From: Candidatus Bathyarchaeia archaeon
Lineage (GTDB): Archaea > Thermoproteota > Bathyarchaeia > Bathyarchaeales > Bathycorpusculaceae
Length of the DNA: 64,000 nucleotides
Direction: 5' to 3'
Assembly (NCBI GenBank): GCA_038883655.1
Contig: JAVZLQ010000002.1
Span: forward strand, 185,625-249,624
Shown: positions 1 to 64,000 of the stretch, one piece after another
Position numbering within the stretch: the first letter of the stretch is position 1
Layout: each line of letters begins with the position of its first letter
Position numbers and translations under genes: made by a program
The notes under the pieces: generated by a model
The model's database searches: none
The model's input: the letters and a program-made list of their open reading frames with translations, nothing else
What the model was told of the DNA's origin: nothing

Positions 1-866
1 TTCTTGGACATGAGCCAGCTGGCATAATAGCCAAAAAGGGAAGAAAGGTTAAAGATTTCAATGTTGGCGAAAGAGTTTTCGTCCATCATCATGTTGCTTG
101 CCTGAAATGTCACTACTGCTTGCACGGCGATTACACGCTCTGCGAACAATTCCATAAAACGCACCTAGACCCAGGCGGATTTGCAGAATACTTCAGAGTG
201 CCAGCTCCAAACCTTCAAATTGACACTTTAAAGATTCCAGAAAGCCTAACATTTGAGGAGGCAACATTCATAGAGCCAGTTGGCTGCTGCTTAAGAGCGA
301 TAAAGAAATGCTGTTTGCAGGCCGGCGATTCCGTCGCTGTTATCGGCTCTGGAGTTATAGGGATAATCCATGTGGCGCTAACGAAAATTTTCGGAGCAAC
401 AAAAATAGTTGCAAGCGACATTGTCGATTTTAGGCTTGAAGTGGCGAAAAAATTCGGTGCTGATGTGACAGTTAACCCTAAAAAGGAAAATTTAAAGAGC
501 GTTGTTGAAGCTGAAACAGACGGGCTCGGAGTGGATGTTGTCTTTGTTACAGCCCCAAGCCTAGAAGCCTACAAGGCTGGCTTAAGCGTTTGCCGCAAAG
601 GCGGAAAACTGTGCGTGTTCGCCCCAACAAGCTCCGAAGAAAAGCTTCAGCTAAGCCCAAAAGAGCTGTTCTTTTCAGAAATCAAAATAATCCCATCATA
701 TTCGACTTCGCATTTAGAAACACGTTTGGCTTTGGAGCTAATAAAATCTGGAAAACTGAGTTTGAGGGAGTTAATTACGCATCGTTTTAGGCTTGAAGAG
801 GCAGCTGAAGCCTTCAAAACAGCCCTAGAAAACAAAGAAAGCCTAAAAATCATAATACATAACTAG
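1..866 (+). CDS. Zn-dependent alcohol/polyol dehydrogenase (MDR family), 5'-truncated by window edge
   Basis: Frame is open from base 3 (LGHEPAG Zn motif, CxxCxxC structural Zn); GSGVIG Rossmann motif; EPVGCC. Confidence 0.9.
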   Translation, partial: LGHEPAGIIAKKGRKVKDFNVGERVFVHHHVACLKCHYCLHGDYTLCEQFHKTHLDPGGFAEYFRVPAPNLQIDTLKIPESLTFEEATFIEPVGCCLRAIKKCCLQAGDSVAVIGSGVIGIIHVALTKIFGATKIVASDIVDFRLEVAKKFGADVTVNPKKENLKSVVEAETDGLGVDVVFVTAPSLEAYKAGLSVCRKGGKLCVFAPTSSEEKLQLSPKELFFSEIKIIPSYSTSHLETRLALELIKSGKLSLRELITHRFRLEEAAEAFKTALENKESLKIIIHN

Positions 867-903
867 TCATGGGATTGCAATAAACAATAGAAGGCTTTCG
901 CGG

Positions 904-1107
904 TTGCATAGACTGGAATTTTCCTGGAAGCTGCTGTTCGCCGCCTTGGTTCTCGTGGCAGCTGGCCTGTTCTTAATGCTTCAATGTTCAAATACGCTTT
1001 TTGAGACGAATCCTCTTGCCATTGTTTTCATGTTATTGGCTGTAATTTTCATTCTTTCTGGAATAATCTTAATCCTTGCTGGTTTAGCGGCTATGGCTTC
1101 TGTTTAA
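904..1107 (+). CDS. small two-TM membrane protein
   Basis: 67 aa with two hydrophobic stretches; fills the gap between two dehydrogenases. Confidence 0.55.
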   Translation: MHRLEFSWKLLFAALVLVAAGLFLMLQCSNTLFETNPLAIVFMLLAVIFILSGIILILAGLAAMASV

Positions 1108-1168
1108 AGGTTAACGAGGAGAAATCTCCATATACTCTAGTCCACAATCTTAGAGGCAAGTGATACAA

Positions 1169-2197
1169 ATGAAGGCTGCAATGCTTTATGGCGTAAAAGA
1201 CTTGCGAGTTGAAGATGTTCCAAAGCCAAAAGTTAACGCTGGCGAAGTCCTCGTTAAGGTTAAGGCGGCAACAACATGCGGAACAGACCTAAAAATTTTC
1301 CAGAGAGGCTACGTTGAGAAGGTGATAAGGCTTCCAACGGTTTTTGGGCATGAGTGGGCTGGCGAAGTTGTGGAAGTTAGCGAAGGCCTAGAATGGCCTA
1401 GGAAGAGTATGCGTGTGCGCGCTGGAAACAGCGCTCCATGTTTACATTGTGTGATGTGCCAGAAGGGAAAGTATAATCTTTGTGAGAACATGATTTGGCT
1501 TTGGGGTGCGTATGCGGAATACATTAAGGTTCCAGCGCGGATGGTTCTCGTCAACATGCAAGAGATTCCACCGCATGTTTCTTTTGAAGAGGCAGCCATA
1601 ACAGAGCCCTTAGCATGCGTTTTGCACGGAGTGGAAGAGGCTGGAGTTAGGCTTGGCGATAATGTGGCGATAATTGGCGCTGGACCAATAGGGTTGCTGC
1701 ACTTGTTAACTGTCAAGCGAGTTGGCGCCGAAAAGGTCATAATGATAGACCTCATTGAGGAAAGGTTGGATTTCGCGAAAAAGCTTGGCGCAGACGAAGT
1801 TGTCAACGCTGGAAAAGGCGACGTCGTGGAAAAGGTTAAACAGTTAACAGACGGTTATAGCGTTGACGTAGCAATAGAAGCCATTGGTTTGCCTCAAACG
1901 TGGGAGCAAGCCCTAAAACTCGTCAGAAAAGGCGGAAGAGTTTTAGAATTCGGCGGATGCCCGCCTGGAACAGAGATTAAAGTTAGCACGGAGATGCTTC
2001 ATTACGGGGAAGTCACGGTTCTAGGCACTTTTCACGCGACTCCGCTACATTTTAGGAAAGCCCTAAGCCTAATAGCCTCAAAAGCAATTGATGTTAGACC
2101 ATTAATAACAAGAAGGATGGGATTGGACGAAATTAGGGAAGCCTTCCAAATACTCGCCACATCAAAAAATGAAATTAAAATTGCAATAATTCCATAA
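1169..2197 (+). CDS. Zn-dependent dehydrogenase (L-iditol/threonine dehydrogenase-like MDR)
   Basis: MKAAML start, TCGTD, GHEWAG, CLHCVMC..C, GAGPIG. Confidence 0.92.
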   Translation: MKAAMLYGVKDLRVEDVPKPKVNAGEVLVKVKAATTCGTDLKIFQRGYVEKVIRLPTVFGHEWAGEVVEVSEGLEWPRKSMRVRAGNSAPCLHCVMCQKGKYNLCENMIWLWGAYAEYIKVPARMVLVNMQEIPPHVSFEEAAITEPLACVLHGVEEAGVRLGDNVAIIGAGPIGLLHLLTVKRVGAEKVIMIDLIEERLDFAKKLGADEVVNAGKGDVVEKVKQLTDGYSVDVAIEAIGLPQTWEQALKLVRKGGRVLEFGGCPPGTEIKVSTEMLHYGEVTVLGTFHATPLHFRKALSLIASKAIDVRPLITRRMGLDEIREAFQILATSKNEIKIAIIP

Positions 2198-2224
2198 GGC
2201 TCGGGTGCCTTCAATTACGCTTAC

Positions 2225-2638
2225 TCAAAGCCACATGCATTTTGAGTACTCAACGTATTTTTGTACAAGATTTGTGGCATCATGCTCACCCATGCTGGGC
2301 GAATGTCGTGCACATAAATGGAACACCTGCACTCGATTGTCATTGAAAAGTTTGGAAATTTGAGCTCGCAATCCTACATGCCTACTTTCAAGACGCGCGA
2401 ACTGCACAGCGATTTTCTTAAGTCTAGATTCAAGGGTTCTTTTTTGCTCCTCTAATTCTTTGATTTTCTGTAGAAGTTGCTCCTCTGAGTAAGGAGACGC
2501 CATTCCAAGTTGTAGGACCTTCTGAATAAACGTTGTGTCGTTTACGGGAATTTTTAGCTTTTCAGCAAGTTCTAAAATCTCGCAGTTTTGGTCCACATAA
2601 ATTGTTTTCTGATCTTTCTTTAGTTTAATTTTAACCAA
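2225..2638 (-). CDS. coiled-coil hypothetical protein (4th gene of riboswitch operon)
   Basis: 137 aa, heptad-rich EEQLLQKIKELEEQKRTLESRL; GGGTGA SD-like motif upstream; 6 bp from the previous gene. Confidence 0.7.
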   Translation of the reverse strand: MVKIKLKKDQKTIYVDQNCEILELAEKLKIPVNDTTFIQKVLQLGMASPYSEEQLLQKIKELEEQKRTLESRLKKIAVQFARLESRHVGLRAQISKLFNDNRVQVFHLCARHSPSMGEHDATNLVQKYVEYSKCMWL

Positions 2639-2644
2639 AACTAA

Positions 2645-2977
2645 TCACCCTTTTCCATTCAAGAGCGCTTCAAGTTTTTCTTGATCTTCAATTAGCTCCT
2701 CCAGCATTCTTTCATCTCTTTTTATGTCGTTCGGCAGTTCCTTTACTCGCTTCTTTAGATACGTTATTCTCTCTTTTAGAGACAGCGTTTCATGCGCAAG
2801 GATTTGAATTCTGAGCGTGAGTAATCCTTTACGGATTATGCTTTCTGCCTGGTCGCCGAGGTTTTCGTATACCTTTGTCGGAATAAAGATTTTGGCACGT
2901 TTATTTTTAACATTGTTCATTTGCAAGTGAACCTCCCGTAACGCTGATTCCTCTTCTACCGACGATTCTCTGAACAC
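2645..2977 (-). CDS. coiled-coil hypothetical protein (3rd gene; start may be ATG at 2920)
   Basis: KRAKIFIPTKVYENL then a coiled coil; GGAGG upstream of the 2920 ATG; overlaps the upstream gene. Confidence 0.65.
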   Translation of the reverse strand: MFRESSVEEESALREVHLQMNNVKNKRAKIFIPTKVYENLGDQAESIIRKGLLTLRIQILAHETLSLKERITYLKKRVKELPNDIKRDERMLEELIEDQEKLEALLNGKG

Positions 2978-3623
2978 TCCTTAAAGGCACGTCTTCTACA
3001 CTTTTTCGATCCGCTTCTGAGAACTCATAGCTTTGCCGTCTAATATATTCGGAGAGTTCTGATTGTAAACGTTGAAGATTTCTCTCTTCAACCTCAACAA
3101 TGATTTTGATGGTTTCTTGATTATGCGTTGTATTCTTCAGCATTTTAAATAAAAGTGCAAAGTGAGGGATGCAAAGACTTTTGGAATCCTTGAAAAGTTT
3201 GAGAAATTCTTCGCTATGTGAAGATAGCAGTTCAATGATTTTTTTAATGTAGACTTTCATGAAACTGGCTAGATGGGTGCATGCGGGACAGTTGGCTGTT
3301 CGGATGGAAATCTCTCCCTGATTCTTTCTTTGCTTATGCAAGTCATGGAGAAGCCTTTCTATAATACTTTGCGTGATTAGGGCTATTCCGTGACCATCTG
3401 AGCTTCCAGGTTTTGCAGCCGTTATCAGCATTCTGTAAAAGTGATGATTGCAGAATCCTCCACTTTTAACAAGTTTTTCTCTTGCTTTAGAGTCCATTAC
3501 AAGCTCGGAAAGATAAGTGTCTATGTATTTTCTTTCAATTTCATCTTCTAATGCGCAAAGAAAACATTCTGCATCGCTTTTGATTATTCTTTCAATGCGG
3601 GGGTATGTTACGTCAATGCTCAT
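2907..3623 (-). CDS. DUF6062-like protein with two CxxC...CxxH Zn-binding repeats
   Basis: CFLC...GGFCNHH and CPAC...LCIPHF duplicated motifs. Confidence 0.75.
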   Translation of the reverse strand: MSIDVTYPRIERIIKSDAECFLCALEDEIERKYIDTYLSELVMDSKAREKLVKSGGFCNHHFYRMLITAAKPGSSDGHGIALITQSIIERLLHDLHKQRKNQGEISIRTANCPACTHLASFMKVYIKKIIELLSSHSEEFLKLFKDSKSLCIPHFALLFKMLKNTTHNQETIKIIVEVEERNLQRLQSELSEYIRRQSYEFSEADRKSVEDVPLRSVQRIVGRRGISVTGGSLANEQC

Positions 3624-3627
3624 GCAG

Positions 3628-4503
3628 TCACCACTGTTCTCTAATTTTCTTTAATACTGTTACAGCGTATAAGGTGTCTTCAAAAGTGGATATCCCAATG
3701 TCTGATCTTGCAAATCCGCCGTTTGCATTTTGACATTTAAGAACAAAATCAGCTGTCTGGTTTGGATATTTTAAGCGCTTGCCAAGAATATTAAGCGTCA
3801 TTGTTCCGTAGTAAGTATGTTCCATGTATGGAGTGGAACTATTAGGCACCACGGTGAAGCCTCCATAAGGCTTTTCGCATGCCCTAACATAATCGAGAGT
3901 TTCCTTAAGCGACTTAACTGGATAACCAAGATTAAAAAGTGAAGCCACAGCATGATAGGTAGAATTCAAATTCGAATGTCCATAAGCCCCAAAACCACCA
4001 TCAATGTTTTTGAAACTCAGCAACCACTCCGTAATCTTCTCATAGTTAACTTCTACACCGACAATTTTAGCAAGCTCGATTGCCATAAGCGCTAAGAGAA
4101 ATTCCGAGGCAACCTCAACATAAACGTCGATGGTTTCAAATTCGCCTTTGACAACTGGCAGAGAAAGAACAAACTTTTTCAAGTTTTTTCCGTTCGGCTT
4201 TTCACCGCACAGTCTTAAGGCTTTGGCTACATAGTAATGCGAGTAAAGGTTTTCTGCGGCAAAACTGCATAGCCATTCAACAGTCTTTTCAACATTTGGA
4301 AAAGGAGTGTCTAACAAATCCAAAATTGCCAACCCATAATACGTATCTTGGGCGTTAGATTCTGTGCCTTGGCAGAAAGCGTATCCACCATCCTCATTCT
4401 GCCGACTAACAACATAGTTAACTACACGTTTACTCCATAGGTCAGCATGTCGCGTATTTTCCAAAACCGCAAACCGCCCCACTTCAGGCAACCTGTCATT
4501 CAC
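3628..4503 (-). CDS. prenyltransferase/squalene-oxidase (alpha-alpha barrel) repeat protein
   Basis: Repeated QNEDGGY, KNIDGGF, EKPYGGF and QNANGGF motifs, each followed by TYY/TYH-A helices. Confidence 0.85.
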   Translation of the reverse strand: MNDRLPEVGRFAVLENTRHADLWSKRVVNYVVSRQNEDGGYAFCQGTESNAQDTYYGLAILDLLDTPFPNVEKTVEWLCSFAAENLYSHYYVAKALRLCGEKPNGKNLKKFVLSLPVVKGEFETIDVYVEVASEFLLALMAIELAKIVGVEVNYEKITEWLLSFKNIDGGFGAYGHSNLNSTYHAVASLFNLGYPVKSLKETLDYVRACEKPYGGFTVVPNSSTPYMEHTYYGTMTLNILGKRLKYPNQTADFVLKCQNANGGFARSDIGISTFEDTLYAVTVLKKIREQW

Positions 4504-4523
4504 CCATATACTTTTGAAACTGG

Positions 4524-4585
4524 GTAGAAGCTATCAGCCCCTGCACATGCAGAAGCAAGGGCGGTTAAAGGCGAGCTTCATCGCC
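4524..4585 (-). ncRNA. fluoride riboswitch (crcB motif)
   Basis: Minus strand GGCGATGAAGCTCGCC-TTT-AACC-GCCCTTGC..GCAGGGGC-TGATAGCTTCTAC; P1 GGCGA/TCGCC, P2 8-bp stem, pseudoknot GAAGCT/AGCTTC. Confidence 0.92.
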
Positions 4586-4609
4586 TTGAATTTTATAGAG
4601 CCTCAAAGA

Positions 4610-4630
4610 GTAAATATAAACATTTCTTAC
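4610..4630 (-). promoter_or_regulatory. archaeal BRE/TATA promoter of the riboswitch operon
   Basis: Minus strand AAGAAATG-TTTATATT about 30 nt upstream of the riboswitch 5' end. Confidence 0.6.
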
Positions 4631-4728
4631 TAACCTTTAATTTTCTCATTTCCACTCATGTTAGCCATGGAATTTAATTGAAAGCAACAATATTTTAATT
4701 AAATGTTATTAGGAGTAAATGTTAATCT

Positions 4729-5154
4729 ATGGTATGGTGTTGTGGCGTGAAGTTTACTTATACTGGTATCCGCGTCAGGAACTTAGAGCGTTCGGTAGAG
4801 TTTTATACAAAAATAATGGGCATGAAAATAGTGCGTAGGGGTACGATGGAGGCAGGCGGCGTCTATGTGCAGCTAAAAAGCGAAAAATCACCGCAGGTTT
4901 TAGAGCTGAACTATTATCCGCTTGGAACAAAGTTTTATGAGGAATATGTTGCTGGTTCCGAGCTTGACCACTTGGCTTTTTGGTGCAAAGACGTCCGAAA
5001 AGAGTATAGGCGTGTTCTCGCTGGTGGCGCAACTCCGGCTGTCGAGCCATGGGACGAGAATGGTTATACGTTGGCGTTTGTTAGAGATCCTGACGGAATT
5101 TGGATTGAGCTTATAGGGCGAGCCATCAAAAGTAAGCGTAAAGCTGAGCCTTAA
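4729..5154 (+). CDS. VOC/glyoxalase family protein
   Basis: YTGIRVRNLERSVEFY, LELNYY, LDHLAF, FVRDPDGIWIEL. Confidence 0.9.
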   Translation: MVWCCGVKFTYTGIRVRNLERSVEFYTKIMGMKIVRRGTMEAGGVYVQLKSEKSPQVLELNYYPLGTKFYEEYVAGSELDHLAFWCKDVRKEYRRVLAGGATPAVEPWDENGYTLAFVRDPDGIWIELIGRAIKSKRKAEP

Positions 5155-5170
5155 GCATGGTCGGCGTGGG

Positions 5171-5572
5171 ATGGTTGTACCTAAAGGCTTAATCCTACGA
5201 ATAGCCACAAAAGAGTGGGTAAACCAGGTTTTTGATTATGCCATGTATTTTACTAGCGTTCGTAGAAGGATGTCTGCTGGGCAAATTGTAATGTTCGTTC
5301 ATAAGACAGAGTTTGGGGATGCCTTCATAGGCTACGGTGAAATTGGAAACGTGTACGTTGTTGAGGAGCTTTCTGAAGTTGAAAAAGGCTTATGCGAAAA
5401 GTGGAGTTGGAAAAGAGCCATAGAATTCAAATATGTTGTCAAGTTTGAGAAGCCACTACCAATAAGGGAGACGTTCCTCAAAAATTTGAAGGTTAGGGGC
5501 AAAACTTTGCATTGCTTTCCGCTTAGCGAAGAATATTTGAATCAAATAATAGGGAAGGCTGAGAAAAGATAG
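5171..5572 (+). CDS. EVE/PUA-like domain protein
   Basis: GQIVMFVH...FIGYGEI...FEKPLPI pattern. Confidence 0.6.
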   Translation: MVVPKGLILRIATKEWVNQVFDYAMYFTSVRRRMSAGQIVMFVHKTEFGDAFIGYGEIGNVYVVEELSEVEKGLCEKWSWKRAIEFKYVVKFEKPLPIRETFLKNLKVRGKTLHCFPLSEEYLNQIIGKAEKR

Positions 5573-5594
5573 ATGTGAAAGGTTTAAGCGTGTT

Positions 5595-6224
5595 CTACCA
5601 TGAGCATGGAATGTATTCGCGCAACCTAAACTTGACGTTTAGGCTTTCTGCGATTTCCTTAACCTTTTTAACGTCAACCTCTGGGATTGCAACAGCGGTA
5701 ACTTCCACATCAAATATCTCTCTAGCCTTTCTTACAAAGTCGAGGACGCTTTCAAAAGCTTTTTCAAATTTTGGCTTGCAAACTTGTCTATAGGTTTCGC
5801 CGTCCTGAGCGTTTAGGCTAACGCTAATTCTGTTTACGCCAGCGTCGCGCAGTTCTTTTACTACGTCTCTTCCAACGTTAATTAGGTAGCCGTTGCCGTT
5901 GGTGTTCACTCTGATTGTTACTGGCTTGCCATAAAACCTTCTAATCCACATGCAAACTTGGACTACGGCGTCTAACCTCTCAAGAGGTTCGCCGAAGCCA
6001 CAGAATATTATTTCACTCCAGTTTCGCAGGTTTATAACGTTTTGCAGCTCATTTAAAATTTCCTTGATTGTTGGTTCCCTTTCCAGTTTGAGCTTGAATC
6101 CGCCTACGCCGTCTCTGAAATTTCTTATGCAGAAGTAGCAGTTGTTTGAACACCTATTTGTTATGTTTAAGTAAAGGTTGTTTCCAAGCCAGTAAACTAT
6201 ACTTGCACTCTTGCCCTTTTGCAT
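5595..6224 (-). CDS. TatD-associated radical SAM protein
   Basis: LYLNITNRCSNNCYFCIR, FCGFGEPL, RVNTNG, SVSLNA. Confidence 0.88.
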   Translation of the reverse strand: MQKGKSASIVYWLGNNLYLNITNRCSNNCYFCIRNFRDGVGGFKLKLEREPTIKEILNELQNVINLRNWSEIIFCGFGEPLERLDAVVQVCMWIRRFYGKPVTIRVNTNGNGYLINVGRDVVKELRDAGVNRISVSLNAQDGETYRQVCKPKFEKAFESVLDFVRKAREIFDVEVTAVAIPEVDVKKVKEIAESLNVKFRLREYIPCSW

Positions 6225-6320
6225 GTGGCCCCCTCGTTTAAGTCATGTATGAGAGGGTGAATGAAAGAATTTAAATGCTGATGCCAGTTTATGCTTCTGT
6301 TATTGCGAGGGACACTAATC

Positions 6321-7949
6321 ATGGTTAAATACATTTTTGTAACGGGCGGCGTGTTAAGCTCTGTTGGTAAGGGAATTGTAACTTCTTCTATTGGAAAGAT
6401 GCTTCAGGCAAGGGGCTTTAAGGTTACAGCTGTGAAAATCGACCCCTACGTAAATGTTGACGCTGGGACAATGAACCCCTACATGCATGGAGAAGTTTAT
6501 GTCACCGATGATGGCGGCGAAACAGACCTAGACCTCGGCTGGTACGAACGCTTTTTGGACTTAAACCTTCGAAAGGACAATAACATCACAACTGGCTTGG
6601 TTTACAAGGCGGTTATTGAAAAAGAGCGTAAGGGCGACTTTCTCGGAAGGTGCGTTCAAATAGTACCACATGTGACAAACGAGATTAAAAGTCGCATACG
6701 CGCTGTTGCAAAACACGCTGATGTGGATGTTGTCTTAACTGAGGTTGGCGGAACAGTCGGCGACATTGAAGGCTTACCGTTTCTAGAGGCTATACGCCAA
6801 ATGCGCTTAGAAGAAGGTTACGAGAACACGCTTTACGTTCATGTTGCATTGGTTCCGATACTGGATGTTACAAAGGAGATGAAAACCAAACCGCTCCAGC
6901 ACAGCGTAAACGAGTTAAGGCGCATAGGTATTCAGCCAGATGTTATAGTTGCACGCTGTTCAGAAATGATAGACTCTGAAGCACTGCGTAAAATAGCGTT
7001 GTTTGGCACAATACCCGAAAACGCTGTTTTCTGCTCCTACAACGTCGAAACAATCTACCAAGTGCCACTAATTTTGGACGAGCAAGGCATGGGCGAATTC
7101 ATATGTAAAAGGCTTGAGCTTCCGCAGCACAAACCAGACTACGTCGAATGGAAACGCTTTGTTGATGCAATACTACAGCCAAAATACGAAGTGAAAATAG
7201 CTCTCGTTGGAAAATATGCTGGATTGGCTGACAGCTACGTAAGCATGAACGAGGCACTTCGTCACGCTGGCGCCGCTTGCAAGGCGGAAGTTTGCATAAG
7301 CTACATTGAAGCTGAAACCTTCGAAAAGAACCCCAAAGACGTGGAAAAACTGCGGGAGTATGATGGTATATTTGTGCCATACGGTTTTGGTCCGAGGGGC
7401 ACGGAAGGCAAGATAATGGCGATAAGGTTTGCAAGGGAAAACAACGTTCCTTTTCTCGGCATATGTTATGGCTTCCAACTTGCAGTTGTCGAATTCGCGA
7501 GACACGTATGCGGCTTAAAGGATGCAAGCAGCACAGAAATCAATCCTTCAACGCCCAATCCAGTAATTGACCTCATGCCAGAACAACGCGGAATAGAAAT
7601 CAAAGGCGCAACGATGCGCCTAGGGGCACACAAAATTATTGTTAAGCCTTGCACAACCGCGTATGCCCTCTACAAAAGCGAAGAAATCTATGAACGGCAC
7701 CGCCACAGATTCGAGGTTAACCTTAACTATTTAGAAACTTTTGAGAAGAACGGTCTAGTGTTTTCAGGAAAAAGCGCTGATGGAAGGCGCATGGAAATCC
7801 TTGAGTTGCCAAGTCACTTCTTCTTTTTTGCTTCGCAGTTCCACGGAGAATTCAAAAGCCGCCCTGGAAAGCCAGACCCAGAATATTACGGCTTTGTTAA
7901 GGCGTGTTTAGATAAAAAGTTGGGCAAGCCCAAGCCCGATTTTCAATAA
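6321..7949 (+). CDS. pyrG: CTP synthase
   Basis: [46 protein letters not shown]. Confidence 0.98.
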
Positions 7950-8395
7950 ACCCTATGATATGGTCTCAAAAGCTCCTCAAGAATTGAGAGCATCGTTGGA
8001 ACCTTCGCCACAATATCGCTGAAGGTTATTATGCCCACAAGTTTGCCGTCATTCATCACTGGAAGACGTTTGACGCGCTTTTTCGCCATAAGTTTGGCTG
8101 CTTCCTCGATGCTTGCGTTTTCATTTATTGTTTGAACAGGGCTTGTCATAACTTGTCTTGCTGTTAGGGTTTCAGGCGCAAGGCAGGGCTCAACAAGTCG
8201 CCTTAAAATGTCGCGTTCAGTTATGATGCCTACTGGTCTATCTCCTTGAACAACTATTATTGAGCCTATGTCAAACTTGTTCATGGTTGCGACAACCTCC
8301 TTAACCGTGGTGTCTGGACGCACAACCCTAACATCCCTTGACATGATATCTCTAACCAAAACTATTCCAGCCATACGAAATTTTGCCTCCAACAA
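7943..8395 (-). CDS. CBS domain pair protein
   Basis: [31 protein letters not shown]. Confidence 0.92.
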
Positions 8396-8436
8396 CCTCT
8401 ACAATTTTATTGCATTAATCCCTTATTTATTTTGAT

Positions 8437-8979
8437 GTGGTTAAAAATAGATGCACAAAGTTTGGAGAACATGCCTTCATGAACTCTGAAAAGAGTGAAG
8501 CTTTTAGGAAACGCTTAGAAGAAGCCAAGAATTATAGTGAAATATGGGAAGTCGTTAAAGACACCGTTGAGTTTTCGCTTCACAAGCGCAGAGGTGGAAT
8601 GATGCTTTTTTTGGACGATCTGCCTATTCAACTAGGCGCTTACCATCCAATAGGAACAAACAACATAGTCTTAAACAGGCGTCTAGTTCAAATAGTCGAG
8701 GGCGCGCTCAAATCAAGGCGTGTTGTTAACGCTCTAGTTTATAATCTTCTTTTGCACGAGTATCTCCACGCTCTGGGCAAGTATTCAGAATTTGAAGTTA
8801 GACAACTTGTCTATGAGATTGCAAGGCAATGCTTCGGAGAAGAGCATGTGGTAACCGCTATTGCAAAGAAAAGTCCATGGGCTTTGCTTAGCGGCATACC
8901 GCTAGAAGCAGTTAATATTCCAAGGAAGGTTATGGAAATCGTGAAGGACTTCGAGAAAACAGATGGATATATAGTTTAA
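8437..8979 (+). CDS. conserved archaeal HEXXH protein (putative Zn metallopeptidase-like)
   Basis: LLHEYLHALG motif. Confidence 0.65.
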   Translation: MVKNRCTKFGEHAFMNSEKSEAFRKRLEEAKNYSEIWEVVKDTVEFSLHKRRGGMMLFLDDLPIQLGAYHPIGTNNIVLNRRLVQIVEGALKSRRVVNALVYNLLLHEYLHALGKYSEFEVRQLVYEIARQCFGEEHVVTAIAKKSPWALLSGIPLEAVNIPRKVMEIVKDFEKTDGYIV

Positions 8980-9029
8980 ATTTTGTGAAAAGAGATAAAT
9001 TAGATGGCACCTAGTTTTTATGACAGTCC

Positions 9030-9905
9030 ATGAATCTAAAAAGTGAAATTGGCAGGAACATACCGAACAAGTTCATTGAAAATGGAAAAATGTTAATCAG
9101 CAAAGTTACAGTTAAGCGCGACTTGAAAGAAAGCATTTTGCACGCTGTAAATTTGATTGGCGGCTTCAAGAAGGTTATTGAAAGCGGCGATGAGGTTCTC
9201 TTAAAACCAAACTATAACAGTGCAGACCCACCGCCAGCCTCAACAGACCCGAAATTTTTGAGAGTGTTGGTGGAGCTTCTTTACGAGCATGGCGCTGGAA
9301 AAGTTGTTGTGGGCGAATCTTCCATGCAGACGCTTTCAACTAGGAAGGTTATGGAGAAAACTGGCGCTTTAAAAGCGCTAAGCGATAGCGGGGCAGAACT
9401 CGTCTTTTTCGATGAGGGGAAATGGGTTAAGATTGATGTGGACGAAAAATACTTGAAGAAGGCGAGTTTGCCGGAAAGAGCCTTACGTGCTGATAAGCTT
9501 GTTTATTGTTGTTGTATGAAAACCCATTTTAAAGCGGATTTCTCATTTAGCCTAAAGCTTGCAGTAGGCTTTTTGAAGGGAAGCGAAAGGATAGCGCTCC
9601 ACTTAATGCATTTAAAAGAAAAAATTGTCGACTTGAACCTTGTGGTGCATCCAAACCTAATAGTTATGGATGGACGAAAATGTTTCATCACGGGCGGGCC
9701 ATTCAGCGGGGAAAAACGCGAACCAAACGTTATTCTTGCTTCTGGAGACCGCATAGCCATGGATGTTGAATCAATAAAGATAATTGAGAGTTTTGATGGC
9801 GCAGTTTTGAAGGGTGACCCATGGAGCTACACGCAAATAAAGCGTGCTGTTGAGCTTGGTTTAGGCGCAAAAAGCGAACAAGACTATCAAGTTATTTCTG
9901 AATAG
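9030..9905 (+). CDS. DUF362 domain protein
   Basis: VLLKPN, STDP, VGES, MKTH, SLKLAVG, DRIAMD. Confidence 0.88.
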   Translation: MNLKSEIGRNIPNKFIENGKMLISKVTVKRDLKESILHAVNLIGGFKKVIESGDEVLLKPNYNSADPPPASTDPKFLRVLVELLYEHGAGKVVVGESSMQTLSTRKVMEKTGALKALSDSGAELVFFDEGKWVKIDVDEKYLKKASLPERALRADKLVYCCCMKTHFKADFSFSLKLAVGFLKGSERIALHLMHLKEKIVDLNLVVHPNLIVMDGRKCFITGGPFSGEKREPNVILASGDRIAMDVESIKIIESFDGAVLKGDPWSYTQIKRAVELGLGAKSEQDYQVISE

Positions 9906-9914
9906 GCGCAAAGG

Positions 9915-10922
9915 CTACTTTACCCTTTCAAAGCGTATGATGTAAACAAGCTGGTTTTCGTCCCATTCCCCATAGCGTTCAATCCATTTCCGCTTAAACT
10001 CTTCTAGGGTGTAACCGCCCTCCCTTTTCGCGTCTTCTTCATCAAAATACTTCAGCTTCTTCCTTTCCACAGCAGTGATGCGCAAGTCCGCGACATGCGG
10101 TTCCCAGATGATGGCGCGGGCTACGGCTCCAACCTTAACCTTTGAGTCTGGCGCTTCGATGCTTGTGCGCTGTGTTTTAACTCCTTCAAGCAGAGGCTTC
10201 TTATCCTCAGCTGCGAAGGGCATTTCAAACGGCGCGCTTTTGACATCTTCAACAATTTTTTCTATGGGCTTTTCTGGTTCAAGTGCAACCTTCTTGATAA
10301 GCTCTTTTCGCTCTTTAACCGGAAGCCGCTCCTCAGCTAGCCTCTTAATAACCTCAACTTTCTTTTCTGGCTCCTTCAAAGAACGTCCAACAGCCACAGC
10401 AGTTTGATAATCAACTTTTCCTTCTGGCACATGCCCAGAAATAGTTGAAGGCGCAACATACCTATGCGCTTCTTCTGGAACGACCTCGGCGGCTTGAAGC
10501 CAAAGTGAAACAGCATTTACGCTTACACCTATCTTTCCAGCTAGGGCTGCCTTCGATGGATACTTAGCGCGGCATTTCTCCAGTAAATACTTGCACACCT
10601 TTCCCTTCTCGATCGCGTTTAAGTCTTCACGTTGAATGTTCTCGGTAAGGTTTAGTTGGACAACCTCGTCGTCGCTGTACGCTCTAACTATTGCTGGGAC
10701 TTTCTGTAATCCAGCCTGCTGCGAAGCCCTATAGCGCCTTTCGCCAACAACAACCTCGTACTCATCTGTGCCAGCTGGTCTAACTATTATTGGCTCGAGA
10801 AGCCCAACTTCACGTATGCTTGAAGCCAACTCATTAAGGCGTTCAATATTCAGCTCCAAACGCGGATTAAGCCTACTTGGACGAATCCGTTTAAGCTCTA
10901 TTTCCTTAATTGCTTCAGTCAT
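9915..10922 (-). CDS. ParB/Srx-HTH protein fused to a C-terminal ASCH domain
   Basis: NPR..LASSIREVGLLEPIIVR..VVGERRYRA, ENIQREDL; C-terminus GVKTQRT..EEDAKREGG..LEEFKRKW. Confidence 0.85.
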   Translation of the reverse strand: MTEAIKEIELKRIRPSRLNPRLELNIERLNELASSIREVGLLEPIIVRPAGTDEYEVVVGERRYRASQQAGLQKVPAIVRAYSDDEVVQLNLTENIQREDLNAIEKGKVCKYLLEKCRAKYPSKAALAGKIGVSVNAVSLWLQAAEVVPEEAHRYVAPSTISGHVPEGKVDYQTAVAVGRSLKEPEKKVEVIKRLAEERLPVKERKELIKKVALEPEKPIEKIVEDVKSAPFEMPFAAEDKKPLLEGVKTQRTSIEAPDSKVKVGAVARAIIWEPHVADLRITAVERKKLKYFDEEDAKREGGYTLEEFKRKWIERYGEWDENQLVYIIRFERVK

Positions 10923-10938
10923 GATTTACACCATGCGC

Positions 10939-11493
10939 TTACAATCCTATCTCGGAAGCCGCACCCTTCAAACCGTTTAGAGCTATTTCAAAAAACTTCT
11001 CTCTAGGAATTCCGATTTCCTCGCAGACGAGAATTCTTTCTCTGTCAGCGCCACGTGCAAAATCCTTATCCTTAAACTTTTTCGCGACGCTTTCAACCTT
11101 GACATCAGCCAACTTTTTAGAAGGCATAACTAAAGCGCAAGCTACAAGTAAACCCGAAACGGCATCAGAAGCAATCAACGCCTTTTCCATGCGAGTTTCT
11201 GGCATGACACCAGTATGCACAAAGTTATGCGCCTTAACCGCACGGACAACCTCCTCCGGCACAAGTCCTTTCAAAATTTCCTCAGCCAAGAGGCTATGTC
11301 TCTCTGGATTCGCCTCAGTCTTCTCATAATCCACATCATGAAGCAAGCCAACCAACCCCCACAATTCTTCGCTCTCTCCAAAATGTTTCGCCAAACTTCG
11401 CATTATTGCCTCAACAGCAAGCATGTGATAAACAACATTACGTTTGGTGACATGTTTCTTGACAAGGTTTAAGGCTTCATCACGCGTTAGCAA
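10939..11493 (-). CDS. HDIG/HD-domain phosphohydrolase
   Basis: HMLAVEAIM, GLLHDVDYE, AH, KKFKDKDFARG. Confidence 0.9.
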   Translation of the reverse strand: MLTRDEALNLVKKHVTKRNVVYHMLAVEAIMRSLAKHFGESEELWGLVGLLHDVDYEKTEANPERHSLLAEEILKGLVPEEVVRAVKAHNFVHTGVMPETRMEKALIASDAVSGLLVACALVMPSKKLADVKVESVAKKFKDKDFARGADRERILVCEEIGIPREKFFEIALNGLKGAASEIGL

Positions 11494-11556
11494 GAGCCCA
11501 CCCTAACCACACAATTTTGAGGTTTATCCTTATAAACTCTCAGGCAAGCAAATGAG

Positions 11557-12471
11557 CTATTCAAATCCTCCATACATCTGGTCTGGAGCAAGTATTCTTG
11601 GATATTTACTTCGTAGAAGCAACCTTGCGGCGTAGCACATGTGGCATGCATCAGCGTAGGCTTCTTCATGTGGCAAGTCAAATTCTTCAACCAGCGCTTT
11701 TGGACCGCCATTGATTAGAGGCTTAAGAATTGGATTTTCATGTGGATTGTACGTCTCAATTATTTTTGAGAATGACCTTTCCCAAGCATTGCCAATTGAA
11801 ATTCCTTGACAAACATGCACATAACCCAGCGGGTCTACATGAACACGCTCTGGACTAGCTAAATTTTCATATGGACATTTTGTATATTCAAGCCAGCTTT
11901 TCTTCTGCACTTTGTCAGCCAATTTTAAAGTTGCTCTGCCGCGGAACATTAAATCACAAAGGTCAACTTTCGCCCCTTCAATCTCACTGGGACATGGAGG
12001 CGCCACATCAGGGTATTTGACGGCTATAACCCCAACCTTTATGTTAAGCCTTTTTGCGGCTCTGACAGCGTTTTTCACATTTTCCGTTTCCCATACCTCG
12101 CCATGATAGATGTCGCTACTCGGGCTAAGTTCAACATCTCCTGCTTCAGCTATAGGCAATAACCATTCGACAGCATCATCCTGGCAGTTGGCCCAGTAAC
12201 AGTTTGAGAGAATCTCAACGTGGAAACCCATGTTCACTGCTTCTTTAACAGCCCTAACCATTATCGGGTAATAGAGAAACGGTTCTCCACCTTCTATCGA
12301 AATGTAATTCACGGTTCCAAGCTTTTTGGCAGAAGCCAAAATACTTCTTACCTGCTTGAGTGTGAAGGTGCCTTTCGATTCTGGGCTTCCCCAAACAAAG
12401 CAGTGATCACATTCTAAATCGCATTTGTAGGTTAGCAGAAAGTGAACACCTTTCAAATTCATTCGCACCAC
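11557..12471 (-). CDS. radical SAM protein
   Basis: TYKCDLECDHC, EGGEPFL, C-terminal CHMC. Confidence 0.9.
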   Translation of the reverse strand: MVRMNLKGVHFLLTYKCDLECDHCFVWGSPESKGTFTLKQVRSILASAKKLGTVNYISIEGGEPFLYYPIMVRAVKEAVNMGFHVEILSNCYWANCQDDAVEWLLPIAEAGDVELSPSSDIYHGEVWETENVKNAVRAAKRLNIKVGVIAVKYPDVAPPCPSEIEGAKVDLCDLMFRGRATLKLADKVQKKSWLEYTKCPYENLASPERVHVDPLGYVHVCQGISIGNAWERSFSKIIETYNPHENPILKPLINGGPKALVEEFDLPHEEAYADACHMCYAARLLLRSKYPRILAPDQMYGGFE

Positions 12472-12580
12472 CTGTTAAAGGTTATATTGTTGATTGTGGA
12501 ATTAAATGTTGGGACGCTTTAAAAGTCGCGCTTTTGTGGGCGGAATTAGGTAAAGTATATAATGTTGTTCAAAGTCCATT

Positions 12581-13681
12581 TTGCTTCATTGCTGGTGTAA
12601 AGCGCTGATGGATTCGCTGAAGTTTAAGCTTACGTGGAAAAGTTTAATTCTGCCAGCGCTTGGAATAGTTGCTTTCATCATATACATTTATCTCTTCAAC
12701 GTGGACATACCAAAAATAATTGATATAATTAAAAAAGTAGACCTTTACTTTTATTCTTGGGCAATAATCTTCCTTTTTCTTCAGACATTCTTTTTCGCGC
12801 TTTCATGGCGCTTTTTGGTAAATTTTCTTTCAGTCAAGCTTTCGGTTGTAAGGGCATTCTTCTATGTTTGGTACGGCATTTTCATAGACATAATTATACC
12901 AGCAGAATCGCTAAGCGGAGAACTTTCAAAAGTATATTTAATTGCCAGGGAGCAAAACGGCACAAGCGGGAAAGTAGTTGCATCGCTTGCTGTTCAAAGA
13001 TTCATTGGAATGACGGTTAACGTACTAACGCTGCTCATGGGTGTCGGTCTGTTAATAGCCAAGGGAAAACTTGGCGGAATAATCCTAAACTTGGCTGTTT
13101 TCTTAACAATAACGATAACAGCTTTTCTTGCGGCTCTGCTCCTTCTATGCATAAAGGAGGAGTGGACCAAGAAAATTGTCGACTCAATTCTGAGGTTTGT
13201 TGAATGGATTGGACGTGGGCGCTTAAAACTGACAAAAATTAAGCGAGAAGTTGCTCAAGCCCTGCGAATTTTCCACGATTCAATGAAAAGTTTTGGACAT
13301 GCATACAAAACGCTTTTTGCGTCATCAATGTTTTTTATTGCCGCGTGGATCCTAAGCCTAGCATTGGATTATCTCATTTTTATGTCTGTGGGTTCCCCTG
13401 TGCCTTGGGAAGTCATAATGGTATCCGCCTCAATTTTTGTCGCTGTAAAATCGATTCCAATAGGCGTGCCCTTTGAGATCGGATTGCCGGAAATAACCAT
13501 GACGACGCTGTACATTGCTTTTGGTGTACCTCCAGATATAAGCGCGACTGTTACGGTTCTAAATAGGATTTTGACTTTGTGGCTTCGGTTTTTCGTTGGG
13601 TTTGCAATTCAAGAGTGGATTGAAATAAAGGCTATAAGAATGTTTAACCAAAGCGCAAGTGAAACGGCAGACAAAACCTAA
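12581..13681 (+). CDS. UPF0104/lysylphosphatidylglycerol-synthase-TM flippase-like membrane protein
   Basis: Multi-TM; IIPAESLSGE, PFEIGLPE, RILTLW. Confidence 0.85.
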   Translation: MLHCWCKALMDSLKFKLTWKSLILPALGIVAFIIYIYLFNVDIPKIIDIIKKVDLYFYSWAIIFLFLQTFFFALSWRFLVNFLSVKLSVVRAFFYVWYGIFIDIIIPAESLSGELSKVYLIAREQNGTSGKVVASLAVQRFIGMTVNVLTLLMGVGLLIAKGKLGGIILNLAVFLTITITAFLAALLLLCIKEEWTKKIVDSILRFVEWIGRGRLKLTKIKREVAQALRIFHDSMKSFGHAYKTLFASSMFFIAAWILSLALDYLIFMSVGSPVPWEVIMVSASIFVAVKSIPIGVPFEIGLPEITMTTLYIAFGVPPDISATVTVLNRILTLWLRFFVGFAIQEWIEIKAIRMFNQSASETADKT

Positions 13682-13710
13682 ATTATACTTTAACCTTTTT
13701 TCAATCGCTC

Positions 13711-14181
13711 TTGGTGGCGCAGATGCAAGTAACAGTTGAAGACGCTTCTCCTAAACATTTAGATAGGCTTTACGAGATTGAAATTAAATGTTTTGAAAAG
13801 GAAGCCTTCACGAAAGAGCAAATTGCCAGCCTCCTCACGAATTATAACGCGATAGGCTTAATTGCAAAATTGAACGAAGAAATAGTTGGCTTTATCATCG
13901 GCATGTTACATCAAGAAGAGGGCAAGACTGTTGGGCACATTTTGACTATAGATGTTTTGCCAGAATATCGCAGAAGGGGTATAGGGTTAAGACTCTTAAA
14001 CGAAATTGAGGAGATTTTTAGGGGCAAAGGCGCAAATGTCTGCGTCTTAGAGGTTCGGGAAGACAATATTGCAGCTTTAAGGCTTTACAAGAAACTTGGA
14101 TACAAAAAGATTGCAAAGCTCAAATATTATTATGGAGACGCGCATGGCATTTTCTTGCGCAAAGATTTAACTCAAATTTAA
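13711..14181 (+). CDS. RimI/Ard1-like GNAT N-acetyltransferase
   Basis: HILTIDVLPEYRRRGIG, LEVREDN..ALRLYKKLGY. Confidence 0.9.
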   Translation: MVAQMQVTVEDASPKHLDRLYEIEIKCFEKEAFTKEQIASLLTNYNAIGLIAKLNEEIVGFIIGMLHQEEGKTVGHILTIDVLPEYRRRGIGLRLLNEIEEIFRGKGANVCVLEVREDNIAALRLYKKLGYKKIAKLKYYYGDAHGIFLRKDLTQI

Positions 14182-14592
14182 GAGTTTCAGTTTAGTTTTT
14201 TCGTCAAAAGCCCTTTGGAGAATTACGTTCTCAAACGCAATTATTACTAGTTCAGCGGTTGCGCCCACAATCGAATTTTTCATTAAGTGTCCGCCGAATG
14301 CCTCGCATTTTTCGTTTGAGACAACAATGTGCGCATGAATTACTGTTTCGCCATTTTCGTCTACAGCGATGTTTCCCATGCAAGAAGCTATTTCAAGGGG
14401 CCCATCGATCCTTTTTGAGTAATATTGTCCCTCCCTGTAGAAGCCAAGCACAACCTCCTTTAAACTTCCAATTAGGATGAACATTCCCGCTTTTACCACG
14501 CTTTCCTCAGCCCTTTTCTTGATTGCATCAGCCAAGTCCTCCCCCTCTAAAAGGCGGAAAATGTAAACTTTTCCAATACTTCCTTTTGGCAT
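14167..14592 (-). CDS. PPC/DUF296 domain protein
   Basis: RLLEGEDL, EIASCMGNI, HAHIV, GGHL. Confidence 0.9.
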   Translation of the reverse strand: MPKGSIGKVYIFRLLEGEDLADAIKKRAEESVVKAGMFILIGSLKEVVLGFYREGQYYSKRIDGPLEIASCMGNIAVDENGETVIHAHIVVSNEKCEAFGGHLMKNSIVGATAELVIIAFENVILQRAFDEKTKLKLLNLS

Positions 14593-14652
14593 TATCTGCC
14601 CTCCAACATTGTTTGAAACGTAAACTCTAAAAGGAGCTATGTCAAATATGTT

Positions 14653-14937
14653 TTGTGGTGGAAATTGCGCAGTAAAAAGAAGCGTGGAGAATCTCAGAGG
14701 CTTGTTAAGGCTATAGTTGTTCTTATTCGGAACACTACTTGGCGATGTGGCAGGCTTGAGAAGTCTATAGTTAGGCACCTTTATGCGCGTAAAGCTGGTT
14801 TTGGAAAGCCGGAGGCTCCAGTCACGGACATGATCAGAAGTTTTAATTTGTCTGGGAAAAAACGGAACGAATTTTTAGACGCGATTAGGCGTTTGGAGAG
14901 AAGGAATATCGTAAGAATCTTAAGCGTTATGAACTAA
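14653..14937 (+). CDS. hypothetical basic protein, possible winged helix
   Basis: LEKSIVRHL...FLDAIRRLERRNIV; start uncertain. Confidence 0.45.
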   Translation: MWWKLRSKKKRGESQRLVKAIVVLIRNTTWRCGRLEKSIVRHLYARKAGFGKPEAPVTDMIRSFNLSGKKRNEFLDAIRRLERRNIVRILSVMN

Positions 14938-14954
14938 CCCTTTAAAGGCTATCA

Positions 14955-15443
14955 CTAATATTTTTCAGTGAGCCTTTTTGCCTCGCTAATCCATCTGCCA
15001 GTTATTTTCGGCGAAATTTGGAGCTTTGAGGCTAAGTCCTCTGCTGAAGCTTTCGCTAGGTCTTCAAGCGTATTTATTCCAAGAGCCTTTAGCTGTTCTG
15101 AACGTTTTGCTCCGATACCCTTAACTTTTGTAAGTTCTGATGTGGGCAGCATCGACAATGGAGCAGCTTCAACAGTTATCTCCTTTTTCTCCTCTTGTAC
15201 TGTTTCGATGGTTGGTGATGGAGCGGGTGCAGGCTCTGGTGTTGGCGTAGGCGTTGGTGTTTGTGGCAGAGGTGCCGCTTGAGGTTTTGGTCTTTGAGTG
15301 TAACCTAACCCTATGAATAGAAATCCTAAAACCGTCGTTGTTATTATCCATAGTGGTTTAAGTTCAAGTTCGACGAATACGACCATTAGAGTTATGATGA
15401 AAAATATTATTGCCACTGCATAAAGGGCGTAATCTGAACGCAT
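14955..15443 (-). CDS. membrane-anchored helix-hairpin-helix (DUF4332-like) protein
   Basis: Two N-terminal TMs, Pro/Thr linker, LTKVKGIGAKRSEQLKALGI HhH. Confidence 0.8.
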   Translation of the reverse strand: MRSDYALYAVAIIFFIITLMVVFVELELKPLWIITTTVLGFLFIGLGYTQRPKPQAAPLPQTPTPTPTPEPAPAPSPTIETVQEEKKEITVEAAPLSMLPTSELTKVKGIGAKRSEQLKALGINTLEDLAKASAEDLASKLQISPKITGRWISEAKRLTEKY

Positions 15444-15563
15444 ACTTTTCTTCTCCCTACCCCATCTATGTTTTATGGAAGAGTTTAAATAATTTTCTAA
15501 ATTTCTGACATAAAAAGGCGGAAATTCGCTATTTTTGACGTTTCTTTCACCTTAATTTCAGCT

Positions 15564-16946
15564 TCACTTAAGCAGTTCTTCTTCTGGTGGGGGCTTCTTT
15601 ATTAAGCCATGCTTCATTAAAAGTTGTAAAGATTCTCTGGCATTCTGAATTATCGCAACGGCTCTCTCGTAAAGCTCTTGTCTGCTCAGCTTAACTCTCG
15701 CCACACCTTCTTCTATAGACTTAAGCGCGCATGCAACAGCTTCTCTTGGAAACACTTCCCACTCCTCCATCCTCGGCAGGATATCCTCCTCATGCATCCC
15801 ACGCTCTTCCGCAAACTTTGCAAGCTCTTGAGCCGCGGCAATGCACATGTCATCTGTAACAGTTTTCGCCTTAACATCTAGAACTCCGCGGAAAATCGCT
15901 GGAAAGCCAAGGCTATTATTAACCTGATTTGGAAAGTCGCTCCTTCCAGTGGCTACTATGCGGGCTCCAGCCTCTTTTGCCTCCCAAGGCCATATTTCAG
16001 GAATCGGATTTGCACACGCAAAGATTATTGCGTCGTCAGCCATAGTTGCAACCCATTCTTTCTTTATTGTGCCTGGCCCCGGCTTTGACGCTGCCACTAC
16101 AGCGTCTACGCCTTTGAAGGCTTCTGCTATGTCGCCTTTTCTTCCTTCGCCATTAGTTATCTGTGAAAGTTCGTATTTCCATGGGTCTTCCTCTTTTTTG
16201 ATGTCCTCTCTTCCCGGGTAGATTATGCCTTTTGTGTCTACCATTATTATGTTGGCGGGTTTCATTCCCCACCTTATTAGGACGTAGGCTGTTCTGATGT
16301 TGGCTGCGCCCGCTCCGACGAGTGTTACGAGGCTTTCTTTTGGCTTTTTGCCAACTATCTTGAATGCGTTTATCAAGCCTGCAAGTATTACCGTCGCTGT
16401 GCCCTGCTGGTCGTCGTGCCACACTGGAATTTGTAGGCGTTTTCGCGCCTCTTCAAGCACGTAGAAGCATTTTGGCTTTTCAATGTCTTCTAGGTTTATT
16501 CCGCCAAATGATGGTTCAATGAGTTCGCACGCGCGAATTATTTCTTCTGGATCCTTTGTCTTTAAGCATATTGGAAAGGCGTCTACACCGCCCAAGTACT
16601 TGAAGAGTAGGGCTTTTCCCTCCATAACTGGCATGGCTGCTTCTGGTCCAATGTCGCCTAAACCCAAAACGCGTGTGCCGTCTGAAACTACTGCCACGTA
16701 ATTCCACCTATTTGTCAGTTCAAAGGATTTGTCTGGGTTTGCTTGGATTTCTTTACATGGTGCGGCGACGCCTGGTGTGTACCATATTGCGAAGTCAGCA
16801 GGGCTTGTTATGGCGCATTTAGGCATGACTTGAACTTTACCTTCATAGAACTTGTGCATTGGCGGAGCTAGCTGCGAAGGCTTTTTTGCTTTTGCCAACA
16901 ACTCTTCCACCGTAGGTTTTCTTTCTTCTTTTTTAACTGGGCACAT
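15564..16946 (-). CDS. NAD(P)-dependent malic enzyme
   Basis: YTPGVA, DGTRVLGLGDIG, NLEDI, HDDQQGT, GAGAA, NQVNN. Confidence 0.96.
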   Translation of the reverse strand: MCPVKKEERKPTVEELLAKAKKPSQLAPPMHKFYEGKVQVMPKCAITSPADFAIWYTPGVAAPCKEIQANPDKSFELTNRWNYVAVVSDGTRVLGLGDIGPEAAMPVMEGKALLFKYLGGVDAFPICLKTKDPEEIIRACELIEPSFGGINLEDIEKPKCFYVLEEARKRLQIPVWHDDQQGTATVILAGLINAFKIVGKKPKESLVTLVGAGAANIRTAYVLIRWGMKPANIIMVDTKGIIYPGREDIKKEEDPWKYELSQITNGEGRKGDIAEAFKGVDAVVAASKPGPGTIKKEWVATMADDAIIFACANPIPEIWPWEAKEAGARIVATGRSDFPNQVNNSLGFPAIFRGVLDVKAKTVTDDMCIAAAQELAKFAEERGMHEEDILPRMEEWEVFPREAVACALKSIEEGVARVKLSRQELYERAVAIIQNARESLQLLMKHGLIKKPPPEEELLK

Positions 16947-17246
16947 TACAATCCTTCCCTTTTATGGAATGTTGTGTTCTGCTTATTAGAGCTTTAAGGA
17001 TTGCGGTGAATTTTGAAAGAAGCGTTCAACTAATCTGTCTATTTGAAACCAAATTCTAAGCACAAATTTTGCTAATTCATACTTTCTTCATTTATATTTA
17101 AAACGGAACTATATGCCGTAAACTCAAATTGGTATCGTAGAAAATAGGAAAATTTTATTCCATAGAATATTTAAGCGAGGCCGAAATTAAACTAAAAGAA
17201 AATAAGAGCTAACAAAGATGTGCGAAAAATATAGCGCCGCGTGTTC

Positions 17247-17732
17247 CTAATACCTTCTTCGGAACCCGCCTCTTCTCTCGTTTCTGCCGAAGTCTCTTCT
17301 TCCACGTCCCCTGAATGGACGTCTCTGCTGTTCATAAACCTTGTTTGACATGTTGTTTTCGGTGTTAACTTCAACGGCTAACGCTTCCTTTGCAACTTCT
17401 AATGTGCCGAACCTTCCAACGTTTAGGCGCATGTTGCCCTTAAAAAGTGTCACGTAGCCATTGCCTATGTTTATTGTGTCACCTTCATGCACCTTTTCGA
17501 TGTTGTCGTCCCAAAGCGTTAGGTAAACGCATCCTGTTTCGTCGCCTATCAGTGCGTCGCAGACGCGGTGTGGCGCGCCGTCTCTTCCAGCGGCTATGTT
17601 GCGTATGTCACTTTTTGAAACAACCTTTGCTTTCACATTAACTGCCCTTGAGGCAGGGCTTAACTCGGCTATTTTCACGTCTACTGGTTGTCTACTTCCC
17701 GAAAAACTTTCAACAGCCAAACCTTTCAACAC
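17247..17732 (-). CDS. ssb: single-stranded DNA-binding protein (single OB fold, R/G-rich tail)
   Basis: IGDETGCVYLTLWD, NGYVTLFKGNMRLNVGRFG, RGRGRR tail. Confidence 0.88.
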   Translation of the reverse strand: MLKGLAVESFSGSRQPVDVKIAELSPASRAVNVKAKVVSKSDIRNIAAGRDGAPHRVCDALIGDETGCVYLTLWDDNIEKVHEGDTINIGNGYVTLFKGNMRLNVGRFGTLEVAKEALAVEVNTENNMSNKVYEQQRRPFRGRGRRDFGRNERRGGFRRRY

Positions 17733-17806
17733 CTACATAGTATAACAGACAAAAATAACGGGCTTGAACACTTAAGGCTTTTGGTTTGAATTGTGAACAG
17801 CACAGT

Positions 17807-18904
17807 CTATATTAGGAATTTGCCGTTTTTGTAGAAGAGTTTGCCGTCCGCGTAGATTTCGCCGTCCCTCTTCATATCCTTAAGAATATCCCAGTGGATT
17901 GCCGACTTATTTAAGCCTCCAGATTCTGGGTAGGAGTTGCCAAGTGCAAGGTGAATTGTTCCGCCCATTTTTTCGTCGAAGAGCATGCTCTTTGTAAACC
18001 TTGTTATTGCGTAGTTTGTTCCAATGGCGATTTCGCCTATACGATCCGCACCTTCAACCTTTAGGATTTGCTGCAAAAATTCGTTGCCCTTCACCGCCGA
18101 AGCCTTAACAACTTTGCCGTCCCTAAAGGTGAGCGTTATGTCCTCAACTTCTCTGCCTGCAACTATTCCTGGAAAAGTGAAGCGTATTGTGCCATTCGCT
18201 GAATTTTCAATTGGTGCTGTGAAGACTTCGCCGTCGGGCATGTTTTCCTTTCCATCGCAGTTTATCCACTTTCTCCCCTTAACGCTGAAAGTTAGATCTG
18301 TGTCCTCGCCAACAATTCGGATTTCGCTTGTTTGGTTTAAAAAGTTGCAAATTTGTTCTTGTTTGTCATGAATTTGTTTCCATTCCGCGATGGGGTCTTC
18401 CTTATCGACGAGGCAGCTGCCATAAACAAAGTCTTCGTATTCAGTTAAAGCCATAGCAGCCTCTTGCGCTTGCGCCTCAATAGGATATGGCAAAACAGTC
18501 CACCGCAATTTTCCCTCTGCAACACGTTTACGGAATATCTCGCTAATTTCTGCCCGTGAAGACGCGTGAAGACGCACCTTTTCTGGATCTATGTTTGTCA
18601 GTCCCTTCGGGTTCGGCTCGCAATAAACGCGTATGTTCACGTCGATGTTTTCAACCAGAAACCTTTCAAGTGGAGAAACAAAGGTGAGCTGATGTTCCTT
18701 CGCGTATTTATAAAATGTGTATGCAACATCAATGTTCGCTAAAATAAAGGGATGAGCATCCTTAAGCAAACACTGCTTGTAAACTTCATTCAGCAATGGA
18801 AAAGCCAGATCACTCCCTTGAATAGTAACGAACTCATTTGGCTTGACGCTAACACTATATTCGACACAGAGCCTTGCAAGCTTTTCAATTCTGGGATCAA
18901 CCAT
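17807..18904 (-). CDS. M29 aminopeptidase (AmpS/AmpT-like)
   Basis: NMPDGEVFTAP, GEIAIG, LFDEKMGGTIHLALG, SAIHWD. Confidence 0.93.
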   Translation of the reverse strand: MVDPRIEKLARLCVEYSVSVKPNEFVTIQGSDLAFPLLNEVYKQCLLKDAHPFILANIDVAYTFYKYAKEHQLTFVSPLERFLVENIDVNIRVYCEPNPKGLTNIDPEKVRLHASSRAEISEIFRKRVAEGKLRWTVLPYPIEAQAQEAAMALTEYEDFVYGSCLVDKEDPIAEWKQIHDKQEQICNFLNQTSEIRIVGEDTDLTFSVKGRKWINCDGKENMPDGEVFTAPIENSANGTIRFTFPGIVAGREVEDITLTFRDGKVVKASAVKGNEFLQQILKVEGADRIGEIAIGTNYAITRFTKSMLFDEKMGGTIHLALGNSYPESGGLNKSAIHWDILKDMKRDGEIYADGKLFYKNGKFLI

Positions 18905-19030
18905 AAACGAACCCAGCCGAAATATTCTATAGGGGAGGTCTATGTAAAAATTTTGTTGATAGAACCATATCAGCGGCAAACTTTAAAGTTAAGGTAAAGC
19001 AAACCTAATATTAGTGAAGAGAGGATCAAG

Positions 19031-19407
19031 ATGAAGTTTATAGAATTTTTGAACTGTCAGAAAAAGAAATCGTATACATACTGCTCATCACGATTGCATT
19101 TGTTTTTGCTGCTTCGTGGATGCGTGTAAGCTTAGAAACGATATATACGGACACTTCAGATTATCCCGTTGTTGTTGAACATTATGGCTTCCCATTTGAC
19201 ATAATGAAAAAAATTAACACATACACCAACATGACAATTGCTTTTAGGGGAACCCTTGAATCGGTGGGGCTTGTGGAATCCACCATAGAATTTGTACCAG
19301 TTGGGATTATGCTTGATTTTTTGGCTTACGGAACCCTCTCACTCGTTATAATCAAAATATCAGAAAGGATGATGAATGAGATAGAATATTATAAACATAG
19401 GGATTAG
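19031..19407 (+). pseudogene. small membrane protein with apparent frameshift in a T5 run (pseudogene or sequencing error)
   Basis: ATG 19031 follows GAGGA; the hydrophobic ELSEKEIVYILLITIAFVFAASW lies in the frame of the 19120 ORF; one extra T at 19046-19050 joins them. Confidence 0.5.
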
Positions 19408-19491
19408 AAGATTAGAATAATCATTAAAATCCGTAGTAGTTTCCGAAATATCTAAATGCAGTTGAAGAAATCTTCATTTCACAGAATAACC

Positions 19492-19566
19492 GGGCCGGTA
19501 GTTCAGTTTGGTATGAACGCCTGACTTGCACTCAGGAGGTCGCGGGTTCAAATCCCGCCCGGTCCA
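19492..19566 (+). tRNA. tRNA-Ala(TGC), intronless, CCA not encoded
   Basis: Acceptor GGGCCGG/CCGGTCC with G3:U70; anticodon arm CCTGA-CTTGCAC-TCAGG; T-loop GGTTCAAATCC. Confidence 0.96.
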
Positions 19567-19634
19567 CTTAATTTTTTAAGCGTTCTGGCTCGTTCTTCGT
19601 ATAGAGGATTTTTCCAGAAATTATAAAAACTTGG

Positions 19635-20048
19635 GTGGAAGAAAGATTATTGTTGATGTGTATGAGGGGCAATTTTGTGTTGGTGGTTGTTGTGCTTCTG
19701 TTGTTAGGCGTGATTCTTCAGTTTCACGAAGCTAATGCCGTTGGTCTGGCGTTAGACCAGTGTGCTGATGATTTTGGCTCTGCTTGTAATATTCAGCTTG
19801 TTGAGGATTTTTGGCCTAACTTGACTTTGCCCAGGTATGGCGTTAGGCATAGGTTTCCAATTGACTATTCGGGTGGTTTAGGGGTTGATGGCGAAGCGGC
19901 TTTGGATTCGGTTGAGGATTCTGATGCTGAGGTTTTAACCGTTCCAGAGTTTCCGCCAGTTTTGATTTTGCCAGTTTTCCTCGCCTTAACATTGTTTGGC
20001 GTTGTTACTTGCAGGAAAAGCGCTTTGTTTCGTATGCGGCGCAGCTAG
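19635..20048 (+). CDS. small PEF-CTERM surface protein (archaeosortase substrate)
   Basis: Signal peptide; C-terminal VPEFP + TM + basic tail. Confidence 0.65.
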   Translation: MEERLLLMCMRGNFVLVVVVLLLLGVILQFHEANAVGLALDQCADDFGSACNIQLVEDFWPNLTLPRYGVRHRFPIDYSGGLGVDGEAALDSVEDSDAEVLTVPEFPPVLILPVFLALTLFGVVTCRKSALFRMRRS

Positions 20049-20119
20049 AAGAAGATTCCATAAAATTCATATTTGTAATTAATAATACTTTATTTGCCTA
20101 AAACGTAGGAGAGAGGAGA

Positions 20120-22366
20120 ATGAAAAAACTATTTGCTTTGGTATTTGTTTCAGTGCTTCTAGCGTCCTTGATACCAATAAACATGACAGCTGCCTCAACA
20201 GTGATAGCCGGACCAGTTTACGGCGTTTCGCATCCAAAAATTACACGCCCCTCAGACCCAGATGAAATTCCAGGGCTTGACGCCTCATCCTTCCTAGAAA
20301 ACGCGGTAGCCCCAGGCATAGTACCTATGCTTACGCCACATTCTCCATGGACTATTGCCGTTATAGACGATTATTATGGCGGATGGTATTACCTAGACTT
20401 TCAGCTTGTGTTGAGTGGTGAACACTGCAACATATGGGTTGGATTAGCTCCGGATGTCTGGACTGGCGGATATAGAGACGAATGGGACACAAAAGGAACA
20501 CCAGATGTTAGCGACGACGTGTTCTACTTTGCCTATCCATGGAGCTATCGTGGCGGCGCGTTCTGGGGAGCCCCACGCCTTCAACCAGGCTACCGCGACT
20601 ACATCTTCGGAAGCCAACTAATCCAAATAATGCACGCGTTCGACGAAAACATATGGGAGAAGGATACGTCGTTCTTCGGCATGTATAAGGACCGCCTAGG
20701 TCCCTTAAACGACTATAAGATACAAATACTGATATTCAATATACGTGATGTGTTGTTCTGGGATCCAGTTAATGCTCCTGGATTCATTGAAGGCTACTTC
20801 TGGTCTTATGTGAGCAATCTTTACAATGCAAACATAATCCACATCGATACATACCAGTGGTTCAGAAGGCAAGGACCAAGCCCAACAGGCGGTGACCCAG
20901 CATACTATGTATATCCACCGTATCCGCCAACCGCCTGCATGCCATACGAGTATGAGGGCACATTCGCCCACGAATTCCAGCACCTAATCCACCGCGACAT
21001 AGACCCAGACGAATACTCATGGCCAAACGAGGGCTGCTCAGAACTAGCCCAAATAATATGCGGCTACGGATTCCCATCAGGCCACATATACTACTACTTG
21101 CGCTACTTCTGGGACACATCGCTTGTAGTCTGGGAAGGAACCCTATCAAACTACGGCGCCGTCGCCCTATGGACATACTACATATACGAGCACTACGGAA
21201 GACAATTCATATGGGACCTTGTCCACGAACAAGCAAATGGAATAGAAGGCTACAACAACGTCTTCAAAGCTCACGGTATAAAGAAGGACTTCGACCAAGT
21301 CTTCCAAGAATGGGCAATTGCAAACTACCTAGACGACACAAGCTTTGCTAAAGGAATTTACGGCTACTATGGCTTAGACTTCGGCACAGCAGCCACACGA
21401 GGCTGGAGCATACCATACGCAATACAATATTGGGGAACCTATGACGAAACATACCCAACAGGATGGATCCTGCCAGAACGTCTACCATACATCGTCTGGT
21501 ACTGGGAACTATACAACGGCGAACCAGAACTGAAAGTATACTTCGACGGCGACGACTACGCTGGCGTATTCCCACACAGCGGCTCATACGAATGGCATTC
21601 AGATGGAACAGCGTGGTCATGGTTCAGATTGGGCCAAACCTTCACGATACCAGAAACAGGTGCAACCCTCAAATTCTGGACATGCTACGAAATCGAGGAA
21701 GACTGGGACTACGGCTACGTTGAAGTTCACGACCTAACAACAGGCGAATGGTACACACTGCCAGGAATAGGAACAATATCAACACTGCCAAACCCGCAAG
21801 ACAACCCCAACTGTCCAGACGCATTTGAGCCATTCGCATATTATGCTGCAGGAAAGTGGAACGCGTTCACAGGAAGCAGCGGCGGCTGGTACCAAGAAAT
21901 AATGGATCTAACATCATTCGCTGGACACACAATTGAGCTGTACTTTACATACTGGACTGACGGCTACACGCTGTGGCTAGGATGGTACATAGACGACATA
22001 GAAATACCAGAAATAGGCTTCTACGACGATGTTGAAGCTGGCGCAAACGGATGGACAGCAACAGCAGGATGGTACATAACAACAGGTGTAGTAACGAATG
22101 ACTTCACAGTTAACGTCATAGAGACAACGAACATAATCAAAGGGAAAACAACGAGAACATTGTATCACATAAGCCCCGTGAAACTAAACGATGCAACCGA
22201 AGAAGGATGGGAACTGATAAAAGTTGTCAATACAGCCGCAGTACAAAGTGGTCCAGCAGTATTGGTAATGGCAAGTCAACCGGGCTACGAACACTCGTTC
22301 TACACCGAATTGCTCTTCATAGTAGACGACGCACCCTTCGAATTAATACACTGGTGGACACACTAG
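20120..22366 (+). CDS. secreted Zn metalloprotease, immune inhibitor A (M6)/M30-like
   Basis: Signal peptide, AHEFQHLIH, WPNEGCS, YEIEEDWDYGYVEV, YWTD..GWYIDDI. Confidence 0.88.
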   Translation: MKKLFALVFVSVLLASLIPINMTAASTVIAGPVYGVSHPKITRPSDPDEIPGLDASSFLENAVAPGIVPMLTPHSPWTIAVIDDYYGGWYYLDFQLVLSGEHCNIWVGLAPDVWTGGYRDEWDTKGTPDVSDDVFYFAYPWSYRGGAFWGAPRLQPGYRDYIFGSQLIQIMHAFDENIWEKDTSFFGMYKDRLGPLNDYKIQILIFNIRDVLFWDPVNAPGFIEGYFWSYVSNLYNANIIHIDTYQWFRRQGPSPTGGDPAYYVYPPYPPTACMPYEYEGTFAHEFQHLIHRDIDPDEYSWPNEGCSELAQIICGYGFPSGHIYYYLRYFWDTSLVVWEGTLSNYGAVALWTYYIYEHYGRQFIWDLVHEQANGIEGYNNVFKAHGIKKDFDQVFQEWAIANYLDDTSFAKGIYGYYGLDFGTAATRGWSIPYAIQYWGTYDETYPTGWILPERLPYIVWYWELYNGEPELKVYFDGDDYAGVFPHSGSYEWHSDGTAWSWFRLGQTFTIPETGATLKFWTCYEIEEDWDYGYVEVHDLTTGEWYTLPGIGTISTLPNPQDNPNCPDAFEPFAYYAAGKWNAFTGSSGGWYQEIMDLTSFAGHTIELYFTYWTDGYTLWLGWYIDDIEIPEIGFYDDVEAGANGWTATAGWYITTGVVTNDFTVNVIETTNIIKGKTTRTLYHISPVKLNDATEEGWELIKVVNTAAVQSGPAVLVMASQPGYEHSFYTELLFIVDDAPFELIHWWTH

Positions 22367-22528
22367 CAAACAAATGCAGCTTCAAACAACCCATTTCCCT
22401 TTTTTATGAATCAAAATATCTTAACGAATACGTGAATAGCTATTGGCATACTAACACTGACTCACCATCCATTATACTTATGTCTTCGTTTGTTCCTTTG
22501 TAATGTGACGAAGGGAGAGAAAAGTGCA

Positions 22529-23866
22529 ATGAGAGCACTTGAATCATTACTCATATTTACCATGGTGACGGCGATCTGCTTGCCATTCATTGTTCAACCA
22601 AGCAACGCAAGCTCAACAATATATATCAAAGCAGATGGAACCGTAGAACCAGATACCGCTCCAATATCAACGATTGACAAAAAAACATACACCTTTATAG
22701 GTAACGCTAACGATGAAATTGTGGTTGAAAGATCAAACATAATAATTGACTGCAATGGACACATTATTGAAGGAAGTGGAACAGGAAACGGTTTCACCCT
22801 TTACGACGTTACAAATGTTACCATAAGAAATGGCAACATCAGAAACTTCCAATACGGCATTTACCTTGAATCAGCGTCCCACAACTTCATACATGGAAAC
22901 AATATAAGTGCAAACAGCTACGATGGCATAGCAGTCTGTTTCTCCTCAGACAACAACGAAATCGCCAATAATAACATCGAAAATAACGGATGGTTTGGAA
23001 TAGGAATCTACTACTCAAACAGCAACACCATAACAAGAAACAAAATCACAAACAATAACGACGGCATCTGGCTATATTATGCCCTAAACAACACAATATC
23101 AGCAAACAGCATATCAACAAACAGCGAACATGGAATCCAACTCTACTATACGTCGAGCAACAACATATTCCACAACAGCTTTACAAACAACGCATTTCAA
23201 GTTTACACCGAAACCTCTGTCAACATTTGGGACAACGACTACCCCTCAGGAGGCAACTATTGGAGCGACTACCAAGGTGCAGACTCTAATGGTGATGGTA
23301 TAGGAGATACACCATATACTATTGACGAAAACAACCAAGATCGTTACCCCCTCATGAAACCGTGGACAAACATCGCCATTTTAAACACTTCACCATCCAA
23401 AACTGTCGTAGGAGAAGGAACCACACTGTACGTATACGCATCTGTTCAAAATCAAGGCTGGAACACCGAAACCTTCAACATCACCATTTACGCTAACACA
23501 AGCGTAATAGAAACATGTGAACTAACGATCAGAAGCGGAGCCGTAACAATCCTAACCTTCACATGGAACACTTCCGGCTTCGTTAAAGGCAGCTACACTT
23601 TACGAGCTTATACGGAGCCTATTCAAGGCGAAACAGACAAGCATGACAACGCGTTTGAGTATGGCTTTGTTCTGGTCACTATTGCTGGTGATGTTACTGG
23701 CGAAATATGGGTTGACATGCTGGACATAAGCATACTCATAGACAAATTCATGAGCAGCCCAACGCACCCACTTTGGGATCCAAACTGCGACGTTAACGAC
23801 GACCAAAGCGTAGACATGGCAGACATATCAATAGCCATAGACAACTTCATGCGAGAAGACCCATAA
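22529..23866 (+). CDS. secreted NosD/CASH beta-helix + CARDB + dockerin-like surface protein
   Basis: IYIKADG, Asn-rich GIxL repeats, GGNYWSDY..DGIGDTPY..DRYPL, two EF-hand-like GDV/DVNDD repeats. Confidence 0.88.
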   Translation: MRALESLLIFTMVTAICLPFIVQPSNASSTIYIKADGTVEPDTAPISTIDKKTYTFIGNANDEIVVERSNIIIDCNGHIIEGSGTGNGFTLYDVTNVTIRNGNIRNFQYGIYLESASHNFIHGNNISANSYDGIAVCFSSDNNEIANNNIENNGWFGIGIYYSNSNTITRNKITNNNDGIWLYYALNNTISANSISTNSEHGIQLYYTSSNNIFHNSFTNNAFQVYTETSVNIWDNDYPSGGNYWSDYQGADSNGDGIGDTPYTIDENNQDRYPLMKPWTNIAILNTSPSKTVVGEGTTLYVYASVQNQGWNTETFNITIYANTSVIETCELTIRSGAVTILTFTWNTSGFVKGSYTLRAYTEPIQGETDKHDNAFEYGFVLVTIAGDVTGEIWVDMLDISILIDKFMSSPTHPLWDPNCDVNDDQSVDMADISIAIDNFMREDP

Positions 23867-24041
23867 AACCCACTTCTAGTAGCGATGACTTTACAGCTTT
23901 AGGTACCGAAGTGACTTCAGACGTTAAAGATGTTTGGTTTTGAACAATATTCAAGTAGTGTTCGCATGCGTTTAGGAAAGAAAATGGAAAATGAGCGTGT
24001 AAACGGCATATTTGCAATTGGTAGTCCAGAGAAAGGCTAGT

Positions 24042-24812
24042 TTAGAGTCTTATTGCTTTTCTGGCAAACGTTACATAACCAGTGTGACCAGTCATCAGCG
24101 TTTGTGGCCGCGTTTTCCCACGTTCAACTTGCATTCCACGGATTAAACATTCAACAGTTTCCACGTCCACAAAACCGTTTTCTTTTAGGGCTTCAACAGT
24201 CTTTACCACCTGGTCTATTGTGGGGCTAAAAGAGACCAGCGTTCCACATGGTTTTAAGGCGTTATAGGCATGTGGAATCACAAGCCAAGGCGTAGCCAAA
24301 TCTAATATGACTGCGTCCACGTCTGACTCGTCTATGCCAGCGGTGACATCCTTATTTTTAAGTTCCACGAAGTCCACCAAGCCTGCCCTTCGCAAGTTTT
24401 TCTCAGCAGTTTCCAAAAATTCCCCTCTCGCTTCGTAGCTGTAGACTTTGCCGTTTGGCTTAACATAATGCGCTAGGGCTGTTGTCAAGGCGCCTGTTCC
24501 AGTTCCAGCCTCGACAACACGGCTTCCAGAGCCTATGCTGCTGAACATTATTATGAGTGCTATGTCCTTGGGGTATGTTATCTGCGTCTGCCTAGCAGCC
24601 TTCATAATGTAATCACGCAGTAGAGGCTTTAAAGCTACAAATTCGACGCCCATGCTGCTGAGAACAACAGAGCCATATTCCCTTCCAATTAAATCATCAA
24701 ATTTTATGAAACCCTTATGTGTGTGAAAGCTCTTTCCAGTCTCAACCCTAACCAAATAGGTTCTCCGATGGTCGAGGAATAATAAAATGTAATCGCCATC
24801 TTGAATTTGCAA
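24042..24812 (-). CDS. trmI: tRNA (adenine57/58-N1)-methyltransferase
   Basis: TQITYPKD, VEAGTGTGALT, ILDLATPW, FSPTIDQV, HTGY. Confidence 0.94.
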   Translation of the reverse strand: MQIQDGDYILLFLDHRRTYLVRVETGKSFHTHKGFIKFDDLIGREYGSVVLSSMGVEFVALKPLLRDYIMKAARQTQITYPKDIALIIMFSSIGSGSRVVEAGTGTGALTTALAHYVKPNGKVYSYEARGEFLETAEKNLRRAGLVDFVELKNKDVTAGIDESDVDAVILDLATPWLVIPHAYNALKPCGTLVSFSPTIDQVVKTVEALKENGFVDVETVECLIRGMQVERGKTRPQTLMTGHTGYVTFARKAIRL

Positions 24813-24898
24813 TTTCTCCTCCGCAATTTCTTAAAACGAGTAGCAAATAATAACATTGCGATGCTGCAGAAAAGTTAAGTCTCCAAAAGTAGACATGG

Positions 24899-25960
24899 AT
24901 GTTGGAGTTGAAAAGTTTGAAGTATAATTTAGCCTTTATAGGTTTTGGGAATGTTGGACAAGGACTTGCAACAATACTTGCCGATAAGAAGGCTATGCTG
25001 AAAGAGCGTTATGGCTTTGATTTTCAAGTAGTAGCCATCTCAGACATAAAGAAGGGCTCGATTTATAATGAAGCGGGGCTTAAACTGAAAGAAATTTTAC
25101 GCCTTGCACGGAAAACTGGAACAATCGAAGATTATGAAGGAGGACGTAAAGACCTCTCAAGCATAGAAATAATCGAAAAAAGCAACGCAGACATAGTACT
25201 CGAGGCAACATGGACAAACCTTGAAAACGGCGAACCAGGACTAACCCATATCAAAAAAGCTCTTGAAAATGGCAAACACGTAGCAACAACAAACAAGGGT
25301 CCAATAGCCTTAGCTTACCACGAGCTAATGCGAACAGCAAAAGCACATAACGTGTTCTTGAGGTTTGAGGGCACAGTTATGAGTGGAACACCTGCAATCA
25401 ACTTAGCTTTAGAAGATTTGGCTGGAGCGCATGTAAACACCGTTAGAGGGATAGTGAACGGCACAACAAATTACATATTGACGCGTATGGAAAAGGGCGC
25501 TACCTACAAAGGTGCTTTAGAAGAAGCACAAAGGCTGGGTTATGCCGAGGCGGACCCGACAATGGATGTTGAGGCGTGGGATCCCGTGGCGAAAATAATA
25601 ATTCTCGCTAACGTTGTCATGGGAGGAAGCCTAAAAGTGAAGGATGTTGAAAGAGAAGGCATAACAAAAATAACTCTCAGCGACATTAAAGCGGCGAAGA
25701 AGGCTGGCGAAAGAATAAAGCTGATAGCTAAAGCGTGGCGCGAAAGCGGCAAGGTTAAGGCTAAAGTTTCGCCTGAAAAAGTTCCATTAACTGACGTTTT
25801 AGCCCACATTGAAGGGACACTTAACGCATTAACATTCAACACGGATGTTCTCGGAGATGTTACTGTTGTTGGACGTGGCGCAGGTGGCATAGAAGCTGGC
25901 TACGCATTATTAAGCGACATGCTTGCAATACACAGATACCTAAGTGGAAAAGTCAGCTGA
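24899..25960 (+). CDS. hom: homoserine dehydrogenase
   Basis: GFGNVG, TTNKGP, FEGTVMSGTP, NGTTNYIL, GYAEADP, GRGAG. Confidence 0.93.
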   Translation: MLELKSLKYNLAFIGFGNVGQGLATILADKKAMLKERYGFDFQVVAISDIKKGSIYNEAGLKLKEILRLARKTGTIEDYEGGRKDLSSIEIIEKSNADIVLEATWTNLENGEPGLTHIKKALENGKHVATTNKGPIALAYHELMRTAKAHNVFLRFEGTVMSGTPAINLALEDLAGAHVNTVRGIVNGTTNYILTRMEKGATYKGALEEAQRLGYAEADPTMDVEAWDPVAKIIILANVVMGGSLKVKDVEREGITKITLSDIKAAKKAGERIKLIAKAWRESGKVKAKVSPEKVPLTDVLAHIEGTLNALTFNTDVLGDVTVVGRGAGGIEAGYALLSDMLAIHRYLSGKVS

Positions 25961-25971
25961 AGTGAGACGGC

Positions 25972-27786
25972 ATGCTTGGAGGCTACGTTGGAAAGGGCTT
26001 GAGGGTCAATTTAACAGAAGAGAAAATACGCGTAGAAAAACTTGAAGGGGAAAATGCAAGAAAGTTTATCGGCGGGAAGGGTTTAGGAGCAAAAATTCTC
26101 TATGACCAGTTAAAGCCAAACGTCGACCCCCTAAGCCCAGAAAACATGTTAATATTCGCTTCAGGACCCTTAACGGCTACGTTGGCGCCCACATCTGGAA
26201 GGTGGGCCGTTATTACAAAGTCTCCTCTAACGAATCTTTTTCTGGACAGTCAAGTTGGTGGACACTTCGGCGCAGTCATGAAACTTGCTGGTTTTGACTA
26301 CATGATTTTTGAGGGAAAAGCTGCAAGTCCGGTTTACTTGCGGGTTCATGGCGAAGACATTGAAATTAGAGAAGCGAGCAAAATTTGGGGAAAGGGTTGC
26401 ATAGAAACTGAGAAAATGCTGAAGGAGCATTTGGGTGGAGACGTCCACGTGGCATCAATAGGACCAGCTGGAGAAAACCTTGTTCGTTACGCGTGCATCA
26501 CAGTTGACTTGTATAGGCAGGCTGGAAGGGGTGGGGCTGGCGCTGTTATGGGTTCTAAAAATTTGAAGGCTGTCACTGTGAAGAGTGCTGGGGTAAAAGT
26601 GGAGTATGCAGATCCTGAAGGTTTTAAAGAAGCCTCTCGAAAAGCCTTTAAAAAAATTGAGGAGAACCCTTTCATACCCTTGAGGAGACGGTATGGCACA
26701 CCAGTTTGGATAGCGCCCGTAAACGAGTTTGGTATATTGCCAACGAGAAACTTTAGGACTGGTGTTTTTGAGCATGCTGAAATGATAAGTGGCGAGACCA
26801 TGCGGAGCAAAATTGTTGTCGGTGATGGGACATGCTACAACTGTTCAATTCGATGCTGGAAATACACGCATGTTGAAACTGAAAGATACAAAGTGGAGGA
26901 GCTTGCTGGTCCAGAATATGAAACAATAGCCCTAATGGGCTCAAACTGTGGCGTAAACTCGATTGAAGCCATAGCATATGCCAACCTCTTATGCGACGAC
27001 CTTGGACTGGACACTATATCAACCGGCAACGCGATTGCCTTCGCAATGGAGTGCTTCGAAAGAGGCTTAATCAACGAGAAGGACGCTGATGGGCTTAATC
27101 TAAAATTTGGCGATGCAGAAGCGGAGATAGAAATGGTGAAAAGAATAGCCTATAAAAGGGGTTTGGGGAACATTCTCGCCGAAGGCGTCAAAAAGGCAGC
27201 GGAAAATATTGGACAGGGCTCATGGAAGTTTGCAATGCACGTTAAAGGCATGGAAGTTCCCGGATACGATGTTAGGGGTTCAACGGGCATGGCTTTAGCC
27301 TACGCGACATCTGATAGGGGTGCTTGCCACCAAAGGGCTTGGACTGTCCGTGCTGAAATGCAGGGAAAACTGGCGCCCTTATACTCAACCAAAGACAGGG
27401 CAAAGTTTGTTAAGGAAGTGCAAGATGAAAGGGCTATGTGCTTTTCGCTGGTTCTCTGCGATTTCGCCCCACTGGAAGTCGGCGACTTCGTCGAACTTCT
27501 GAACAAGGCAACGGGATTTAATTTCACTCTGGAGCAGTACCTCAAAACTGGGGAGCGCATTTGGAACTTGACACGCCTATTCAACTTACGTGAGGGCTTA
27601 ACGAGAAAAGATGACACCCTACCAGAAAGATTCCTAACGGAGCCGTTGCCAGACGGCGCGGCTAAAGGGCATGTGGTAACAAAGTCTATGCTTGAGGAGA
27701 TGCTTAGAGAGTACTATTTCCTACGGGGCTGGGATGAAAACGGCGTTCCAACCAAAGAAAAGCTTAGAGAACTTGAACTAAACTAG
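25972..27786 (+). CDS. tungsten aldehyde:ferredoxin oxidoreductase family protein
   Basis: KSPLT, SIGPAGEN, GRGGAGAVMGSKNLKA, CxxCxxxC, EYET, DDLGLDTIS, RGACH. Confidence 0.95.
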   Translation: MLGGYVGKGLRVNLTEEKIRVEKLEGENARKFIGGKGLGAKILYDQLKPNVDPLSPENMLIFASGPLTATLAPTSGRWAVITKSPLTNLFLDSQVGGHFGAVMKLAGFDYMIFEGKAASPVYLRVHGEDIEIREASKIWGKGCIETEKMLKEHLGGDVHVASIGPAGENLVRYACITVDLYRQAGRGGAGAVMGSKNLKAVTVKSAGVKVEYADPEGFKEASRKAFKKIEENPFIPLRRRYGTPVWIAPVNEFGILPTRNFRTGVFEHAEMISGETMRSKIVVGDGTCYNCSIRCWKYTHVETERYKVEELAGPEYETIALMGSNCGVNSIEAIAYANLLCDDLGLDTISTGNAIAFAMECFERGLINEKDADGLNLKFGDAEAEIEMVKRIAYKRGLGNILAEGVKKAAENIGQGSWKFAMHVKGMEVPGYDVRGSTGMALAYATSDRGACHQRAWTVRAEMQGKLAPLYSTKDRAKFVKEVQDERAMCFSLVLCDFAPLEVGDFVELLNKATGFNFTLEQYLKTGERIWNLTRLFNLREGLTRKDDTLPERFLTEPLPDGAAKGHVVTKSMLEEMLREYYFLRGWDENGVPTKEKLRELELN

Positions 27787-27873
27787 TTCATGCGAACAGC
27801 CAAATTTTCTGGTTTATATGAAACGCTTATAATTGAATGGGGGCAGATACTTTCTCGGAACGGGAGGATTGCC

Positions 27874-29157
27874 TTGGAGAAGCTTAAAAGAAAATTAGAA
27901 GTCGCTGAAGATAAACTCAGAGAGATAAACGATTTTCTCCTTAAAAGGGAGAACCCGCTAATAAATGAGCTGCTAAAAATCATCGATAAGTACGGCGGCG
28001 TCGAGGAAATAAATCGCAGGGCTAGGGAGTCAAGCAAACTTGAAAACATTCTGGCAAGACTTGAAAAGAAAAAGTCGCCATTCATAGAGGATTTGGAATG
28101 GCTTATGAAGCAACGCGACAAAGAAGCGTTCATCAGCATACCCGCATACCGCAGAAAAGTCTTAGGGAAAAAGGCTGATTCCATGCGGTTTGATGATTCG
28201 TTTGCTGTTACCCTTGAAATTAGCGCGTGCAACTTTTTCCCATGGATAATTGAGGAGGCAAGGCAGTCCATAAAGAAGGGCGAACTGATGCCTGCACGTT
28301 ATATTCGCGTCAGAAATATGAAAGAGCAGGTTGAAGATGATGATATACTTGCTTTTGCTGCTGCCATGCAAATTATGGGCGCATCTTACGTTCAAACACT
28401 GGACACAAAGGGAACAATGCCTGGACAAGACGGCAACCCCATAAACGTGCATTTGGGCGGACCAGAAACCATAACTGGGTATTTCGGCGGAATAGGGGTA
28501 CCTAATGAGTACGCTTTAAAATGGGTTGAAGAGTACTTATACTATCACACGGAGTACGGCGTTAAACAGGTTTTGAATTTTAATGCTGGAACTATAATGC
28601 TTGGTTATTTGCTTTACAAGCTTGGAATAGACATTGAATTCAAAATTTCAGTCTACGCCGGTAATGACAACCCATACTTCATCTTCTGGACGCTGATGAC
28701 AGCCAAACTTTTCAGCCGAGAAGACGGCACAACACCGCTGATAGGGTTTAATCTCTCAAACTCCGTGAACAACAAGACAATCGAGCTTGCAGCCTACATA
28801 AGGAAGGCCTTCGGCTTCGAAGATATTGTGCGCATTGAGCACCACATCGTGGAAACACAGAAGAGCATTGTTAGGCAACCCTACGACAGGCTAGAAGAGC
28901 TTTTAGAATTGGCAGACCACATCAAAAACATAAGTGCCAAACACGAAGGCGGAATTCCAGAAATCGACAAGAAAAGAGAGCACCCGTCAGACATACTTGA
29001 CTACTTCATGCCGAAAAAGGAGATAATTGCGCAAGGGCTCATGCCAAAGCTGCTGCAAAACTACATGGACAAACATGAAGCCGTAAACAGAACAGCGAAA
29101 GCGTTAACAGAGCGTGGACTAACGTTCATCGCAGCCCCAAACCTACACAAAAAATGA
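27874..29157 (+). CDS. conserved hypothetical protein
   Basis: Long ORF; GGAGG before TTG 27874; motif-like blocks YIRVRNMKEQ, NVHLGGPETITGYFGG, GFNLSNSVN, RIEHH, SAKHEG. Confidence 0.8.
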   Translation: MEKLKRKLEVAEDKLREINDFLLKRENPLINELLKIIDKYGGVEEINRRARESSKLENILARLEKKKSPFIEDLEWLMKQRDKEAFISIPAYRRKVLGKKADSMRFDDSFAVTLEISACNFFPWIIEEARQSIKKGELMPARYIRVRNMKEQVEDDDILAFAAAMQIMGASYVQTLDTKGTMPGQDGNPINVHLGGPETITGYFGGIGVPNEYALKWVEEYLYYHTEYGVKQVLNFNAGTIMLGYLLYKLGIDIEFKISVYAGNDNPYFIFWTLMTAKLFSREDGTTPLIGFNLSNSVNNKTIELAAYIRKAFGFEDIVRIEHHIVETQKSIVRQPYDRLEELLELADHIKNISAKHEGGIPEIDKKREHPSDILDYFMPKKEIIAQGLMPKLLQNYMDKHEAVNRTAKALTERGLTFIAAPNLHKK

Positions 29158-29175
29158 AAGCGTAAAGTGCTGATA

Positions 29176-29931
29176 TCACCAGTAATCCTTTGGTTTCCGC
29201 ATGACCAGGTAAACGGTTGTGGCAACAAAGAATATTGTTGTAACTGCCAACACGCCTACTGCCACTCTTGTGTTGTTGAGCTCGTTTAGGCTTCCCTGAA
29301 GAGTTGTGTAGTTTTGTAGTAGTTCCCAATAAGTCTCGTTTAAACTTAGCAGTTCGTCTATTGTTAAGTTCTTGCCAAAACTTTCCCAGAAAGTCTGATT
29401 CAACAGTGAAAAAGTACCATTCAATTCTCTATATTTCTCTTGAAGTTCCTCGTATCGGATATTTCTTATAGCAGTCATCGAGAAACCTTCCAAATATTTT
29501 AGAGGCAAGTCAACAATGGAATATTCCAGATAAAGCTCTGCATACGTGACTCCCCAAACATCGTCTGGCACGTGCGCAACTACTTCAAACTCACCAGTAT
29601 TGTTGAAGGGCAAAGAAGCATTTTCCAAGAGGCATGTGCTGTTTAGTGTGAGCTTTTGTGCGCCTTCTCTGAAGCCGTAAATGGTAAGGTTTAGGTAGTC
29701 AATGTGGACGGGCTCGGCTGTAGAATTGTACCAGAGTTTAATGGTTAAATTTTCATTTGGAATAGTCTCGTTTATGGCATTAACTCTAATAGTGATTCCA
29801 GCATACTTCTTGTAGAAAAATGTCTGCATTTCATTTGCCTGTGCGCTTGTTCGGCAAAAGGTTGCGGAGGTCAATATTAATATTGCAACAAGTGTAATAA
29901 TCCTAGATTTTTTCAATTTTTCACCTTCCAA
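29176..29931 (-). CDS. secreted/membrane-anchored glycoprotein with coiled coil
   Basis: Signal peptide, many NxT/S sequons, C-terminal TM + RKPK. Confidence 0.75.
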   Translation of the reverse strand: MEGEKLKKSRIITLVAILILTSATFCRTSAQANEMQTFFYKKYAGITIRVNAINETIPNENLTIKLWYNSTAEPVHIDYLNLTIYGFREGAQKLTLNSTCLLENASLPFNNTGEFEVVAHVPDDVWGVTYAELYLEYSIVDLPLKYLEGFSMTAIRNIRYEELQEKYRELNGTFSLLNQTFWESFGKNLTIDELLSLNETYWELLQNYTTLQGSLNELNNTRVAVGVLAVTTIFFVATTVYLVMRKPKDYW

Positions 29932-29998
29932 GGGACAAGATGCTGATTTAGCTTATAGTTTATTTAACAATTTCTCACGGTTCAGAAGCCCAGAAGGG

Positions 29999-30238
29999 CT
30001 ATTTTAGTGAGCGAATAAAGTGTTGATAAATGTATATAAAGTAGATGAAAGCGAACGCTGTTAAAACTATTTCAAAGAATAATATGGCTGGGTTGTTCTC
30101 GACAGCCATAAAATATCCGTGTTGGAGTATGTCTGCGAAAACTAGGATTTGGAGGAATATGGCGCCTCCTAGGCAGCTTAAGCCCAAAATGTGGAACAGC
30201 GTGCGCATTCTGCGGTCAAGCTTTGGCGCGGCATTCAT
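29999..30238 (-). CDS. small two-TM membrane protein
   Basis: 79 aa, two hydrophobic helices. Confidence 0.65.
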   Translation of the reverse strand: MNAAPKLDRRMRTLFHILGLSCLGGAIFLQILVFADILQHGYFMAVENNPAILFFEIVLTAFAFIYFIYIYQHFIRSLK

Positions 30239-30406
30239 CTTTTATCGTGAATAACAAGAAACAATACTTTGACTTATAGGTTATGAATCCCCACACACTA
30301 CCAAGCCTTATGATTAAAATTTTTAATTAAAACTTAACATCACGCGCACAAAAACCTAGAGAGGGTATCCAATTTAGCAGCGCGAAAACAGCTAAAATTG
30401 ACTGGG

Positions 30407-31324
30407 CTAGGCCTCTGCTAACTTTCCAATAGCTTCCTTGATGGTTGTAACGGACATTTCAAAACGCCTTCGTGTTTCGGGCTGCAGTTCAAGCTCCAAA
30501 ATCTTTTCAACGCCGTTCCTGCCCAAAACAACTGGAACGCCTATTGCAATATCTGAAAAACCGTACTCGCCTTGTAAGTAGGTTGATACTCCCATTACGC
30601 GGTTTCTTCCTCGCATAACGGCATCAGCCATCACGGCGATTACTGCTGCTGGCGCATAAATCGTCGCGCCTTTAAGCCTTATAACATCCGAGCCGGACGT
30701 CACAGTCAAATTAACTATTTTCTCGATTTGTTCCTTGCTCAGTAAGCGCGTTATTGGTATGCCAGAAACAGAAGCATACTCAATAAGCGGAACCATCGAG
30801 TCGCCATGTTCGCCTATGACAAGCGCGCGTATGTCCTCCCTTGAAACGTTAAGTTCAGAGGCAATGTAAGACCTAAAACGCAAAGTGTCCAATATGTTGC
30901 CCATACCGAAAACGCGGTTACGCTCAAAACCAGACTCCTTGTAGGCAACATAAGTCATTACATCAACTGGATTCGTAACCATCATAATCTTACAATCGGG
31001 TGCATACTTCACAATCTCCCTAACTATTGACCGCACTATCCTCGCATTCTTATTCATCAAATCAATCCGCGACATCCCGGGCTTCCTCGCCTCACCAGCA
31101 GTCACAATAACAAGCTCTGAACCGCTCATCTCGCTGTAGTCGCTTGTCCCCTTTATTTTTCCGTCAAACTCTATTGCTGGCGCCGCCTGCATCATATCTA
31201 GGGCTTCGCCTCTCGCTAGGTTCTCGTAAACATCTATCAAAACAACATCACCTATGCGGTATCTTAAAATGTTGAAGGCTGCTGCGCTTCCGACGCGTCC
31301 GGCGCCAACAATGGTTATCATCAT
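30407..31324 (-). CDS. mdh: malate dehydrogenase (LDH-like)
   Basis: GAGRVG, ARKPGMSRIDL, VTNPVD, LDTLRF, GEHGDSM. Confidence 0.95.
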   Translation of the reverse strand: MMITIVGAGRVGSAAAFNILRYRIGDVVLIDVYENLARGEALDMMQAAPAIEFDGKIKGTSDYSEMSGSELVIVTAGEARKPGMSRIDLMNKNARIVRSIVREIVKYAPDCKIMMVTNPVDVMTYVAYKESGFERNRVFGMGNILDTLRFRSYIASELNVSREDIRALVIGEHGDSMVPLIEYASVSGIPITRLLSKEQIEKIVNLTVTSGSDVIRLKGATIYAPAAVIAVMADAVMRGRNRVMGVSTYLQGEYGFSDIAIGVPVVLGRNGVEKILELELQPETRRRFEMSVTTIKEAIGKLAEA

Positions 31325-31363
31325 AGGTTTAAGATAGGCGTTATCTGCCAAAAATAGGTTTTG

Positions 31364-32701
31364 TTAGATTGTATATTCCTTTTCCTTTTCAACTAATATC
31401 ACTTTGCCTTTCAAATCTCTTATGAAGTTGGCGAAGAGGCTTGGCTTTTCCGTGTGCACGGGAAAGATTTGTTTTGCTTCGATTTCTTTTAGGATATTCT
31501 TCAACGGTATTGGCATTATGTGTCCGGAAACATGCGCGTGGTATTGTGGCAAACCATAATGCTCAAGCCAGTTAAGAAGCCTCTCATAGTCTATTTCCAT
31601 CTCCTCGTTGAAAGGCTCAGACGCAGAAAGCACATAACAGCTTCCAGCTTCTGGCTTAATCTCAACAAGTTCCTCCAAATCGTAGAAGGATAATGCCAAA
31701 ACAGTTTTGCACTGTTGCTTCGAAACTTCGGATGCACTCTTAACTTTGTCCGAGTACTTTTCAATTATTGCGTTTTCCCACTTTTCCCTTACACGCTTCG
31801 ATTTTCGAAAAACCAAAATACTCTCATCACTCAACCGCGGAACCTCTAAATGCTTGTCCTCGCGCAGCGCTTCCATCAAGTAGGCTTGTTTCAGTGAAAC
31901 GGCAAGGCAACGCCCATTGTTCTTGGCGGCGCGGTAAAACGAATTAAGCCTATCAACATCGGTAGAAGCGAAGTCAGCCAACACGATGCCGCTTGCCTGC
32001 CCAACAATTTCGCTTAACTTCCTTTCAATCTCTGCTTCAGAAGAAACATGCGCACCAGTCATATTCGTGGCTTCAGTAATAACAGCCTCGGGTTCAGCTT
32101 CAACAACTTTTTCAACAAAGTCTCCTGTCATCTCGTGCTTGGCGCCATGTGTTCTGAAATCGCCAGTGTAGACTATGCTGCCGCTAGAAGTGTGAATGAT
32201 GAAACCATAAGCTCCTGGAACAGAGTGGTCAACGTGAACTGGCTCAACTTCTAGGCTGTTCACGCAAATTTTCTTTCCAGTTCTAAAGGTTTTGAATTCT
32301 ATTCCTTCAACGTCAAATTCCAAGTCTGCCCTACGTATTTCGCCAAGTGCTTGCAGGATAATTTTTGTTGTTTCACCGCAGTAAACTGGAATTTCACGTT
32401 TTATAAATGACAAGTAGGCAGAATGGTCCATGTGCGCATGCGAAATAAAAACGGCGTCAATTGCACATGGCTCTTCGTCAAACTTGTACGCGCCCTTTAT
32501 TTTTGGTAGTATGCCAAGCTCTTGTAGGTTTTTTTCGCTTCTAGGCGATAGAAATGGCGGCGAATAGAACTTTCTTTTAGCGGCGTAGGACAAGCCAAAA
32601 TCAAAAAGCACCCTAGTTTCTCTGTCTTGGATTAGAATTTTGTTTCCACCAATCTCGTTTACTCCACCGTAAAAAGTTACCGTTGTTTTCGGATTAACCA
32701 T
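31364..32701 (-). CDS. beta-CASP/MBL-fold hydrolase (RNase J-like)
   Basis: GGVNEIGGN, SHAHMDH, DHSVPG, YTGDFR, HVSGH, PVHTE. Confidence 0.9.
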   Translation of the reverse strand: MVNPKTTVTFYGGVNEIGGNKILIQDRETRVLFDFGLSYAAKRKFYSPPFLSPRSEKNLQELGILPKIKGAYKFDEEPCAIDAVFISHAHMDHSAYLSFIKREIPVYCGETTKIILQALGEIRRADLEFDVEGIEFKTFRTGKKICVNSLEVEPVHVDHSVPGAYGFIIHTSSGSIVYTGDFRTHGAKHEMTGDFVEKVVEAEPEAVITEATNMTGAHVSSEAEIERKLSEIVGQASGIVLADFASTDVDRLNSFYRAAKNNGRCLAVSLKQAYLMEALREDKHLEVPRLSDESILVFRKSKRVREKWENAIIEKYSDKVKSASEVSKQQCKTVLALSFYDLEELVEIKPEAGSCYVLSASEPFNEEMEIDYERLLNWLEHYGLPQYHAHVSGHIMPIPLKNILKEIEAKQIFPVHTEKPSLFANFIRDLKGKVILVEKEKEYTI

Positions 32702-32702
32702 G

Positions 32703-34403
32703 CTATTCCCTCATTTTATCTGCCCTTTTACAAGTATTTGATATTATGAGCATTATGTGGGGAAGAGTGAATACGCTGAAAACTTTGGTGTACTTTGGAT
32801 TTCCCGCTTTCATAACTATTTCTGGATTTCCCCCAGCCTTCAAGTAGCCTTCAATGAAGGATTTGGCAATATGCTCAGCTAAACTGCTCTTTGAGAAAGG
32901 CGAAAAATAGTGTCCAGCATAATAGAGGAACTCGGCTATGTCCCATGTCTTATCGCCCTTTCTTGCTGCCTGTTCAAAGTCTAAAAGGTAAATTTGGTTA
33001 TCCTTGCCCACAATAATGTTTTCGGGTTTCGTGTCCCCCAAGGAAACGTCAAGCATGTGAACCTCAGCGAATTTTTCTCCAACTCTCTTTATAATGTCAA
33101 GTTCACTTTTTACTTCATCCGCGGCTTTCGCTTCAGCTATTCGCTTTATCTTTTTCTCAAGGCTCTCGCCCTCAACGTATTCCATAAGAACAAGACGTTC
33201 GCCGTGGTTTACGTGAAGCAGTCTCGGAACAGCAAACCCACGCGAGTGTAGAAATTGGTTTATTGCGCATTCGCGTTCAAGTCTTGAGCGCCCCAGAACA
33301 GCGAAAGTTCTTGTTCCAACAGTCCACAATGTAAGCGGAAACCACTTGAAACTCGACCAGTCCTTAAACCTCTTCGCAACAATTTTCTGTTCCATGCCGT
33401 TAGCTGAAACCGTTATCAAATACGTTTCGTTTAAGACGCTTCCAATTTGCGTAACATTTACCTCGGCTTTTTCGTCCGCTAACAAAACTTTCCTAGCAAA
33501 AGCCTTCAAGTCAAGCCTGTTCGCAAGAGAAACGAGACCGCTAGCCGTTGGAATATATAAATACGCTTGCGGGTCCTCAAAAAAACAGACATCCCGCAGA
33601 TAGTTTTCGGCAAATCTAAACCTTGTAAGCAGATCCCTGTTCTGCATGAAAAAGCTGAAAATTTTCGGAAAAGTTCCAATTAAAGAATTGAACAGAGCCT
33701 TCTGTGCAGTCCTGAAAAGGTTTACAAACCGAATTTTTCGATTTTTAACCTCATCAATGAACTCAGCGGAAATTTTAACGAAGTCGCCAGAAAAGTTGAT
33801 TATGCCATCCCTTTCAAGCTCTTTCAAGGCTTCCAGATAGCCGGGCAAGACGCTGTTCACATTTGCGCTTTTCCTATTTTCATGCATAAATTCTATTAAG
33901 TCTGAAAGCATTAGTGGGAAAAGCCGCGCCCTCGTTAACAAAGCCTCGTACATAAAGTATTCAGGCTTAATACAGATGTTGTAGGATAGCTCTGGAAAAT
34001 CAAGGATTACGTTTTCTAGGATTTCGTGTATTAGGCGTTTTTTCAATTGCACCTCTTGTGCATGCAAATAATTCTCGCCGACGATTGGGATATATGGGAA
34101 AATTAATCCACCAGCTAAGGCTTCGCCTAGAAAACCCCTATCAACATCTCTCTCGAAAACCCACTGGTCAACGGCAAAAATAATGAAGCTTTTGCTTTCA
34201 AAAACATCCAGATAAGTCATCAGCCGCGGTTTAAAATCTCTAATCACAAGTAAAACTTGCGAGGCAGTTTTAGCTTTAAAGGCTGATTGCGTGTCGCCAA
34301 TTATACATAACGCCGTAATATCACATGAGCCAGCAACATACCTACAAAACCTCACTAGACTTTCAGTTATTTCCTTGTCCAAATGTCCCATTTGCCCACT
34401 CAA
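32703..34403 (-). CDS. protein-kinase-like (Kdo/WaaP/Bud32-like) domain fused to an N-terminal nucleotidyltransferase-like region
   Basis: VAKRF, LMEYVEG, GDTKPENI, LLDFEQA. Confidence 0.75.
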   Translation of the reverse strand: MSGQMGHLDKEITESLVRFCRYVAGSCDITALCIIGDTQSAFKAKTASQVLLVIRDFKPRLMTYLDVFESKSFIIFAVDQWVFERDVDRGFLGEALAGGLIFPYIPIVGENYLHAQEVQLKKRLIHEILENVILDFPELSYNICIKPEYFMYEALLTRARLFPLMLSDLIEFMHENRKSANVNSVLPGYLEALKELERDGIINFSGDFVKISAEFIDEVKNRKIRFVNLFRTAQKALFNSLIGTFPKIFSFFMQNRDLLTRFRFAENYLRDVCFFEDPQAYLYIPTASGLVSLANRLDLKAFARKVLLADEKAEVNVTQIGSVLNETYLITVSANGMEQKIVAKRFKDWSSFKWFPLTLWTVGTRTFAVLGRSRLERECAINQFLHSRGFAVPRLLHVNHGERLVLMEYVEGESLEKKIKRIAEAKAADEVKSELDIIKRVGEKFAEVHMLDVSLGDTKPENIIVGKDNQIYLLDFEQAARKGDKTWDIAEFLYYAGHYFSPFSKSSLAEHIAKSFIEGYLKAGGNPEIVMKAGNPKYTKVFSVFTLPHIMLIISNTCKRADKMRE

Positions 34404-34457
34404 ATTTTCACCTAGGCGAGAACCAAAATAGAATTAAACCCATTTTAAAGATATAAA

Positions 34458-35837
34458 TTAATGTCTTTCAAGAATTTGCCCATAAACCCTCAAAACTTTC
34501 AGCACTTTCACAGCTTTCTCAGGCAAGTTGTAAAGCGGAATATCCGTTTTTCCCAAAACCTTGTAGACTAAAGCGAAGTCTTCTCCTCCAGCTGGCACGT
34601 CCACGATGGGCTTTTTCGGATGTTTCGCAGCAATTTTGGGGATTACACGCGCGTCTTCTGGCTCAAAGAAGCAGGATTTAAGCATGTTTATGATTAGGAC
34701 TCCGTCAACATTATCGTCTGCAAGCACCAAATCCAAAATCTTCTCGTACCTTTCGGCTCTTGCGTCGGCAATCATGTCAATTGGGTTTGTTGCATCAACA
34801 CCGGGATATAAGCGTTCAATTTCCTTTCTGGTTTTGTCCGACAAGGTCGCAAGCTTCAACCCATTTTTCACTACAGCGTCCGCTGCAAGAATTGCTGGTC
34901 CGCCAACATTGCTTACTATTGCAATGTTGTCACCGCGCATTGGTGGCTGCTTTGAAAGGGCTATTGCCGCGTCCATGAGCTCTTCCACGTTTTCCACCCT
35001 TATTATTTCAGCCTTTTTCAATGCTGCATTAAAAATTTCGTCTGAGCCCGCTATCGAAGCTGTGTGGGACTTTGCCCTGTGTGCGGATTCTTCTGTTATT
35101 CCGCCTTTTAAAACTAGGACTGGCTTTTTCTTGACGGTTCTTTTGGCTTCTTCTATGAAAGCTCTTCCGTTCTTTATGCCCTCCATGTATAGGCATATGA
35201 CCTTTGTCTCCTTATCCTTGCTTAGATACTTGAGCAAATCAACGTCGTCAACGTCTATTTTGTCTCCCATGAAGGCGAACTTGCTTATGCCAACATTATA
35301 GAAGCAAGCCCAGTCCAATATGCAAGCGCCAACTCCGCCGCTCTGCGAGATAATGGCGATGTTCCCCTTTTTCGGCATCAAATTTCTCTCGAAAGTTGTG
35401 TTTAAGCCGTTTGCGGTGTTTATCACGCCCATAATTGTGTTTGGACCCAAAATTCTTATGCCGTAGTCCTCCTTGAGCCTAAGCAGTTTTTGTCGTTGCG
35501 CGTCCTTGTAGCCGCCAGTGATTATTACAATGGCTTTTGCGCCTTTCTTTGCAATTTCTTCTGCTTGAATTAGCGTGTGCCTAGGCGGAAGCATTATGAC
35601 TGCGAGTTCTGGGATGCATGGCAACGCTTTAGCTTTTGCGGACTTTCTCTGTCCGTCAATGTCTAGAATGTAGACTTTGCCCTTGAAGAACTTCTTCATG
35701 TTGTACGCTACACTTTTAAAGAGTTGTGGAGAACTCATTCCGACTTTTTCGCGCAGCCTACTCGAACCTATTAGAACGACGTTCTTCGGCTCGAAGATGG
35801 CTTCCACTCCGTTCATGATTTTACCTTCAAGCAACAC
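34458..35837 (-). CDS. ADP-forming acyl-CoA synthetase alpha subunit
   Basis: RILGPN, SQSGG, LYMEG, SHTASIAG (phospho-His), NVGG, NPID. Confidence 0.9.
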   Translation of the reverse strand: MLLEGKIMNGVEAIFEPKNVVLIGSSRLREKVGMSSPQLFKSVAYNMKKFFKGKVYILDIDGQRKSAKAKALPCIPELAVIMLPPRHTLIQAEEIAKKGAKAIVIITGGYKDAQRQKLLRLKEDYGIRILGPNTIMGVINTANGLNTTFERNLMPKKGNIAIISQSGGVGACILDWACFYNVGISKFAFMGDKIDVDDVDLLKYLSKDKETKVICLYMEGIKNGRAFIEEAKRTVKKKPVLVLKGGITEESAHRAKSHTASIAGSDEIFNAALKKAEIIRVENVEELMDAAIALSKQPPMRGDNIAIVSNVGGPAILAADAVVKNGLKLATLSDKTRKEIERLYPGVDATNPIDMIADARAERYEKILDLVLADDNVDGVLIINMLKSCFFEPEDARVIPKIAAKHPKKPIVDVPAGGEDFALVYKVLGKTDIPLYNLPEKAVKVLKVLRVYGQILERH

Positions 35838-35894
35838 TTCAATATGATGGAAGGTGAGAAAATACGTTGTTCATATTCATAAATTTAACCATGA

Positions 35895-36680
35895 CTACTT
35901 CTGGGTTACCTTCATATAAGCTAACATGGCAAGCGAAGAGAAAATCAAAGCAAACAAGGCTATGTCAACAATCATAAGCGGGTCGAATGGGCGGGTTCCC
36001 AAAAGCTCTTTCAGTAGGAATGCCCTTGAAAGGTCAGCGCCGCAACTTAATGGATTATATTGCGCAACTAACGCCAATTGCGGAATCGCGTCTTGTATAA
36101 GCTTCATCGGATAAAATACCGTGCTACAGAAGAAAAGTACGTAGTAGACGACTCCTCTCGCGGTTATGTATTTCTCGAAACTTGTTGTTGACACGGCGAG
36201 GGTTATGCTCAAACCAGAAGTGCCGATGGATATTAGGAAAAGGGCAACGATTATTGTTAGAAGTTGAAGCGGGTCTGGAAAGACTCCAGTGTAAACATAA
36301 GTTATGCCAAGTGTTGTGGCTAAAAGCGGAGCCATATAAATTACGCCCCTAATGCCCCCCGCCAAAACCCTTCCAAGAGCCAGTTCCAAACGCTTTATTG
36401 GAAGGCTCAGCATGTAATGTGAGATTTCCCGTCGGATTTCCATGTTTATTTCTCGTCCAATCATGAATGCCGCTGCAAAAAGCGCTGTTATGGTTAAGCC
36501 AGGTGCAAAAAAGACAAAGTAATCCGTTATTATATCCCTATTAACCATTCTTGTGTAGACTACAGCCATTATGAATAAGTCTGCGAGGTTCATGCTTATC
36601 ATTCCGGCAATCCACCACTTGTAGCGGAAGAAATAGCTGAAATCCCTTTGAATAACGTGCAATACTGGTTTTATTGCCAC
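35895..36680 (-). CDS. ABC-2 exporter permease
   Basis: FFAPG, LSLPI, STVFYP, YNPLS. Confidence 0.9.
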   Translation of the reverse strand: MAIKPVLHVIQRDFSYFFRYKWWIAGMISMNLADLFIMAVVYTRMVNRDIITDYFVFFAPGLTITALFAAAFMIGREINMEIRREISHYMLSLPIKRLELALGRVLAGGIRGVIYMAPLLATTLGITYVYTGVFPDPLQLLTIIVALFLISIGTSGLSITLAVSTTSFEKYITARGVVYYVLFFCSTVFYPMKLIQDAIPQLALVAQYNPLSCGADLSRAFLLKELLGTRPFDPLMIVDIALFALIFSSLAMLAYMKVTQK

Positions 36681-37456
36681 CCTCCCCCCTCCAATCTGCG
36701 TTCATGCAAAATGATGCCTAGAAAAGTGAATATTGAAAAGAAGGCAACGATACCGAAAGCTGCCAGCAAAGGCGGAGTAAGCGCTGCAGACTCTAATCCA
36801 GCACCCCACCTGAATAAGTCGGCGGCAAAAGAAAGCGGGTTTATTGATGCGAGTCCACTGTAGTACTGGGGCATGTATGCTACTGGATAAAGCGTGGTGC
36901 TTAGCCGTACTATTAAGGCGTCGGTCACGCCCATCAAAATGTCAAATCTATCCGAGGATTTTATGGTTACAGCCAAAGTTATGCTGAACCCAGCCACACC
37001 AAAAGTGAAGAGGAAAAGCGACACCAATGCTATTAGAAGCTGTAGGACGCTAGAAACTCCGATTAGATAAAGAACAAAAAGCATCATTGGACCCACGTAT
37101 AGAAAGCTCCTTAAGCCTCCGCCGATTGACCTTCCTAGGACTAGTTCTTTGCGTGAGACTGGAACGCTCAATAAGTATTCGATGACGCCGTGGTCAGCCT
37201 CCTCGTAAATGTCGTATCCTATGAAGACCGCTGTTGAATACAACATCGTTATTATTATTCCAGCAGCATAATAGTTGAAGTAGCTTCCGCCAACAGCACT
37301 TTGCACGTTGGGGTCGAACATTCTGTTGACAATCAAGCCGAAGAGTGCTATTTGCGCCACAAACCATATTGCACGCATTATCAAGAGGAACTTGTAGCGG
37401 AGAAACATCTTTATGTCTCTTTCAGCAACCGTCCAAACTCTGCGTAGGCTTATCAT
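36671..37456 (-). CDS. ABC-2 exporter permease
   Basis: EYLLSVPVSR, STTLYP, INPLS. Confidence 0.9.
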   Translation of the reverse strand: MISLRRVWTVAERDIKMFLRYKFLLIMRAIWFVAQIALFGLIVNRMFDPNVQSAVGGSYFNYYAAGIIITMLYSTAVFIGYDIYEEADHGVIEYLLSVPVSRKELVLGRSIGGGLRSFLYVGPMMLFVLYLIGVSSVLQLLIALVSLFLFTFGVAGFSITLAVTIKSSDRFDILMGVTDALIVRLSTTLYPVAYMPQYYSGLASINPLSFAADLFRWGAGLESAALTPPLLAAFGIVAFFSIFTFLGIILHERRLEGGGWQ

Positions 37457-38415
37457 TTCTTTTGAGCCTCTTCAATTGTTAATCCAGTGTAATGCGCAAA
37501 CACATCGTCAAGTGAAGGCTCACTCACGCGAATAGATCTTATCTGCACATGCATCTTCATAAAGAACTCCATTATTTTTGGGAGGACCTCCTCAGCATTG
37601 TTCAAGTAAATTTTTAAGTAATCAGCCTTTATTACCAAAACGTTTACGACGCGTTGGATTCCCTTAAGCTTCTCAACAGTTTCGCTTGAAACAGTCTTTT
37701 CCAAGGCTATTTCGACAACATCTCCGCCTGGTATGCTATCCTTCAACTTTTTAGGCTCATCGCAGACAAGCAACTTTCCTCTATGCATTATGGCGACTCT
37801 GTCGGAAAGCACATCAGCCTCGTAAAGCTCATTTGTAGCAAGTATTATAGTGGATCCTTCATCTCTCAAGTCGCGGAGCATGTTCCAAATTCTATGCTTC
37901 CCAACAATGTCTATCTGAGCTGTCGGTTCGTCAACTATGGCTATTTTTGGTCTCTGAATGAGAATTTTTGCTATCTCAACTCTTTTGCGCATGCCGCCAG
38001 AAAAAGCATGAACGCTCTTAAATCGGTCGTTCCACAACTCAACTTGCTCCAAAACCCAGCGAACCCTCTTTTTTCGCTCTTCCGCTGATAAGCCACAAAC
38101 CTTGGCATGCCAATTCAGAATATCCCATGGCGCATCAACCCACAAGAGCTTAGGTTCTTGAAAAGCCATGCCAATCAATGTCCTAGCCTTGTCAGGCTCA
38201 CGTGTAACATCATAAGGCCCTACAAAGGCTGTTCCTTCAGTAGGCTTAATAACTGTGGTCAACATCAAAAGTGTAGTTGTTTTCCCAGCTCCGTTTGGAC
38301 CCAAAATTCCGAGGATTTCACCCTCCTCAACTTCAAGGTTTAAATGGTCAACTGCCGTGAAATCGCCAAACTTCTTTGTAAGATTAACCATACGAATTAT
38401 AGGCGCCATCACCAA
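37453..38415 (-). CDS. ABC transporter ATPase (DrrA-like)
   Basis: GPNGAGKTT, FSGGMRKR, VDEPT, PSLDDVF. Confidence 0.95.
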   Translation of the reverse strand: MVMAPIIRMVNLTKKFGDFTAVDHLNLEVEEGEILGILGPNGAGKTTTLLMLTTVIKPTEGTAFVGPYDVTREPDKARTLIGMAFQEPKLLWVDAPWDILNWHAKVCGLSAEERKKRVRWVLEQVELWNDRFKSVHAFSGGMRKRVEIAKILIQRPKIAIVDEPTAQIDIVGKHRIWNMLRDLRDEGSTIILATNELYEADVLSDRVAIMHRGKLLVCDEPKKLKDSIPGGDVVEIALEKTVSSETVEKLKGIQRVVNVLVIKADYLKIYLNNAEEVLPKIMEFFMKMHVQIRSIRVSEPSLDDVFAHYTGLTIEEAQKK

Positions 38416-38509
38416 CCCACACTGGAGCAGATAAAAATAACAGACTCAACAGATAAAATTAACTACTTTCATGTGAACTTGAAGTATAATGTTTCGATTT
38501 TTTAATTAT

Positions 38510-39385
38510 TTAGGTTTTGTTGTGTTCTGTAAGTTGCATTTGCATATTCATGTTCATATTCATTGTTTGCCCCATATAAGAGGCGGTTATAGTTTCTTGA
38601 ATGCTGACTTCTATTGGGATACAGGTTCCATATTCCATGTAGGCATACCCGTTTAGATTCATCACCATGTTCATAGTTATGCCGCCGGATGTTACAGTTG
38701 CTTGAACATTACTTGCCCAAACGTCCATCCTAAAAACATTATATAATCCAACATGCGGAAATGTCTTATTTGCAGCCTCGCTTATTCTGTAATTTACGGT
38801 GCCTAGAATGTTGACTCCACTTATGCTCACGTTTAGTGGAATCTGATAACTCTCACCTACCTTCATTTCTTCCTTTGCGAAGTATGACCCATATCCGGGT
38901 ATGCCGACCATTGACTGATAAATCTGTTGCGCATCGGATGGAAGCCCTGTAAACTCTAGTATGTATCCGGTCTTATTCATTTTGACAGTATATGAAAAGC
39001 TCAAGCGCGTCGGCGTATGCATTTCTGCGGTATAATTTATCGTATAGTTTGTTCCATCGAAACTTAAGATTTCCATCTGAATTGTTACAGTTGCGGTTGC
39101 CGTTTGTGATGGCATCCCAGGAGCACTCATTGATACGCTCATTGTGAGGTTATAGGTCATTTTTTCGCCTACGGAGTAATTCATGCCCAAAGGAATTTTT
39201 ATTGCTTCACCAGTTTGCATAAAAAATACTACTGCAAGCGTTGAAGCTATTGCTATAATGGCAATTAACCCAATTACCGAGTATAATTTTCTTTTAGACA
39301 CTTTTTGTGGGGGCGGTGGAGGTGGTGGGAGTATTTCTGGAGGAACACTTGGGGTTTTGGTTGAGGGTGCCTCAGATACTCCCAT
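38510..39385 (-). CDS. membrane-anchored beta-rich extracellular protein
   Basis: Poly-Pro N-terminus, single TM, Thr/Met-rich beta strands. Confidence 0.75.
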   Translation of the reverse strand: MGVSEAPSTKTPSVPPEILPPPPPPPQKVSKRKLYSVIGLIAIIAIASTLAVVFFMQTGEAIKIPLGMNYSVGEKMTYNLTMSVSMSAPGMPSQTATATVTIQMEILSFDGTNYTINYTAEMHTPTRLSFSYTVKMNKTGYILEFTGLPSDAQQIYQSMVGIPGYGSYFAKEEMKVGESYQIPLNVSISGVNILGTVNYRISEAANKTFPHVGLYNVFRMDVWASNVQATVTSGGITMNMVMNLNGYAYMEYGTCIPIEVSIQETITASYMGQTMNMNMNMQMQLTEHNKT

Positions 39386-39450
39386 TATGTTACCCTCAAT
39401 TAAATTTGATATGCCACTGAATATTTAGAGTTTTTTAGTTTTAACGCCGA

Positions 39451-40767
39451 TTAAGCTATTTTGAGATTAAAATCTAAAGCCGTTTCCTCAGCCTTCCTCA
39501 TCGCTTCTGCTTCATCAAATGTTTTTATTTGTCGTTTCTCCATCAGAATTTTTCCATCAACAATAACCGTGTCCACGTCGCTTCCACGCGCAGAATAAAC
39601 CACGCTTGCAAATACGTCATGTAAAGGCTTCAAGTGCGGCTTGTTAAAGTCCATTAGAATTATGTCAGCGCGTTTTCCTATTTCCAGCGAGCCAATAACA
39701 CCTTCCATTTTAAGGGCTTTTGCACCATTTATCGTCGCCATATTTAAAACTTCATAGGCTGAAAGAACAGTTGGATCGCGGTAAGCGTGTTTTTGAAGTA
39801 GGGCGGCAACTTTCACGGTTTCAAACATATCCAACGTATTGTTGCTTGCTGGTCCATCAGTTCCCAAACACACGTTGACGCCCAGATTTTTTAGGCTTTT
39901 CACTTTTGCTGCTCCTAGGCCAAGTTTCATGTTAGCCACAGGAACATGCACGGCGTTAACCCCATGCACAGAAAGTGTTCGCATGTCACTTTTGGATAGG
40001 TTTATGCAGTGCGCTGCAAGGGTATGCACGTCAAAAAAGCCTATATCATCAAGAAAGGCAACCTCGCCAATGTTTTGGAATTCCTTCAATACCGTTTCTG
40101 TTTCAGCTAAATGCATGTGGACACCAACGTTTAATTCGATTGCTTTTTCGCGAACCTTCAAAAGCAATTCTTTGTTACAACTATAGGCTGCATGCGGACC
40201 AAGCATGGCTTTTATCCTGCCAGAAGCATAACCATTAAATTTTTTGACGAAATCCACGCTTCGTGAAAAGGTTTTTTCGCCTAACTCTCGTCTTCCAGCT
40301 TCAATTATGCCCTCTGCCAAAACGCCTCTCAAACCACTTTCAGCAACAGCCCTCGCAACCATATCCTCATAGAAATACATGTCCGCAAAACACGTTGTAC
40401 CGCTCTTAATCATCTCAATGCATGCCAAAAGCGCTCCAGCATAAACGTCATCAGGCTTAAGCCTAGCCTCCAAAGGCCAGATAGTCTCTTTAAGCCATTT
40501 TTCCAGCGGTTGATCTTCAGCTAATCCCCTGAACAGTGTCATCGGCACATGCGTGTGACAGTTAATTAGCCCTGGTAAGGCAACCTTTCCATGTCCATCT
40601 ATAAGCGTTTCTGCTTTTATTCCACTTGTGTGTGAGGCTTTTCCAACAAAAGTTATTTTCCCATCTTTCACGGCTAGCGCGCCATTTTCTATTATGCGCT
40701 TGTTGTCCATCGGCAGAATTATGCAGCCACGGATTAGTATGTCAGCTTTCTCCAAACTGCTTCCCAA
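39451..40767 (-). CDS. amidohydrolase, MTA/SAH deaminase-like
   Basis: PGLINCHTH, GPHAAY, HMHLAET, AAHC, LGTDGPASNN. Confidence 0.9.
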   Translation of the reverse strand: MGSSLEKADILIRGCIILPMDNKRIIENGALAVKDGKITFVGKASHTSGIKAETLIDGHGKVALPGLINCHTHVPMTLFRGLAEDQPLEKWLKETIWPLEARLKPDDVYAGALLACIEMIKSGTTCFADMYFYEDMVARAVAESGLRGVLAEGIIEAGRRELGEKTFSRSVDFVKKFNGYASGRIKAMLGPHAAYSCNKELLLKVREKAIELNVGVHMHLAETETVLKEFQNIGEVAFLDDIGFFDVHTLAAHCINLSKSDMRTLSVHGVNAVHVPVANMKLGLGAAKVKSLKNLGVNVCLGTDGPASNNTLDMFETVKVAALLQKHAYRDPTVLSAYEVLNMATINGAKALKMEGVIGSLEIGKRADIILMDFNKPHLKPLHDVFASVVYSARGSDVDTVIVDGKILMEKRQIKTFDEAEAMRKAEETALDFNLKIA

Positions 40768-40826
40768 TTTTATGGTAAAAACGAAGAATAAAAGCGTATT
40801 ATAAAACTGTGAGGGGATTGGCGGTA

Positions 40827-41255
40827 TTAAATGATGGTTTTCGGTTCCTCAATTTTCTTCATTAGGGAAGGCCTGATATGCGCTTGTGGTGGCTGTGGGA
40901 TTCCCTCTTCTTCGGTTATGACTTTGGGCAGTCCATTTGTGCCTATTTTTCTGCATATGAAGTTAAGCGAGTCCTCTGTGAAGTTCAGCAGGTTTCGTCC
41001 TTCAACTGTTAGCTTGTAAACTTTTCTGGGCCTTTCGCTATCCATGTTCCACTCGCTTTTCACATAGCCCTTCTTCTCCAAAGTGTTCAACAGCGGATAG
41101 ATTGTGCTTGGTCCGAAGTATACGCCGAAGTTTTTGCGTATGCGTGTTATTATTTGGTAGCCGTGCATCGGTTGGCTGCTTAGGAACTGTAGTACTATTA
41201 GGTCTAGTAGGCCTTTCATCAATTTAACCTGAACTTCTTTTGAGGTGTTAACCAT
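40827..41255 (-). CDS. PadR-family regulator
   Basis: PMHGYQI, GPSTIYPLL..LEKKGY, RPRKVYKLT. Confidence 0.92.
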   Translation of the reverse strand: MVNTSKEVQVKLMKGLLDLIVLQFLSSQPMHGYQIITRIRKNFGVYFGPSTIYPLLNTLEKKGYVKSEWNMDSERPRKVYKLTVEGRNLLNFTEDSLNFICRKIGTNGLPKVITEEEGIPQPPQAHIRPSLMKKIEEPKTII

Positions 41256-41297
41256 TTCCCCTTTTCCCTTCCTGTATTTTTGTTGTACACGGATACA

Positions 41298-41319
41298 ATA
41301 TGTCTATTTTTAGACATAT
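41298..41319. promoter_or_regulatory. perfect inverted repeat, candidate PadR operator
   Basis: ATATGTCTA-TTTT-TAGACATAT between divergent padR genes. Confidence 0.6.
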
Positions 41320-41441
41320 CTCAAGACTTTATAGAGCCTAAACAAAAATATAAACGTTCATGCTTCAACCAAACATAAAAAAGCATAACGCGTGCATACC
41401 GCAATATTCTAAACCCTACATAAATCTAAATAAGCCGAAAC

Positions 41442-41807
41442 ATGAACAAGTCCAAAACAGAACAACAAATGGAAAGTGGAAAATTGACAGAAACCATCAA
41501 AAAAGAAATTGTTCAACGTATAACCAGAAACCTACTAGACATACAAATACTAAGACTATTAAGCGCAGAGCCAATGTGGGGATATAAGATAAAAAAGGAA
41601 GTGGAAGCAAAATTTGGAGTAAGATTAAGGCATGGGGCGCTCTACCCACTTCTAAACAACATGGAAAAGAAAAATCTAATAAAAAGCAGAGAGCAACAAC
41701 AAGGAGGAAGGACAAGAAAGGTATATGTAATGACAGAAAGGGGAAGAACGCTTATAGAAGCATACGACACGGTCCTAAAAGAACAAATACAGAAAAAGGA
41801 CATATAA
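41442..41807 (+). CDS. PadR-family regulator
   Basis: PMWGYKI, HGALYPLL, RTRKVYVMTERG. Confidence 0.92.
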   Translation: MNKSKTEQQMESGKLTETIKKEIVQRITRNLLDIQILRLLSAEPMWGYKIKKEVEAKFGVRLRHGALYPLLNNMEKKNLIKSREQQQGGRTRKVYVMTERGRTLIEAYDTVLKEQIQKKDI

Positions 41808-41811
41808 TTAA

Positions 41812-42843
41812 ATGAGAGAAATGACGAAGAAAAATGTAATCAGAGAAAAAGGGGGAAAACTTGCCGAACAAGCCCTAATTCTTTTTAGAGAAAGAGGAAG
41901 AGAAGCCTTTGAAATGGCAAAAGAAGCAATACTAAAAGAAAAAATAAGACATAAACCCGTTTGCGACGCCCTAAGCTACTTTATCCAAGAAAACTGGCGC
42001 GCCTTTCAACATCCAGCACTGATCTCTTTAGCATGCGAAGCCGTTAAGGGAAAACCCAAAGAAACAACAGCTGTAGGTGCTGCCATGATTCTTCTAGCTG
42101 GAGCTGCAGATTTGCATGACGACATAATAGACCAGTCAACAACAAAGGGTTCAAGAGAAACTGTTTTCGGAAAGTTTGGCAAGGACCTCGCACTTCTAGT
42201 CGGAGACGCCTTAATATTCAAGGGGCTGATGATGCTGCATGAAGCTTGCGAAAAATTTCCCGTAGAAAAGAGACAGGCAATATTAAACATAACAAGGGAA
42301 GCGTTCTTCGAATTGGGAAGCGCCGAAGCAAATGAAGCGAAATTTAAGGGAAACTTGAACATTACGCCCGAAGAATATTGGAACATTGTCCAAATGAAAG
42401 CTTCAATACCCAGCGCATACGCAAAGATAGGCGCAATTATTGGAAACGGAAGTCAAAGACAAATAGAAGTGCTCGGCAATTATGGAAAAACTTTAGGAGT
42501 ACTAACAACGCTAAGGGATGATTTCATAGATATTTTCGAACCAGAAGAATTGCAAAACAGATTTAAGAACGAGTGCCTGCCGCTACCAGTACTCTACGTC
42601 ATTCAAGACAAGAAGGCAAAAAGAGAAATTATTACAAAACTGGAGCGAGGAAAAATTACAGAAGAAGAAACCTACACAATAGTGGAGCTGGTATGGAACA
42701 GGAAACCAGTCCAGGAACTAATAAAACAAATGTATAAAATGGCAAGAAATGCAAAGCAATCGCTTAAATTTGTTAAGAACTTAATGGTATACAAAGAACT
42801 AATGCTAATAATCGACGCCGCTATAGAGGATATACAGCAGTAA
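41812..42843 (+). CDS. polyprenyl-diphosphate synthase-like protein (class I isoprenoid fold, atypical motifs)
   Basis: LHDDIID, ALLVGD, MKAS, LRDDFID, LPLPV. Confidence 0.85.
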   Translation: MREMTKKNVIREKGGKLAEQALILFRERGREAFEMAKEAILKEKIRHKPVCDALSYFIQENWRAFQHPALISLACEAVKGKPKETTAVGAAMILLAGAADLHDDIIDQSTTKGSRETVFGKFGKDLALLVGDALIFKGLMMLHEACEKFPVEKRQAILNITREAFFELGSAEANEAKFKGNLNITPEEYWNIVQMKASIPSAYAKIGAIIGNGSQRQIEVLGNYGKTLGVLTTLRDDFIDIFEPEELQNRFKNECLPLPVLYVIQDKKAKREIITKLERGKITEEETYTIVELVWNRKPVQELIKQMYKMARNAKQSLKFVKNLMVYKELMLIIDAAIEDIQQ

Positions 42844-42979
42844 GGCTAGATAGGCCATTCGAACCAGAATGTTACTCGTACAGGCTTTACTTTTTTCTTT
42901 TTCAAGTCCTTTCCCCTCGACAACTGTATTTATGTTCAACATTTAAGCTTAAAAAGCTTGCGATAACTGAACGCTGAAT

Positions 42980-44269
42980 ATGTTTTCTAAATACTTAAGG
43001 CTTATACTCTTCAAGCAGTTCAAAATATTTGAGTACTTAACAATGATCGACAGCGATTATTTAAAGAGAAAGCTGCTACTTTCAAGAGATAAAATAACGA
43101 GTTCAATCGTTATTGCAAACTCTGTTTTATGGTACGCATACGCTTTCAATCTTCTACGAAGAATTATAGTAACTTTAGGTTTAAACTATCACGAAATCCT
43201 CATATTCTTAATCACTAATTTTCTTGCGGCCGCTATTTTTGCTTTGTCGGGTGCAACGTTAATTAATGCAGTGTGCAGAAGAATCCCGTTTTTACTTGTA
43301 TGGTTAATTTTTGGAACGGTATCTTCGTTTATTCCAATACTAATAGACACCATGGTTAAAAATAATCTTCTTATCGTTTTTTTCCTTTTTGGGGCATCGT
43401 TTGGTTTTGGAATGCCCATTTCAATGGGATATTTTGCCGATTCCACAAATGTGGAAAATCGTTGCTTAACAGGAGGAGTAATATTTCTTGCCATCGGTTT
43501 TGGAGCTTTTTTGTTAGGAACAATAAATATGGCTGAAATAAGCATTCAGTTTATGATATTGACACTTTTAAGAATTAGTGGCTTGATTGCATTTATTATC
43601 CTTAGACCACGAGAAAATTTCCCCAGAAATAAGAGTCATTCTTATATCTTTATTCTTGGTCAGCGTTCGTTCTTGCTATATCTTATTCCATGGGTTATGT
43701 TTTGTCTTGTAAACCAAACGAGTGCACGAGTATTGTATCAGTTTTTTGGGGAAAGCTTCTTTACATTTTTAATGGCAACTGAACTTGCCTTGTCTGGACT
43801 TTTTGCGGTTGTTAGTGGCTTTTTCTGTGATAGGCTAGGGCGAAAGATTGTGGCTATGGTGGGGTTTGTTATGTTGGGTCTTGGCTACGCAATGTTGAGC
43901 GTTTTTCCTGATAATGCGATAAGTTGGTACTTTTACACGGTTGCTGATGGTGTTGCGTGGGGCATTTTCTACTCGGTTTTCTTTGCGGCAGTATGGGGAG
44001 ACCTTGCGCATGGAAGTCCCAGCGAAAAGTATTATGCAATTGGCGGACTGCCATATCTTCTTTCAAACTTCCTGCGGTTGGTAGCGGGAAGGTATATTGC
44101 TGAAACAGTTGCTATACACACTGTTTTTTCTTTGGCGAGTTTCTTCCTCTTTTTAGCTGTTTTGCCTTTAATGTTCGCCCCTGAAACTTTGCCTGAAAAG
44201 CACATTAAGGAAAGGGAACTTAAAATTTACATTGAAAAGGCCAAGAGAATCAGGGAAAAATACGCTTAA
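42980..44269 (+). CDS. MFS transporter-like membrane protein
   Basis: About 12 TM; CDRLGRK; APETLPEK. Confidence 0.82.
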   Translation: MFSKYLRLILFKQFKIFEYLTMIDSDYLKRKLLLSRDKITSSIVIANSVLWYAYAFNLLRRIIVTLGLNYHEILIFLITNFLAAAIFALSGATLINAVCRRIPFLLVWLIFGTVSSFIPILIDTMVKNNLLIVFFLFGASFGFGMPISMGYFADSTNVENRCLTGGVIFLAIGFGAFLLGTINMAEISIQFMILTLLRISGLIAFIILRPRENFPRNKSHSYIFILGQRSFLLYLIPWVMFCLVNQTSARVLYQFFGESFFTFLMATELALSGLFAVVSGFFCDRLGRKIVAMVGFVMLGLGYAMLSVFPDNAISWYFYTVADGVAWGIFYSVFFAAVWGDLAHGSPSEKYYAIGGLPYLLSNFLRLVAGRYIAETVAIHTVFSLASFFLFLAVLPLMFAPETLPEKHIKERELKIYIEKAKRIREKYA

Positions 44270-44305
44270 GAACCAGTTAGTATTAGCTCTTTTTGAGGAG
44301 GACAA

Positions 44306-45427
44306 ATGTTCTTTCACGTGATACTAACAAACGAGTGCACTCTTCAATGTAGGTATTGCTTTGGCGAGGCTTTTGAGGATTTTGAGGAAAGTTTTTCAGG
44401 TTTTAATGTTGACTACTCTTTGCCTAAAAGAATAGCGTATAACATTGGGATTTTGGACGATTTTTGTAAGAAGGACTTGGATTGTGTTTTAATTTTTTAT
44501 GGTGGCGAGCCTCTTTTGTGCGTTGATGATATCAAGCGAATAATGGACAGCGTGCATGCTAAGCATTTTCTAATTCAGACTAATGGTTTGCTCTTGGACC
44601 GTTTGGAGCCAGAGTACGTTAATCGTTTGCACACGATTCTCGTTTCTGTCGATGGTGACGAAGCGTTAACAGATTTTTATAGAGGAGCTGGCACTTTTAG
44701 GCGCATAATCGAAAATCTGCGGTTTGTTAGGCGGAATGGTTTTGGCGGCGAAATCATTGCGCGCATGACCGTCATGGAGCAAACCGACATTTATAAGCAG
44801 GTTAAGTGGCTTGTTGAGAACAGCGAGTTTCCATTTTCTTCTATACATTGGCAGTTAAACGCTGGATTCTGGAGCGACTTTGAAAGAAGAGATTTTAAGC
44901 GTTGGGTTGAGCAAAGCTATAATCCTGGAATACGTAGGCTTGTCCGCTTCTGGGTTGATTATATGGAGCGGTTTGGCGTTGTTTTAAGGCTTTACCCCCT
45001 TCTTGGAATTGCACAATCCATGCTAAATGGTGAGACGCAAAGTCTATTACGTTGCGGTGGCGGATGGATAAACTACGCAATTCAAACAGACGGACATATC
45101 ATTCCTTGTCCCACAATGTGGGGAATGAAAGACTATTATTTGGGGCACATAAGCAACATAGACCCTCTAAGTTTGCGTAAGCTTTTCGTCGGCGAACCAT
45201 GCACAAAATGCGAAATCTACGGTTTATGCGGCGGAAGATGCCTCTATGCAAACATAACGAAACGTTGGAAAGAAGACTCCTACAAAGAGGTTTGCAAGAC
45301 TGTTCGAAACTTGATGGACGCAGTTTCAATGGAAATCCCAAGAATAAATAGTCTAATAAGGAATGGGCGGGTAAAACTTGAAGATTTCGATTTCATGAAA
45401 TACAACGGATGTGAAATAATCCCATAA
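44306..45427 (+). CDS. radical SAM/SPASM protein (archaeal TIGR04084-like); integration target
   Basis: TNECTLQCRYC, YGGEPL, QTNG, SPASM CGGG..PCP..CTKC..CGGRC; ends GCEIIP. Confidence 0.9.
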   Translation: MFFHVILTNECTLQCRYCFGEAFEDFEESFSGFNVDYSLPKRIAYNIGILDDFCKKDLDCVLIFYGGEPLLCVDDIKRIMDSVHAKHFLIQTNGLLLDRLEPEYVNRLHTILVSVDGDEALTDFYRGAGTFRRIIENLRFVRRNGFGGEIIARMTVMEQTDIYKQVKWLVENSEFPFSSIHWQLNAGFWSDFERRDFKRWVEQSYNPGIRRLVRFWVDYMERFGVVLRLYPLLGIAQSMLNGETQSLLRCGGGWINYAIQTDGHIIPCPTMWGMKDYYLGHISNIDPLSLRKLFVGEPCTKCEIYGLCGGRCLYANITKRWKEDSYKEVCKTVRNLMDAVSMEIPRINSLIRNGRVKLEDFDFMKYNGCEIIP

Positions 45428-45435
45428 ATTTTTAT
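45407..45435 (+). repeat. attL direct repeat
   Basis: GGATGTGAAATAATCCCATAAATTTTTAT, 26/29 identical to 53348-53376. Confidence 0.9.
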
Positions 45436-45450
45436 TGCATCCATTATACG

Positions 45451-46587
45451 TTACTTCCTTTTTCTGAAATATGCAAGTCCATCCTTTTCCATGACAAACT
45501 CGAATCCTTCCTCAAGCAATGCGATTATGTCTTCTTTTGTTTCTGCTACTTTAACGTGATACTCATCTGGCTCCATAGTTCTGAACATTGCCTTTTCAAT
45601 GTGGATGTAAACTTGTGTGCTTTGAAGGTTTTTGTGTCCAAGATATTCTTTAACGTGATAGATGTCTTTGGTTTGATGGTAAAGCATTGTGCCTTTCCAA
45701 TGGCGAAACGTGTGGAAAGTTATTTGCATAAGCCTTGGATTTCCAAGTTTTCTTGCAGCCCGTTTCCTTTGAACGTAAAAGCATGCCCTCATATGGTTAG
45801 CATCTGCAAATATGCGATCTTCAGTTTTGGGAAGGTTCTTAAGCATTTCAACCGCTTTAACTGATATTGGAAGCATCCTTGAATAGCTTCCTTTTTCACC
45901 TTTAACTCTGACTGTTCTCTGTTCAAAATCCACGTCTGTCCATTTCAAATTTGATATTTCCCCACATCTTGCCCCTGTGTCCTTAAGCAATTGAAGATAA
46001 CAAGCCATCTTTTTGCCTACACTTGCAATTAAACAGTCAAGCTCCTGCTCTGTTGGAATAAAGGGTATTTCAGGCTCTCCGCAATATGAAGGTTTAACCC
46101 ATGCCACGCCAAGATATTCAAACCACTTGTCTAGAATTGTAGCTATGTTTCTCTTTGTGTTTGCTGCAAATTCTTTTTTGGAAAGCCAAGCCTTACACTC
46201 TTCAGGGTCATTGAGGTTCACATTTTCTCTGAACATTCTCATCAAAGTTTTACGGTAGTTAGCTATTGTTCCCTGTGTTCTTCCGTTTCTTTCAAGCTGC
46301 CATAAAAGTTCAACGATTTTGCCTTTAACGTCTTGCTGTGCTGATTCTGTGGCTCCCGCTTCCCGCTTTTCGCCTATTGCCTTTTCAACTTCCATCAAGA
46401 TTGCCTCTTGATGTGCATCGCTTAACCTATGTGTCAGACAATTCTTAAAAGACTTTTCACTAAACCGATAACCACAGTTTCTACATAGCCACCTTTGAAC
46501 TGTGCTGCCATCACTTAAATAACGTAAACCGTCTTTATAGAGAAGCTGAGAACCACATTCAGGACAGCACAGCTCAGCCATCAGCAT
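45451..46587 (-). CDS. tyrosine integrase with N-terminal Zn ribbon
   Basis: CPECGS..YKDG..QRWLCRNCG; catalytic TGARCGE, HTFRH, LGH, TQVY. Confidence 0.95.
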   Translation of the reverse strand: MLMAELCCPECGSQLLYKDGLRYLSDGSTVQRWLCRNCGYRFSEKSFKNCLTHRLSDAHQEAILMEVEKAIGEKREAGATESAQQDVKGKIVELLWQLERNGRTQGTIANYRKTLMRMFRENVNLNDPEECKAWLSKKEFAANTKRNIATILDKWFEYLGVAWVKPSYCGEPEIPFIPTEQELDCLIASVGKKMACYLQLLKDTGARCGEISNLKWTDVDFEQRTVRVKGEKGSYSRMLPISVKAVEMLKNLPKTEDRIFADANHMRACFYVQRKRAARKLGNPRLMQITFHTFRHWKGTMLYHQTKDIYHVKEYLGHKNLQSTQVYIHIEKAMFRTMEPDEYHVKVAETKEDIIALLEEGFEFVMEKDGLAYFRKRK

Positions 46588-46766
46588 TTTTCCCTTCTAA
46601 GCCTTTTCATGTTGCATTTTCTGCATAACCTTGCGGGTTTGTTGCCTCTCCTCGGTAAAGGTTTACCGCAGAATGAGCCATCAGTGAACCCACTCCCATA
46701 ATCCATAACTGTTAAGGAAAACTTTGCCTTCGTTTCGCCAAACTTCAAAAACCTTCTCTGCTTCAT
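46581..46766 (-). CDS. possible small Cys-containing basic protein (start uncertain)
   Basis: FCGKPL...LCRKCNMKRLRREKC bridging the ATPase and integrase genes. Confidence 0.3.
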   Translation of the reverse strand: MKQRRFLKFGETKAKFSLTVMDYGSGFTDGSFCGKPLPRRGNKPARLCRKCNMKRLRREKC

Positions 46767-48237
46767 CTGGGCTGCATTGGCGTATTTCTTTTATGAGTTT
46801 AACTGCTTGGTGCGTGTAGAACGGCTGCTTAAGCTGGTTTCGTAAAGTTTCATAAACTTGTGGAATGGAGATATTTTGTTTTTCACTTGGGGGTAAAAAT
46901 TCTCCCACTTCAACCTGAGAAGATTTTTTTACCCCACCCTCGAAAACAAAATATCTCGGCACACGCCTATCCTGTTCATCCGGCTTCTCTATGAGCAGCC
47001 CCACGGAAGTTAAAGTTTTCAAAATTTTACGGGCAGAATCATAGCCTAACGGTTTATGAAATTCTTTGTAATAGGCGCTTTGAAACTCTAACAGGGTTAA
47101 GCCGTCATTATTAAAGTATGGTTTAAGTTTAACATAAACATTGAACAGTTCAGGCGACAAGCCCATCTCGTTAGCTTCACTTATTCCATAATAAAGTTTG
47201 AAGCCCGCTGCAATGTCTTCCTCGTTCACTATTATTGTGTCGCCTAAACGTTGCCTATGCATGAAATTCAGTAAAGCATGGGCTTTGATAATGGCTAAAA
47301 GTCTGCTGATGTCCCTCTGATGCCTCGGAATCAAAAAGTTATGATCTTCTATAAACTGCATGTAAATTTGGCTACGCATTTCCTCTGGAATTTGAACATA
47401 CTTTATCCGTGCAGCTTTAACCATTTCTACACGGGCTTTAAGAAAACGCCTCTGTGGGTCTTCGTTCATTTTTTTGTTGAAAGCTTCCCTATCAGATTCC
47501 CTTTCAATTCTCAAAGCTATGGTTTCTTTTAGCTTCTCTTGGCTGATTTCTGGAGAGAGTAATAACAGTCGTGTCTTCTCCTGGTCTGCAATGCTAAACT
47601 TGGCTGAACAGAACAATACTGTAGGATAACCGCGAATGACAATTGTTTTAGTTCTTAAACCAGCCTTTTCCCTTTTATCGGTTATTTTTAACACAATTTC
47701 CCTATCATCATGGCTTAAAAGTGAACGCAACCGCTGTAAAAGCAAATCATGGGGCATATCCAAAAAAATGAGAATTTTCTGATGCAGGTCCACCATGTAG
47801 TAAGAGCCTTTAAGCAGTTCCTTCCATCTACGAATTTCACGTTTGTAAACTGATTCCACATCATCCTTTGAAACTTCACCTTTTTCAATCTCCAAATCTT
47901 CTTTAATGGCTGCTTTGTTAGGTTTCATTTCAAAGTTTACGGGTATGCCTTCCTTGTGCATTAAAACGCCGTAATCATGAAAGAAAGCTGTGGGCGAAGC
48001 ATAACCCAGTCTGATAATGTCTGCCGGCGGAAAATACCAGCTTAACTCTAAGGGAATGTAGCTTTTCCCTGTGCTGCTTTCAGCCAAAAAGCCAATGTTA
48101 ATTTGGTCTTCTTCAGTATATGTGAGCAACATTGCTAAGAATGTTATGGCTTTGTTTTCGTCATCATGCTTAACTGTGCTTCCCAAAATCTGAATCAAAT
48201 CGTCAATGGTTAAAGTTTTATTTACATCTTCAGCCAA
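46681..48237 (-). CDS. P-loop ATPase, putative replicative helicase with C-terminal winged helix
   Basis: Walker A AESSTGKS, Walker B ILIFLD, R-finger-like KTRL, PRHQRD, ARKILKTLTSVGLL. Confidence 0.75.
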   Translation of the reverse strand: MAEDVNKTLTIDDLIQILGSTVKHDDENKAITFLAMLLTYTEEDQINIGFLAESSTGKSYIPLELSWYFPPADIIRLGYASPTAFFHDYGVLMHKEGIPVNFEMKPNKAAIKEDLEIEKGEVSKDDVESVYKREIRRWKELLKGSYYMVDLHQKILIFLDMPHDLLLQRLRSLLSHDDREIVLKITDKREKAGLRTKTIVIRGYPTVLFCSAKFSIADQEKTRLLLLSPEISQEKLKETIALRIERESDREAFNKKMNEDPQRRFLKARVEMVKAARIKYVQIPEEMRSQIYMQFIEDHNFLIPRHQRDISRLLAIIKAHALLNFMHRQRLGDTIIVNEEDIAAGFKLYYGISEANEMGLSPELFNVYVKLKPYFNNDGLTLLEFQSAYYKEFHKPLGYDSARKILKTLTSVGLLIEKPDEQDRRVPRYFVFEGGVKKSSQVEVGEFLPPSEKQNISIPQVYETLRNQLKQPFYTHQAVKLIKEIRQCSPDEAEKVFEVWRNEGKVFLNSYGLWEWVH

Positions 48238-48260
48238 AAAATGAAGCCTCCGTTTAGTTT

Positions 48261-48347
48261 GGCTGGGGGGTAAGGAAAGCTGACGTATGTTCGGTTCATC
48301 GAGAGGAGAGAACTTACTTGCGTCAGCCCATCTTCCCCCTCTAGCCC
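48261..48347 (-). ncRNA. long GC-rich hairpin in the leader between the RHH gene and the ATPase gene
   Basis: Nested complementary arms GGCT/AGCC, GGGGG/CCCCC, GCTGACG/CGTCAGC, GTTC/GAAC. Confidence 0.5.
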
Positions 48348-48494
48348 CTAACCAGCATTTTTGCTGAGAAACTCTTCCAAAGCTGCACGAATTACTTGAC
48401 TTAATTTTCGATATTTGCCTTCCTTGATTAACTCTTTAATTCTTTCTTTGCATTCTTTTGGAAGTCTGAAAGCGATTCTTTCGTTATGTTTCAT
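48348..48494 (-). CDS. CopG-like ribbon-helix-helix repressor (48 aa, not in ORF track)
   Basis: MKHNERIAFRLPKECKERIKELIKEGKYRKLSQVIRAALEEFLSKNAG; GGAG upstream. Confidence 0.85.
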   Translation of the reverse strand: MKHNERIAFRLPKECKERIKELIKEGKYRKLSQVIRAALEEFLSKNAG

Positions 48495-48507
48495 TTTTTA
48501 CATCTCC

Positions 48508-48536
48508 TTGTAGAACAAGTTTATATTGTAGAACAA
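48508..48536. promoter_or_regulatory. two identical operators flanking a TATA-like box
   Basis: TTGTAGAACAA (48508-48518) and TTGTAGAACAA (48526-48536) around GTTTATA. Confidence 0.7.
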
Positions 48537-48593
48537 TCTATACTTTTACACCCAAGTTCAATGTCCCTAACCTCATGGAAAAGTGATGGAAAA

Positions 48594-49043
48594 ATGTCCG
48601 TGTATAAGGGTTTGGATGTCCCTCAGCTCGTAAAAAAATACAGAGAAAAATATCCCGAACTCGATAGAGATTTACTGAGAAAACTCATCCGATTAGAAGC
48701 CAAAATTACAAACCCAAGCCAACTTAAAAAGCTCGACAGATATCTGGCTAAGGAATTTAAAGGCAAACAGTCAGATAAGCCCTTCAATTTTAGCAGAATT
48801 CAACAAATCTATGAAAAAATCATAGACTTACGCCTCACGCCCCAACTTCGCCTCCGCCAAGACGACGGAACCTTTTATTATTCCCACAATTTCCACGAAA
48901 TACTCAGCGGTCTAGCTATTCTCAGGGAAATGAGTCCATCCTTAAGAAGCATCATTCCAGAAAACTTAGGGCGCCTACCAAGTGAAGAAATAGACAAAGT
49001 GATTGGAAAAATTGGATGCTTTATTTATTCTTTAAAAGAGTGA
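48594..49043 (+). CDS. hypothetical protein (element cargo)
   Basis: The only + strand ORF in the element; start 48594 or 48561. Confidence 0.6.
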   Translation: MSVYKGLDVPQLVKKYREKYPELDRDLLRKLIRLEAKITNPSQLKKLDRYLAKEFKGKQSDKPFNFSRIQQIYEKIIDLRLTPQLRLRQDDGTFYYSHNFHEILSGLAILREMSPSLRSIIPENLGRLPSEEIDKVIGKIGCFIYSLKE

Positions 49044-49099
49044 TACTGGAAAACTTAGCGTTAATGTTTTTCCTTTTTCAACTTCGGACAAAACGTAGC

Positions 49100-50866
49100 T
49101 CAGTCCTCGTCCCGTTTTGCTTTTGCTATGGTTGCGAACACTACTATAGCCAAAGCGAAAAGCGCTAGGGTGTACGTTAACTGCAGCCATCCAATGTACC
49201 ATAATATTATGGCGGTTATCCAAGCTGCGAACATGCCTATTTCTGCGGTGGCGTAGCTGAAAACGCCTAGCACCATCAACACGATGAAGACGGCTACTAT
49301 TTGGCTGAACGGTATTGGACTGTCAGGCCATAGGCTGTCTAGGCTTTGCCATGGGTTGGTTGTTTTGGGCGGCGCTGGCAACGTTAACGTCCAAGTGTTT
49401 GCTTCGCTGTCCACAACTTGCATGATGTAGCTTGTAGCGTTGTCCGCGTTGTTCCAGTTTAAAGTGTCCACCGCGCCTGAAAGGGTGCTGTTAAACGTGT
49501 AATCCGTCTGCCACGTTTGCCCGCTTCTGTGTTTGATTTCGTAGTATACCCATGTGGCTGTTTGGTTTGGGTTGCAGTATGTGGCGGTTATGAAGGTGGC
49601 GTTTACCCGTGAAGCATTGCATGTCGGAATCAAGGTTGTAGGCGCAGGGGGAAACATGGCGGGTGTTAAAACAATGTTGTATTCTCTGTCTGTCGGTTTA
49701 ATCGTGTATGCGCCTAGGGTTGCAGTTCCCAAGTCCGTGATTACGCGTAGAGTGTAGGTTCTGCCTATGATTAAGTAGAAGCTTATTTGGTAGGCGCTTT
49801 GAACGTTCACCCGTTCGATGACGCGTGTCTGCCCAGCTATTGCCTGTGACACTTCAAGGTAACCCCACTTTATGCCCGCCAAATCTAGAATGTTAAACGC
49901 GAAGATGTCTGCCCACTCGTTGGTTATGTCTGGAACGTAAAGCCAAAACTCTTCAAAAGTATAGTCTGCTCTGGGCGTTATGGTGCGGCTTGTGTTCAAA
50001 TAGAAGCTTGAAGCGTTCCATGTTATGCTTAAAACTTGATTTTCAAACTCCACCGTGTACGTGTCCGCTGTGCCGTCTGAACCGTTAAACGTGTACTCGT
50101 AATAGCCTTCGTGGGCTACTTCCACTGTTGCGTTTACGGCTTGGTTGGCTACTGCTCCACTTTCGCGGTACGGCCCATGCAGAATGTAGCGGTAACCCTC
50201 AGTTTCGTAGGAAACGTAAAGTTTAGGAGCGTAATCCTCACCCTGCTCTGCAGCGTAGACATTTACATATTCGTTACCTGTCGGCAGCACACCATCTATG
50301 TCTCTGCCTGAACGTAGACAAAGTTTAGTGTAGCCATCCACATTTATCCAGCTTAACCCGTCACTGTTTAACGTGATATTCCAGTAGCCAGAGCCAGTGA
50401 TTTCAGCGGTGCTTCTGCTTCCGCCATTGCCGCTGTAATAAGCATAATAGTAATCGCCACTTTGAAGCGGTATATGCGGGTAAGTAGGCATCCCACTTTG
50501 GACAGTGACGTTGAAGTCAACATCTGAATGGTCATAGTACACGTACAATGAGAGAATAGCGGATGTTACGTTTGCATTGTCTGGTATTATGCTTGTTTCA
50601 AAATAGAGATAACTTCTGTAATAATAGTACACTTCTAATGTGGGAATAAAACGTTGTCCAATGAGTAAATTTGCGGTTGCTGTCCAATATTCTGTGAAGT
50701 TGGGTGCAGTTCGTATTCGGTTATAGCCGTATCCGTCGTATGCTTGGCTTGTGAAGGTACGCGTTACACTTATGGTTACGGCTTCTGCACATTTAAATTG
50801 GAAATTTGAAAACACCATGCCTACAAGGCAAAGCAGCAGCAACAGCAGGCGGATTAAACGCTTCAT
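49100..50866 (-). CDS. large surface protein: signal peptide, DNRLRE-like beta domain, C-terminal multi-TM anchor
   Basis: LLLLLCLVG signal; RSYLYFETSIIPDNANVTSAILSLY...PKLYVSY; many sequons; about 3 C-terminal TMs. Confidence 0.8.
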   Translation of the reverse strand: MKRLIRLLLLLLCLVGMVFSNFQFKCAEAVTISVTRTFTSQAYDGYGYNRIRTAPNFTEYWTATANLLIGQRFIPTLEVYYYYRSYLYFETSIIPDNANVTSAILSLYVYYDHSDVDFNVTVQSGMPTYPHIPLQSGDYYYAYYSGNGGSRSTAEITGSGYWNITLNSDGLSWINVDGYTKLCLRSGRDIDGVLPTGNEYVNVYAAEQGEDYAPKLYVSYETEGYRYILHGPYRESGAVANQAVNATVEVAHEGYYEYTFNGSDGTADTYTVEFENQVLSITWNASSFYLNTSRTITPRADYTFEEFWLYVPDITNEWADIFAFNILDLAGIKWGYLEVSQAIAGQTRVIERVNVQSAYQISFYLIIGRTYTLRVITDLGTATLGAYTIKPTDREYNIVLTPAMFPPAPTTLIPTCNASRVNATFITATYCNPNQTATWVYYEIKHRSGQTWQTDYTFNSTLSGAVDTLNWNNADNATSYIMQVVDSEANTWTLTLPAPPKTTNPWQSLDSLWPDSPIPFSQIVAVFIVLMVLGVFSYATAEIGMFAAWITAIILWYIGWLQLTYTLALFALAIVVFATIAKAKRDED

Positions 50867-51033
50867 TATTTCTCCTCCTTCTCCATGATGATATGTTGGT
50901 TGTCAACCCACATGGCGACAACATCACCCTTTTTTATGTTGAGGTATTCGCAGATTTCTTTCGGAATTGTCACTTTCAAGCTTTTGCCAACCAACACGAC
51001 GCTTACTTTAAATTTTACAGGCAAAGTTTGCAC
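50866..51033 (-). CDS. AbrB/MazE/SpoVT-type DNA-binding protein (55 aa, not in ORF track)
   Basis: VGKSLKVTIPKEICEYLNIKKGDVV; TAATG overlap with the surface-protein gene. Confidence 0.85.
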   Translation of the reverse strand: MQTLPVKFKVSVVLVGKSLKVTIPKEICEYLNIKKGDVVAMWVDNQHIIMEKEEK

Positions 51034-51231
51034 CTGAATCACCAATATATCTTTGGAATATTCTTAAATATAAGTATATCCTTTTAATACTGCTTGAGAT
51101 ATCCCAAGAATAACCCCATTCAAATTTATGAGAAATTGTATGGATGGGTTAAAAGATACGAGAGAACCGATTTAACTTCGCCAACGGTTAGCGAAGTCAT
51201 GAAATATTCTCAGCAAAAGTTTGCGCAGTTT

Positions 51232-51777
51232 TCAACCATTTTCCAAAACCTTTGAAGCTTCACGCAACAATAAAGCCGTTGCCCTCTTAAAACGTGGATA
51301 AAGAAGCTGGGAAGCCGTAAGATATTCTCTGAATAGGCCGTCGTTTTCGCCTTCACAGTTCAAAGCTTCAGTTTTAGGCTTATCCGCTTTATCGCCTTCC
51401 AACTTTTTCAATTGTCTATAAACCTGATGTGGTTTAAGATTCAATTCTCGAGCTATAGCCCTATGGCCTAAACCCTTAAGCCTTAACGCTTTCAACTTCT
51501 CGATTAACTCGCTATTCCAAACGAAAGGCTTAGGCTTAAACTGTTCTGCAAACGTAGGCGTAATAGCCCCTACAGTTTCGCCTTGACTATTACTGTTTGC
51601 CTTCTTCAAGAAAAAGAAAAGCCTTCCATTATAAGACTGCTGAAAAACTTTAACGCCTTCCGCCTTAAGCTGTTCACTCCACTCGGGTTTAAAAGCTGAA
51701 TGCGGAATCAAAAGGCAAGGGCCGAAGTCAGTCATTTCCTCTGGAAAACTTTCGCTTAGGATTTCGTATAAACCCAT
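51232..51777 (-). CDS. HTH-containing protein
   Basis: LRLKGLGHRAIARELNLKPHQVYRQL. Confidence 0.75.
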   Translation of the reverse strand: MGLYEILSESFPEEMTDFGPCLLIPHSAFKPEWSEQLKAEGVKVFQQSYNGRLFFFLKKANSNSQGETVGAITPTFAEQFKPKPFVWNSELIEKLKALRLKGLGHRAIARELNLKPHQVYRQLKKLEGDKADKPKTEALNCEGENDGLFREYLTASQLLYPRFKRATALLLREASKVLENG

Positions 51778-52036
51778 GTTGCCCCTAACAAATGAATGTG
51801 CAGTTTCAAATTTAAACTTTAACATTTATGTTTAGATATGCTTTGAGCATATGCGGTATATATTTATGTTAATTAACGAAACCCTAAAATAAACCATTAT
51901 AAAGGTTCTTTTCCCACAATATATTATAAAACTAATTTATCCTCTGATAAATCTATTCTGTGAAAAGTTTTTGAAAAAGAAGCTCAATTTAACTTTCTTT
52001 TTCTTACTAATATATTTAAGTTAAAGTTTGAAACGT

Positions 52037-52885
52037 TCATGAAGCTAAACGCTTGAAGATTCTTTTAAATTCTACCCGCAATTCTTCTTCTGAAGGCTCT
52101 GTATAAATGGTTGTGGTTTCTAACCGTTTATGCCTCAGCACACTTTTGAGGCGTAAAAGTGAGCCTCTGTTCTCAAGCCAGATGTGAGCGAAAGCATGGC
52201 GTAGTTTATGAGGCGTAATGCGGTAAGGCTTCTTTAAAACGCCTTCCGTGTAGCGGTAAAACCACTTCAGAAAAGTTTTGTAGCTCATAGGCAAAATCCG
52301 TCCTTCATGATTAGCGGTTTCATTCCGCAAATGAACATAAAACCGTTTACTTATCGGATTAAGCGGAATGCTTACAGGCCTATCGTTCAGGCTCATTCCC
52401 TTAGGATAATACTTTTCACCTTGCCTTCTCCGAAGCGTTATAGTGTTCTTTTCAACGTCTATATCTTCCCAATAGAGGCCCAGGACTTCGCTTACACGTA
52501 AACCGTTAAAGGCCATAAGGCTAACAGCAAACTTGTAGCTGGTTTCATAACACGCCTCGATAAGCCTCATTATTTCCTCAGAGGTTAAATCCACTCGGAA
52601 TTGGCTGAAGTCAGGCTTAACCTCACGTAGCAAAGTTTTCAGAAAACTTGTATCGTAACCCATGAATTTGAGCAAGGCTGAAAGGAATCGTTTAGCCTCA
52701 GCCATGCTGTTAGCACTTTCAAAACTGTAAACCCATTCTTTAAGTTTCATAGGTGAAGCCTTCTCAAGCGTTAAGCCGTTTTGAATTAGAAACTTCTCAA
52801 GGCTATTGGCTAAGCTGAAATAGGTTTTCCGAGTGTTCTCGCTTTTTCCCATGCAGAATTTTTGTGCAGATTCCAATATGCTCAT
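52037..52885 (-). CDS. second tyrosine recombinase (Xer-like)
   Basis: SENTRKTY, NGLRVSEV, YPKG, PHKLRHAFA, LRH, TTIY. Confidence 0.92.
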   Translation of the reverse strand: MSILESAQKFCMGKSENTRKTYFSLANSLEKFLIQNGLTLEKASPMKLKEWVYSFESANSMAEAKRFLSALLKFMGYDTSFLKTLLREVKPDFSQFRVDLTSEEIMRLIEACYETSYKFAVSLMAFNGLRVSEVLGLYWEDIDVEKNTITLRRRQGEKYYPKGMSLNDRPVSIPLNPISKRFYVHLRNETANHEGRILPMSYKTFLKWFYRYTEGVLKKPYRITPHKLRHAFAHIWLENRGSLLRLKSVLRHKRLETTTIYTEPSEEELRVEFKRIFKRLAS

Positions 52886-52956
52886 ATGCTCACCTAATAA
52901 TGTCTAATGAATCTAACAAAAGTGAAGCGGAAAGGCTAGAGCGGGTAAGCATAAAG

Positions 52957-53130
52957 TCACCGCCTCGCAATTACAATTATAATTAATAACGCTATGAGGA
53001 CAAGCGATAAGAAGCCTAGAACAAACGTTGAAGCGAAGCTGGAGTTTAACAGGTAAAGTGCAGGAATCAAACCGCACAAGCACAACGCAAAAAGAATCAA
53101 ACTTAAGAGGCCCTTTTCGCTATCGGACAT
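52957..53130 (-). CDS. small two-helix hydrophobic protein
   Basis: MSDSEKGLLSLILFALCLCGLIPALYLL..FVLGFLSLVLIALLIIIVIARR. Confidence 0.65.
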   Translation of the reverse strand: MSDSEKGLLSLILFALCLCGLIPALYLLNSSFASTFVLGFLSLVLIALLIIIVIARR

Positions 53131-53278
53131 AATCAACCCTCTTCTTACGAATATGCTCCTCAAACTCTTTTTCTCGCCTAAGCTCTTCCAAATCAGCCTT
53201 CAACAATTTTAGAATGAGGAGTTCGCGTTCTTTTTCAATTTCGTTAAGTTTAACCCTCTTTCTTCTCTTTTTACTCAT
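53120..53278 (-). CDS. small basic coiled-coil protein (52 aa, not in ORF track)
   Basis: MSKKRRKRVKLNEIEKERELLILKLLKADLEELRREKEFEEHIRKKRVDYVR; GAGGT upstream; overlaps the next gene. Confidence 0.65.
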   Translation of the reverse strand: MSKKRRKRVKLNEIEKERELLILKLLKADLEELRREKEFEEHIRKKRVDYVR

Positions 53279-53347
53279 AGCTTATGAACCTCACAAAAGC
53301 GGATAATAAAAAAAGGGGAGTGTGCGGGAGAAATCTCCCTTGATTTT

Positions 53348-53376
53348 GGATGTGAAATAATTCCATGAGTTTTTAT
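53348..53376 (+). repeat. attR direct repeat
   Basis: GGATGTGAAATAATTCCATGAGTTTTTAT; encodes GCEIIP*. Confidence 0.9.
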
Positions 53377-53639
53377 ACAAACCCTTTGCTTGGAAAACGT
53401 CTGGCACTTTTAAGCATAGCTGAGCAAAATTTTCTTATCAATTGCCGTCCGAGTAACTCTGAGATTTCATCTGTCAATCAATCTAATGCCTTCTCATCAT
53501 CCGGCAACAAAATTATGAAGCGACAGAAATAAAAATGTTCTCTAAAGCGCCACATGTATTCTGAATATGGATTTTGAATTCATAAGTTAGTTATATGCTC
53601 CATGCCTATTCTTGTGCGTAAAAAGGTGGAGGAAACTCA

Positions 53640-53822
53640 TTGAAGCAAGACTTAACATCAAAGCAAAGGAAAGATTTGGAAGCTAAGATGGCTAAGGCTC
53701 TTAAAGAAAACATTAAGGGACTTTCGGCGGAATTGCAAAAAATATTGTTAGATGACATGGTTACGGCTTTCCAAAATAGAATAAACGTGTTAATGCGAGT
53801 GCAGAGGAAAAGGAGCTACTAA
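53640..53822 (+). CDS. small conserved hypothetical protein
   Basis: GGAGG RBS; helical LSAELQKILLDDMVTAFQNR. Confidence 0.65.
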   Translation: MKQDLTSKQRKDLEAKMAKALKENIKGLSAELQKILLDDMVTAFQNRINVLMRVQRKRSY

Positions 53823-53905
53823 CGCAGAGTAAATAGGAATAAGACGTAGTTTGAATCCATAAAAGCTTTATATAAAGAGGTTGAAAATATCGCCAAGAGG
53901 TTTGG

Positions 53906-54202
53906 ATGATGAGGCGTTCCAAACTCGAGATGTATATAGACATACTTAAAGTGTTAGCCCATCGTGGCCCATTAAAACTGACGCATATAATGTATAAGGC
54001 TAACGTGAACTGTAGTGTGCTTAAGGAGTACTTGGACTTTTTGATTAAACAAAACCTAATCGAGGAAAGGACTGTTGGCAAAAGAAGAGTTGTTTATGCG
54101 ATAACGCAGAAGGGCATAACGGTGCTCAAATACTTCAGAGAACTCAAGCAGGTGTTGCCAATAGTCGAAGAAGCCAGAAACAAGGCGCTGGTGCCATATT
54201 AA
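53906..54202 (+). CDS. archaeal winged-HTH regulator
   Basis: RRSKLEMYIDIL..THIMYKANVN..YAITQKG. Confidence 0.9.
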   Translation: MMRRSKLEMYIDILKVLAHRGPLKLTHIMYKANVNCSVLKEYLDFLIKQNLIEERTVGKRRVVYAITQKGITVLKYFRELKQVLPIVEEARNKALVPY

Positions 54203-54523
54203 ATTCCAAACTTTCTATAACAAAAATCATTTCTAATAATATTTCAAACATCGAAATACATTTTTTATTTCTCTGAATCTTTTCATTTCTACGATGTGCC
54301 ATGTTAGAGGAGTTAACGATATTCGCCGCACAGTACACTGCGGCTTTATTCATCTTTATGTTGTTATTCATCTTGCTTATGGGCGCCTTTTGTTCAAGAA
54401 CTGGTTTTTGTTGTAAGTAGTTTGTGTGTGTTTCGTGAATAAAGATGAGTGTTTCGTAAGACTTAATAAAGTCTCTGAGCTTCTACCATACTGTACAAGT
54501 GTAATACACAATGGGGAAAAGAA

Positions 54524-54898
54524 GTGGCAAAAGAGGAAGCATTAGGCAAAAAGCCTCTACAGATTCTTGAAAAAATTAAGGAAAACCTTGAAAAGCTAAA
54601 TGAGAAAATGGAAATAATAATCGAACTGCAGAAGCGTGAAAGAAAAGAGTTTCAACCTTTGCCCGAAGCGCCGTTGGATGTTATGACGTTGCTTTCAATG
54701 CCGGATCACCTTAGGAAGACGGCGATGACTGTTTGTAGGCTTGGAAGAGCTACTGCAGATGAGATAGCCCAGCAGACCCGAAGGGCTAGGGCTGTTGAAA
54801 GCGCGTATTTGAATCAGCTTGTTATTATGGGGTATTTGAAGAAGGAGCGTAAGGGACGTAAAGCCTACTTTTACATTGACAGGGAAGGGCAAGGGTGA
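54524..54898 (+). CDS. coiled-coil + winged-HTH protein
   Basis: ATADEIAQQTRRARAVESAYLNQLVIMGYL. Confidence 0.8.
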   Translation: MAKEEALGKKPLQILEKIKENLEKLNEKMEIIIELQKRERKEFQPLPEAPLDVMTLLSMPDHLRKTAMTVCRLGRATADEIAQQTRRARAVESAYLNQLVIMGYLKKERKGRKAYFYIDREGQG

Positions 54899-55680
54899 TT
54901 TGTATGGGCAAGGTAATTGCTATTCACTCCTACAAGGGTGGAACTGGAAAGACAATAATATCAATAAACTTGGCGGCAACACTTGCCAGACGCGGCAAAA
55001 AGGTTTGCCTTCTAGACCTCGACTTTCGAGCCCCGAGCATTGTAACGCTTCTTAAAGTTGAGAATGTTAATTATTGGATGAACGATTACTTGAATGGCAC
55101 TTGTGAAATTGACAAGGTTTTGGTGGATTTGAGCGACAGAATCAAAAATAATGGTAAGTTTTTCGTTGGTTTTGCCAACCCTGCAACAGAAGCAATTAGG
55201 GACATGACCGCGAAGGACAGGAAGTGGGAGATGCGCGCTTTAGGAAGACTCTTGTCTCTCAGAAACTCGCTTTTAAATGATAGGGGATTTGACTACATAA
55301 TTTTTGATACCAGCCCAGGATTACAGTATTCCTCAATAAACGCGATTGTAAGCGCTGATGTTATTATTGTAGCAACAACATTTGATAGGTCTGATGTTGA
55401 TGGTACAAAGCGTATGCTCAAGGAACTTTACGAGTTGTTTGAAAAGAAAACTGAAATTGTCCTTAACAAAGTTTTGAATGACATCGCGTTAAAGGGTGGA
55501 AAAGAGCTCCAATCCAGAATTAAGGATGTTTATCAAGCACCACTTTTGGGCGTAATTCCATGTTTCTGCGATATATTGAAGGGTGAAGGACACGTGATAT
55601 TTGTCCAAGAGAAAACTGAGCACCCATTTACAAGGATTCTGGAAGGTATAGCGGACAAAATTGATGGTGTTTTGATTTAG
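54895..55680 (+). CDS. MinD/ParA-family ATPase
   Basis: SYKGGTGKT, LDLD, IFDTSPG, VLNK. Confidence 0.9.
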   Translation: MICMGKVIAIHSYKGGTGKTIISINLAATLARRGKKVCLLDLDFRAPSIVTLLKVENVNYWMNDYLNGTCEIDKVLVDLSDRIKNNGKFFVGFANPATEAIRDMTAKDRKWEMRALGRLLSLRNSLLNDRGFDYIIFDTSPGLQYSSINAIVSADVIIVATTFDRSDVDGTKRMLKELYELFEKKTEIVLNKVLNDIALKGGKELQSRIKDVYQAPLLGVIPCFCDILKGEGHVIFVQEKTEHPFTRILEGIADKIDGVLI

Positions 55681-55802
55681 CTGCCACCGTTTGCTATTTT
55701 GTTTATCAACTGATGTATTTTGCAGTTTCTGCATCTCTCATAGTCTTTTTCATCACATTGCTTGCAAATTATTCTGTTGAGTTCCTTAATTTCCGAGTTC
55801 AT
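55677..55802 (-). CDS. Cys4 microprotein (41 aa, not in ORF track)
   Basis: MNSEIKELNRIICKQCDEKDYERCRNCKIHQLINKIANGGS; GAGGG upstream. Confidence 0.6.
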   Translation of the reverse strand: MNSEIKELNRIICKQCDEKDYERCRNCKIHQLINKIANGGS

Positions 55803-55930
55803 TGATGTTTACCCTCTTCATGTTGACTTTGCCTTGGTTGGGTAATATGGGCTATTCCGCATTAGTAATATTTCATACACGGACTTGTGCGATAATCTTA
55901 TATTACTTGTCCGTAAACGTTTCACTTTGT

Positions 55931-56284
55931 GTGGTGCAAGATTTGAACAAAAATGTTGCCTTAACATCCCTTGCATGGGGATTGTTTTTCGTCATGATTG
56001 GCGTCAGCTTAGCCATGACCGGTTATGGAATAACTTTTGAAGTTATGTTGCCTTACATCGCTGTTGGGACGGGTATAATTCTAATCGGATTAAGCGTTGC
56101 CAGAACTGGGCTGGGAATGGAACTAAACAAGTTCAGCTTGTTCATAGGCGTATTAGCCTTTATCCTTGGCGGTTTGGCTGCGACGGGCTACCTGCAAACG
56201 TTGCCATGGTATGCCATCGTAATAATACTTATGGGCTTGTTTATAATTGCGGAAGCCGTTCGCGCCCTAACAAAGTCAAAATGA
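55931..56284 (+). CDS. four-TM membrane protein (start approximate)
   Basis: Hydrophobic helices; the annotated N-terminus from 55802 overlaps an intergenic/promoter region. Confidence 0.65.
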   Translation: MVQDLNKNVALTSLAWGLFFVMIGVSLAMTGYGITFEVMLPYIAVGTGIILIGLSVARTGLGMELNKFSLFIGVLAFILGGLAATGYLQTLPWYAIVIILMGLFIIAEAVRALTKSK

Positions 56285-56304
56285 AAATTGGAGACTAACT
56301 GTTA

Positions 56305-56934
56305 TTGGATAGGTCGGCAATAGTCCTCGCTGGAGGAGTTTCCAGCAGATTCGGAAAGGATAAGGGGTTAATGCCGCTGGCAAATAGACCCCTCATAAGG
56401 TATGTTTTAGATGCTGTAGAAGGGGTTGTCGAGGAAGAGATTGTTGTTGTCAGCTCAAAAATTCAACTTGAAAACTACATAAAAGTGCTCGGTTCTGATG
56501 TTAGGCTGGTGATTGATGAAGGACAGATGCGTACTCCACTTCTTGGGGCATTAACTGGCTTAAAAATGGCATGCGGCGAATATGCCATACTGCTTCCATG
56601 CGACACACCATTCATAACAAAAGAAATAGTTTCACTGCTCTTTGAGCTTTGTATAAACAAAAATGCAGCCATTCCACGTTGGCCGAACGGTTACATAGAA
56701 CCACTGCAAGCAGTTTATCGTGTCAAACCAGCTTTTGATGCTGCTGAAAGGGCTTTGGTTGCTGGCGGTTTGAATATGCGGTCAATGATAAATGCTTTGC
56801 GTGAAGTCCGTTATGTTTCAACTCTTGTTTTGCAGCAGTTGGATTCAGAGCTTAAGACATTCTTTAATGTGAATACTCCGTTGGATTTAAAAAGGGCTGA
56901 GCTTATGCTTAAACGCGGAAAAGGCAAGTTATAA
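56305..56934 (+). CDS. mobA: molybdenum/tungsten cofactor guanylyltransferase
   Basis: IVLAGGVSSRFGKDKG, PCDTP, EPLQAVY, FNVNTP. Confidence 0.92.
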   Translation: MDRSAIVLAGGVSSRFGKDKGLMPLANRPLIRYVLDAVEGVVEEEIVVVSSKIQLENYIKVLGSDVRLVIDEGQMRTPLLGALTGLKMACGEYAILLPCDTPFITKEIVSLLFELCINKNAAIPRWPNGYIEPLQAVYRVKPAFDAAERALVAGGLNMRSMINALREVRYVSTLVLQQLDSELKTFFNVNTPLDLKRAELMLKRGKGKL

Positions 56935-56936
56935 GG

Positions 56937-58238
56937 TTATTTTTGTCTATTTTTGTTTTTTGCGTAGTTTTCAGTTTCTTCGAAAAGTTTTTCTATGTCA
57001 CTTTTTGTGTGGGCTGTGCTGAGCGTGCCGTTATGCGTTGGAAGGAAGAATACTCCATTTGCAATTAACTCCAAGTTATATTCTAAAAGTTTCTTTCTGT
57101 CAGCCATAAAAGCGGCTTTCGCATCCTTAACGTTCTCACTGGTAAAGTGCACGTTGAAAATTGAGCTTGTACCCGTAACCTGAGCGTCTACTTCATTCTT
57201 TTCGAAGATTTCCTTTAACTCCTCCCTTATCTTGTCTCCAAGCGCGTTTAGCTCCCTTATTAGTTTGCCGTCCTCCAAAATTTTCAGCGTTGCTAAGCCG
57301 GCGGTCATCGTTATCGGGTTTGCTGTGAATGTTCCGCCGTGAAAAGCGTAATTGGGTCTTTCGTAAATTGTCGTATCAAGCTTCTCCATTATTTCCCTTC
57401 TTCCACAAAAGGCGCCTACTGGAAAGCCGCCGCCCAAAATTTTCCCAAAAACAGTGATGTCGGACTTAACGCCGAAAAATTGTTGAGCGCCTCCTGGAGC
57501 CAGCCTAAATCCAGTAATCACTTCGTCGAAGATTAGCAGAATATCTTTTTCATCGCAAATTTCCCTAAGTTCCTTCAAAAATTCTTTTTTTGCAGGTATG
57601 CCGCCTCCGGCGCCCAAAACTGGTTCGATTATTATTGCGGCAACATCCTTTTCGTCCCGTAATTTCTTTCTTACTCCTTCGCTATCATTGAACGGCAAGA
57701 GCATAGTGTCTTGTGTAGCTCCAAGCGTTAATCCTGCTGATTCTGGCATGTCAAATGGGTACTTCACGCCTATGTGTAAAGCGTCATATCCGCCGTGCCA
57801 TCCGCCCTCAAACTTTGCAATTTTGCGCCTCTTTGTGTAGGTTCTTGCTAGGCGAACAGCATACATATTCGCCTCTGTTCCAGAGTTTGCGAAGCGCACC
57901 ATGTCCACGTTTGGAACCATTTTTACAATTTGTTCTGCTAATGCTATTTCCAGTTCGTGGCATGTTCCATAATGTGTGCCATTTTCAATCTGTTTCTTAA
58001 CAGCTTCAACTACTGGTTTTGGGCTGTGTCCAAGTATAAGCGCTGTGTGTCCAAGCCAAAAGTCTATGTACTCATTTCCATCAACGTCGTAAAGTTTGCT
58101 TCCCTTCGCTTTGGCCGAGTAAAATGGATATGGCTCAAAAAACCTTATGCCATATGAAACTCCAGCGGGCAAAACCTTCTTTGCCCTTTCATACAGCGCC
58201 CTTGACTTTGCGGTTTTGGAAACATACCTATTAAACAT
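56937..58238 (-). CDS. hemL: glutamate-1-semialdehyde aminomutase-like class III aminotransferase
   Basis: DVDGNEYID, NSGTEA, FDEVITGFR, FGKILGGGFP, GTFTANP. Confidence 0.82.
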   Translation of the reverse strand: MFNRYVSKTAKSRALYERAKKVLPAGVSYGIRFFEPYPFYSAKAKGSKLYDVDGNEYIDFWLGHTALILGHSPKPVVEAVKKQIENGTHYGTCHELEIALAEQIVKMVPNVDMVRFANSGTEANMYAVRLARTYTKRRKIAKFEGGWHGGYDALHIGVKYPFDMPESAGLTLGATQDTMLLPFNDSEGVRKKLRDEKDVAAIIIEPVLGAGGGIPAKKEFLKELREICDEKDILLIFDEVITGFRLAPGGAQQFFGVKSDITVFGKILGGGFPVGAFCGRREIMEKLDTTIYERPNYAFHGGTFTANPITMTAGLATLKILEDGKLIRELNALGDKIREELKEIFEKNEVDAQVTGTSSIFNVHFTSENVKDAKAAFMADRKKLLEYNLELIANGVFFLPTHNGTLSTAHTKSDIEKLFEETENYAKNKNRQK

Positions 58239-58373
58239 TTTAAAGACCTTTTTGATAAAATCTTGTTTCAGCGAATTTTCTTATTACTGTTTCCATATTC
58301 GCAACAGCAGCTTGTGAACCGAAATGAATTTAAAACCTCACTTTTGTCTAAGAGAATTTGCGGTGATGGACGT

Positions 58374-58643
58374 TTGACCCAGCAAACTACTGGAATCATC
58401 GTTAACTATCGTGTTGGCCCCAAAAGTCAGAGATCTAAAGAGTGCATAATCCAGTTCAGCCATGTGAAATCTTTTTCTGAAGCGTGTAGGCTTGTTGGAC
58501 GGAAGGTTGCATGGAAATGCGGGGAAAACAGGATTGTAGGTAAGGTTGTGGCTTTGCATGGAAAGAAAGGCTTGGTTAGGGCTAGGTTCAGAAGAGGTTT
58601 GCCGGGTCAAGCTTTGGGGACAACAGTTGAACTTGTCGGCTAG
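58374..58643 (+). CDS. rpl35ae: 50S ribosomal protein L35Ae
   Basis: GIIVNYRVG..GKVVALHGKKGLVRARFRRGLPGQALG. Confidence 0.93.
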   Translation: MTQQTTGIIVNYRVGPKSQRSKECIIQFSHVKSFSEACRLVGRKVAWKCGENRIVGKVVALHGKKGLVRARFRRGLPGQALGTTVELVG

Positions 58644-59323
58644 GGTTTTGTGAAATGCCTTAAAGAGTCAGCGTATGCTGGCAATTGGCTTAGGAAATCT
58701 TGAAGTTGCAGGATTGGGACGATTGGCACGTTATCGTAGAACTTGAACTTTCCGGCAACAAGTGATATAACTGCTGGCACTAAGCACACACTATCCCACA
58801 TAGCGCACTCAACCTTATCCGCAAGGGTTGGCAGAACTTCAGCGAAAGCCCATGTTCTCTGCGTTTGCTCCTCAACAATCTCTTTTAAAGCCGAAGGCAA
58901 GATTGCACGGTGCCAATGCTTACAGTCGATGCATAGGGCTATTGGTTTTCTACATCCAACAACATCCATTTCCCATTTCCGCCCAGCATAACTAAAATGG
59001 ATATTCTTCGCTACGCTGTAGCCGTTTCTCTCCAAAGCTGTTGCAGCAATATCTTCAAACTCTTGCCACCGCAGAAAGGCGCTTACGGTTTCGATGTCTG
59101 CGCCTATACTTAGGGCTTTAACAGCCAGGTTTAAGCGTTGTATCCCGTCAGCTTTAACAAGAAAACCGTTAACATAAATTAGTCCATCGTTTTGCAATTT
59201 TAACAGCAACTTTCTACAATTTTGCAGTGGAATATTAGCTTCTTTATTTACTAGTTTATGTGAAACTGGTCCATTTTTGGTTAGTTTTAGAATTGTAATA
59301 ATCAAGTTTCTTTGAACATTCAC
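58640..59323 (-). CDS. PD-(D/E)xK nuclease (Mrr/NERD-like) with N-terminal wHTH
   Basis: WQEFE, EMDVVG, IDCKHW. Confidence 0.8.
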   Translation of the reverse strand: MNVQRNLIITILKLTKNGPVSHKLVNKEANIPLQNCRKLLLKLQNDGLIYVNGFLVKADGIQRLNLAVKALSIGADIETVSAFLRWQEFEDIAATALERNGYSVAKNIHFSYAGRKWEMDVVGCRKPIALCIDCKHWHRAILPSALKEIVEEQTQRTWAFAEVLPTLADKVECAMWDSVCLVPAVISLVAGKFKFYDNVPIVPILQLQDFLSQLPAYADSLRHFTKP

Positions 59324-59394
59324 TTTTTAATCTCCTAAATTATACATTAGAATGCTTAAAAATTAGCCTTTTAGAGTTTTATTTAAAAGCCTTT

Positions 59395-61254
59395 CTATTG
59401 GGCTATGATTTCAAGGACTGGTTTTCTTGCAAACCTTACAGCTGGATATAGGCTTACAGCAAATATTGTCACTAAAGCCATGAACAATATTCCAGCAATC
59501 TCCATTATGGTATAGCTTGTTACAAGGGGTTCTGGAACCAAGATAAGCAGCGTAGCCATCACCCCAAACGCTATTCCAACGATGCAGCTTGAAAGCAAAA
59601 TTGTGATGCTTTGCCAAGAAACAACTTTTACGACGGCTTTAGGCTTGGCGCCAACAGCCCTTAAAACGCCAAATTCTTGACGTTGCTCAGTTATAGCTAA
59701 CATCACATAGCCCGCTAGGCAAAGCGAAGCAGAAAGTAGCGAGAAAAGCGGTAAAAGCATAATCGCAGACCAAATATAATTTAGAAAACCGAGACTTTTG
59801 TCTAAAAATTCGTCAAGTTCGAAGACCTCAAAGTAATCTGGAATAAGATAGTAAATTGTGCCGATAATTTCTTCGCGATTGACCTCTGAAACCCTAATCA
59901 AGGCAAGATTGACGCCCGATATGCCAGTTATGTTCTGTAATGTCTTTAAGTGCACATATGTAACATTCCCATTGTTTATTGGGTCGACGCAAACGCCAGT
60001 GACAGCGAAACTTTTGTCGAACATTGTTATACTTTGGTTCAATGGAATGCTGAAGATTTTATGGGCTAGAGAGTCGCCCACTAAAGCTTTATCGAACTCG
60101 TTCTCACCAAACAACTTGCCTTCTAGAAACCAGTTACATAAAACGTTTCTAGGCTTAATTCCAACAACGAGAGACTCGCCTCTTCGGCTATCACCAATAG
60201 AATATACCATATTGGTCTCAGGGTCGATAATATGCCCAGGGTTTTCCTGTACACGTGTTTCTATTATTAGGCGTTCGTCAACGTTGTTCTCTCCCAAAAT
60301 GGCGTTTAATTGGCTTAAGAGGAATTCTGGAATTAAATATTCTTCCTTTGTGTAGTTGAATTGTTCTTGAGCCTTTGTCTCGTAAAACTTTGACAATAAC
60401 CACTCGTATCTTTCACGGATTTCTTGATGAGCTATGCCTATCAGGTTTTTGCCAGCAGCCTTTTCAACCCAGCTTTTGGTGGTTTGGCTGGCTATGATTC
60501 CGCCCGCAACGGAGATTGTCAACAAAGTGAAGACCGTTGCTAGACAAATGATTATGCGGAATGTCGCGGATTTTCGGCGGGAGAGGCTTCTTAAGGCAAA
60601 TTTGAACATTAAATTTCGTTTCGATGAACCTTTGAATTCCCTTTCCTTGCTTAATCCAAGGCTGTACACCAGCGAAATAGCCTTTGCTGGCTCAATTTTG
60701 GCTGTGTCCAAGATTGGTTTTATGCCAAAAATTAATGCGAAGACAAAGTACATGATGAATACTGGGATGATGAGCCAAAAATTTGCTGCTTTCTGCAGAA
60801 CTTGGAAGCCAATTTGGCTCAAAAGCGCACTTGAAGCAAAATCCACCGCTACTCCAAGTATTACGCCAGAAATGCATCCTAAAAAATCTATTATTAGGAG
60901 TTCTGTTGCGAAATAGCCGAATATTAGGCTGTTTGGGCATCCTGCTGCCTTCATGAGTCCAATATCCCTTATTCTTTGGGCTAAGGCCATAAAAGATGTA
61001 AAGGATATTATTAATGCACCAACAGCGAAAATTAGGATTCCGACGAATATTATGAAACGTGAAAGTGCAACTGAAAACCCCACGGTAAGCCTATCCTCAA
61101 CTAAAATTGTTCCAAAACCAAAGCCAAGCTTCTCGCTAAAGAACAGAAGGAGAAGGGTTGACGCCACACACAACATCAAACTTATGATAGTCAGACTCGT
61201 CGGAAGTTTTCGCCGCAGCAAATCATTTACTGGAAAAGCTGTTTCACTCATCAA
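59395..61254 (-). CDS. FtsX/MacB-like ABC permease with two FtsX domains
   Basis: QRIRDIGLMKAAG and EQRQEFGVLRAVGA. Confidence 0.88.
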   Translation of the reverse strand: MMSETAFPVNDLLRRKLPTSLTIISLMLCVASTLLLLFFSEKLGFGFGTILVEDRLTVGFSVALSRFIIFVGILIFAVGALIISFTSFMALAQRIRDIGLMKAAGCPNSLIFGYFATELLIIDFLGCISGVILGVAVDFASSALLSQIGFQVLQKAANFWLIIPVFIMYFVFALIFGIKPILDTAKIEPAKAISLVYSLGLSKEREFKGSSKRNLMFKFALRSLSRRKSATFRIIICLATVFTLLTISVAGGIIASQTTKSWVEKAAGKNLIGIAHQEIRERYEWLLSKFYETKAQEQFNYTKEEYLIPEFLLSQLNAILGENNVDERLIIETRVQENPGHIIDPETNMVYSIGDSRRGESLVVGIKPRNVLCNWFLEGKLFGENEFDKALVGDSLAHKIFSIPLNQSITMFDKSFAVTGVCVDPINNGNVTYVHLKTLQNITGISGVNLALIRVSEVNREEIIGTIYYLIPDYFEVFELDEFLDKSLGFLNYIWSAIMLLPLFSLLSASLCLAGYVMLAITEQRQEFGVLRAVGAKPKAVVKVVSWQSITILLSSCIVGIAFGVMATLLILVPEPLVTSYTIMEIAGILFMALVTIFAVSLYPAVRFARKPVLEIIAQ

Positions 61255-61930
61255 CTTTTACCAGCTTGCCATCTTCCAAATTCAATCTTTGGTCTGCCAA
61301 CGCTGATATTTGCGTGTCATGCGTGACAACAATAAGCGTCTTCTCATAGTTCTTGAGCTGTTGAAGAATTTCAATAATCTTCAAACTCGTTTTTATGTCT
61401 AAATTTCCAGTAGGCTCGTCAACTAGCAAGAGTGGCGGGTCGTTTGCCAATGCGCGGGCAAAAGCTACACGTTGTTGTTCTCCACCGCTCAATTGAAAGG
61501 GGAAATGTTCCGCTCTGTGCTGCAAGCCAAAAGTTTCGAGTAACTCTTTCACACGCCTTTCTATCTCATCTCCCGACGTTCGAGTCCACTCCATTGGAAA
61601 GGCTATGTTTTCGGCTACAGTTAATGTGGAGACAAGGTTGTATGATTGGAAAACGAAGCCTATCTTGTGGCATCGAAAGTCCGCCAAGGCATCCTCGTCC
61701 TTTTCGCCTAGATTCTGCCCAAAAACAAATATTTTTCCTCTTGTAGGTTTGTCGATGCCGCCTATGATGTTTAGAAGTGTTGTTTTTCCAGAGCCGGATG
61801 GTCCATTAATGACCGTGAATTCGCCCTTTTCAACCTTGAGGTCAACGTCTTTTAGCACTTCAACTTTCATGTCGCCTATTTCGTAAACCTTGCACAAGCC
61901 AGAAGCAAAGACAATCGCCTTATCCTTCAA
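61244..61930 (-). CDS. ABC ATPase (LolD/MacB-like)
   Basis: [27 protein letters not shown]. Confidence 0.95.
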
Positions 61931-61935
61931 GGCTT

Positions 61936-62370
61936 TTAGCTTCCCTTTTCTAAGTTGAAGTTTCCCCTATCTCTCTTTAAAATTCTGACTTTCTCTGGGA
62001 TTTTTCCTTTCTCCCAATCTTTCCAGTCAACTTTCCTAAAAACCCACTTCTTGCCTAGGTGGGCAGCGAGAACAGCATGCTTAAATTCGTTTTCCAGAGG
62101 AACAAGCTCGCTTAAAAATCTGAACAACTTTTCTATTTGCTGTTTTGGGAAGTAAGCGTAATAACCAGCATTTTTAACCTCAAAGGCGTAGACATGAGCG
62201 TCTTTTCTTGCAATTATGTCTGGAAGGGGGCTTAGGCTTGGGTTGCTCACTGGAATACGCACGGCATTGTAGCCATTCTTCATTAAAAGTTTCACCAAAA
62301 CGTTCTCGCTGTAAAAGCCCCTCTTTCGCCACCTGCGAAGCTCCGCCTTATCGACGCTTCTCATATTCAC
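61936..62370 (-). CDS. archaeal Holliday-junction resolvase (Hjc-like)
   Basis: RGFYSENVL..GYNAVRIPVS..PDIIA..FEVK. Confidence 0.75.
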   Translation of the reverse strand: MNMRSVDKAELRRWRKRGFYSENVLVKLLMKNGYNAVRIPVSNPSLSPLPDIIARKDAHVYAFEVKNAGYYAYFPKQQIEKLFRFLSELVPLENEFKHAVLAAHLGKKWVFRKVDWKDWEKGKIPEKVRILKRDRGNFNLEKGS

Positions 62371-62598
62371 GCCTCTTGCCCTAACGCGTCTATAAAGCTG
62401 ATTAATGTTCAGGACATAAAAAACTATTGAAAAATGTGCATTTTCGTCGATGCTTTTGTATACGAGTTTTTGCTATAAATAACGGCTAGTTGCTCTGGTG
62501 AAGACATGGTTGCATGTATAGATGTTTGGTAATACACGATCAACTAATACAACATAAAAATAAAGATTAGACGTTGAAAAGCTGCAATTTTGAGACCT

Positions 62599-64000
62599 TT
62601 AGCCTTGCTTTCTAGGTTTATATGTTTTGACTTGAACCTTTATTTCGGGCTTTTCAACTAGGCATTCTCTCAAATAATCGTCAAGCGTAGCGGCTGGCAC
62701 AACCTCAATCTTATAATCTCTAACGTCAATTGAATGCTCGTAGTTCTTCTGCGGAATAACAACCTTCTTGAACCCCCATGCCTCAGCAGCCTTAATCTTC
62801 TCGTAAACTCCGCCGACAGCAGTAACTTGAACAGCATTCCCAACGCCAAGGTTTATCTCGCCAGTAACAGCTACATCCTGCCTTATTGGTTTACCCTCAA
62901 TTAACGAGCATAACAGTATCGCCATTGTTACGCCCGCTGATGGGCCGTCAACGCCGTAAGATTGGGCGAAGTCTATGTGTGTTAAATAGTCTTGAGCTAT
63001 GTCTATGCCGTATTTTTGTAGGATTACGCTGCGGACTTTTGCTATGCTGTCCGCTATGAAGCTTTGTCCCTTCGCAACACCAGTAACTTTGTAATAGCCC
63101 TTAATTGGGTAGTTTCGTGACAATTCACTTCTTTTAACCATATGCGCTTTTACGCAGAGGACGCTTCCAGTCATTTCTCCACTGTAGGGGTCCTTTACGA
63201 CTGCTAAGCCGTATATCTGTCCAAGTTTGACTCCTTTCGGCGAAATCTCCAAAAGTTTTCCACGTTCGTTCATTTCATGCTCAAGTATTTGCCTTTGAAT
63301 TGTTTTGCAGTGGTGTTCTATGGCTTCGCGCACATGGCGCCTTTCAACGATTTTGCAGTTTTCGTTCATGGCAAGTGTCGCCGCAGTCTTGATTATCGAA
63401 ATTAATGGTCTGAACTTTGTTGTTAGGGCGTCTCGCTTGTTGCTTCGCCTTCTGCCTTCCTCAACTATTTCCTCGCATGCCTCGCGGCTGAACGGTATTA
63501 AATTGAAGCGTTTAACTTCCTGAGCTATGAACTGAACGTATTTGCGGCGGTTCTCCACAGTGTTTGGCATATCATTATTCATCCGCACAACCTTGCCATA
63601 ACCGTAAATCCTATCCATCAATGCAGGGTGAATCTGCCCAATGCTGTCAAAGTTTCCAGCACCTACAAGAAATGTTATGGCTGGAACGGGCTCTGTCGAA
63701 ACGGCCATCGCCGCTGTGTCACCGCCATGCCACCTACCCCTAATGGTTATTGGCAGCTGCCCATCCTCAAGAACTGTCAAAAGCGTAATAGCCTCTTCTG
63801 GGTCCAAATTCTTAATCTCGTCTATGTATAGTATTCCAAGTGAAGCCCTATGCACGTCTCCAGCCGTGACTCTCTGGTGTTCTGGTGTTCCCAACCCGCC
63901 AGTTTGGTACGGATCCCATGCAATTGAACCGAACAGCTGGGCGCTTCTGTGTCCAGTAGCATCGACGAAGGGTGCGTGTCCAGAGCTGTTGTCAACTATC
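62599..64000 (-). CDS. lonB: archaeal Lon (LonB) protease, 5'-truncated by window edge
   Basis: Frame open to the edge; LYIDEI, HPALMDR, catalytic DGPSAG and GGVYEKI. Confidence 0.92.
   Translation of the reverse strand, partial: IVDNSSGHAPFVDATGHRSAQLFGSIAWDPYQTGGLGTPEHQRVTAGDVHRASLGILYIDEIKNLDPEEAITLLTVLEDGQLPITIRGRWHGGDTAAMAVSTEPVPAITFLVGAGNFDSIGQIHPALMDRIYGYGKVVRMNNDMPNTVENRRKYVQFIAQEVKRFNLIPFSREACEEIVEEGRRRSNKRDALTTKFRPLISIIKTAATLAMNENCKIVERRHVREAIEHHCKTIQRQILEHEMNERGKLLEISPKGVKLGQIYGLAVVKDPYSGEMTGSVLCVKAHMVKRSELSRNYPIKGYYKVTGVAKGQSFIADSIAKVRSVILQKYGIDIAQDYLTHIDFAQSYGVDGPSAGVTMAILLCSLIEGKPIRQDVAVTGEINLGVGNAVQVTAVGGVYEKIKAAEAWGFKKVVIPQKNYEHSIDVRDYKIEVVPAATLDDYLRECLVEKPEIKVQVKTYKPRKQG

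What the first reader, a model, noticed from the sequence alone, without database searches (positions are those of the whole stretch)
2225..4630. Fluoride riboswitch heading a four-gene operon with no fluoride exporter
Seen: a complete crcB-type aptamer at 4585-4524 (-). Its pseudoknot has compensatory changes (GAAGCT/AGCTTC instead of the usual GGAGTT/GACTCC), which argues it is functional. It lies just downstream of a TATA box and about 20 nt before a tightly packed operon: prenyltransferase-repeat protein, DUF6062-like double Zn-motif protein, two coiled-coil proteins. Established: fluoride riboswitches typically induce Fluc/CrcB, CLC-F antiporters, enolase, HAD enzymes and similar. None of these is here, and no gene has obvious TM helices. 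Inference: an uncharacterised soluble fluoride-stress module in archaea.
Basis: partly seen in the sequence, partly recalled or inferred. Interest (0 to 1): 0.88.

Follow-up and report, generated by a model that had tools for sequence, protein, structure and literature searches.

The report
Fluoride switch controlling unknown soluble proteins
A genuine fluoride-sensing RNA switch in a hot-spring archaeon turns on four soluble proteins of unknown function instead of a fluoride pump, and one of them belongs to a family that repeatedly sits in fluoride-response gene clusters of archaea and bacteria.

Summary
Rfam RF01734 matches window 4518-4594 (-) over the full model at 51.3 bits (cut-off 34). 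It lies behind a conserved TATA box and about 20 nt before a packed four-gene operon:
- a RabGGTase-beta-like alpha/alpha toroid;
- DUF6062, with two CxxC...CxxH motifs;
- two small coiled-coil proteins.

It is the only fluoride riboswitch found in this 93%-complete Bathyarchaeia genome. No CrcB or CLC was found there.

The linkage is conserved. A riboswitch lies upstream in 25 of 33 DUF6062 loci from species genomes, two of them bacterial. It also lies upstream in 18 of 80 metagenomic DUF6062 loci. Those loci place DUF6062 beside crcB, enolase, phosphatases, H+-PPase, MFS transporters and dynamin-like GTPases.

A conserved helix pairs the aptamer's P3 strand with codons 8-10 of the first gene, which suggests an ON switch built into the coding region.

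The biochemical function is unknown. DUF6062 has no solved structural relative. The toroid lacks the prenyltransferase zinc ligands. I found no paper mentioning DUF6062.

Verdict: a real, conserved, uncharacterised soluble fluoride-response module.

The parts
4613..4628 (-). Archaeal promoter: TATA box TTTATATT (4620-4613) preceded by an A-rich BRE-like stretch (4628-4621). The inferred transcription start is near 4590, a few nt before P1.
   Evidence: Read from the sequence. The same ...GAAATGTTTATAT... block stands about 30 nt before the aptamer in most of the 22 related leaders printed. The start site itself is inferred and not mapped.
4518..4594 (-). Fluoride riboswitch aptamer (crcB motif). 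P1 is 4585-4582 with 4573-4570. P3 is 4562-4555 with 4544-4537. The pseudoknot is 4579-4574 with 4532-4527.
   Evidence: RF01734 at 51.3 bits (gathering score 34), E 2.7e-11, full length. It is the only such hit in the genome. Pair counts on 22 leaders give 99.5% paired, with 5 P3 pairs changed on both sides.
4472..4566 (-). Expression platform. AACCGCCCU (4566-4558: linker plus the 5' strand of P3) can instead pair with GGGGCGGUU (4480-4472, codons about 8-10 of the first ORF). This encloses the pseudoknot 3' strand, the Shine-Dalgarno-like GGGUGA (4505-4500) and the start codon.
   Evidence: The 9-bp helix pairs in 92.9% of cells against 35-54% when slid. It is present in the minimum-energy fold of 17 of 22 leaders, where P3 is then absent. 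Eighteen of 22 leaders use the rare codons GGG-CGG here, although GGG is 13.7% of Gly codons and CGG 7.2% of Arg codons in 39 of these genes. Its regulatory role is inferred.
3628..4503 (-). Gene 1: soluble alpha/alpha-toroid protein of 291 aa, like a prenyltransferase beta subunit. The start is GTG 4503, or more likely TTG 4491, which lies 8 nt after the SD.
   Evidence: PF00432 E 1.6e-26. AF2 model pLDDT 89.2, pTM 0.87. Best structural match is 6o60_B, GGTase3 beta, E 1.1e-8, TM 0.74. A profile search of PDB sequences puts RabGGTase beta first at E 1.4e-13. In related loci only the TTG is available as a start.
2907..3623 (-). Gene 2: DUF6062 protein of 238 aa, all-helical, with two repeats each carrying CxxC ... 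CxxH (C20, C23, C58, H61 and C112, C115, C151, H154).
   Evidence: PF19538 E 1.6e-34. The cysteines and H154 are invariant in 32 sequences, and H61 is kept in at least 90%. AF2 model pLDDT 86.4, pTM 0.80. No solved relative was found: Foldseek best E 0.28, VIA-align best Z 4.9, best E 0.013 in a profile search of PDB sequences.
2645..2977 (-). Gene 3 (CC3): small coiled-coil protein. The ORF is 110 aa from GTG 2977. The likely start is ATG 2920, giving about 91 aa, by comparison with orthologues.
   Evidence: ORF. Pfam gives only weak coiled-coil matches. Orthologues occupy the same position in L048, L049, L055, L064, L068, L069 and L071.
2225..2638 (-). Gene 4 (CC4): small coiled-coil protein of 137 aa, the last gene of the operon. 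It is convergent with the alcohol dehydrogenase gene that ends at 2197.
   Evidence: ORF. No family was found. Orthologues are listed. A natural 388-aa protein (P0125) fuses DUF6062 to a tail that matches CC4 (E 1e-4) and the related '160' family (E 7e-12).

Best explanation
Shown:
- A bona fide fluoride riboswitch stands behind a conserved archaeal TATA promoter and heads a four-gene operon of soluble proteins: a toroid, DUF6062 and two coiled-coil proteins.
- The host is a hot-spring Bathyarchaeia genome in which no Fluc/CrcB or CLC is detectable.
- The arrangement is conserved across Bathyarchaeia.
- DUF6062 also recurs behind fluoride riboswitches in bacteria and in metagenomes, next to classic fluoride-regulon genes.

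Inferred, switch (about 60%). Without fluoride, the 5' strand of P3 pairs with codons 8-10 of gene 1, and the pseudoknot 3' strand pairs with the ribosome-binding site. Fluoride with Mg2+ locks P3 and the pseudoknot, which frees the ribosome-binding site. This would be a translational ON switch whose anti-aptamer strand lies inside the coding region.

Inferred, proteins. The four products act together in the cytoplasm as an exporter-independent fluoride damage-control module.
- DUF6062 is the core. It is a helical protein with two Cys3His metal sites, probably zinc, and it couples physically to the CC4-type coiled coil, as a natural fusion shows.
- The toroid has lost the catalytic zinc site of protein prenyltransferases. 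It most likely serves as a binding or scaffold subunit for an isoprenoid-type or anionic ligand.

My most likely specific reading (about 25-30%) is action on the isoprenoid membrane or its precursors, to limit HF entry or repair membrane damage. It rests on three points:
- every characterised relative of the toroid binds isoprenoids;
- bacterial DUF6062 genes are neighbours of, or fused to, dynamin-like membrane-remodelling GTPases;
- these genomes lack a known exporter.

The confidence given (0.65) is for the general claim: a real fluoride switch controlling a conserved, soluble, non-transport fluoride-response module. It is not for the specific membrane reading.
For: Riboswitch:
- RF01734 at 51.3 bits, the only hit in the genome.
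- Helices and pseudoknot are supported on 22 leaders.

Platform:
- The alternative helix pairs in 92.9% of cells against 35-54% when slid.
- It is in the minimum-energy fold of 17 of 22 leaders.
- The rare codons GGG-CGG are kept in 18 of 22 leaders.

Conservation:
- 8 of 9 DUF6062 places in 61 relatives have the riboswitch upstream.
- 25 of 33 species-genome loci do too.
- The gene order toroid-DUF6062-two small proteins recurs throughout.
- The toroid-DUF6062 pair persists even without a riboswitch in L073 and L075.

No exporter:
- No CrcB or Voltage_CLC in G000, G002 or G032.
- G000 has only 26-27%-identical MFS proteins against the riboswitch-linked MFS of relatives.

DUF6062 as a fluoride-regulon family:
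- Nitrospirota locus L074: riboswitch, then Na+/H+ exchanger, USP-like gene (named from its sequence, not run through Pfam), CrcB, DUF190, a second riboswitch, DUF6062, dynamin-like GTPase.
- Sumerlaeota locus L078: riboswitch, then Na+/H+ exchanger, DUF6062-like gene, a 170-aa gene with no family, dynamin-like GTPase.
- 18 of 80 metagenomic loci have the riboswitch upstream. The orders include riboswitch-DUF6062-CrcB, riboswitch-His_Phos_1-DUF6062, riboswitch-H+-PPase...DUF6062-enolase and riboswitch-dynamin-HEAT-DUF6062.

Coupling to partners:
- P0125 fuses DUF6062 to a CC4/160-type tail.
- The DUF6062 fold matches a domain of 803-aa Dynamin_N proteins, TM 0.71 by query.
- A dynamin-like protein in L165 has a C-terminal partial PF19538 match.

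Toroid:
- RabGGTase/GGTase3 beta-like fold.

Habitat:
- The DNA is held by hot-spring metagenomes.
Against: - No experiment or expression data exists. No listed run is on record as RNA.
- Computed ribosome-binding-site accessibility rises only from 0.35 to 0.42 when the aptamer is imposed, and in 16 of 22 leaders. Translational control is therefore not demonstrated.
- Five of 22 leaders lack the alternative helix in their minimum-energy fold.
- The genome is 93% complete with 6.5% contamination, so an exporter could be missing from the assembly. Relatives G005 and G025 have both the operon and crcB, and G011 has a CLC.
- Most DUF6062 loci of the metagenomic subfamily (61 of 80) show no riboswitch within the flank available. 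The family need not be fluoride-specific.
- No dynamin gene is found in the window's genome, so the dynamin link is indirect for this organism.
- The toroid's ligand is unknown.
- The membrane reading rests on analogy only.
Confidence: 0.65

Rival explanations
1. The toroid and DUF6062 form a split prenyltransferase-type enzyme. The toroid binds a prenyl diphosphate, and DUF6062 takes the place of the alpha subunit and supplies the zinc that the toroid has lost. Fluoride-induced expression would then modify a protein or lipid.
For: - The toroid is closest in sequence and fold to RabGGTase/GGTase3 beta.
- Its residues at the recalled Zn-ligand positions are replaced, while DUF6062 carries two invariant Cys3His sites.
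- The two genes are adjacent in every archaeal locus, with or without a riboswitch.
- No PPTA alpha-subunit repeats are found in the genome.
Against: - DUF6062 occurs widely without any toroid: in the bacterial loci L074 and L078 and in the metagenomic loci examined.
- It has no similarity to alpha subunits.
- No conserved CaaX-type cysteine ends the operon's proteins. The C-terminal Cys of CC4 is Ser or Leu in orthologues.
Confidence: 0.1
2. The module captures or converts fluoride directly. It would bind fluoride through a hard-metal centre in the carboxylate-lined toroid cavity, or turn it into a diffusible organofluorine product from an allylic diphosphate.
For: - The toroid cavity positions that bind zinc in prenyltransferases carry invariant Glu228 and conserved acidic residues instead.
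- The operon is the only riboswitch target in a genome without a known exporter.
Against: - There is no precedent and no catalytic motif.
- Stoichiometric binding cannot give lasting resistance.
- DUF6062, not the toroid, is the component shared with bacteria.
Confidence: 0.05
3. The module is regulatory. DUF6062 and/or the small coiled-coil proteins are sensors or transcription factors that extend the fluoride response to genes elsewhere.
For: - By eye, the N-terminal parts of the small proteins look like strand-helix-helix DNA-binding motifs followed by a zipper. This is my reading only.
- Cys/His zinc sites are common in regulators.
Against: - No DNA-binding family was detected in any of 33 small-protein sequences, even at E up to 1.
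- No family or fold match was found for DUF6062.
- In the metagenomic loci DUF6062 lies inside riboswitch-controlled operons with crcB, where a second regulator is not needed.
Confidence: 0.1
4. The operon is only an accessory of a normal export-based defence. The exporter (Fluc, CLC-F or the riboswitch-linked MFS) exists in this organism but is missing from the incomplete assembly, so 'no exporter' is an artefact.
For: - The genome is 93% complete with 6.5% contamination.
- In relatives the operon lies directly next to an MFS gene, or to a second riboswitch with crcB-DUF190: L059, L060, L072, L050, L061, L067 and L068.
Against: - Three genomes with the operon lack both CrcB and Voltage_CLC: G000 at 93%, G002 at 98% and G032 at 97% completeness.
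- CrcB is found in only 6 of 61 relatives.
- The window extends far beyond both ends of the operon, and its immediate flanks carry no transporter.
Confidence: 0.25
5. The RNA is a relic or senses something else, and the operon has nothing to do with fluoride.
For: There is no direct binding or expression evidence.
Against: - Full-length match 17 bits above the curated cut-off.
- Helices and pseudoknot are maintained across 22 leaders.
- The linkage is conserved across two domains of life, next to crcB, enolase and pyrophosphatase.
Confidence: 0.03

Closest known systems
Fluoride riboswitch (crcB motif, Rfam RF01734)
   Same: - Full-length match with P1, P3, the pseudoknot and the conserved core.
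- It lies in the 5' leader on the same strand as the regulated genes.
- The expected logic is ON.
   Different: - The pseudoknot is GAAGCU/AGCUUC, against the consensus GGaGUU/GACUCC.
- The proposed anti-aptamer strand lies in codons 8-10 of the first gene. The best-studied bacterial examples use an intrinsic terminator (abstracts of PMC11077080 and PMC8752731, seen in the listing).
- The regulated genes are none of those listed in the 2024 review PMC11139923: exporters, Na+/H+ antiporters, pyrophosphatase, HAD enzymes, enolase, formate hydrogen lyase (passages seen).
Protein prenyltransferase beta subunits (RabGGTase / GGTase3 beta, e.g. PDB 6o60_B)
   Same: - Alpha/alpha-toroid fold with PF00432 repeats: TM 0.74, 21% identity, profile E 1.4e-13.
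   Different: - Only 291 aa.
- In the HMM alignment, the Asp and Cys of the LPDVCYSWW motif align to Pro225 and the invariant Glu228. That these two are Zn ligands is recalled.
- No PPTA alpha subunit is found in the genome.
- The partner gene is DUF6062.
- No prenylation substrate is evident.
Fluc/CrcB and CLC-F fluoride exporters
   Same: They share the regulatory signal. In relatives and in the metagenomic loci, crcB lies in the same clusters as DUF6062, sometimes in the same operon.
   Different: - The window's four proteins have no transmembrane segments.
- They match neither PF02537 nor PF00654.
- Neither family is found in the genome.
Bacterial dynamin-like proteins (LeoA/LeoBC-type)
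   Same: - DUF6062 genes are adjacent to Dynamin_N genes in L074, L078, L096, L160 and L165.
- The DUF6062 fold or profile matches part of some dynamin-like proteins.
   Different: - No dynamin gene is found in the window's genome.
- The archaeal partners are instead the toroid and two coiled-coil proteins.

Membership tests
Fluoride riboswitch RF01734 | Covariance-model score at or above the curated gathering score, over the whole model | tested here: met
   51.3 bits against 34, model positions 1-64 of 64, E 2.7e-11. The whole-genome search gives the same score.
Fluoride riboswitch RF01734 | P1 and P3 helices and the P1-loop/3'-tail pseudoknot, maintained in relatives | tested here: met
   On 22 leaders, 99.5% of cells pair against 43-60% when slid, and 5 P3 pairs changed on both sides. 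The pseudoknot pairs in 100% of cells but is nearly invariant, so it shows no covariation within the clade. Against the Rfam consensus it has two changes on both sides.
Fluoride riboswitch RF01734 | Binds fluoride (with Mg2+) and changes gene expression | not testable with these tools
   This needs in-line probing or a reporter assay.
Fluoride riboswitch RF01734 | Lies upstream of fluoride-toxicity genes | tested here: inconclusive
   The downstream genes are none of the known classes. Their homologues, however, share operons with crcB, enolase, H+-PPase and Na+/H+ exchangers elsewhere.
Protein prenyltransferase beta subunit (PF00432) | Pfam match above the cut-off and an alpha/alpha-toroid fold | tested here: met
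   93.9 bits against 26.5. AF2 model pLDDT 89.2. TM 0.74 to 6o60_B.
Protein prenyltransferase beta subunit (PF00432) | Zn2+ site formed by Asp, Cys and His | tested here: not met
   In the HMM alignment to RabGGTase beta, the Asp and Cys of LPDVCYSWW align to Pro225 and Glu228. The His position corresponds by my manual repeat alignment to Asp276. The identity of the ligands is recalled and comes from no call.
Protein prenyltransferase beta subunit (PF00432) | Heterodimer with a PPTA-repeat alpha subunit | tested here: not met
   No PF01239 match in the 93%-complete genome, and none in the operon.
Class II terpene (squalene-hopene type) cyclase | DxDD catalytic motif and a two-domain beta-gamma architecture | tested here: not met
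   The protein is a single 291-aa barrel. The translated sequence has no DxDD. The squalene-cyclase families score far below their cut-offs.
DUF6062 (PF19538) | Pfam match above the cut-off and two CxxC...CxxH motifs | tested here: met
   119.8 bits against 27. C20, C23, C58, C112, C115, C151 and H154 are invariant in 32 sequences. The corresponding Cys and His residues are invariant in 29 distant representatives.
Fluc/CrcB or CLC-F exporter | PF02537 or PF00654 domain; membrane protein | tested here: not met
   No such domain in the four proteins, no transmembrane segments and none in the genome.
Anti-phage defence systems (PADLOC) | Match to a defence-protein model | tested here: not met
   No match for the toroid, DUF6062 or CC4. 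CC3 has only a coiled-coil-type match at E 0.0066.

The most novel reading that the evidence does not exclude
DUF6062, with its archaeal toroid and coiled-coil partners, is the core of a new exporter-independent way to resist fluoride. It would be a soluble metalloprotein system acting on isoprenoid membranes or on fluoride itself, would stand beside Fluc, CLC-F and FEX as a major fluoride-resistance family, and is widespread in archaea and bacteria.
Probability: 0.25. Interest if true: 0.9.

Novelty: new variant of a known kind. Interest (0 to 1): 0.78.

Why it matters
Known microbial fluoride resistance centres on export by Fluc, CLC-F or FEX, with a few overproduced target enzymes alongside. 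Here a high-confidence fluoride sensor is wired to four soluble proteins of unknown function. The lineage lives in hot springs and largely lacks the known exporters: CrcB was found in 6 of 61 relatives.

DUF6062 has about 2750 clusters at E up to 1e-10 among 1.84 billion representative proteins. It turns out to recur in fluoride-riboswitch operons in both archaea and bacteria, yet none of my searches of the paper library returned a paper that mentions it.

This gives a named, testable candidate for a new layer of fluoride defence. It also points to a possible link between fluoride stress, isoprenoid-binding folds and dynamin-like membrane remodelling. The leader offers a compact archaeal example of a riboswitch whose switching strand is encoded inside the regulated gene.

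Tried and rejected
- Complex prediction of the toroid with DUF6062 gave no verdict (score 0.00, mark 0.32). It counts neither for nor against binding.
- Structure searches for DUF6062 found nothing clear: Foldseek best E 0.28, VIA-align over 48,161 chains best Z 4.9, PDB sequence profile best E 0.013. This does not prove a new fold.
- The Atlas search for CC4 gave nothing usable.
- CaaX idea: CC4 of the window ends in C-M-W-L, but the Cys is Ser or Leu in 4 of 4 orthologues with that tail. Dropped.
- Ribbon-helix-helix idea for the small proteins: no DNA-binding family among 18 + 15 sequences at E up to 1. Kept only as a weak rival.
- Homology between the two kinds of small-protein pair:
  - hhalign gives '102' against '160' at 85% probability, E 5.8e-6;
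  - CC3 against '102' gives only E 0.011, and CC4 against '160' E 0.41;
  - CC4 and '160' are linked only through the fusion protein P0125.
- Ribosome-binding-site accessibility modelling gave a modest change, 0.35 to 0.42.
- Sampling 201 Nitrospirota genomes found DUF6062 in only 2. The bacterial cases are sporadic there.
- Expression: no RNA holder is listed. Two runs labelled metatranscriptomic are flagged 'probably DNA', and only contigs were laid. No statement on expression is made. Parts without cover in those runs mean nothing.
- PADLOC gave no match for three of the four proteins, and only a coiled-coil-type match (E 0.0066) for CC3.
- Literature:
  - 'DUF6062' has 0 occurrences among the 15 of 208 papers listed;
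  - 'fluoride riboswitch' with 'Bathyarchaeota' returns 0 papers;
  - 'fluoride riboswitch' with 'prenyltransferase' returns 1 unrelated review, seen as a listing only;
  - passages of PMC11139923 and PMC7266159 name no such genes.
- Baker et al. 2012 and its supplementary gene tables were not available, nor was PMC8217344. Those tables may already list these genes as unnamed hypothetical proteins.

Full report
**Observation.** A cmscan of the whole window against Rfam 15 finds two RNAs above their curated cut-offs: a tRNA, and the fluoride riboswitch RF01734.
- RF01734 lies at 4518-4594 on the minus strand, at 51.3 bits against a gathering score of 34. E is 2.7e-11, and the match covers model positions 1-64 of 64.
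- The printed alignment shows P1 and P3 intact, and every strongly conserved core position matches.
- The P1 loop reads GAAGCU where the consensus has GGaGUU. The 3' tail reads AGCUUC where the consensus has GACUCC.
- TTTATATT at 4620-4613 stands about 31 nt before P1. The same block recurs before the aptamer in related loci. This fits an archaeal promoter whose transcript starts a few nt before P1. The start site is inferred.

**The operon.** Four minus-strand ORFs follow, separated by 4-6 nt or overlapping.
- 3628-4503, 291 aa: PF00432 prenyltransferase alpha-alpha toroid, E 1.6e-26.
- 2907-3623, 238 aa: PF19538 DUF6062, E 1.6e-34.
- 2645-2977 and 2225-2638: only weak coiled-coil matches.
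- None has a transmembrane-like segment. The highest 19-residue hydropathy mean is 1.71, in a barrel helix of the toroid, and 0.89 or less in the others.
- The operon is bounded by a convergent alcohol dehydrogenase gene ending at 2197 and a divergent glyoxalase-family gene starting at 4729.

**The leader.** I aligned 22 leaders, the window plus 21 related loci.
- The aptamer structure with its pseudoknot pairs in 99.5% of cells. This drops to 43-60% when partners are slid by 1-3 columns. Five P3 pairs changed on both sides.
- A second, mutually exclusive helix is also conserved. AACCGCCCU (4566-4558, linker plus the 5' strand of P3) pairs with GGGGCGGUU (4480-4472, codons about 8-10 of gene 1).
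- This helix pairs in 92.9% of cells, against 35-54% when slid. Two of its pairs changed on both sides, in four cells; three of these, all at one pair, are C-G to U-A changes.
- It is present (at least 5 of 9 pairs) in the minimum-energy fold of 17 of 22 leaders, and P3 is absent in each of those. Three leaders fold P3 instead, and two fold otherwise.
- Eighteen of 22 leaders use GGG-CGG for the Gly-Arg at this place. Yet GGG is 13.7% of Gly codons and CGG 7.2% of Arg codons in 39 toroid and DUF6062 genes of these loci. This argues for selection on the RNA.
- In the window's minimum-energy fold, the pseudoknot 3' strand and the following CUACCC pair with the Shine-Dalgarno-like GGGUGA (4505-4500).
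- Several orthologues have only the conserved TTG as a possible start. The window's gene 1 therefore probably starts at TTG 4491, not GTG 4503.
- I infer a translational ON switch, but the thermodynamic support is modest. Imposing the aptamer raises the mean unpaired probability of the ribosome-binding site from 0.35 to 0.42, with a rise in 16 of 22 leaders.

**Conservation in relatives.** Record titles of related contigs name the group as Candidatus Bathyarchaeia.
- Among 61 genomes (the window's own plus 60 relatives of its genus, family and order), DUF6062 is found in 8 genomes at 9 places.
- RF01734 is found in 11 genomes at 17 places, 14 of them above the cut-off.
- Eight of the 9 DUF6062 places have the riboswitch 0.87-1.33 kb upstream on the same strand. 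The exception is G047:C79.
- A pattern scan of one genome per species returned 33 DUF6062 loci. This set overlaps the one above. Rfam finds the riboswitch upstream in 25 of the 33.
- Of the 8 misses, L048 and L069 have only 889 and 89 nt of upstream sequence. L073, L075 and L076 are divergent archaeal loci. L077 is G047:C79. L079 and L080 are partial Chloroflexi matches.
- The gene order in the Bathyarchaeia loci is riboswitch, toroid, DUF6062, then a pair of small coiled-coil proteins. The pair is either the CC3/CC4 type found in the window or a '102/160' type.
- Optional extras follow: two small proteins plus an MFS transporter, Nudix hydrolases, or a second riboswitch with crcB and DUF190.
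- In two other families of the order (G046, G047), the riboswitch precedes a toroid followed by a different protein of about 220 aa with no Pfam family.
- L073 and L075 keep the toroid-DUF6062 pair without a riboswitch. This argues that the two work together.

**Exporters.**
- The window's genome is 1.42 Mb, 93.25% complete and 6.51% contaminated. It has one RF01734 hit, no CrcB and no Voltage_CLC.
- Against the riboswitch-linked MFS of relatives it has only 26-27%-identical MFS proteins.
- CrcB is found in 6 of the 61 genomes, 5 of them above the cut-off.
- Of the 8 genomes with DUF6062, only G005 and G025 have it.
- G002 (98% complete, two copies of the operon) and G032 (97%) lack both CrcB and Voltage_CLC. 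G011 has a CLC.
- Absence from an incomplete assembly is not proof. Still, three genomes agree.

**DUF6062 beyond this clade.**
- A Nitrospirota contig (L074) reads: riboswitch, Na+/H+ exchanger, a USP-like gene (named from its sequence, not run through Pfam), CrcB, DUF190, a second riboswitch 60 nt before DUF6062, then a 614-aa dynamin-family GTPase.
- A Sumerlaeota contig (L078) reads: riboswitch (63 bits), Na+/H+ exchanger, DUF6062-like gene, a 170-aa gene with no family, then a 617-aa dynamin-family GTPase.
- A profile of 32 DUF6062 sequences finds 4458 representative proteins at E up to 0.001, and 2752 at E up to 1e-10, among 1.84 billion.
- With 12 of those representatives I scanned metagenome contigs. 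The scan confirmed 421 relatives and kept the best 80.
- RF01734 lies upstream on the same strand in 18 of the 80. In one more locus it lies downstream, in front of crcB.
- Several loci are near-duplicates, and many have under 3 kb of upstream sequence. The taxonomy of these contigs is unknown.
- The gene orders found:
  - riboswitch-DUF6062-CrcB in 6 loci;
  - riboswitch-histidine phosphatase-DUF6062 in 4 loci;
  - riboswitch-H+-pyrophosphatase...DUF6062-enolase in 2 loci;
  - riboswitch-DUF6062-DUF6062 in 2 loci;
  - riboswitch-dynamin-like GTPase-HEAT-DUF6062 in L096.
- Same-strand neighbour families over the 80 loci: MFS_1 in 17, CrcB in 8, HEAT_2 in 8, His_Phos_1 in 7, enolase in 7.
- Dynamin_N proteins also flank DUF6062 in L160 and L165. 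The L165 protein has a C-terminal partial PF19538 match.
- The ESM Atlas finds the DUF6062 fold inside 803-aa Dynamin_N proteins of Actinomycetota, TM 0.71 by query.
- One representative, P0125, fuses DUF6062 to a tail that matches the '160' family (E 7e-12) and the window's CC4 (E 1e-4). This is a natural fusion that ties DUF6062 to the fourth gene.

**Structures.**
- DUF6062 folds with confidence (pLDDT 86.4, pTM 0.80) as an all-helical protein made of two repeats.
- C20, C23, C58, C112, C115, C151 and H154 are invariant, and H61 is nearly so. This suggests two Cys3His metal sites. The metal is not known.
- No solved structure resembles DUF6062 convincingly.
- The toroid model (pLDDT 89.2, pTM 0.87) is closest to GGTase3/RabGGTase beta (6o60_B, E 1.1e-8, TM 0.74, 21% identity). 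The profile search agrees (E 1.4e-13).
- In that alignment, the Asp and Cys of the LPDVCYSWW motif fall on Pro225 and the invariant Glu228. I recall these two as zinc ligands.
- No PPTA alpha subunit and no dynamin gene are found in the genome.
- The toroid is therefore not a canonical protein prenyltransferase subunit.

**What it most likely is.**
- Firmly supported: a real fluoride riboswitch controlling a conserved operon of soluble proteins, and a DUF6062 family that belongs to the fluoride 'super-regulon' in both archaea and bacteria.
- Inferred: the four proteins act together in the cytoplasm. The evidence is conserved adjacency, a fusion, and persistence of the toroid-DUF6062 pair without the riboswitch.
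- Inferred: the module mitigates fluoride toxicity without transporting fluoride.
- My preferred specific mechanism is action on isoprenoid membrane lipids or membrane integrity, to limit HF entry or repair damage. It rests on three points: all characterised relatives of the toroid bind isoprenoids, DUF6062 is linked to dynamin-like GTPases, and no known exporter is present. I give it 25-30%.
- The rivals are a split prenyltransferase-like enzyme, direct fluoride capture or conversion, a regulatory module, and an accessory to an exporter missing from the assembly.

**Habitat and expression.**
- The stretch is held by runs labelled hot springs metagenome, from 5 studies. One run is the possible source, and no holder is on record as RNA.
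- Near-identical contigs of another study cover most of the operon.
- In all four laid runs, the summed contig depth over the two bins that hold the aptamer (4461-4674) is roughly 10 to 25 times that of the flanking genes. Contigs diverge at 4523/4524 and 4585/4586.
- This means many co-resident genomes share this aptamer core. It says nothing about expression.

**Literature and limits.**
- None of the 15 papers listed, out of 208 returned by the search on 'fluoride riboswitch' or 'DUF6062', contains the word DUF6062.
- No paper joins 'fluoride riboswitch' with Bathyarchaeota.
- The only paper that joins it with 'prenyltransferase' is an unrelated review.
- The passages I read in PMC11139923 and PMC7266159 list exporters, Na+/H+ antiporters, pyrophosphatase, HAD-type phosphatases, enolase and formate hydrogen lyase.
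- Baker et al. 2012 and its supplement were not available. These genes may be listed there as hypothetical proteins.
- Complex prediction gave no verdict.

Noticed in passing
L036:1221-3191 (G003:C8); also L050:4714-6723, L061:5612-7637, L062:4700-6425, L067:3946-5202: Relatives have a fluoride riboswitch, or the end of the toroid operon, followed by two small proteins without a family (about 94-160 aa and 107 aa) and an MFS_1 transporter of a distinct subfamily. This is a candidate new fluoride-linked transporter set. The window's genome has only 26-27%-identical MFS proteins.
   Followed up: partly
L033:1088-2648, L034:1146-2680, L035:1283-2671 (G046, G047): In two other families of the order, the riboswitch precedes a toroid gene followed not by DUF6062 but by a conserved protein of about 220 aa with no Pfam family. 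In L034 the toroid gene is split over three frames, and in L033 the second gene is split in two.
   Followed up: partly
L096:512-3723; L165:1095-3645; L160:589-3645; L074:3868-6609; L078:2657-7049: Dynamin-family GTPases of about 600-670 aa lie next to DUF6062 genes, in three cases behind a fluoride riboswitch. One of them (L165) has a C-terminal partial DUF6062 match. This points to an unreported link between fluoride sensing and dynamin-like proteins.
   Followed up: partly
P0125 (388 aa), P0126 (400 aa): A natural fusion of DUF6062 with a C-terminal coiled-coil tail like the operon's fourth gene. It was checked for P0125 only.
   Followed up: partly
window 4461-4674: In four hot-spring runs, the summed contig depth over the two bins that hold the aptamer (4461-4674) is roughly 10-25 times that of the flanking genes. 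Many contigs diverge exactly at the aptamer's edges. Many co-resident organisms therefore carry a nearly identical aptamer.
   Followed up: no
L057:2645-3157 and 4710-5249; L060:4727-5218; L061:7704-8171; L062:7010-7474; L068:6342-6812: NUDIX hydrolase genes are repeatedly inserted in or next to the riboswitch operon of relatives. In L057, one lies between the riboswitch and the toroid gene.
   Followed up: no
L073:2452-4762, L075:2454-4765: Divergent archaeal loci keep the toroid-DUF6062 pair without a riboswitch. The pair lies next to a divergently oriented ChrB_N-domain gene and near a hemerythrin-PAS gene.
   Followed up: no
L141:3806-5773; L122:3776-3905; L140:3829-3923: A MutS_V-domain protein follows DUF6062 in one metagenomic locus. 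Cobalamin riboswitches lie just downstream of DUF6062 in two others.
   Followed up: no
window 19492-19566 (+): A tRNA gene at 70.8 bits, the only other Rfam match in the window.
   Followed up: no

Follow-up and report, generated by a model that had tools for sequence, protein, structure and literature searches.

What lies between the two near-identical copies of a radical SAM gene tail found in this Bathyarchaeia genome, and how did the end of a protein-coding gene come to be present twice? The window (the whole stretch of DNA analysed, 64,000 nt) had been read from sequence alone as carrying an integrative element that targets the last codons of the gene and rebuilds them synonymously. We conclude, with a probability of about 0.9, that positions 45421–53361 are a mobile genetic element that has integrated into the genome of a hot-spring Bathyarchaeia archaeon, in the last codons of the radical SAM gene, and that the insertion is apparently recent. 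The target gene, the repeats, the integrated unit and the adjoining integrase are as follows.

44306–45427, plus strand: target gene, encoding an intact radical SAM/SPASM protein of the TIGR04084 family (373 aa), with the last codons from 45421 on derived from the element
45407–45435, no strand: attL, a 29-nt repeat copy reading GGATGTGAAATAATCCCATAAATTTTTAT, with the identical core at 45407–45420
53348–53376, no strand: attR, the second repeat copy, reading GGATGTGAAATAATTCCATGAGTTTTTAT, with the core at 53348–53361
45421–53361, no strand: integrated unit of 7,941 bp (the joint 45406→53348 skips 7941), the boundary being ambiguous by the 14-nt core
45451–46587, minus strand: int1, an intact tyrosine integrase of 378 aa that converges on the target gene and whose catalytic domain is accompanied by a four-Cys zinc ribbon at the N-terminus

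The target protein scored 312.9 bits against TIGR04084 (cut-off 225), with the model matched end to end and up to residue 373, and has CTLQCRYC at the N-terminus (the CxxxCxxC cluster), a SPASM domain at 250–323, and a C-terminus of GCEIIP-stop. This ending is kept as (N/S)(G/S)CE(I/V)IP-stop in 20/20 loci, and the last 21 nt of the gene rank 19th of 1102 windows in conservation. attL and attR form a direct repeat with a spacing of 7941 in which 26/29 positions (90%) are identical and the first 14 nt are perfect, the three differences being ATC/ATT (Ile), TAA/TGA (stop) and the first base 3′ of the stop. The sequence-only reading of this repeat, with its 14-bp core and two copies that both encode GCEIIP-stop with synonymous coding differences, was confirmed by sequence comparison, as was the placing of the integrase 23 bp beyond the host stop (45428–45450 separates the two stop codons). 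When 48001–60029 was shuffled (n = 200), no 29-mer agreed with the gene end at more than 22/29 positions, so that 0/200 shuffles reached 26/29, and the gene-tail motif occurs in the 1.42-Mb genome only as the attL and attR copies. A tRNA gene search of 40000–58000 found none, and an Rfam search of 45000–55000 gave no match at E ≤ 1.

The unoccupied site is present in near-identical DNA. Assembled contigs of the runs X2, X3 and X4, all from one other study, join 45406 to 53348 inside the core, with 14 letters that fit either side. These contigs (403 nt at depth 20.2, 346 nt at depth 23 and 458 nt at depth 6.76) are made up of 45126–45406, 45183–45406 and 45071–45406, respectively, each followed by 53348–53469, with 0–1 mismatches overall and 0 in 53348–53469, where the tail equals attR exactly. 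The unoccupied gene ends ATT CCA TGA and runs directly into 53369 onward, which is the joint within the repeat that had been predicted for an empty site. Neighbouring host contigs are also near-identical (2 mismatches in X2 across 42000–44515), while in X1, probably the sample of origin and likewise available as assembled contigs, the contigs are continuous across attL (45187–46342) and attR (52944–53469). Since the empty site carries the native ATT CCA TGA, the ATC CCA TAA of the present gene must have been supplied by the element, and the finding of the native tail in the empty site and the element tail in the occupied gene supports the proposal of a protein-coding attB with a synonymous replacement end. 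The locus therefore has a repeat copy at each end, encloses an integrase and shows an empty site joining within the repeat in three runs of one study, which count as a single independent source for the empty site as they share that study, and places an element in the 3′-distal region of a protein gene that is reconstituted (the ORF is complete, with its end and stop supplied by the element). A separate joint, 45434→53442, was also seen, with 28 letters between the two sides and shorter sides of only 23–28 letters (guidance 30), and possibly represents a variant of the empty site in a different strain.

It should be noted that a deletion across 14 nt of microhomology yields the same joint as site-specific excision, and that contig joints cannot separate the two, so that the empty form could be an integrase-independent deletion between the 14-nt repeats and would then tell us nothing of a site left unoccupied or excised. 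We consider this extremely unlikely, because the depth of the X2 empty-site contig is close to the 21.7–22.1 of the host flanks (contig depth carries a tool warning), making the empty form the main form there and not a rare deletion, because the tail of the empty form matches attR exactly, and because the integrase family recurs at this site, which shows targeting however this copy was lost. Among 15 of 32 joints listed from the assembled contigs, none was a circular attP or an X1 excision joint.

The empty site has no counterpart in the other species compared, since homologues of the right flank (53426 onward) lie away from the gene in the genus species representatives G001, G002, G003, G007 and G011, and only the near-identical strain provides one. 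In G003 and G007 the right-flank homologue is upstream of the gene and inverted; in G003:C4 it is found inverted at 126483–144086, with the gene block at 152309–171272 and, 2 kb after this block, DNA homologous to C2:99188–87428 of the genome under study. Inversions made by integrases are a subject of a paper on Thermococcales (PMC5495485), and a tail motif repeated in the opposite orientation could explain such an event here; none was found in this genome or in G003:C4:125000–184999. Conserved core synteny, which would have counted against an element, was not seen either, the element's other proteins being absent downstream of the gene in 20 relative loci.

int1 matches PF00589 at 2.1e-25, placing it in the tyrosine recombinase superfamily, and carries an IS1/IS1595-type Zn domain at the N-terminus. 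The R..HxxR..W..H..Y residues are conserved in all aligned members of its family (15 rows) as TGAR, HTFRHW, LGH and the final Y. Its score against the archaeal XerA family (NCBIfam NF040815) was 113.4 bits, which is under the cut-off of 220 and leaves it outside that family, and a scan of the genome with NF040815 gave no match above the same cut-off. The best phage or plasmid matches to int1 are ≤ 27.5% identical.

The suggestion that related integrases might sit at the same gene holds in other genomes and in metagenomes. The integrase-side arm of the element was found in 17 metagenome contigs, and in 17/17 it lies directly 3′ of this gene's tail; the last codons are part of the arm motif with which these contigs were picked, which leaves the sequence upstream of those codons as the independent part. 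All are attL-type, with the arm outside the gene-tail context in 0/17, and the int1-family gene is full length in eight, cut by the locus end in two, reduced to 33–95 aa in six and absent from one. Of 22 ends of the gene in related genomes, seven bear an integrase, a remnant or a short scar (four with an integrase or remnant detected by tblastn and three with short arm footprints), and L070 has one further integrase remnant at the gene end. The arm ...TGCATCC... recurs in G002, G007, G011, a G006 fragment and L070, all of them chosen without use of a pattern, and a scan of IMG/VR with the arm motif gave 0 matches. An attR-like repeat was found among the metagenome loci in L090 and L101 only, in both of which the displaced tail is CCG GAA, without a stop. 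We rejected the idea that the gene fragments by integrases in G006:C38 and G013:C85 are long attP-borne tails: they are 59/95 and 183/282 identical to the bin's other copy of the gene and, being diverged from it and at contig ends, most probably represent attL junctions that belong to another copy of the gene or to another strain.

Integrases found at this gene fall into two groups that may or may not share an origin, a single change being recovered in 46% of bootstrap trees. More distant int1-family members (36–49% identical) are found beside tRNA-Pro, tRNA-Phe and tRNA-Arg in 3/10 loci, and the int1 paralogue in the same genome (C2:120606–122038, 42% identical) adjoins a tRNA-Pro. These tRNA-targeting relatives (L053, L057, L059 and the C2 paralogue) share with int1 the domain layout and the order of integrase stop, a few tens of bases and convergent target 3′ end, and differ in that the target is a tRNA (Pro, Phe or Arg) and not a protein gene.

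A second recombinase is found near the other end of the element.

52037–52885, minus strand: int2, an intact Xer-like tyrosine recombinase (282 aa; PF00589 5.7e-20) with a SAM-like N-terminal domain

int2 is about 23–25% identical to int1 (22.9% in one comparison), belongs to the PF00589 superfamily as well, and scored 101.7 bits against NF040815, which is again below the cut-off of 220 and outside XerA. As an intact tyrosine recombinase whose region is covered at 90–95% likeness in the related elements of X2–X4, it could in principle have catalysed the insertion, with int1 a passenger or part of an older element at the same place. This seems very improbable to us, given that the genes directly at the gene tail in metagenome and genome loci are of the int1 family and not the int2 family, with int2 matches at those loci being weak cross-matches onto int1 genes (22–27% identity), that the tRNA-associated int1 relatives likewise have their attP immediately after the integrase gene, and that contig C5 of the same genome has the right-arm module paired with a different recombinase. 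We infer that int1, not int2, performs the recombination, and that int2 resolves multimers or serves another site.

In the int1-driven integration we propose, int1 would have recombined an attP that immediately follows its stop codon with an attB comprising the target gene's last codons, stop and T-run, strand exchange taking place within the 14 nt GGATGTGAAATAAT. In the present gene, the C CCA TAA A TTTTTAT that lies rightward of the core is element DNA, and the native tail T CCA TGA G TTTTTAT has been displaced 7.9 kb, to 53362–53376, leaving the protein unchanged and retaining a stop codon followed by the T-run. The displaced native gene tail can be read in attR, where 53348–53368 is GGA TGT GAA ATA ATT CCA TGA, now non-coding. 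GGATG (45407–45411) and CATCC (45438–45442), read from the sequence, form an inverted pair that flanks the stop codon and T-run and may be the core binding site of the integrase. The mimicry of the gene tail may have been kept by selection, though the replacement is confined to two codons and the stop, and two synonymous differences are weak evidence of it.

The remaining genes of the element are as follows.

46681–48237, minus strand: replication-type P-loop ATPase, with Walker A ESSTGKS and a MarR-like winged helix near residues 380–430
48348–48494, minus strand: ribbon-helix-helix (CopG-type) protein, 48 aa (PF01402 1.3e-05, 25.4 bits, cut-off 20.5), just upstream of the ATPase gene
48486–49043, plus strand: ORF of 185 aa without a family match (none in Pfam, PHROGs or PADLOC)
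49100–50866, minus strand: membrane-anchored surface protein, 588 aa, with an N-terminal hydrophobic leader, a jelly-roll (DNRLRE/CBM96-like), more beta-sandwiches and three C-terminal helices
50866–51045, minus strand: AbrB/MazE-type (SpoVT-AbrB fold) DNA-binding protein, 59 aa (PF04014 5.6e-07, 29.9 bits, cut-off 24.7)
51232–51825, minus strand: helix-turn-helix protein, 197 aa (HTH families, all below cut-off), with a 68%-identical copy on contig C5 of the same genome
52890–53347, minus strand: right arm, with overlapping small ORFs of 56, 68 and 52 aa and a palindrome

The ATPase has 1953 relatives at E ≤ 0.001 among 8000 candidates scored, mostly from Bathyarchaeia. Relatives at 56–58% identity have an N-terminal Prim-Pol and/or PriCT-1 domain (P0212, P0213 and P0226, confirmed with Pfam); the element's own protein has the Walker A and winged helix, with no primase domain and no Pfam match, and a PDB profile search with the family gave MarR matches only, which were weak (E 0.013–0.5). 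Through this putative primase-helicase-type ATPase the element may replicate as a plasmid-like episome. The 197-aa protein gave only weak CasR-like HTH matches in PADLOC. In the right arm, tblastn favoured neither frame of the overlapping 56-aa and 68-aa ORFs; 52890–53272 is 84.6% identical to C5:10918–11297, and the palindrome GGGAGA-AA-TCTCCC (53326–53339) lies just before the attR core, a similar one (GGAGA-CA-TCTCC) preceding the attR-like repeat in L090 and L101.

The 588-aa protein raises the question of whether the element, integrated in the same way, is instead the provirus of an unrecognised lipid-containing (pleomorphic/spindle-type) archaeal virus, with this protein as the spike and a small two-helix membrane protein (52957–53163) as the coat. 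The leader, beta-sandwich ectodomain and C-terminal membrane anchor would suit a spike, and the element's size (7.9 kb) and ATPase presumably fit small archaeal viruses. The protein has 129 relatives, one of which is named DNRLRE domain-containing by NCBI, and its structure model (pLDDT 89.1) matches FN3/Ig arrays and CBM96. Phage structural and tail proteins are included among the fold matches, but these are generic Ig/FN3 arrays with TM-scores of 0.1–0.3; similarly, proteins encoded on 23 IMG/VR contigs share its N-terminal domain, but the matches span only residues of about 60–220. A PHROGs search of the ATPase, 185-aa and 588-aa proteins gave no matches, no capsid or structural family match was found in PHROGs or Pfam among the 9–10 ORFs scanned, and the ATPase family had 0 confirmed of 122 candidate stretches in IMG/VR. 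The coat candidate (68-aa ORF) overlaps the 56-aa ORF and neither is preferable. The 588-aa gene has a local G+C of 0.47 (about 0.40 in its surroundings), and 49014–51017 is at about zero depth in X2–X4 at 90% likeness, so that in these related elements the spike-like gene looks like variable cargo. The element has no capsid or virion hallmark gene among the ORFs scanned; virion proteins of an unknown type may be present, but we regard a provirus as unlikely and prefer a plasmid-like cryptic element.

Phage 21 and e14 of E. coli integrate in the 3′ end of icd and carry a substitute end, and in them, as here, attP is a near-copy of the gene end with silent differences that leave the host protein intact. 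The stretch duplicated in phage 21 and e14 is far longer, however, as our element duplicates 15 nt past the core, and the domain of life and integrase lineage differ. The mode of integration is already known and of low novelty, as tyrosine-recombinase elements in 3′-distal regions of protein genes that receive a new stop from the element were published for Thaumarchaeota in 2019 (PMC6563490). As described in the available text of that paper, these share with our element the short direct repeat, a protein-gene 3′ end as the target, the replaced stop, the reconstituted gene and an empty site in a close relative. The differences are the Bathyarchaeia host and the TIGR04084 radical SAM/SPASM target, which that text does not name as a target; a replaced part that is homologous and synonymous (26/29), whereas NitEve-E2 has an 8-nt non-homologous end replacement; and, here, a single integrase family that many genomes carry at this one gene. 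Among the papers listed in literature searches, none describes an archaeal attB in a radical SAM gene, though Table S2 of PMC6563490, which covers all targets, may hold such a case. Of the archaeal integrase types as described in PMC8371274, the SSV1-type has an R..KxxR..Y motif and an attP inside the integrase gene, which is split on integration, whereas int1 is one intact 378-aa ORF outside the repeat with an HxxR motif. The pNOB8-type (R..YxxR..Y) keeps its integrase gene whole, as is the case for int1, and is set apart by this published motif, int1 having HTFRH and not YxxR (PMC8371274). The N-terminal zinc ribbon is a further difference from both types.

Established ideas are unchanged by this element and no new principle is involved. 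It is a precisely bounded Bathyarchaeia element whose attL, attR and attB are defined at single-nucleotide resolution, from a host class that is abundant, mostly uncultured and little described for mobile elements; the available text of a published Bathyarchaeia virus study names integrases and gives no attachment site. We suggest tentatively, with the odds against the proposal as a whole, that an integrase lineage from tRNA-targeting relatives has locked on to a near-invariant radical SAM/SPASM gene end across Bathyarchaeia, with elements carrying a mimic of this end, such that the site would be a recurrent landing pad with decayed integrase scars and a rearrangement break point, and the element may be a provirus of an unrecognised enveloped archaeal virus with the 588-aa protein as its spike. 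The contrast with tRNA-targeting relatives of the same family makes a compact case for integrase target switching, and a short attB conserved across genera, together with the integrase family that recognises it, is possible material for an integration vector once the host can be grown.

The target gene, a radical SAM/SPASM gene at 44306–45427 (+), ends GGA TGT GAA ATA ATC CCA TAA, and the 29 nt starting with these codons (attL, 45407–45435) have a second copy at 53348–53376 (attR), GGA TGT GAA ATA ATT CCA TGA G TTTTTAT, which is identical at 26/29 positions including the 14 leading nt and lies at a spacing of 7941. The ORF at 45451–46587 on the minus strand carries a Phage_integrase domain (int1) and begins 23 bp past the target stop codon. 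This core, repeat and integrase position, with GCEIIP-stop encoded on both sides, are just as an earlier sequence-only reading had described them. When the downstream 12 kb was shuffled 200 times, no 29-mer matched the gene end better than 22/29, and the two repeat copies are the only occurrences of the tail motif in the 1.42-Mb assembly (19 contigs). No tRNA gene was found between 40000 and 58000. An inverted pair, GGATG (45407–45411) and CATCC (45438–45442), surrounds the stop codon and five-T run in attL and takes the form GGATGC...GCATCC in most relatives, a layout that would be expected for the two core binding sites of a tyrosine recombinase. Of this pair, only the left half, which falls within the Gly-Cys codons, is well kept in the unoccupied gene end (attB), and strand cleavage would be expected inside GGATGTGAAATAAT or at its edge. 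The T-run 3' of the stop codon is present in both copies, and as archaeal transcription usually terminates at oligo-T, the element probably restores a terminator as well as the codons.

Eight sequencing runs were listed for 44800–54000 with at least part of the stretch in seven, and those containing it are labelled as hot springs metagenomes. The word share was 0.92 for X1 (study P1), which is probably the sample of origin, and 0.21–0.33 for X2–X5 (study P2). We mapped assembled contigs, rather than raw reads, from X1–X4 onto 42000–57000 at 90% likeness. The occupied form was recovered from X1, where contigs cross both junctions (45187–46342 and 52944–53469) with 0 other letters. The empty form was recovered from a single study, in one contig each from X2, X3 and X4 (403, 346 and 458 nt with depths of 20.2, 23 and 6.76, respectively), which join 45406 to 53348 by skipping 7941 bases, with 14 letters fitting both sides and 0–1 other letters in the mapped pieces. 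Host contigs next to the site are near-identical to the window (e.g. X2 42000–44515 with 2 other letters), which places them in the same organism, and in our judgement the joint is not an assembly artefact because an assembler would not be expected to jump across a perfect repeat of just 14 nt. The joint means that the unoccupied gene ends ATT CCA TGA and runs on into 53369 onward, so that exchange fell inside the 14-nt core, and element DNA supplies the ATC CCA TAA now in place plus the next base. An empty site of this form, joined within the repeat, had been put forward as a check by the sequence-only reading, and all three contigs provide it. The displaced tail in the window has not yet diverged from the empty-site allele, an argument that the insertion is recent. 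Among the 15 of 32 joints listed for the X1–X4 contigs, none was that of a circular form.

The target protein scores 312.9 bits against TIGR04084 (cut-off 225) with the model aligned through its last position, and relatives were found in 35/41 of the genomes searched (this counts our own genome, G000, in which the window is C2:185625–249624). The C-terminus (N/S)(G/S)CE(I/V)IP-stop is present in all 20 oriented loci, and across 20 gene sequences mean pairwise identity is 0.815 over the last 21 nt compared to 0.671 over the whole gene, ranking this stretch 19th of 1102 windows. The element is therefore attached at one of the most conserved parts of a gene that is itself widespread, which is the usual logic of tRNA targets.

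The gene end has also been used by related integrases, another check proposed for this element. We inspected 22 gene ends in related genomes and found a full-length int1 relative (57% identical) after the tail in G006:C38, a 222-aa integrase part (55%) in G013:C85, remnants of 91 aa in G007:C6 and 50 aa in G013:C2, and short nucleotide footprints of the integrase-side arm in G002, G011 and G006:C52; the remaining 15/22 had no integrase, remnant or footprint. A further 53-aa remnant lies next to the gene at locus L070. Scanning metagenomes with a degenerate arm motif yielded 17 contigs, and in 17/17 the gene's last codons continue just upstream of the arm; it should be noted that as the motif itself contains these codons, this count shows that the arm was never seen elsewhere and says nothing of the occupancy rate of the gene. 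The gene was confirmed by tblastn in 14/17, with the contig end within 52 nt in the other three, and the integrase was full length in eight, cut by the locus end in two, reduced to 33–95 aa in six, and absent from one. A decayed copy in L090 and L101 is reduced to a 3-kb remnant; the displaced tail in its attR-like repeat has lost its stop codon (CCG GAA), and such tails evidently drift once they cease to code. In both, the palindrome GGAGA-CA-TCTCC precedes the attR-like repeat, and its counterpart in the window is GGGAGA-AA-TCTCCC at 53326–53339.

The int1 protein has an N-terminal four-Cys zinc ribbon and the catalytic residues R, HxxR, W, H and Y, all conserved across the 15 aligned int1-family rows. 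The protein scores below the XerA cut-off, is at most 27.5% identical to its best matches in deposited phages and plasmids, and its HxxR motif is neither SSV1-type (KxxR) nor pNOB8-type (YxxR) according to the motifs in the text examined of PMC8371274. Integrase relatives come from Candidatus Bathyarchaeia / Bathyarchaeota, and of ten more distant ones from the Bathyarchaeia (36–52% identical) none lies beside the target gene and three are closely followed by the 3' end of a tRNA gene in convergent orientation (Pro, Phe and Arg). Of the seven tyrosine-recombinase matches in our own genome, none passes the XerA cut-off; a 42% int1 paralogue at C2:120470–122038, apparently in two pieces, adjoins an intron-bearing tRNA-Pro(GGG), and a partial paralogue (48%) is found where contig C4 starts. 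The ten integrases from the radical SAM gene fall into two groups in a 16-row tree, with one change in 46% of bootstrap trees, which is compatible with either a single origin or separate ones. We note that L056 and L058, from different MAGs and with integrases 47–58% identical to int1, have the same ~110-nt sequence after the integrase stop; this is neither a tRNA gene nor the target gene's tail, and could represent a third type of target for these integrases, possibly another protein gene's end.

A cross-species empty site was not found, as the homologue of 53426 onward (the right flank) is not beside the target gene in G001, G002, G003, G007 or G011. We compared the window (24057–45449 and 53426–64000) with G003:C4:126483–184995 and G007:C6. 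In G003:C4 the right-flank homologue is inverted at 126483–144086, the gene block is at 152309–171272, and 2 kb past this is DNA homologous to our own C2:99188–87428, which is 130 kb away in that contig; the order in G007:C6 is similar, with the right flank upstream of the gene block and inverted. This displacement makes the 3' end of the target gene a synteny break point in this family. We looked for an inverted att-like copy, as a sign that an integrase had made the inversion, and found none in our own genome or in G003:C4:125000–184999. The empty-site contigs show that in the strain lineage of the window the gene and right flank were adjacent before insertion. Relatives' loci (20, extending as far as 15 kb past the gene) had no homologs of the element's other proteins or of the right-flank proteins, so that the region was not seen there as conserved core synteny.

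At the right flank, a 66-nt sequence at 53442–53507 (minus) is kept near base-for-base in six genomes of three genera except for a variable middle. It reads as a terminal stem, AUGAUGA, 12 nt, UUGA, a variable loop, GAUGAAA, 12 nt, a non-canonical end and a closing stem, a layout we take to be that of a C/D box sRNA; there was no Rfam match. It is single-copy in our own genome, forms the edge of the conserved right flank in 5/5 relatives compared, and the contig depth of 1600–2800 at 53470 points to its presence in many members of the community. Several X2–X4 contigs match the gene tail to 45431, or this sRNA-like sequence from ~53427–53441, before continuing as unrelated sequence, and these loose ends would come from other strains or species of the same springs with other neighbours at both places, which fits a variable site.

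Predicted cargo of the integrated element.
46681–48237: P-loop protein (ATPase) with a weak MarR-like winged helix
48348–48494: ribbon-helix-helix protein (Pfam cut-off reached)
49100–50866: 588-aa protein with a leader, a jelly-roll domain, further beta-sandwich domains and three membrane helices (model pLDDT 89.1)
50866–51045: AbrB/MazE-type protein (Pfam cut-off reached)
52037–52885, minus strand: second Xer-like recombinase

The P-loop protein is most likely a replication protein; its family has 1953 relatives at E ≤ 0.001 among 8000 candidates scored, and in some of these Prim-Pol and PriCT-1 primase domains are N-terminal. The ribbon-helix-helix and AbrB/MazE-type proteins are grouped as small regulators with a 197-aa protein whose HTH matches were all below threshold. 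Fold matches of the 588-aa protein are generic, and of its domains just the first has counterparts in IMG/VR contigs. The ATPase family was not found in IMG/VR, and neither a capsid nor a defence family was found in the element. A minority reading would make it a provirus of unknown kind; given the lack of a virus or defence signal, we call it a cryptic, plasmid-like integrative element. The 588-aa gene region has a higher G+C and, in X2–X4, almost zero depth. Coverage at 90–95% likeness is seen in these runs for the integrase, the ATPase and the right arm, a pattern in keeping with related elements that carry different cargo. An inverted repeat (46868–46957; 32-nt arms, 81% complementary, 26 nt apart) within the 3' part of the ATPase gene, near an overlapping 61-aa zinc-ribbon-like ORF (46581–46766), might be an origin or regulatory site. 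A second right-arm module at C5:9429–11297 of our own genome shares the HTH protein (68% amino acid identity) and small-ORF region (84.6% nucleotide identity) and has a different 215-aa recombinase-like gene between them. C5:9748–10987 is 92.5% identical to G003:C4:125000–126250 compared to 78–88% for the flanking chromosomal blocks, which suggests another mobile relative common to both species.

Bacterial precedents for this type of target are phage 21 and e14, which are found in icd. Among the papers listed by our literature searches, none had a radical SAM gene as an archaeal integration target. The text examined of a review of archaeal tyrosine recombinases has attB sites within protein-coding genes as reported, with none tested for recombination (PMC8371274), and that of a Bathyarchaeia virus paper mentions integrases without attachment sites (PMC10848311). 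Krupovic et al. defined the sites of 68 thaumarchaeal elements, and according to the part of their paper examined, the last 8 nt including the stop were replaced in NitEve-E2 by element sequence with another stop codon, this site being checked against the empty site in a sister species (PMC6563490). The direct empty-site test and recurrence of the integrase family at the gene support the original interpretation of an integrative element with a protein-coding attB, and we put the probability of site-specific integration at the end of the radical SAM gene at about 0.9. The element is a clean further case of a known mode of integration and not a new mechanism. It adds attL, attR and attB sites defined to the base for the Bathyarchaeia, an integrase family linked to the end of one conserved protein gene and with relatives that target tRNA genes, and evidence that scars accumulate at this site and that synteny breaks there.
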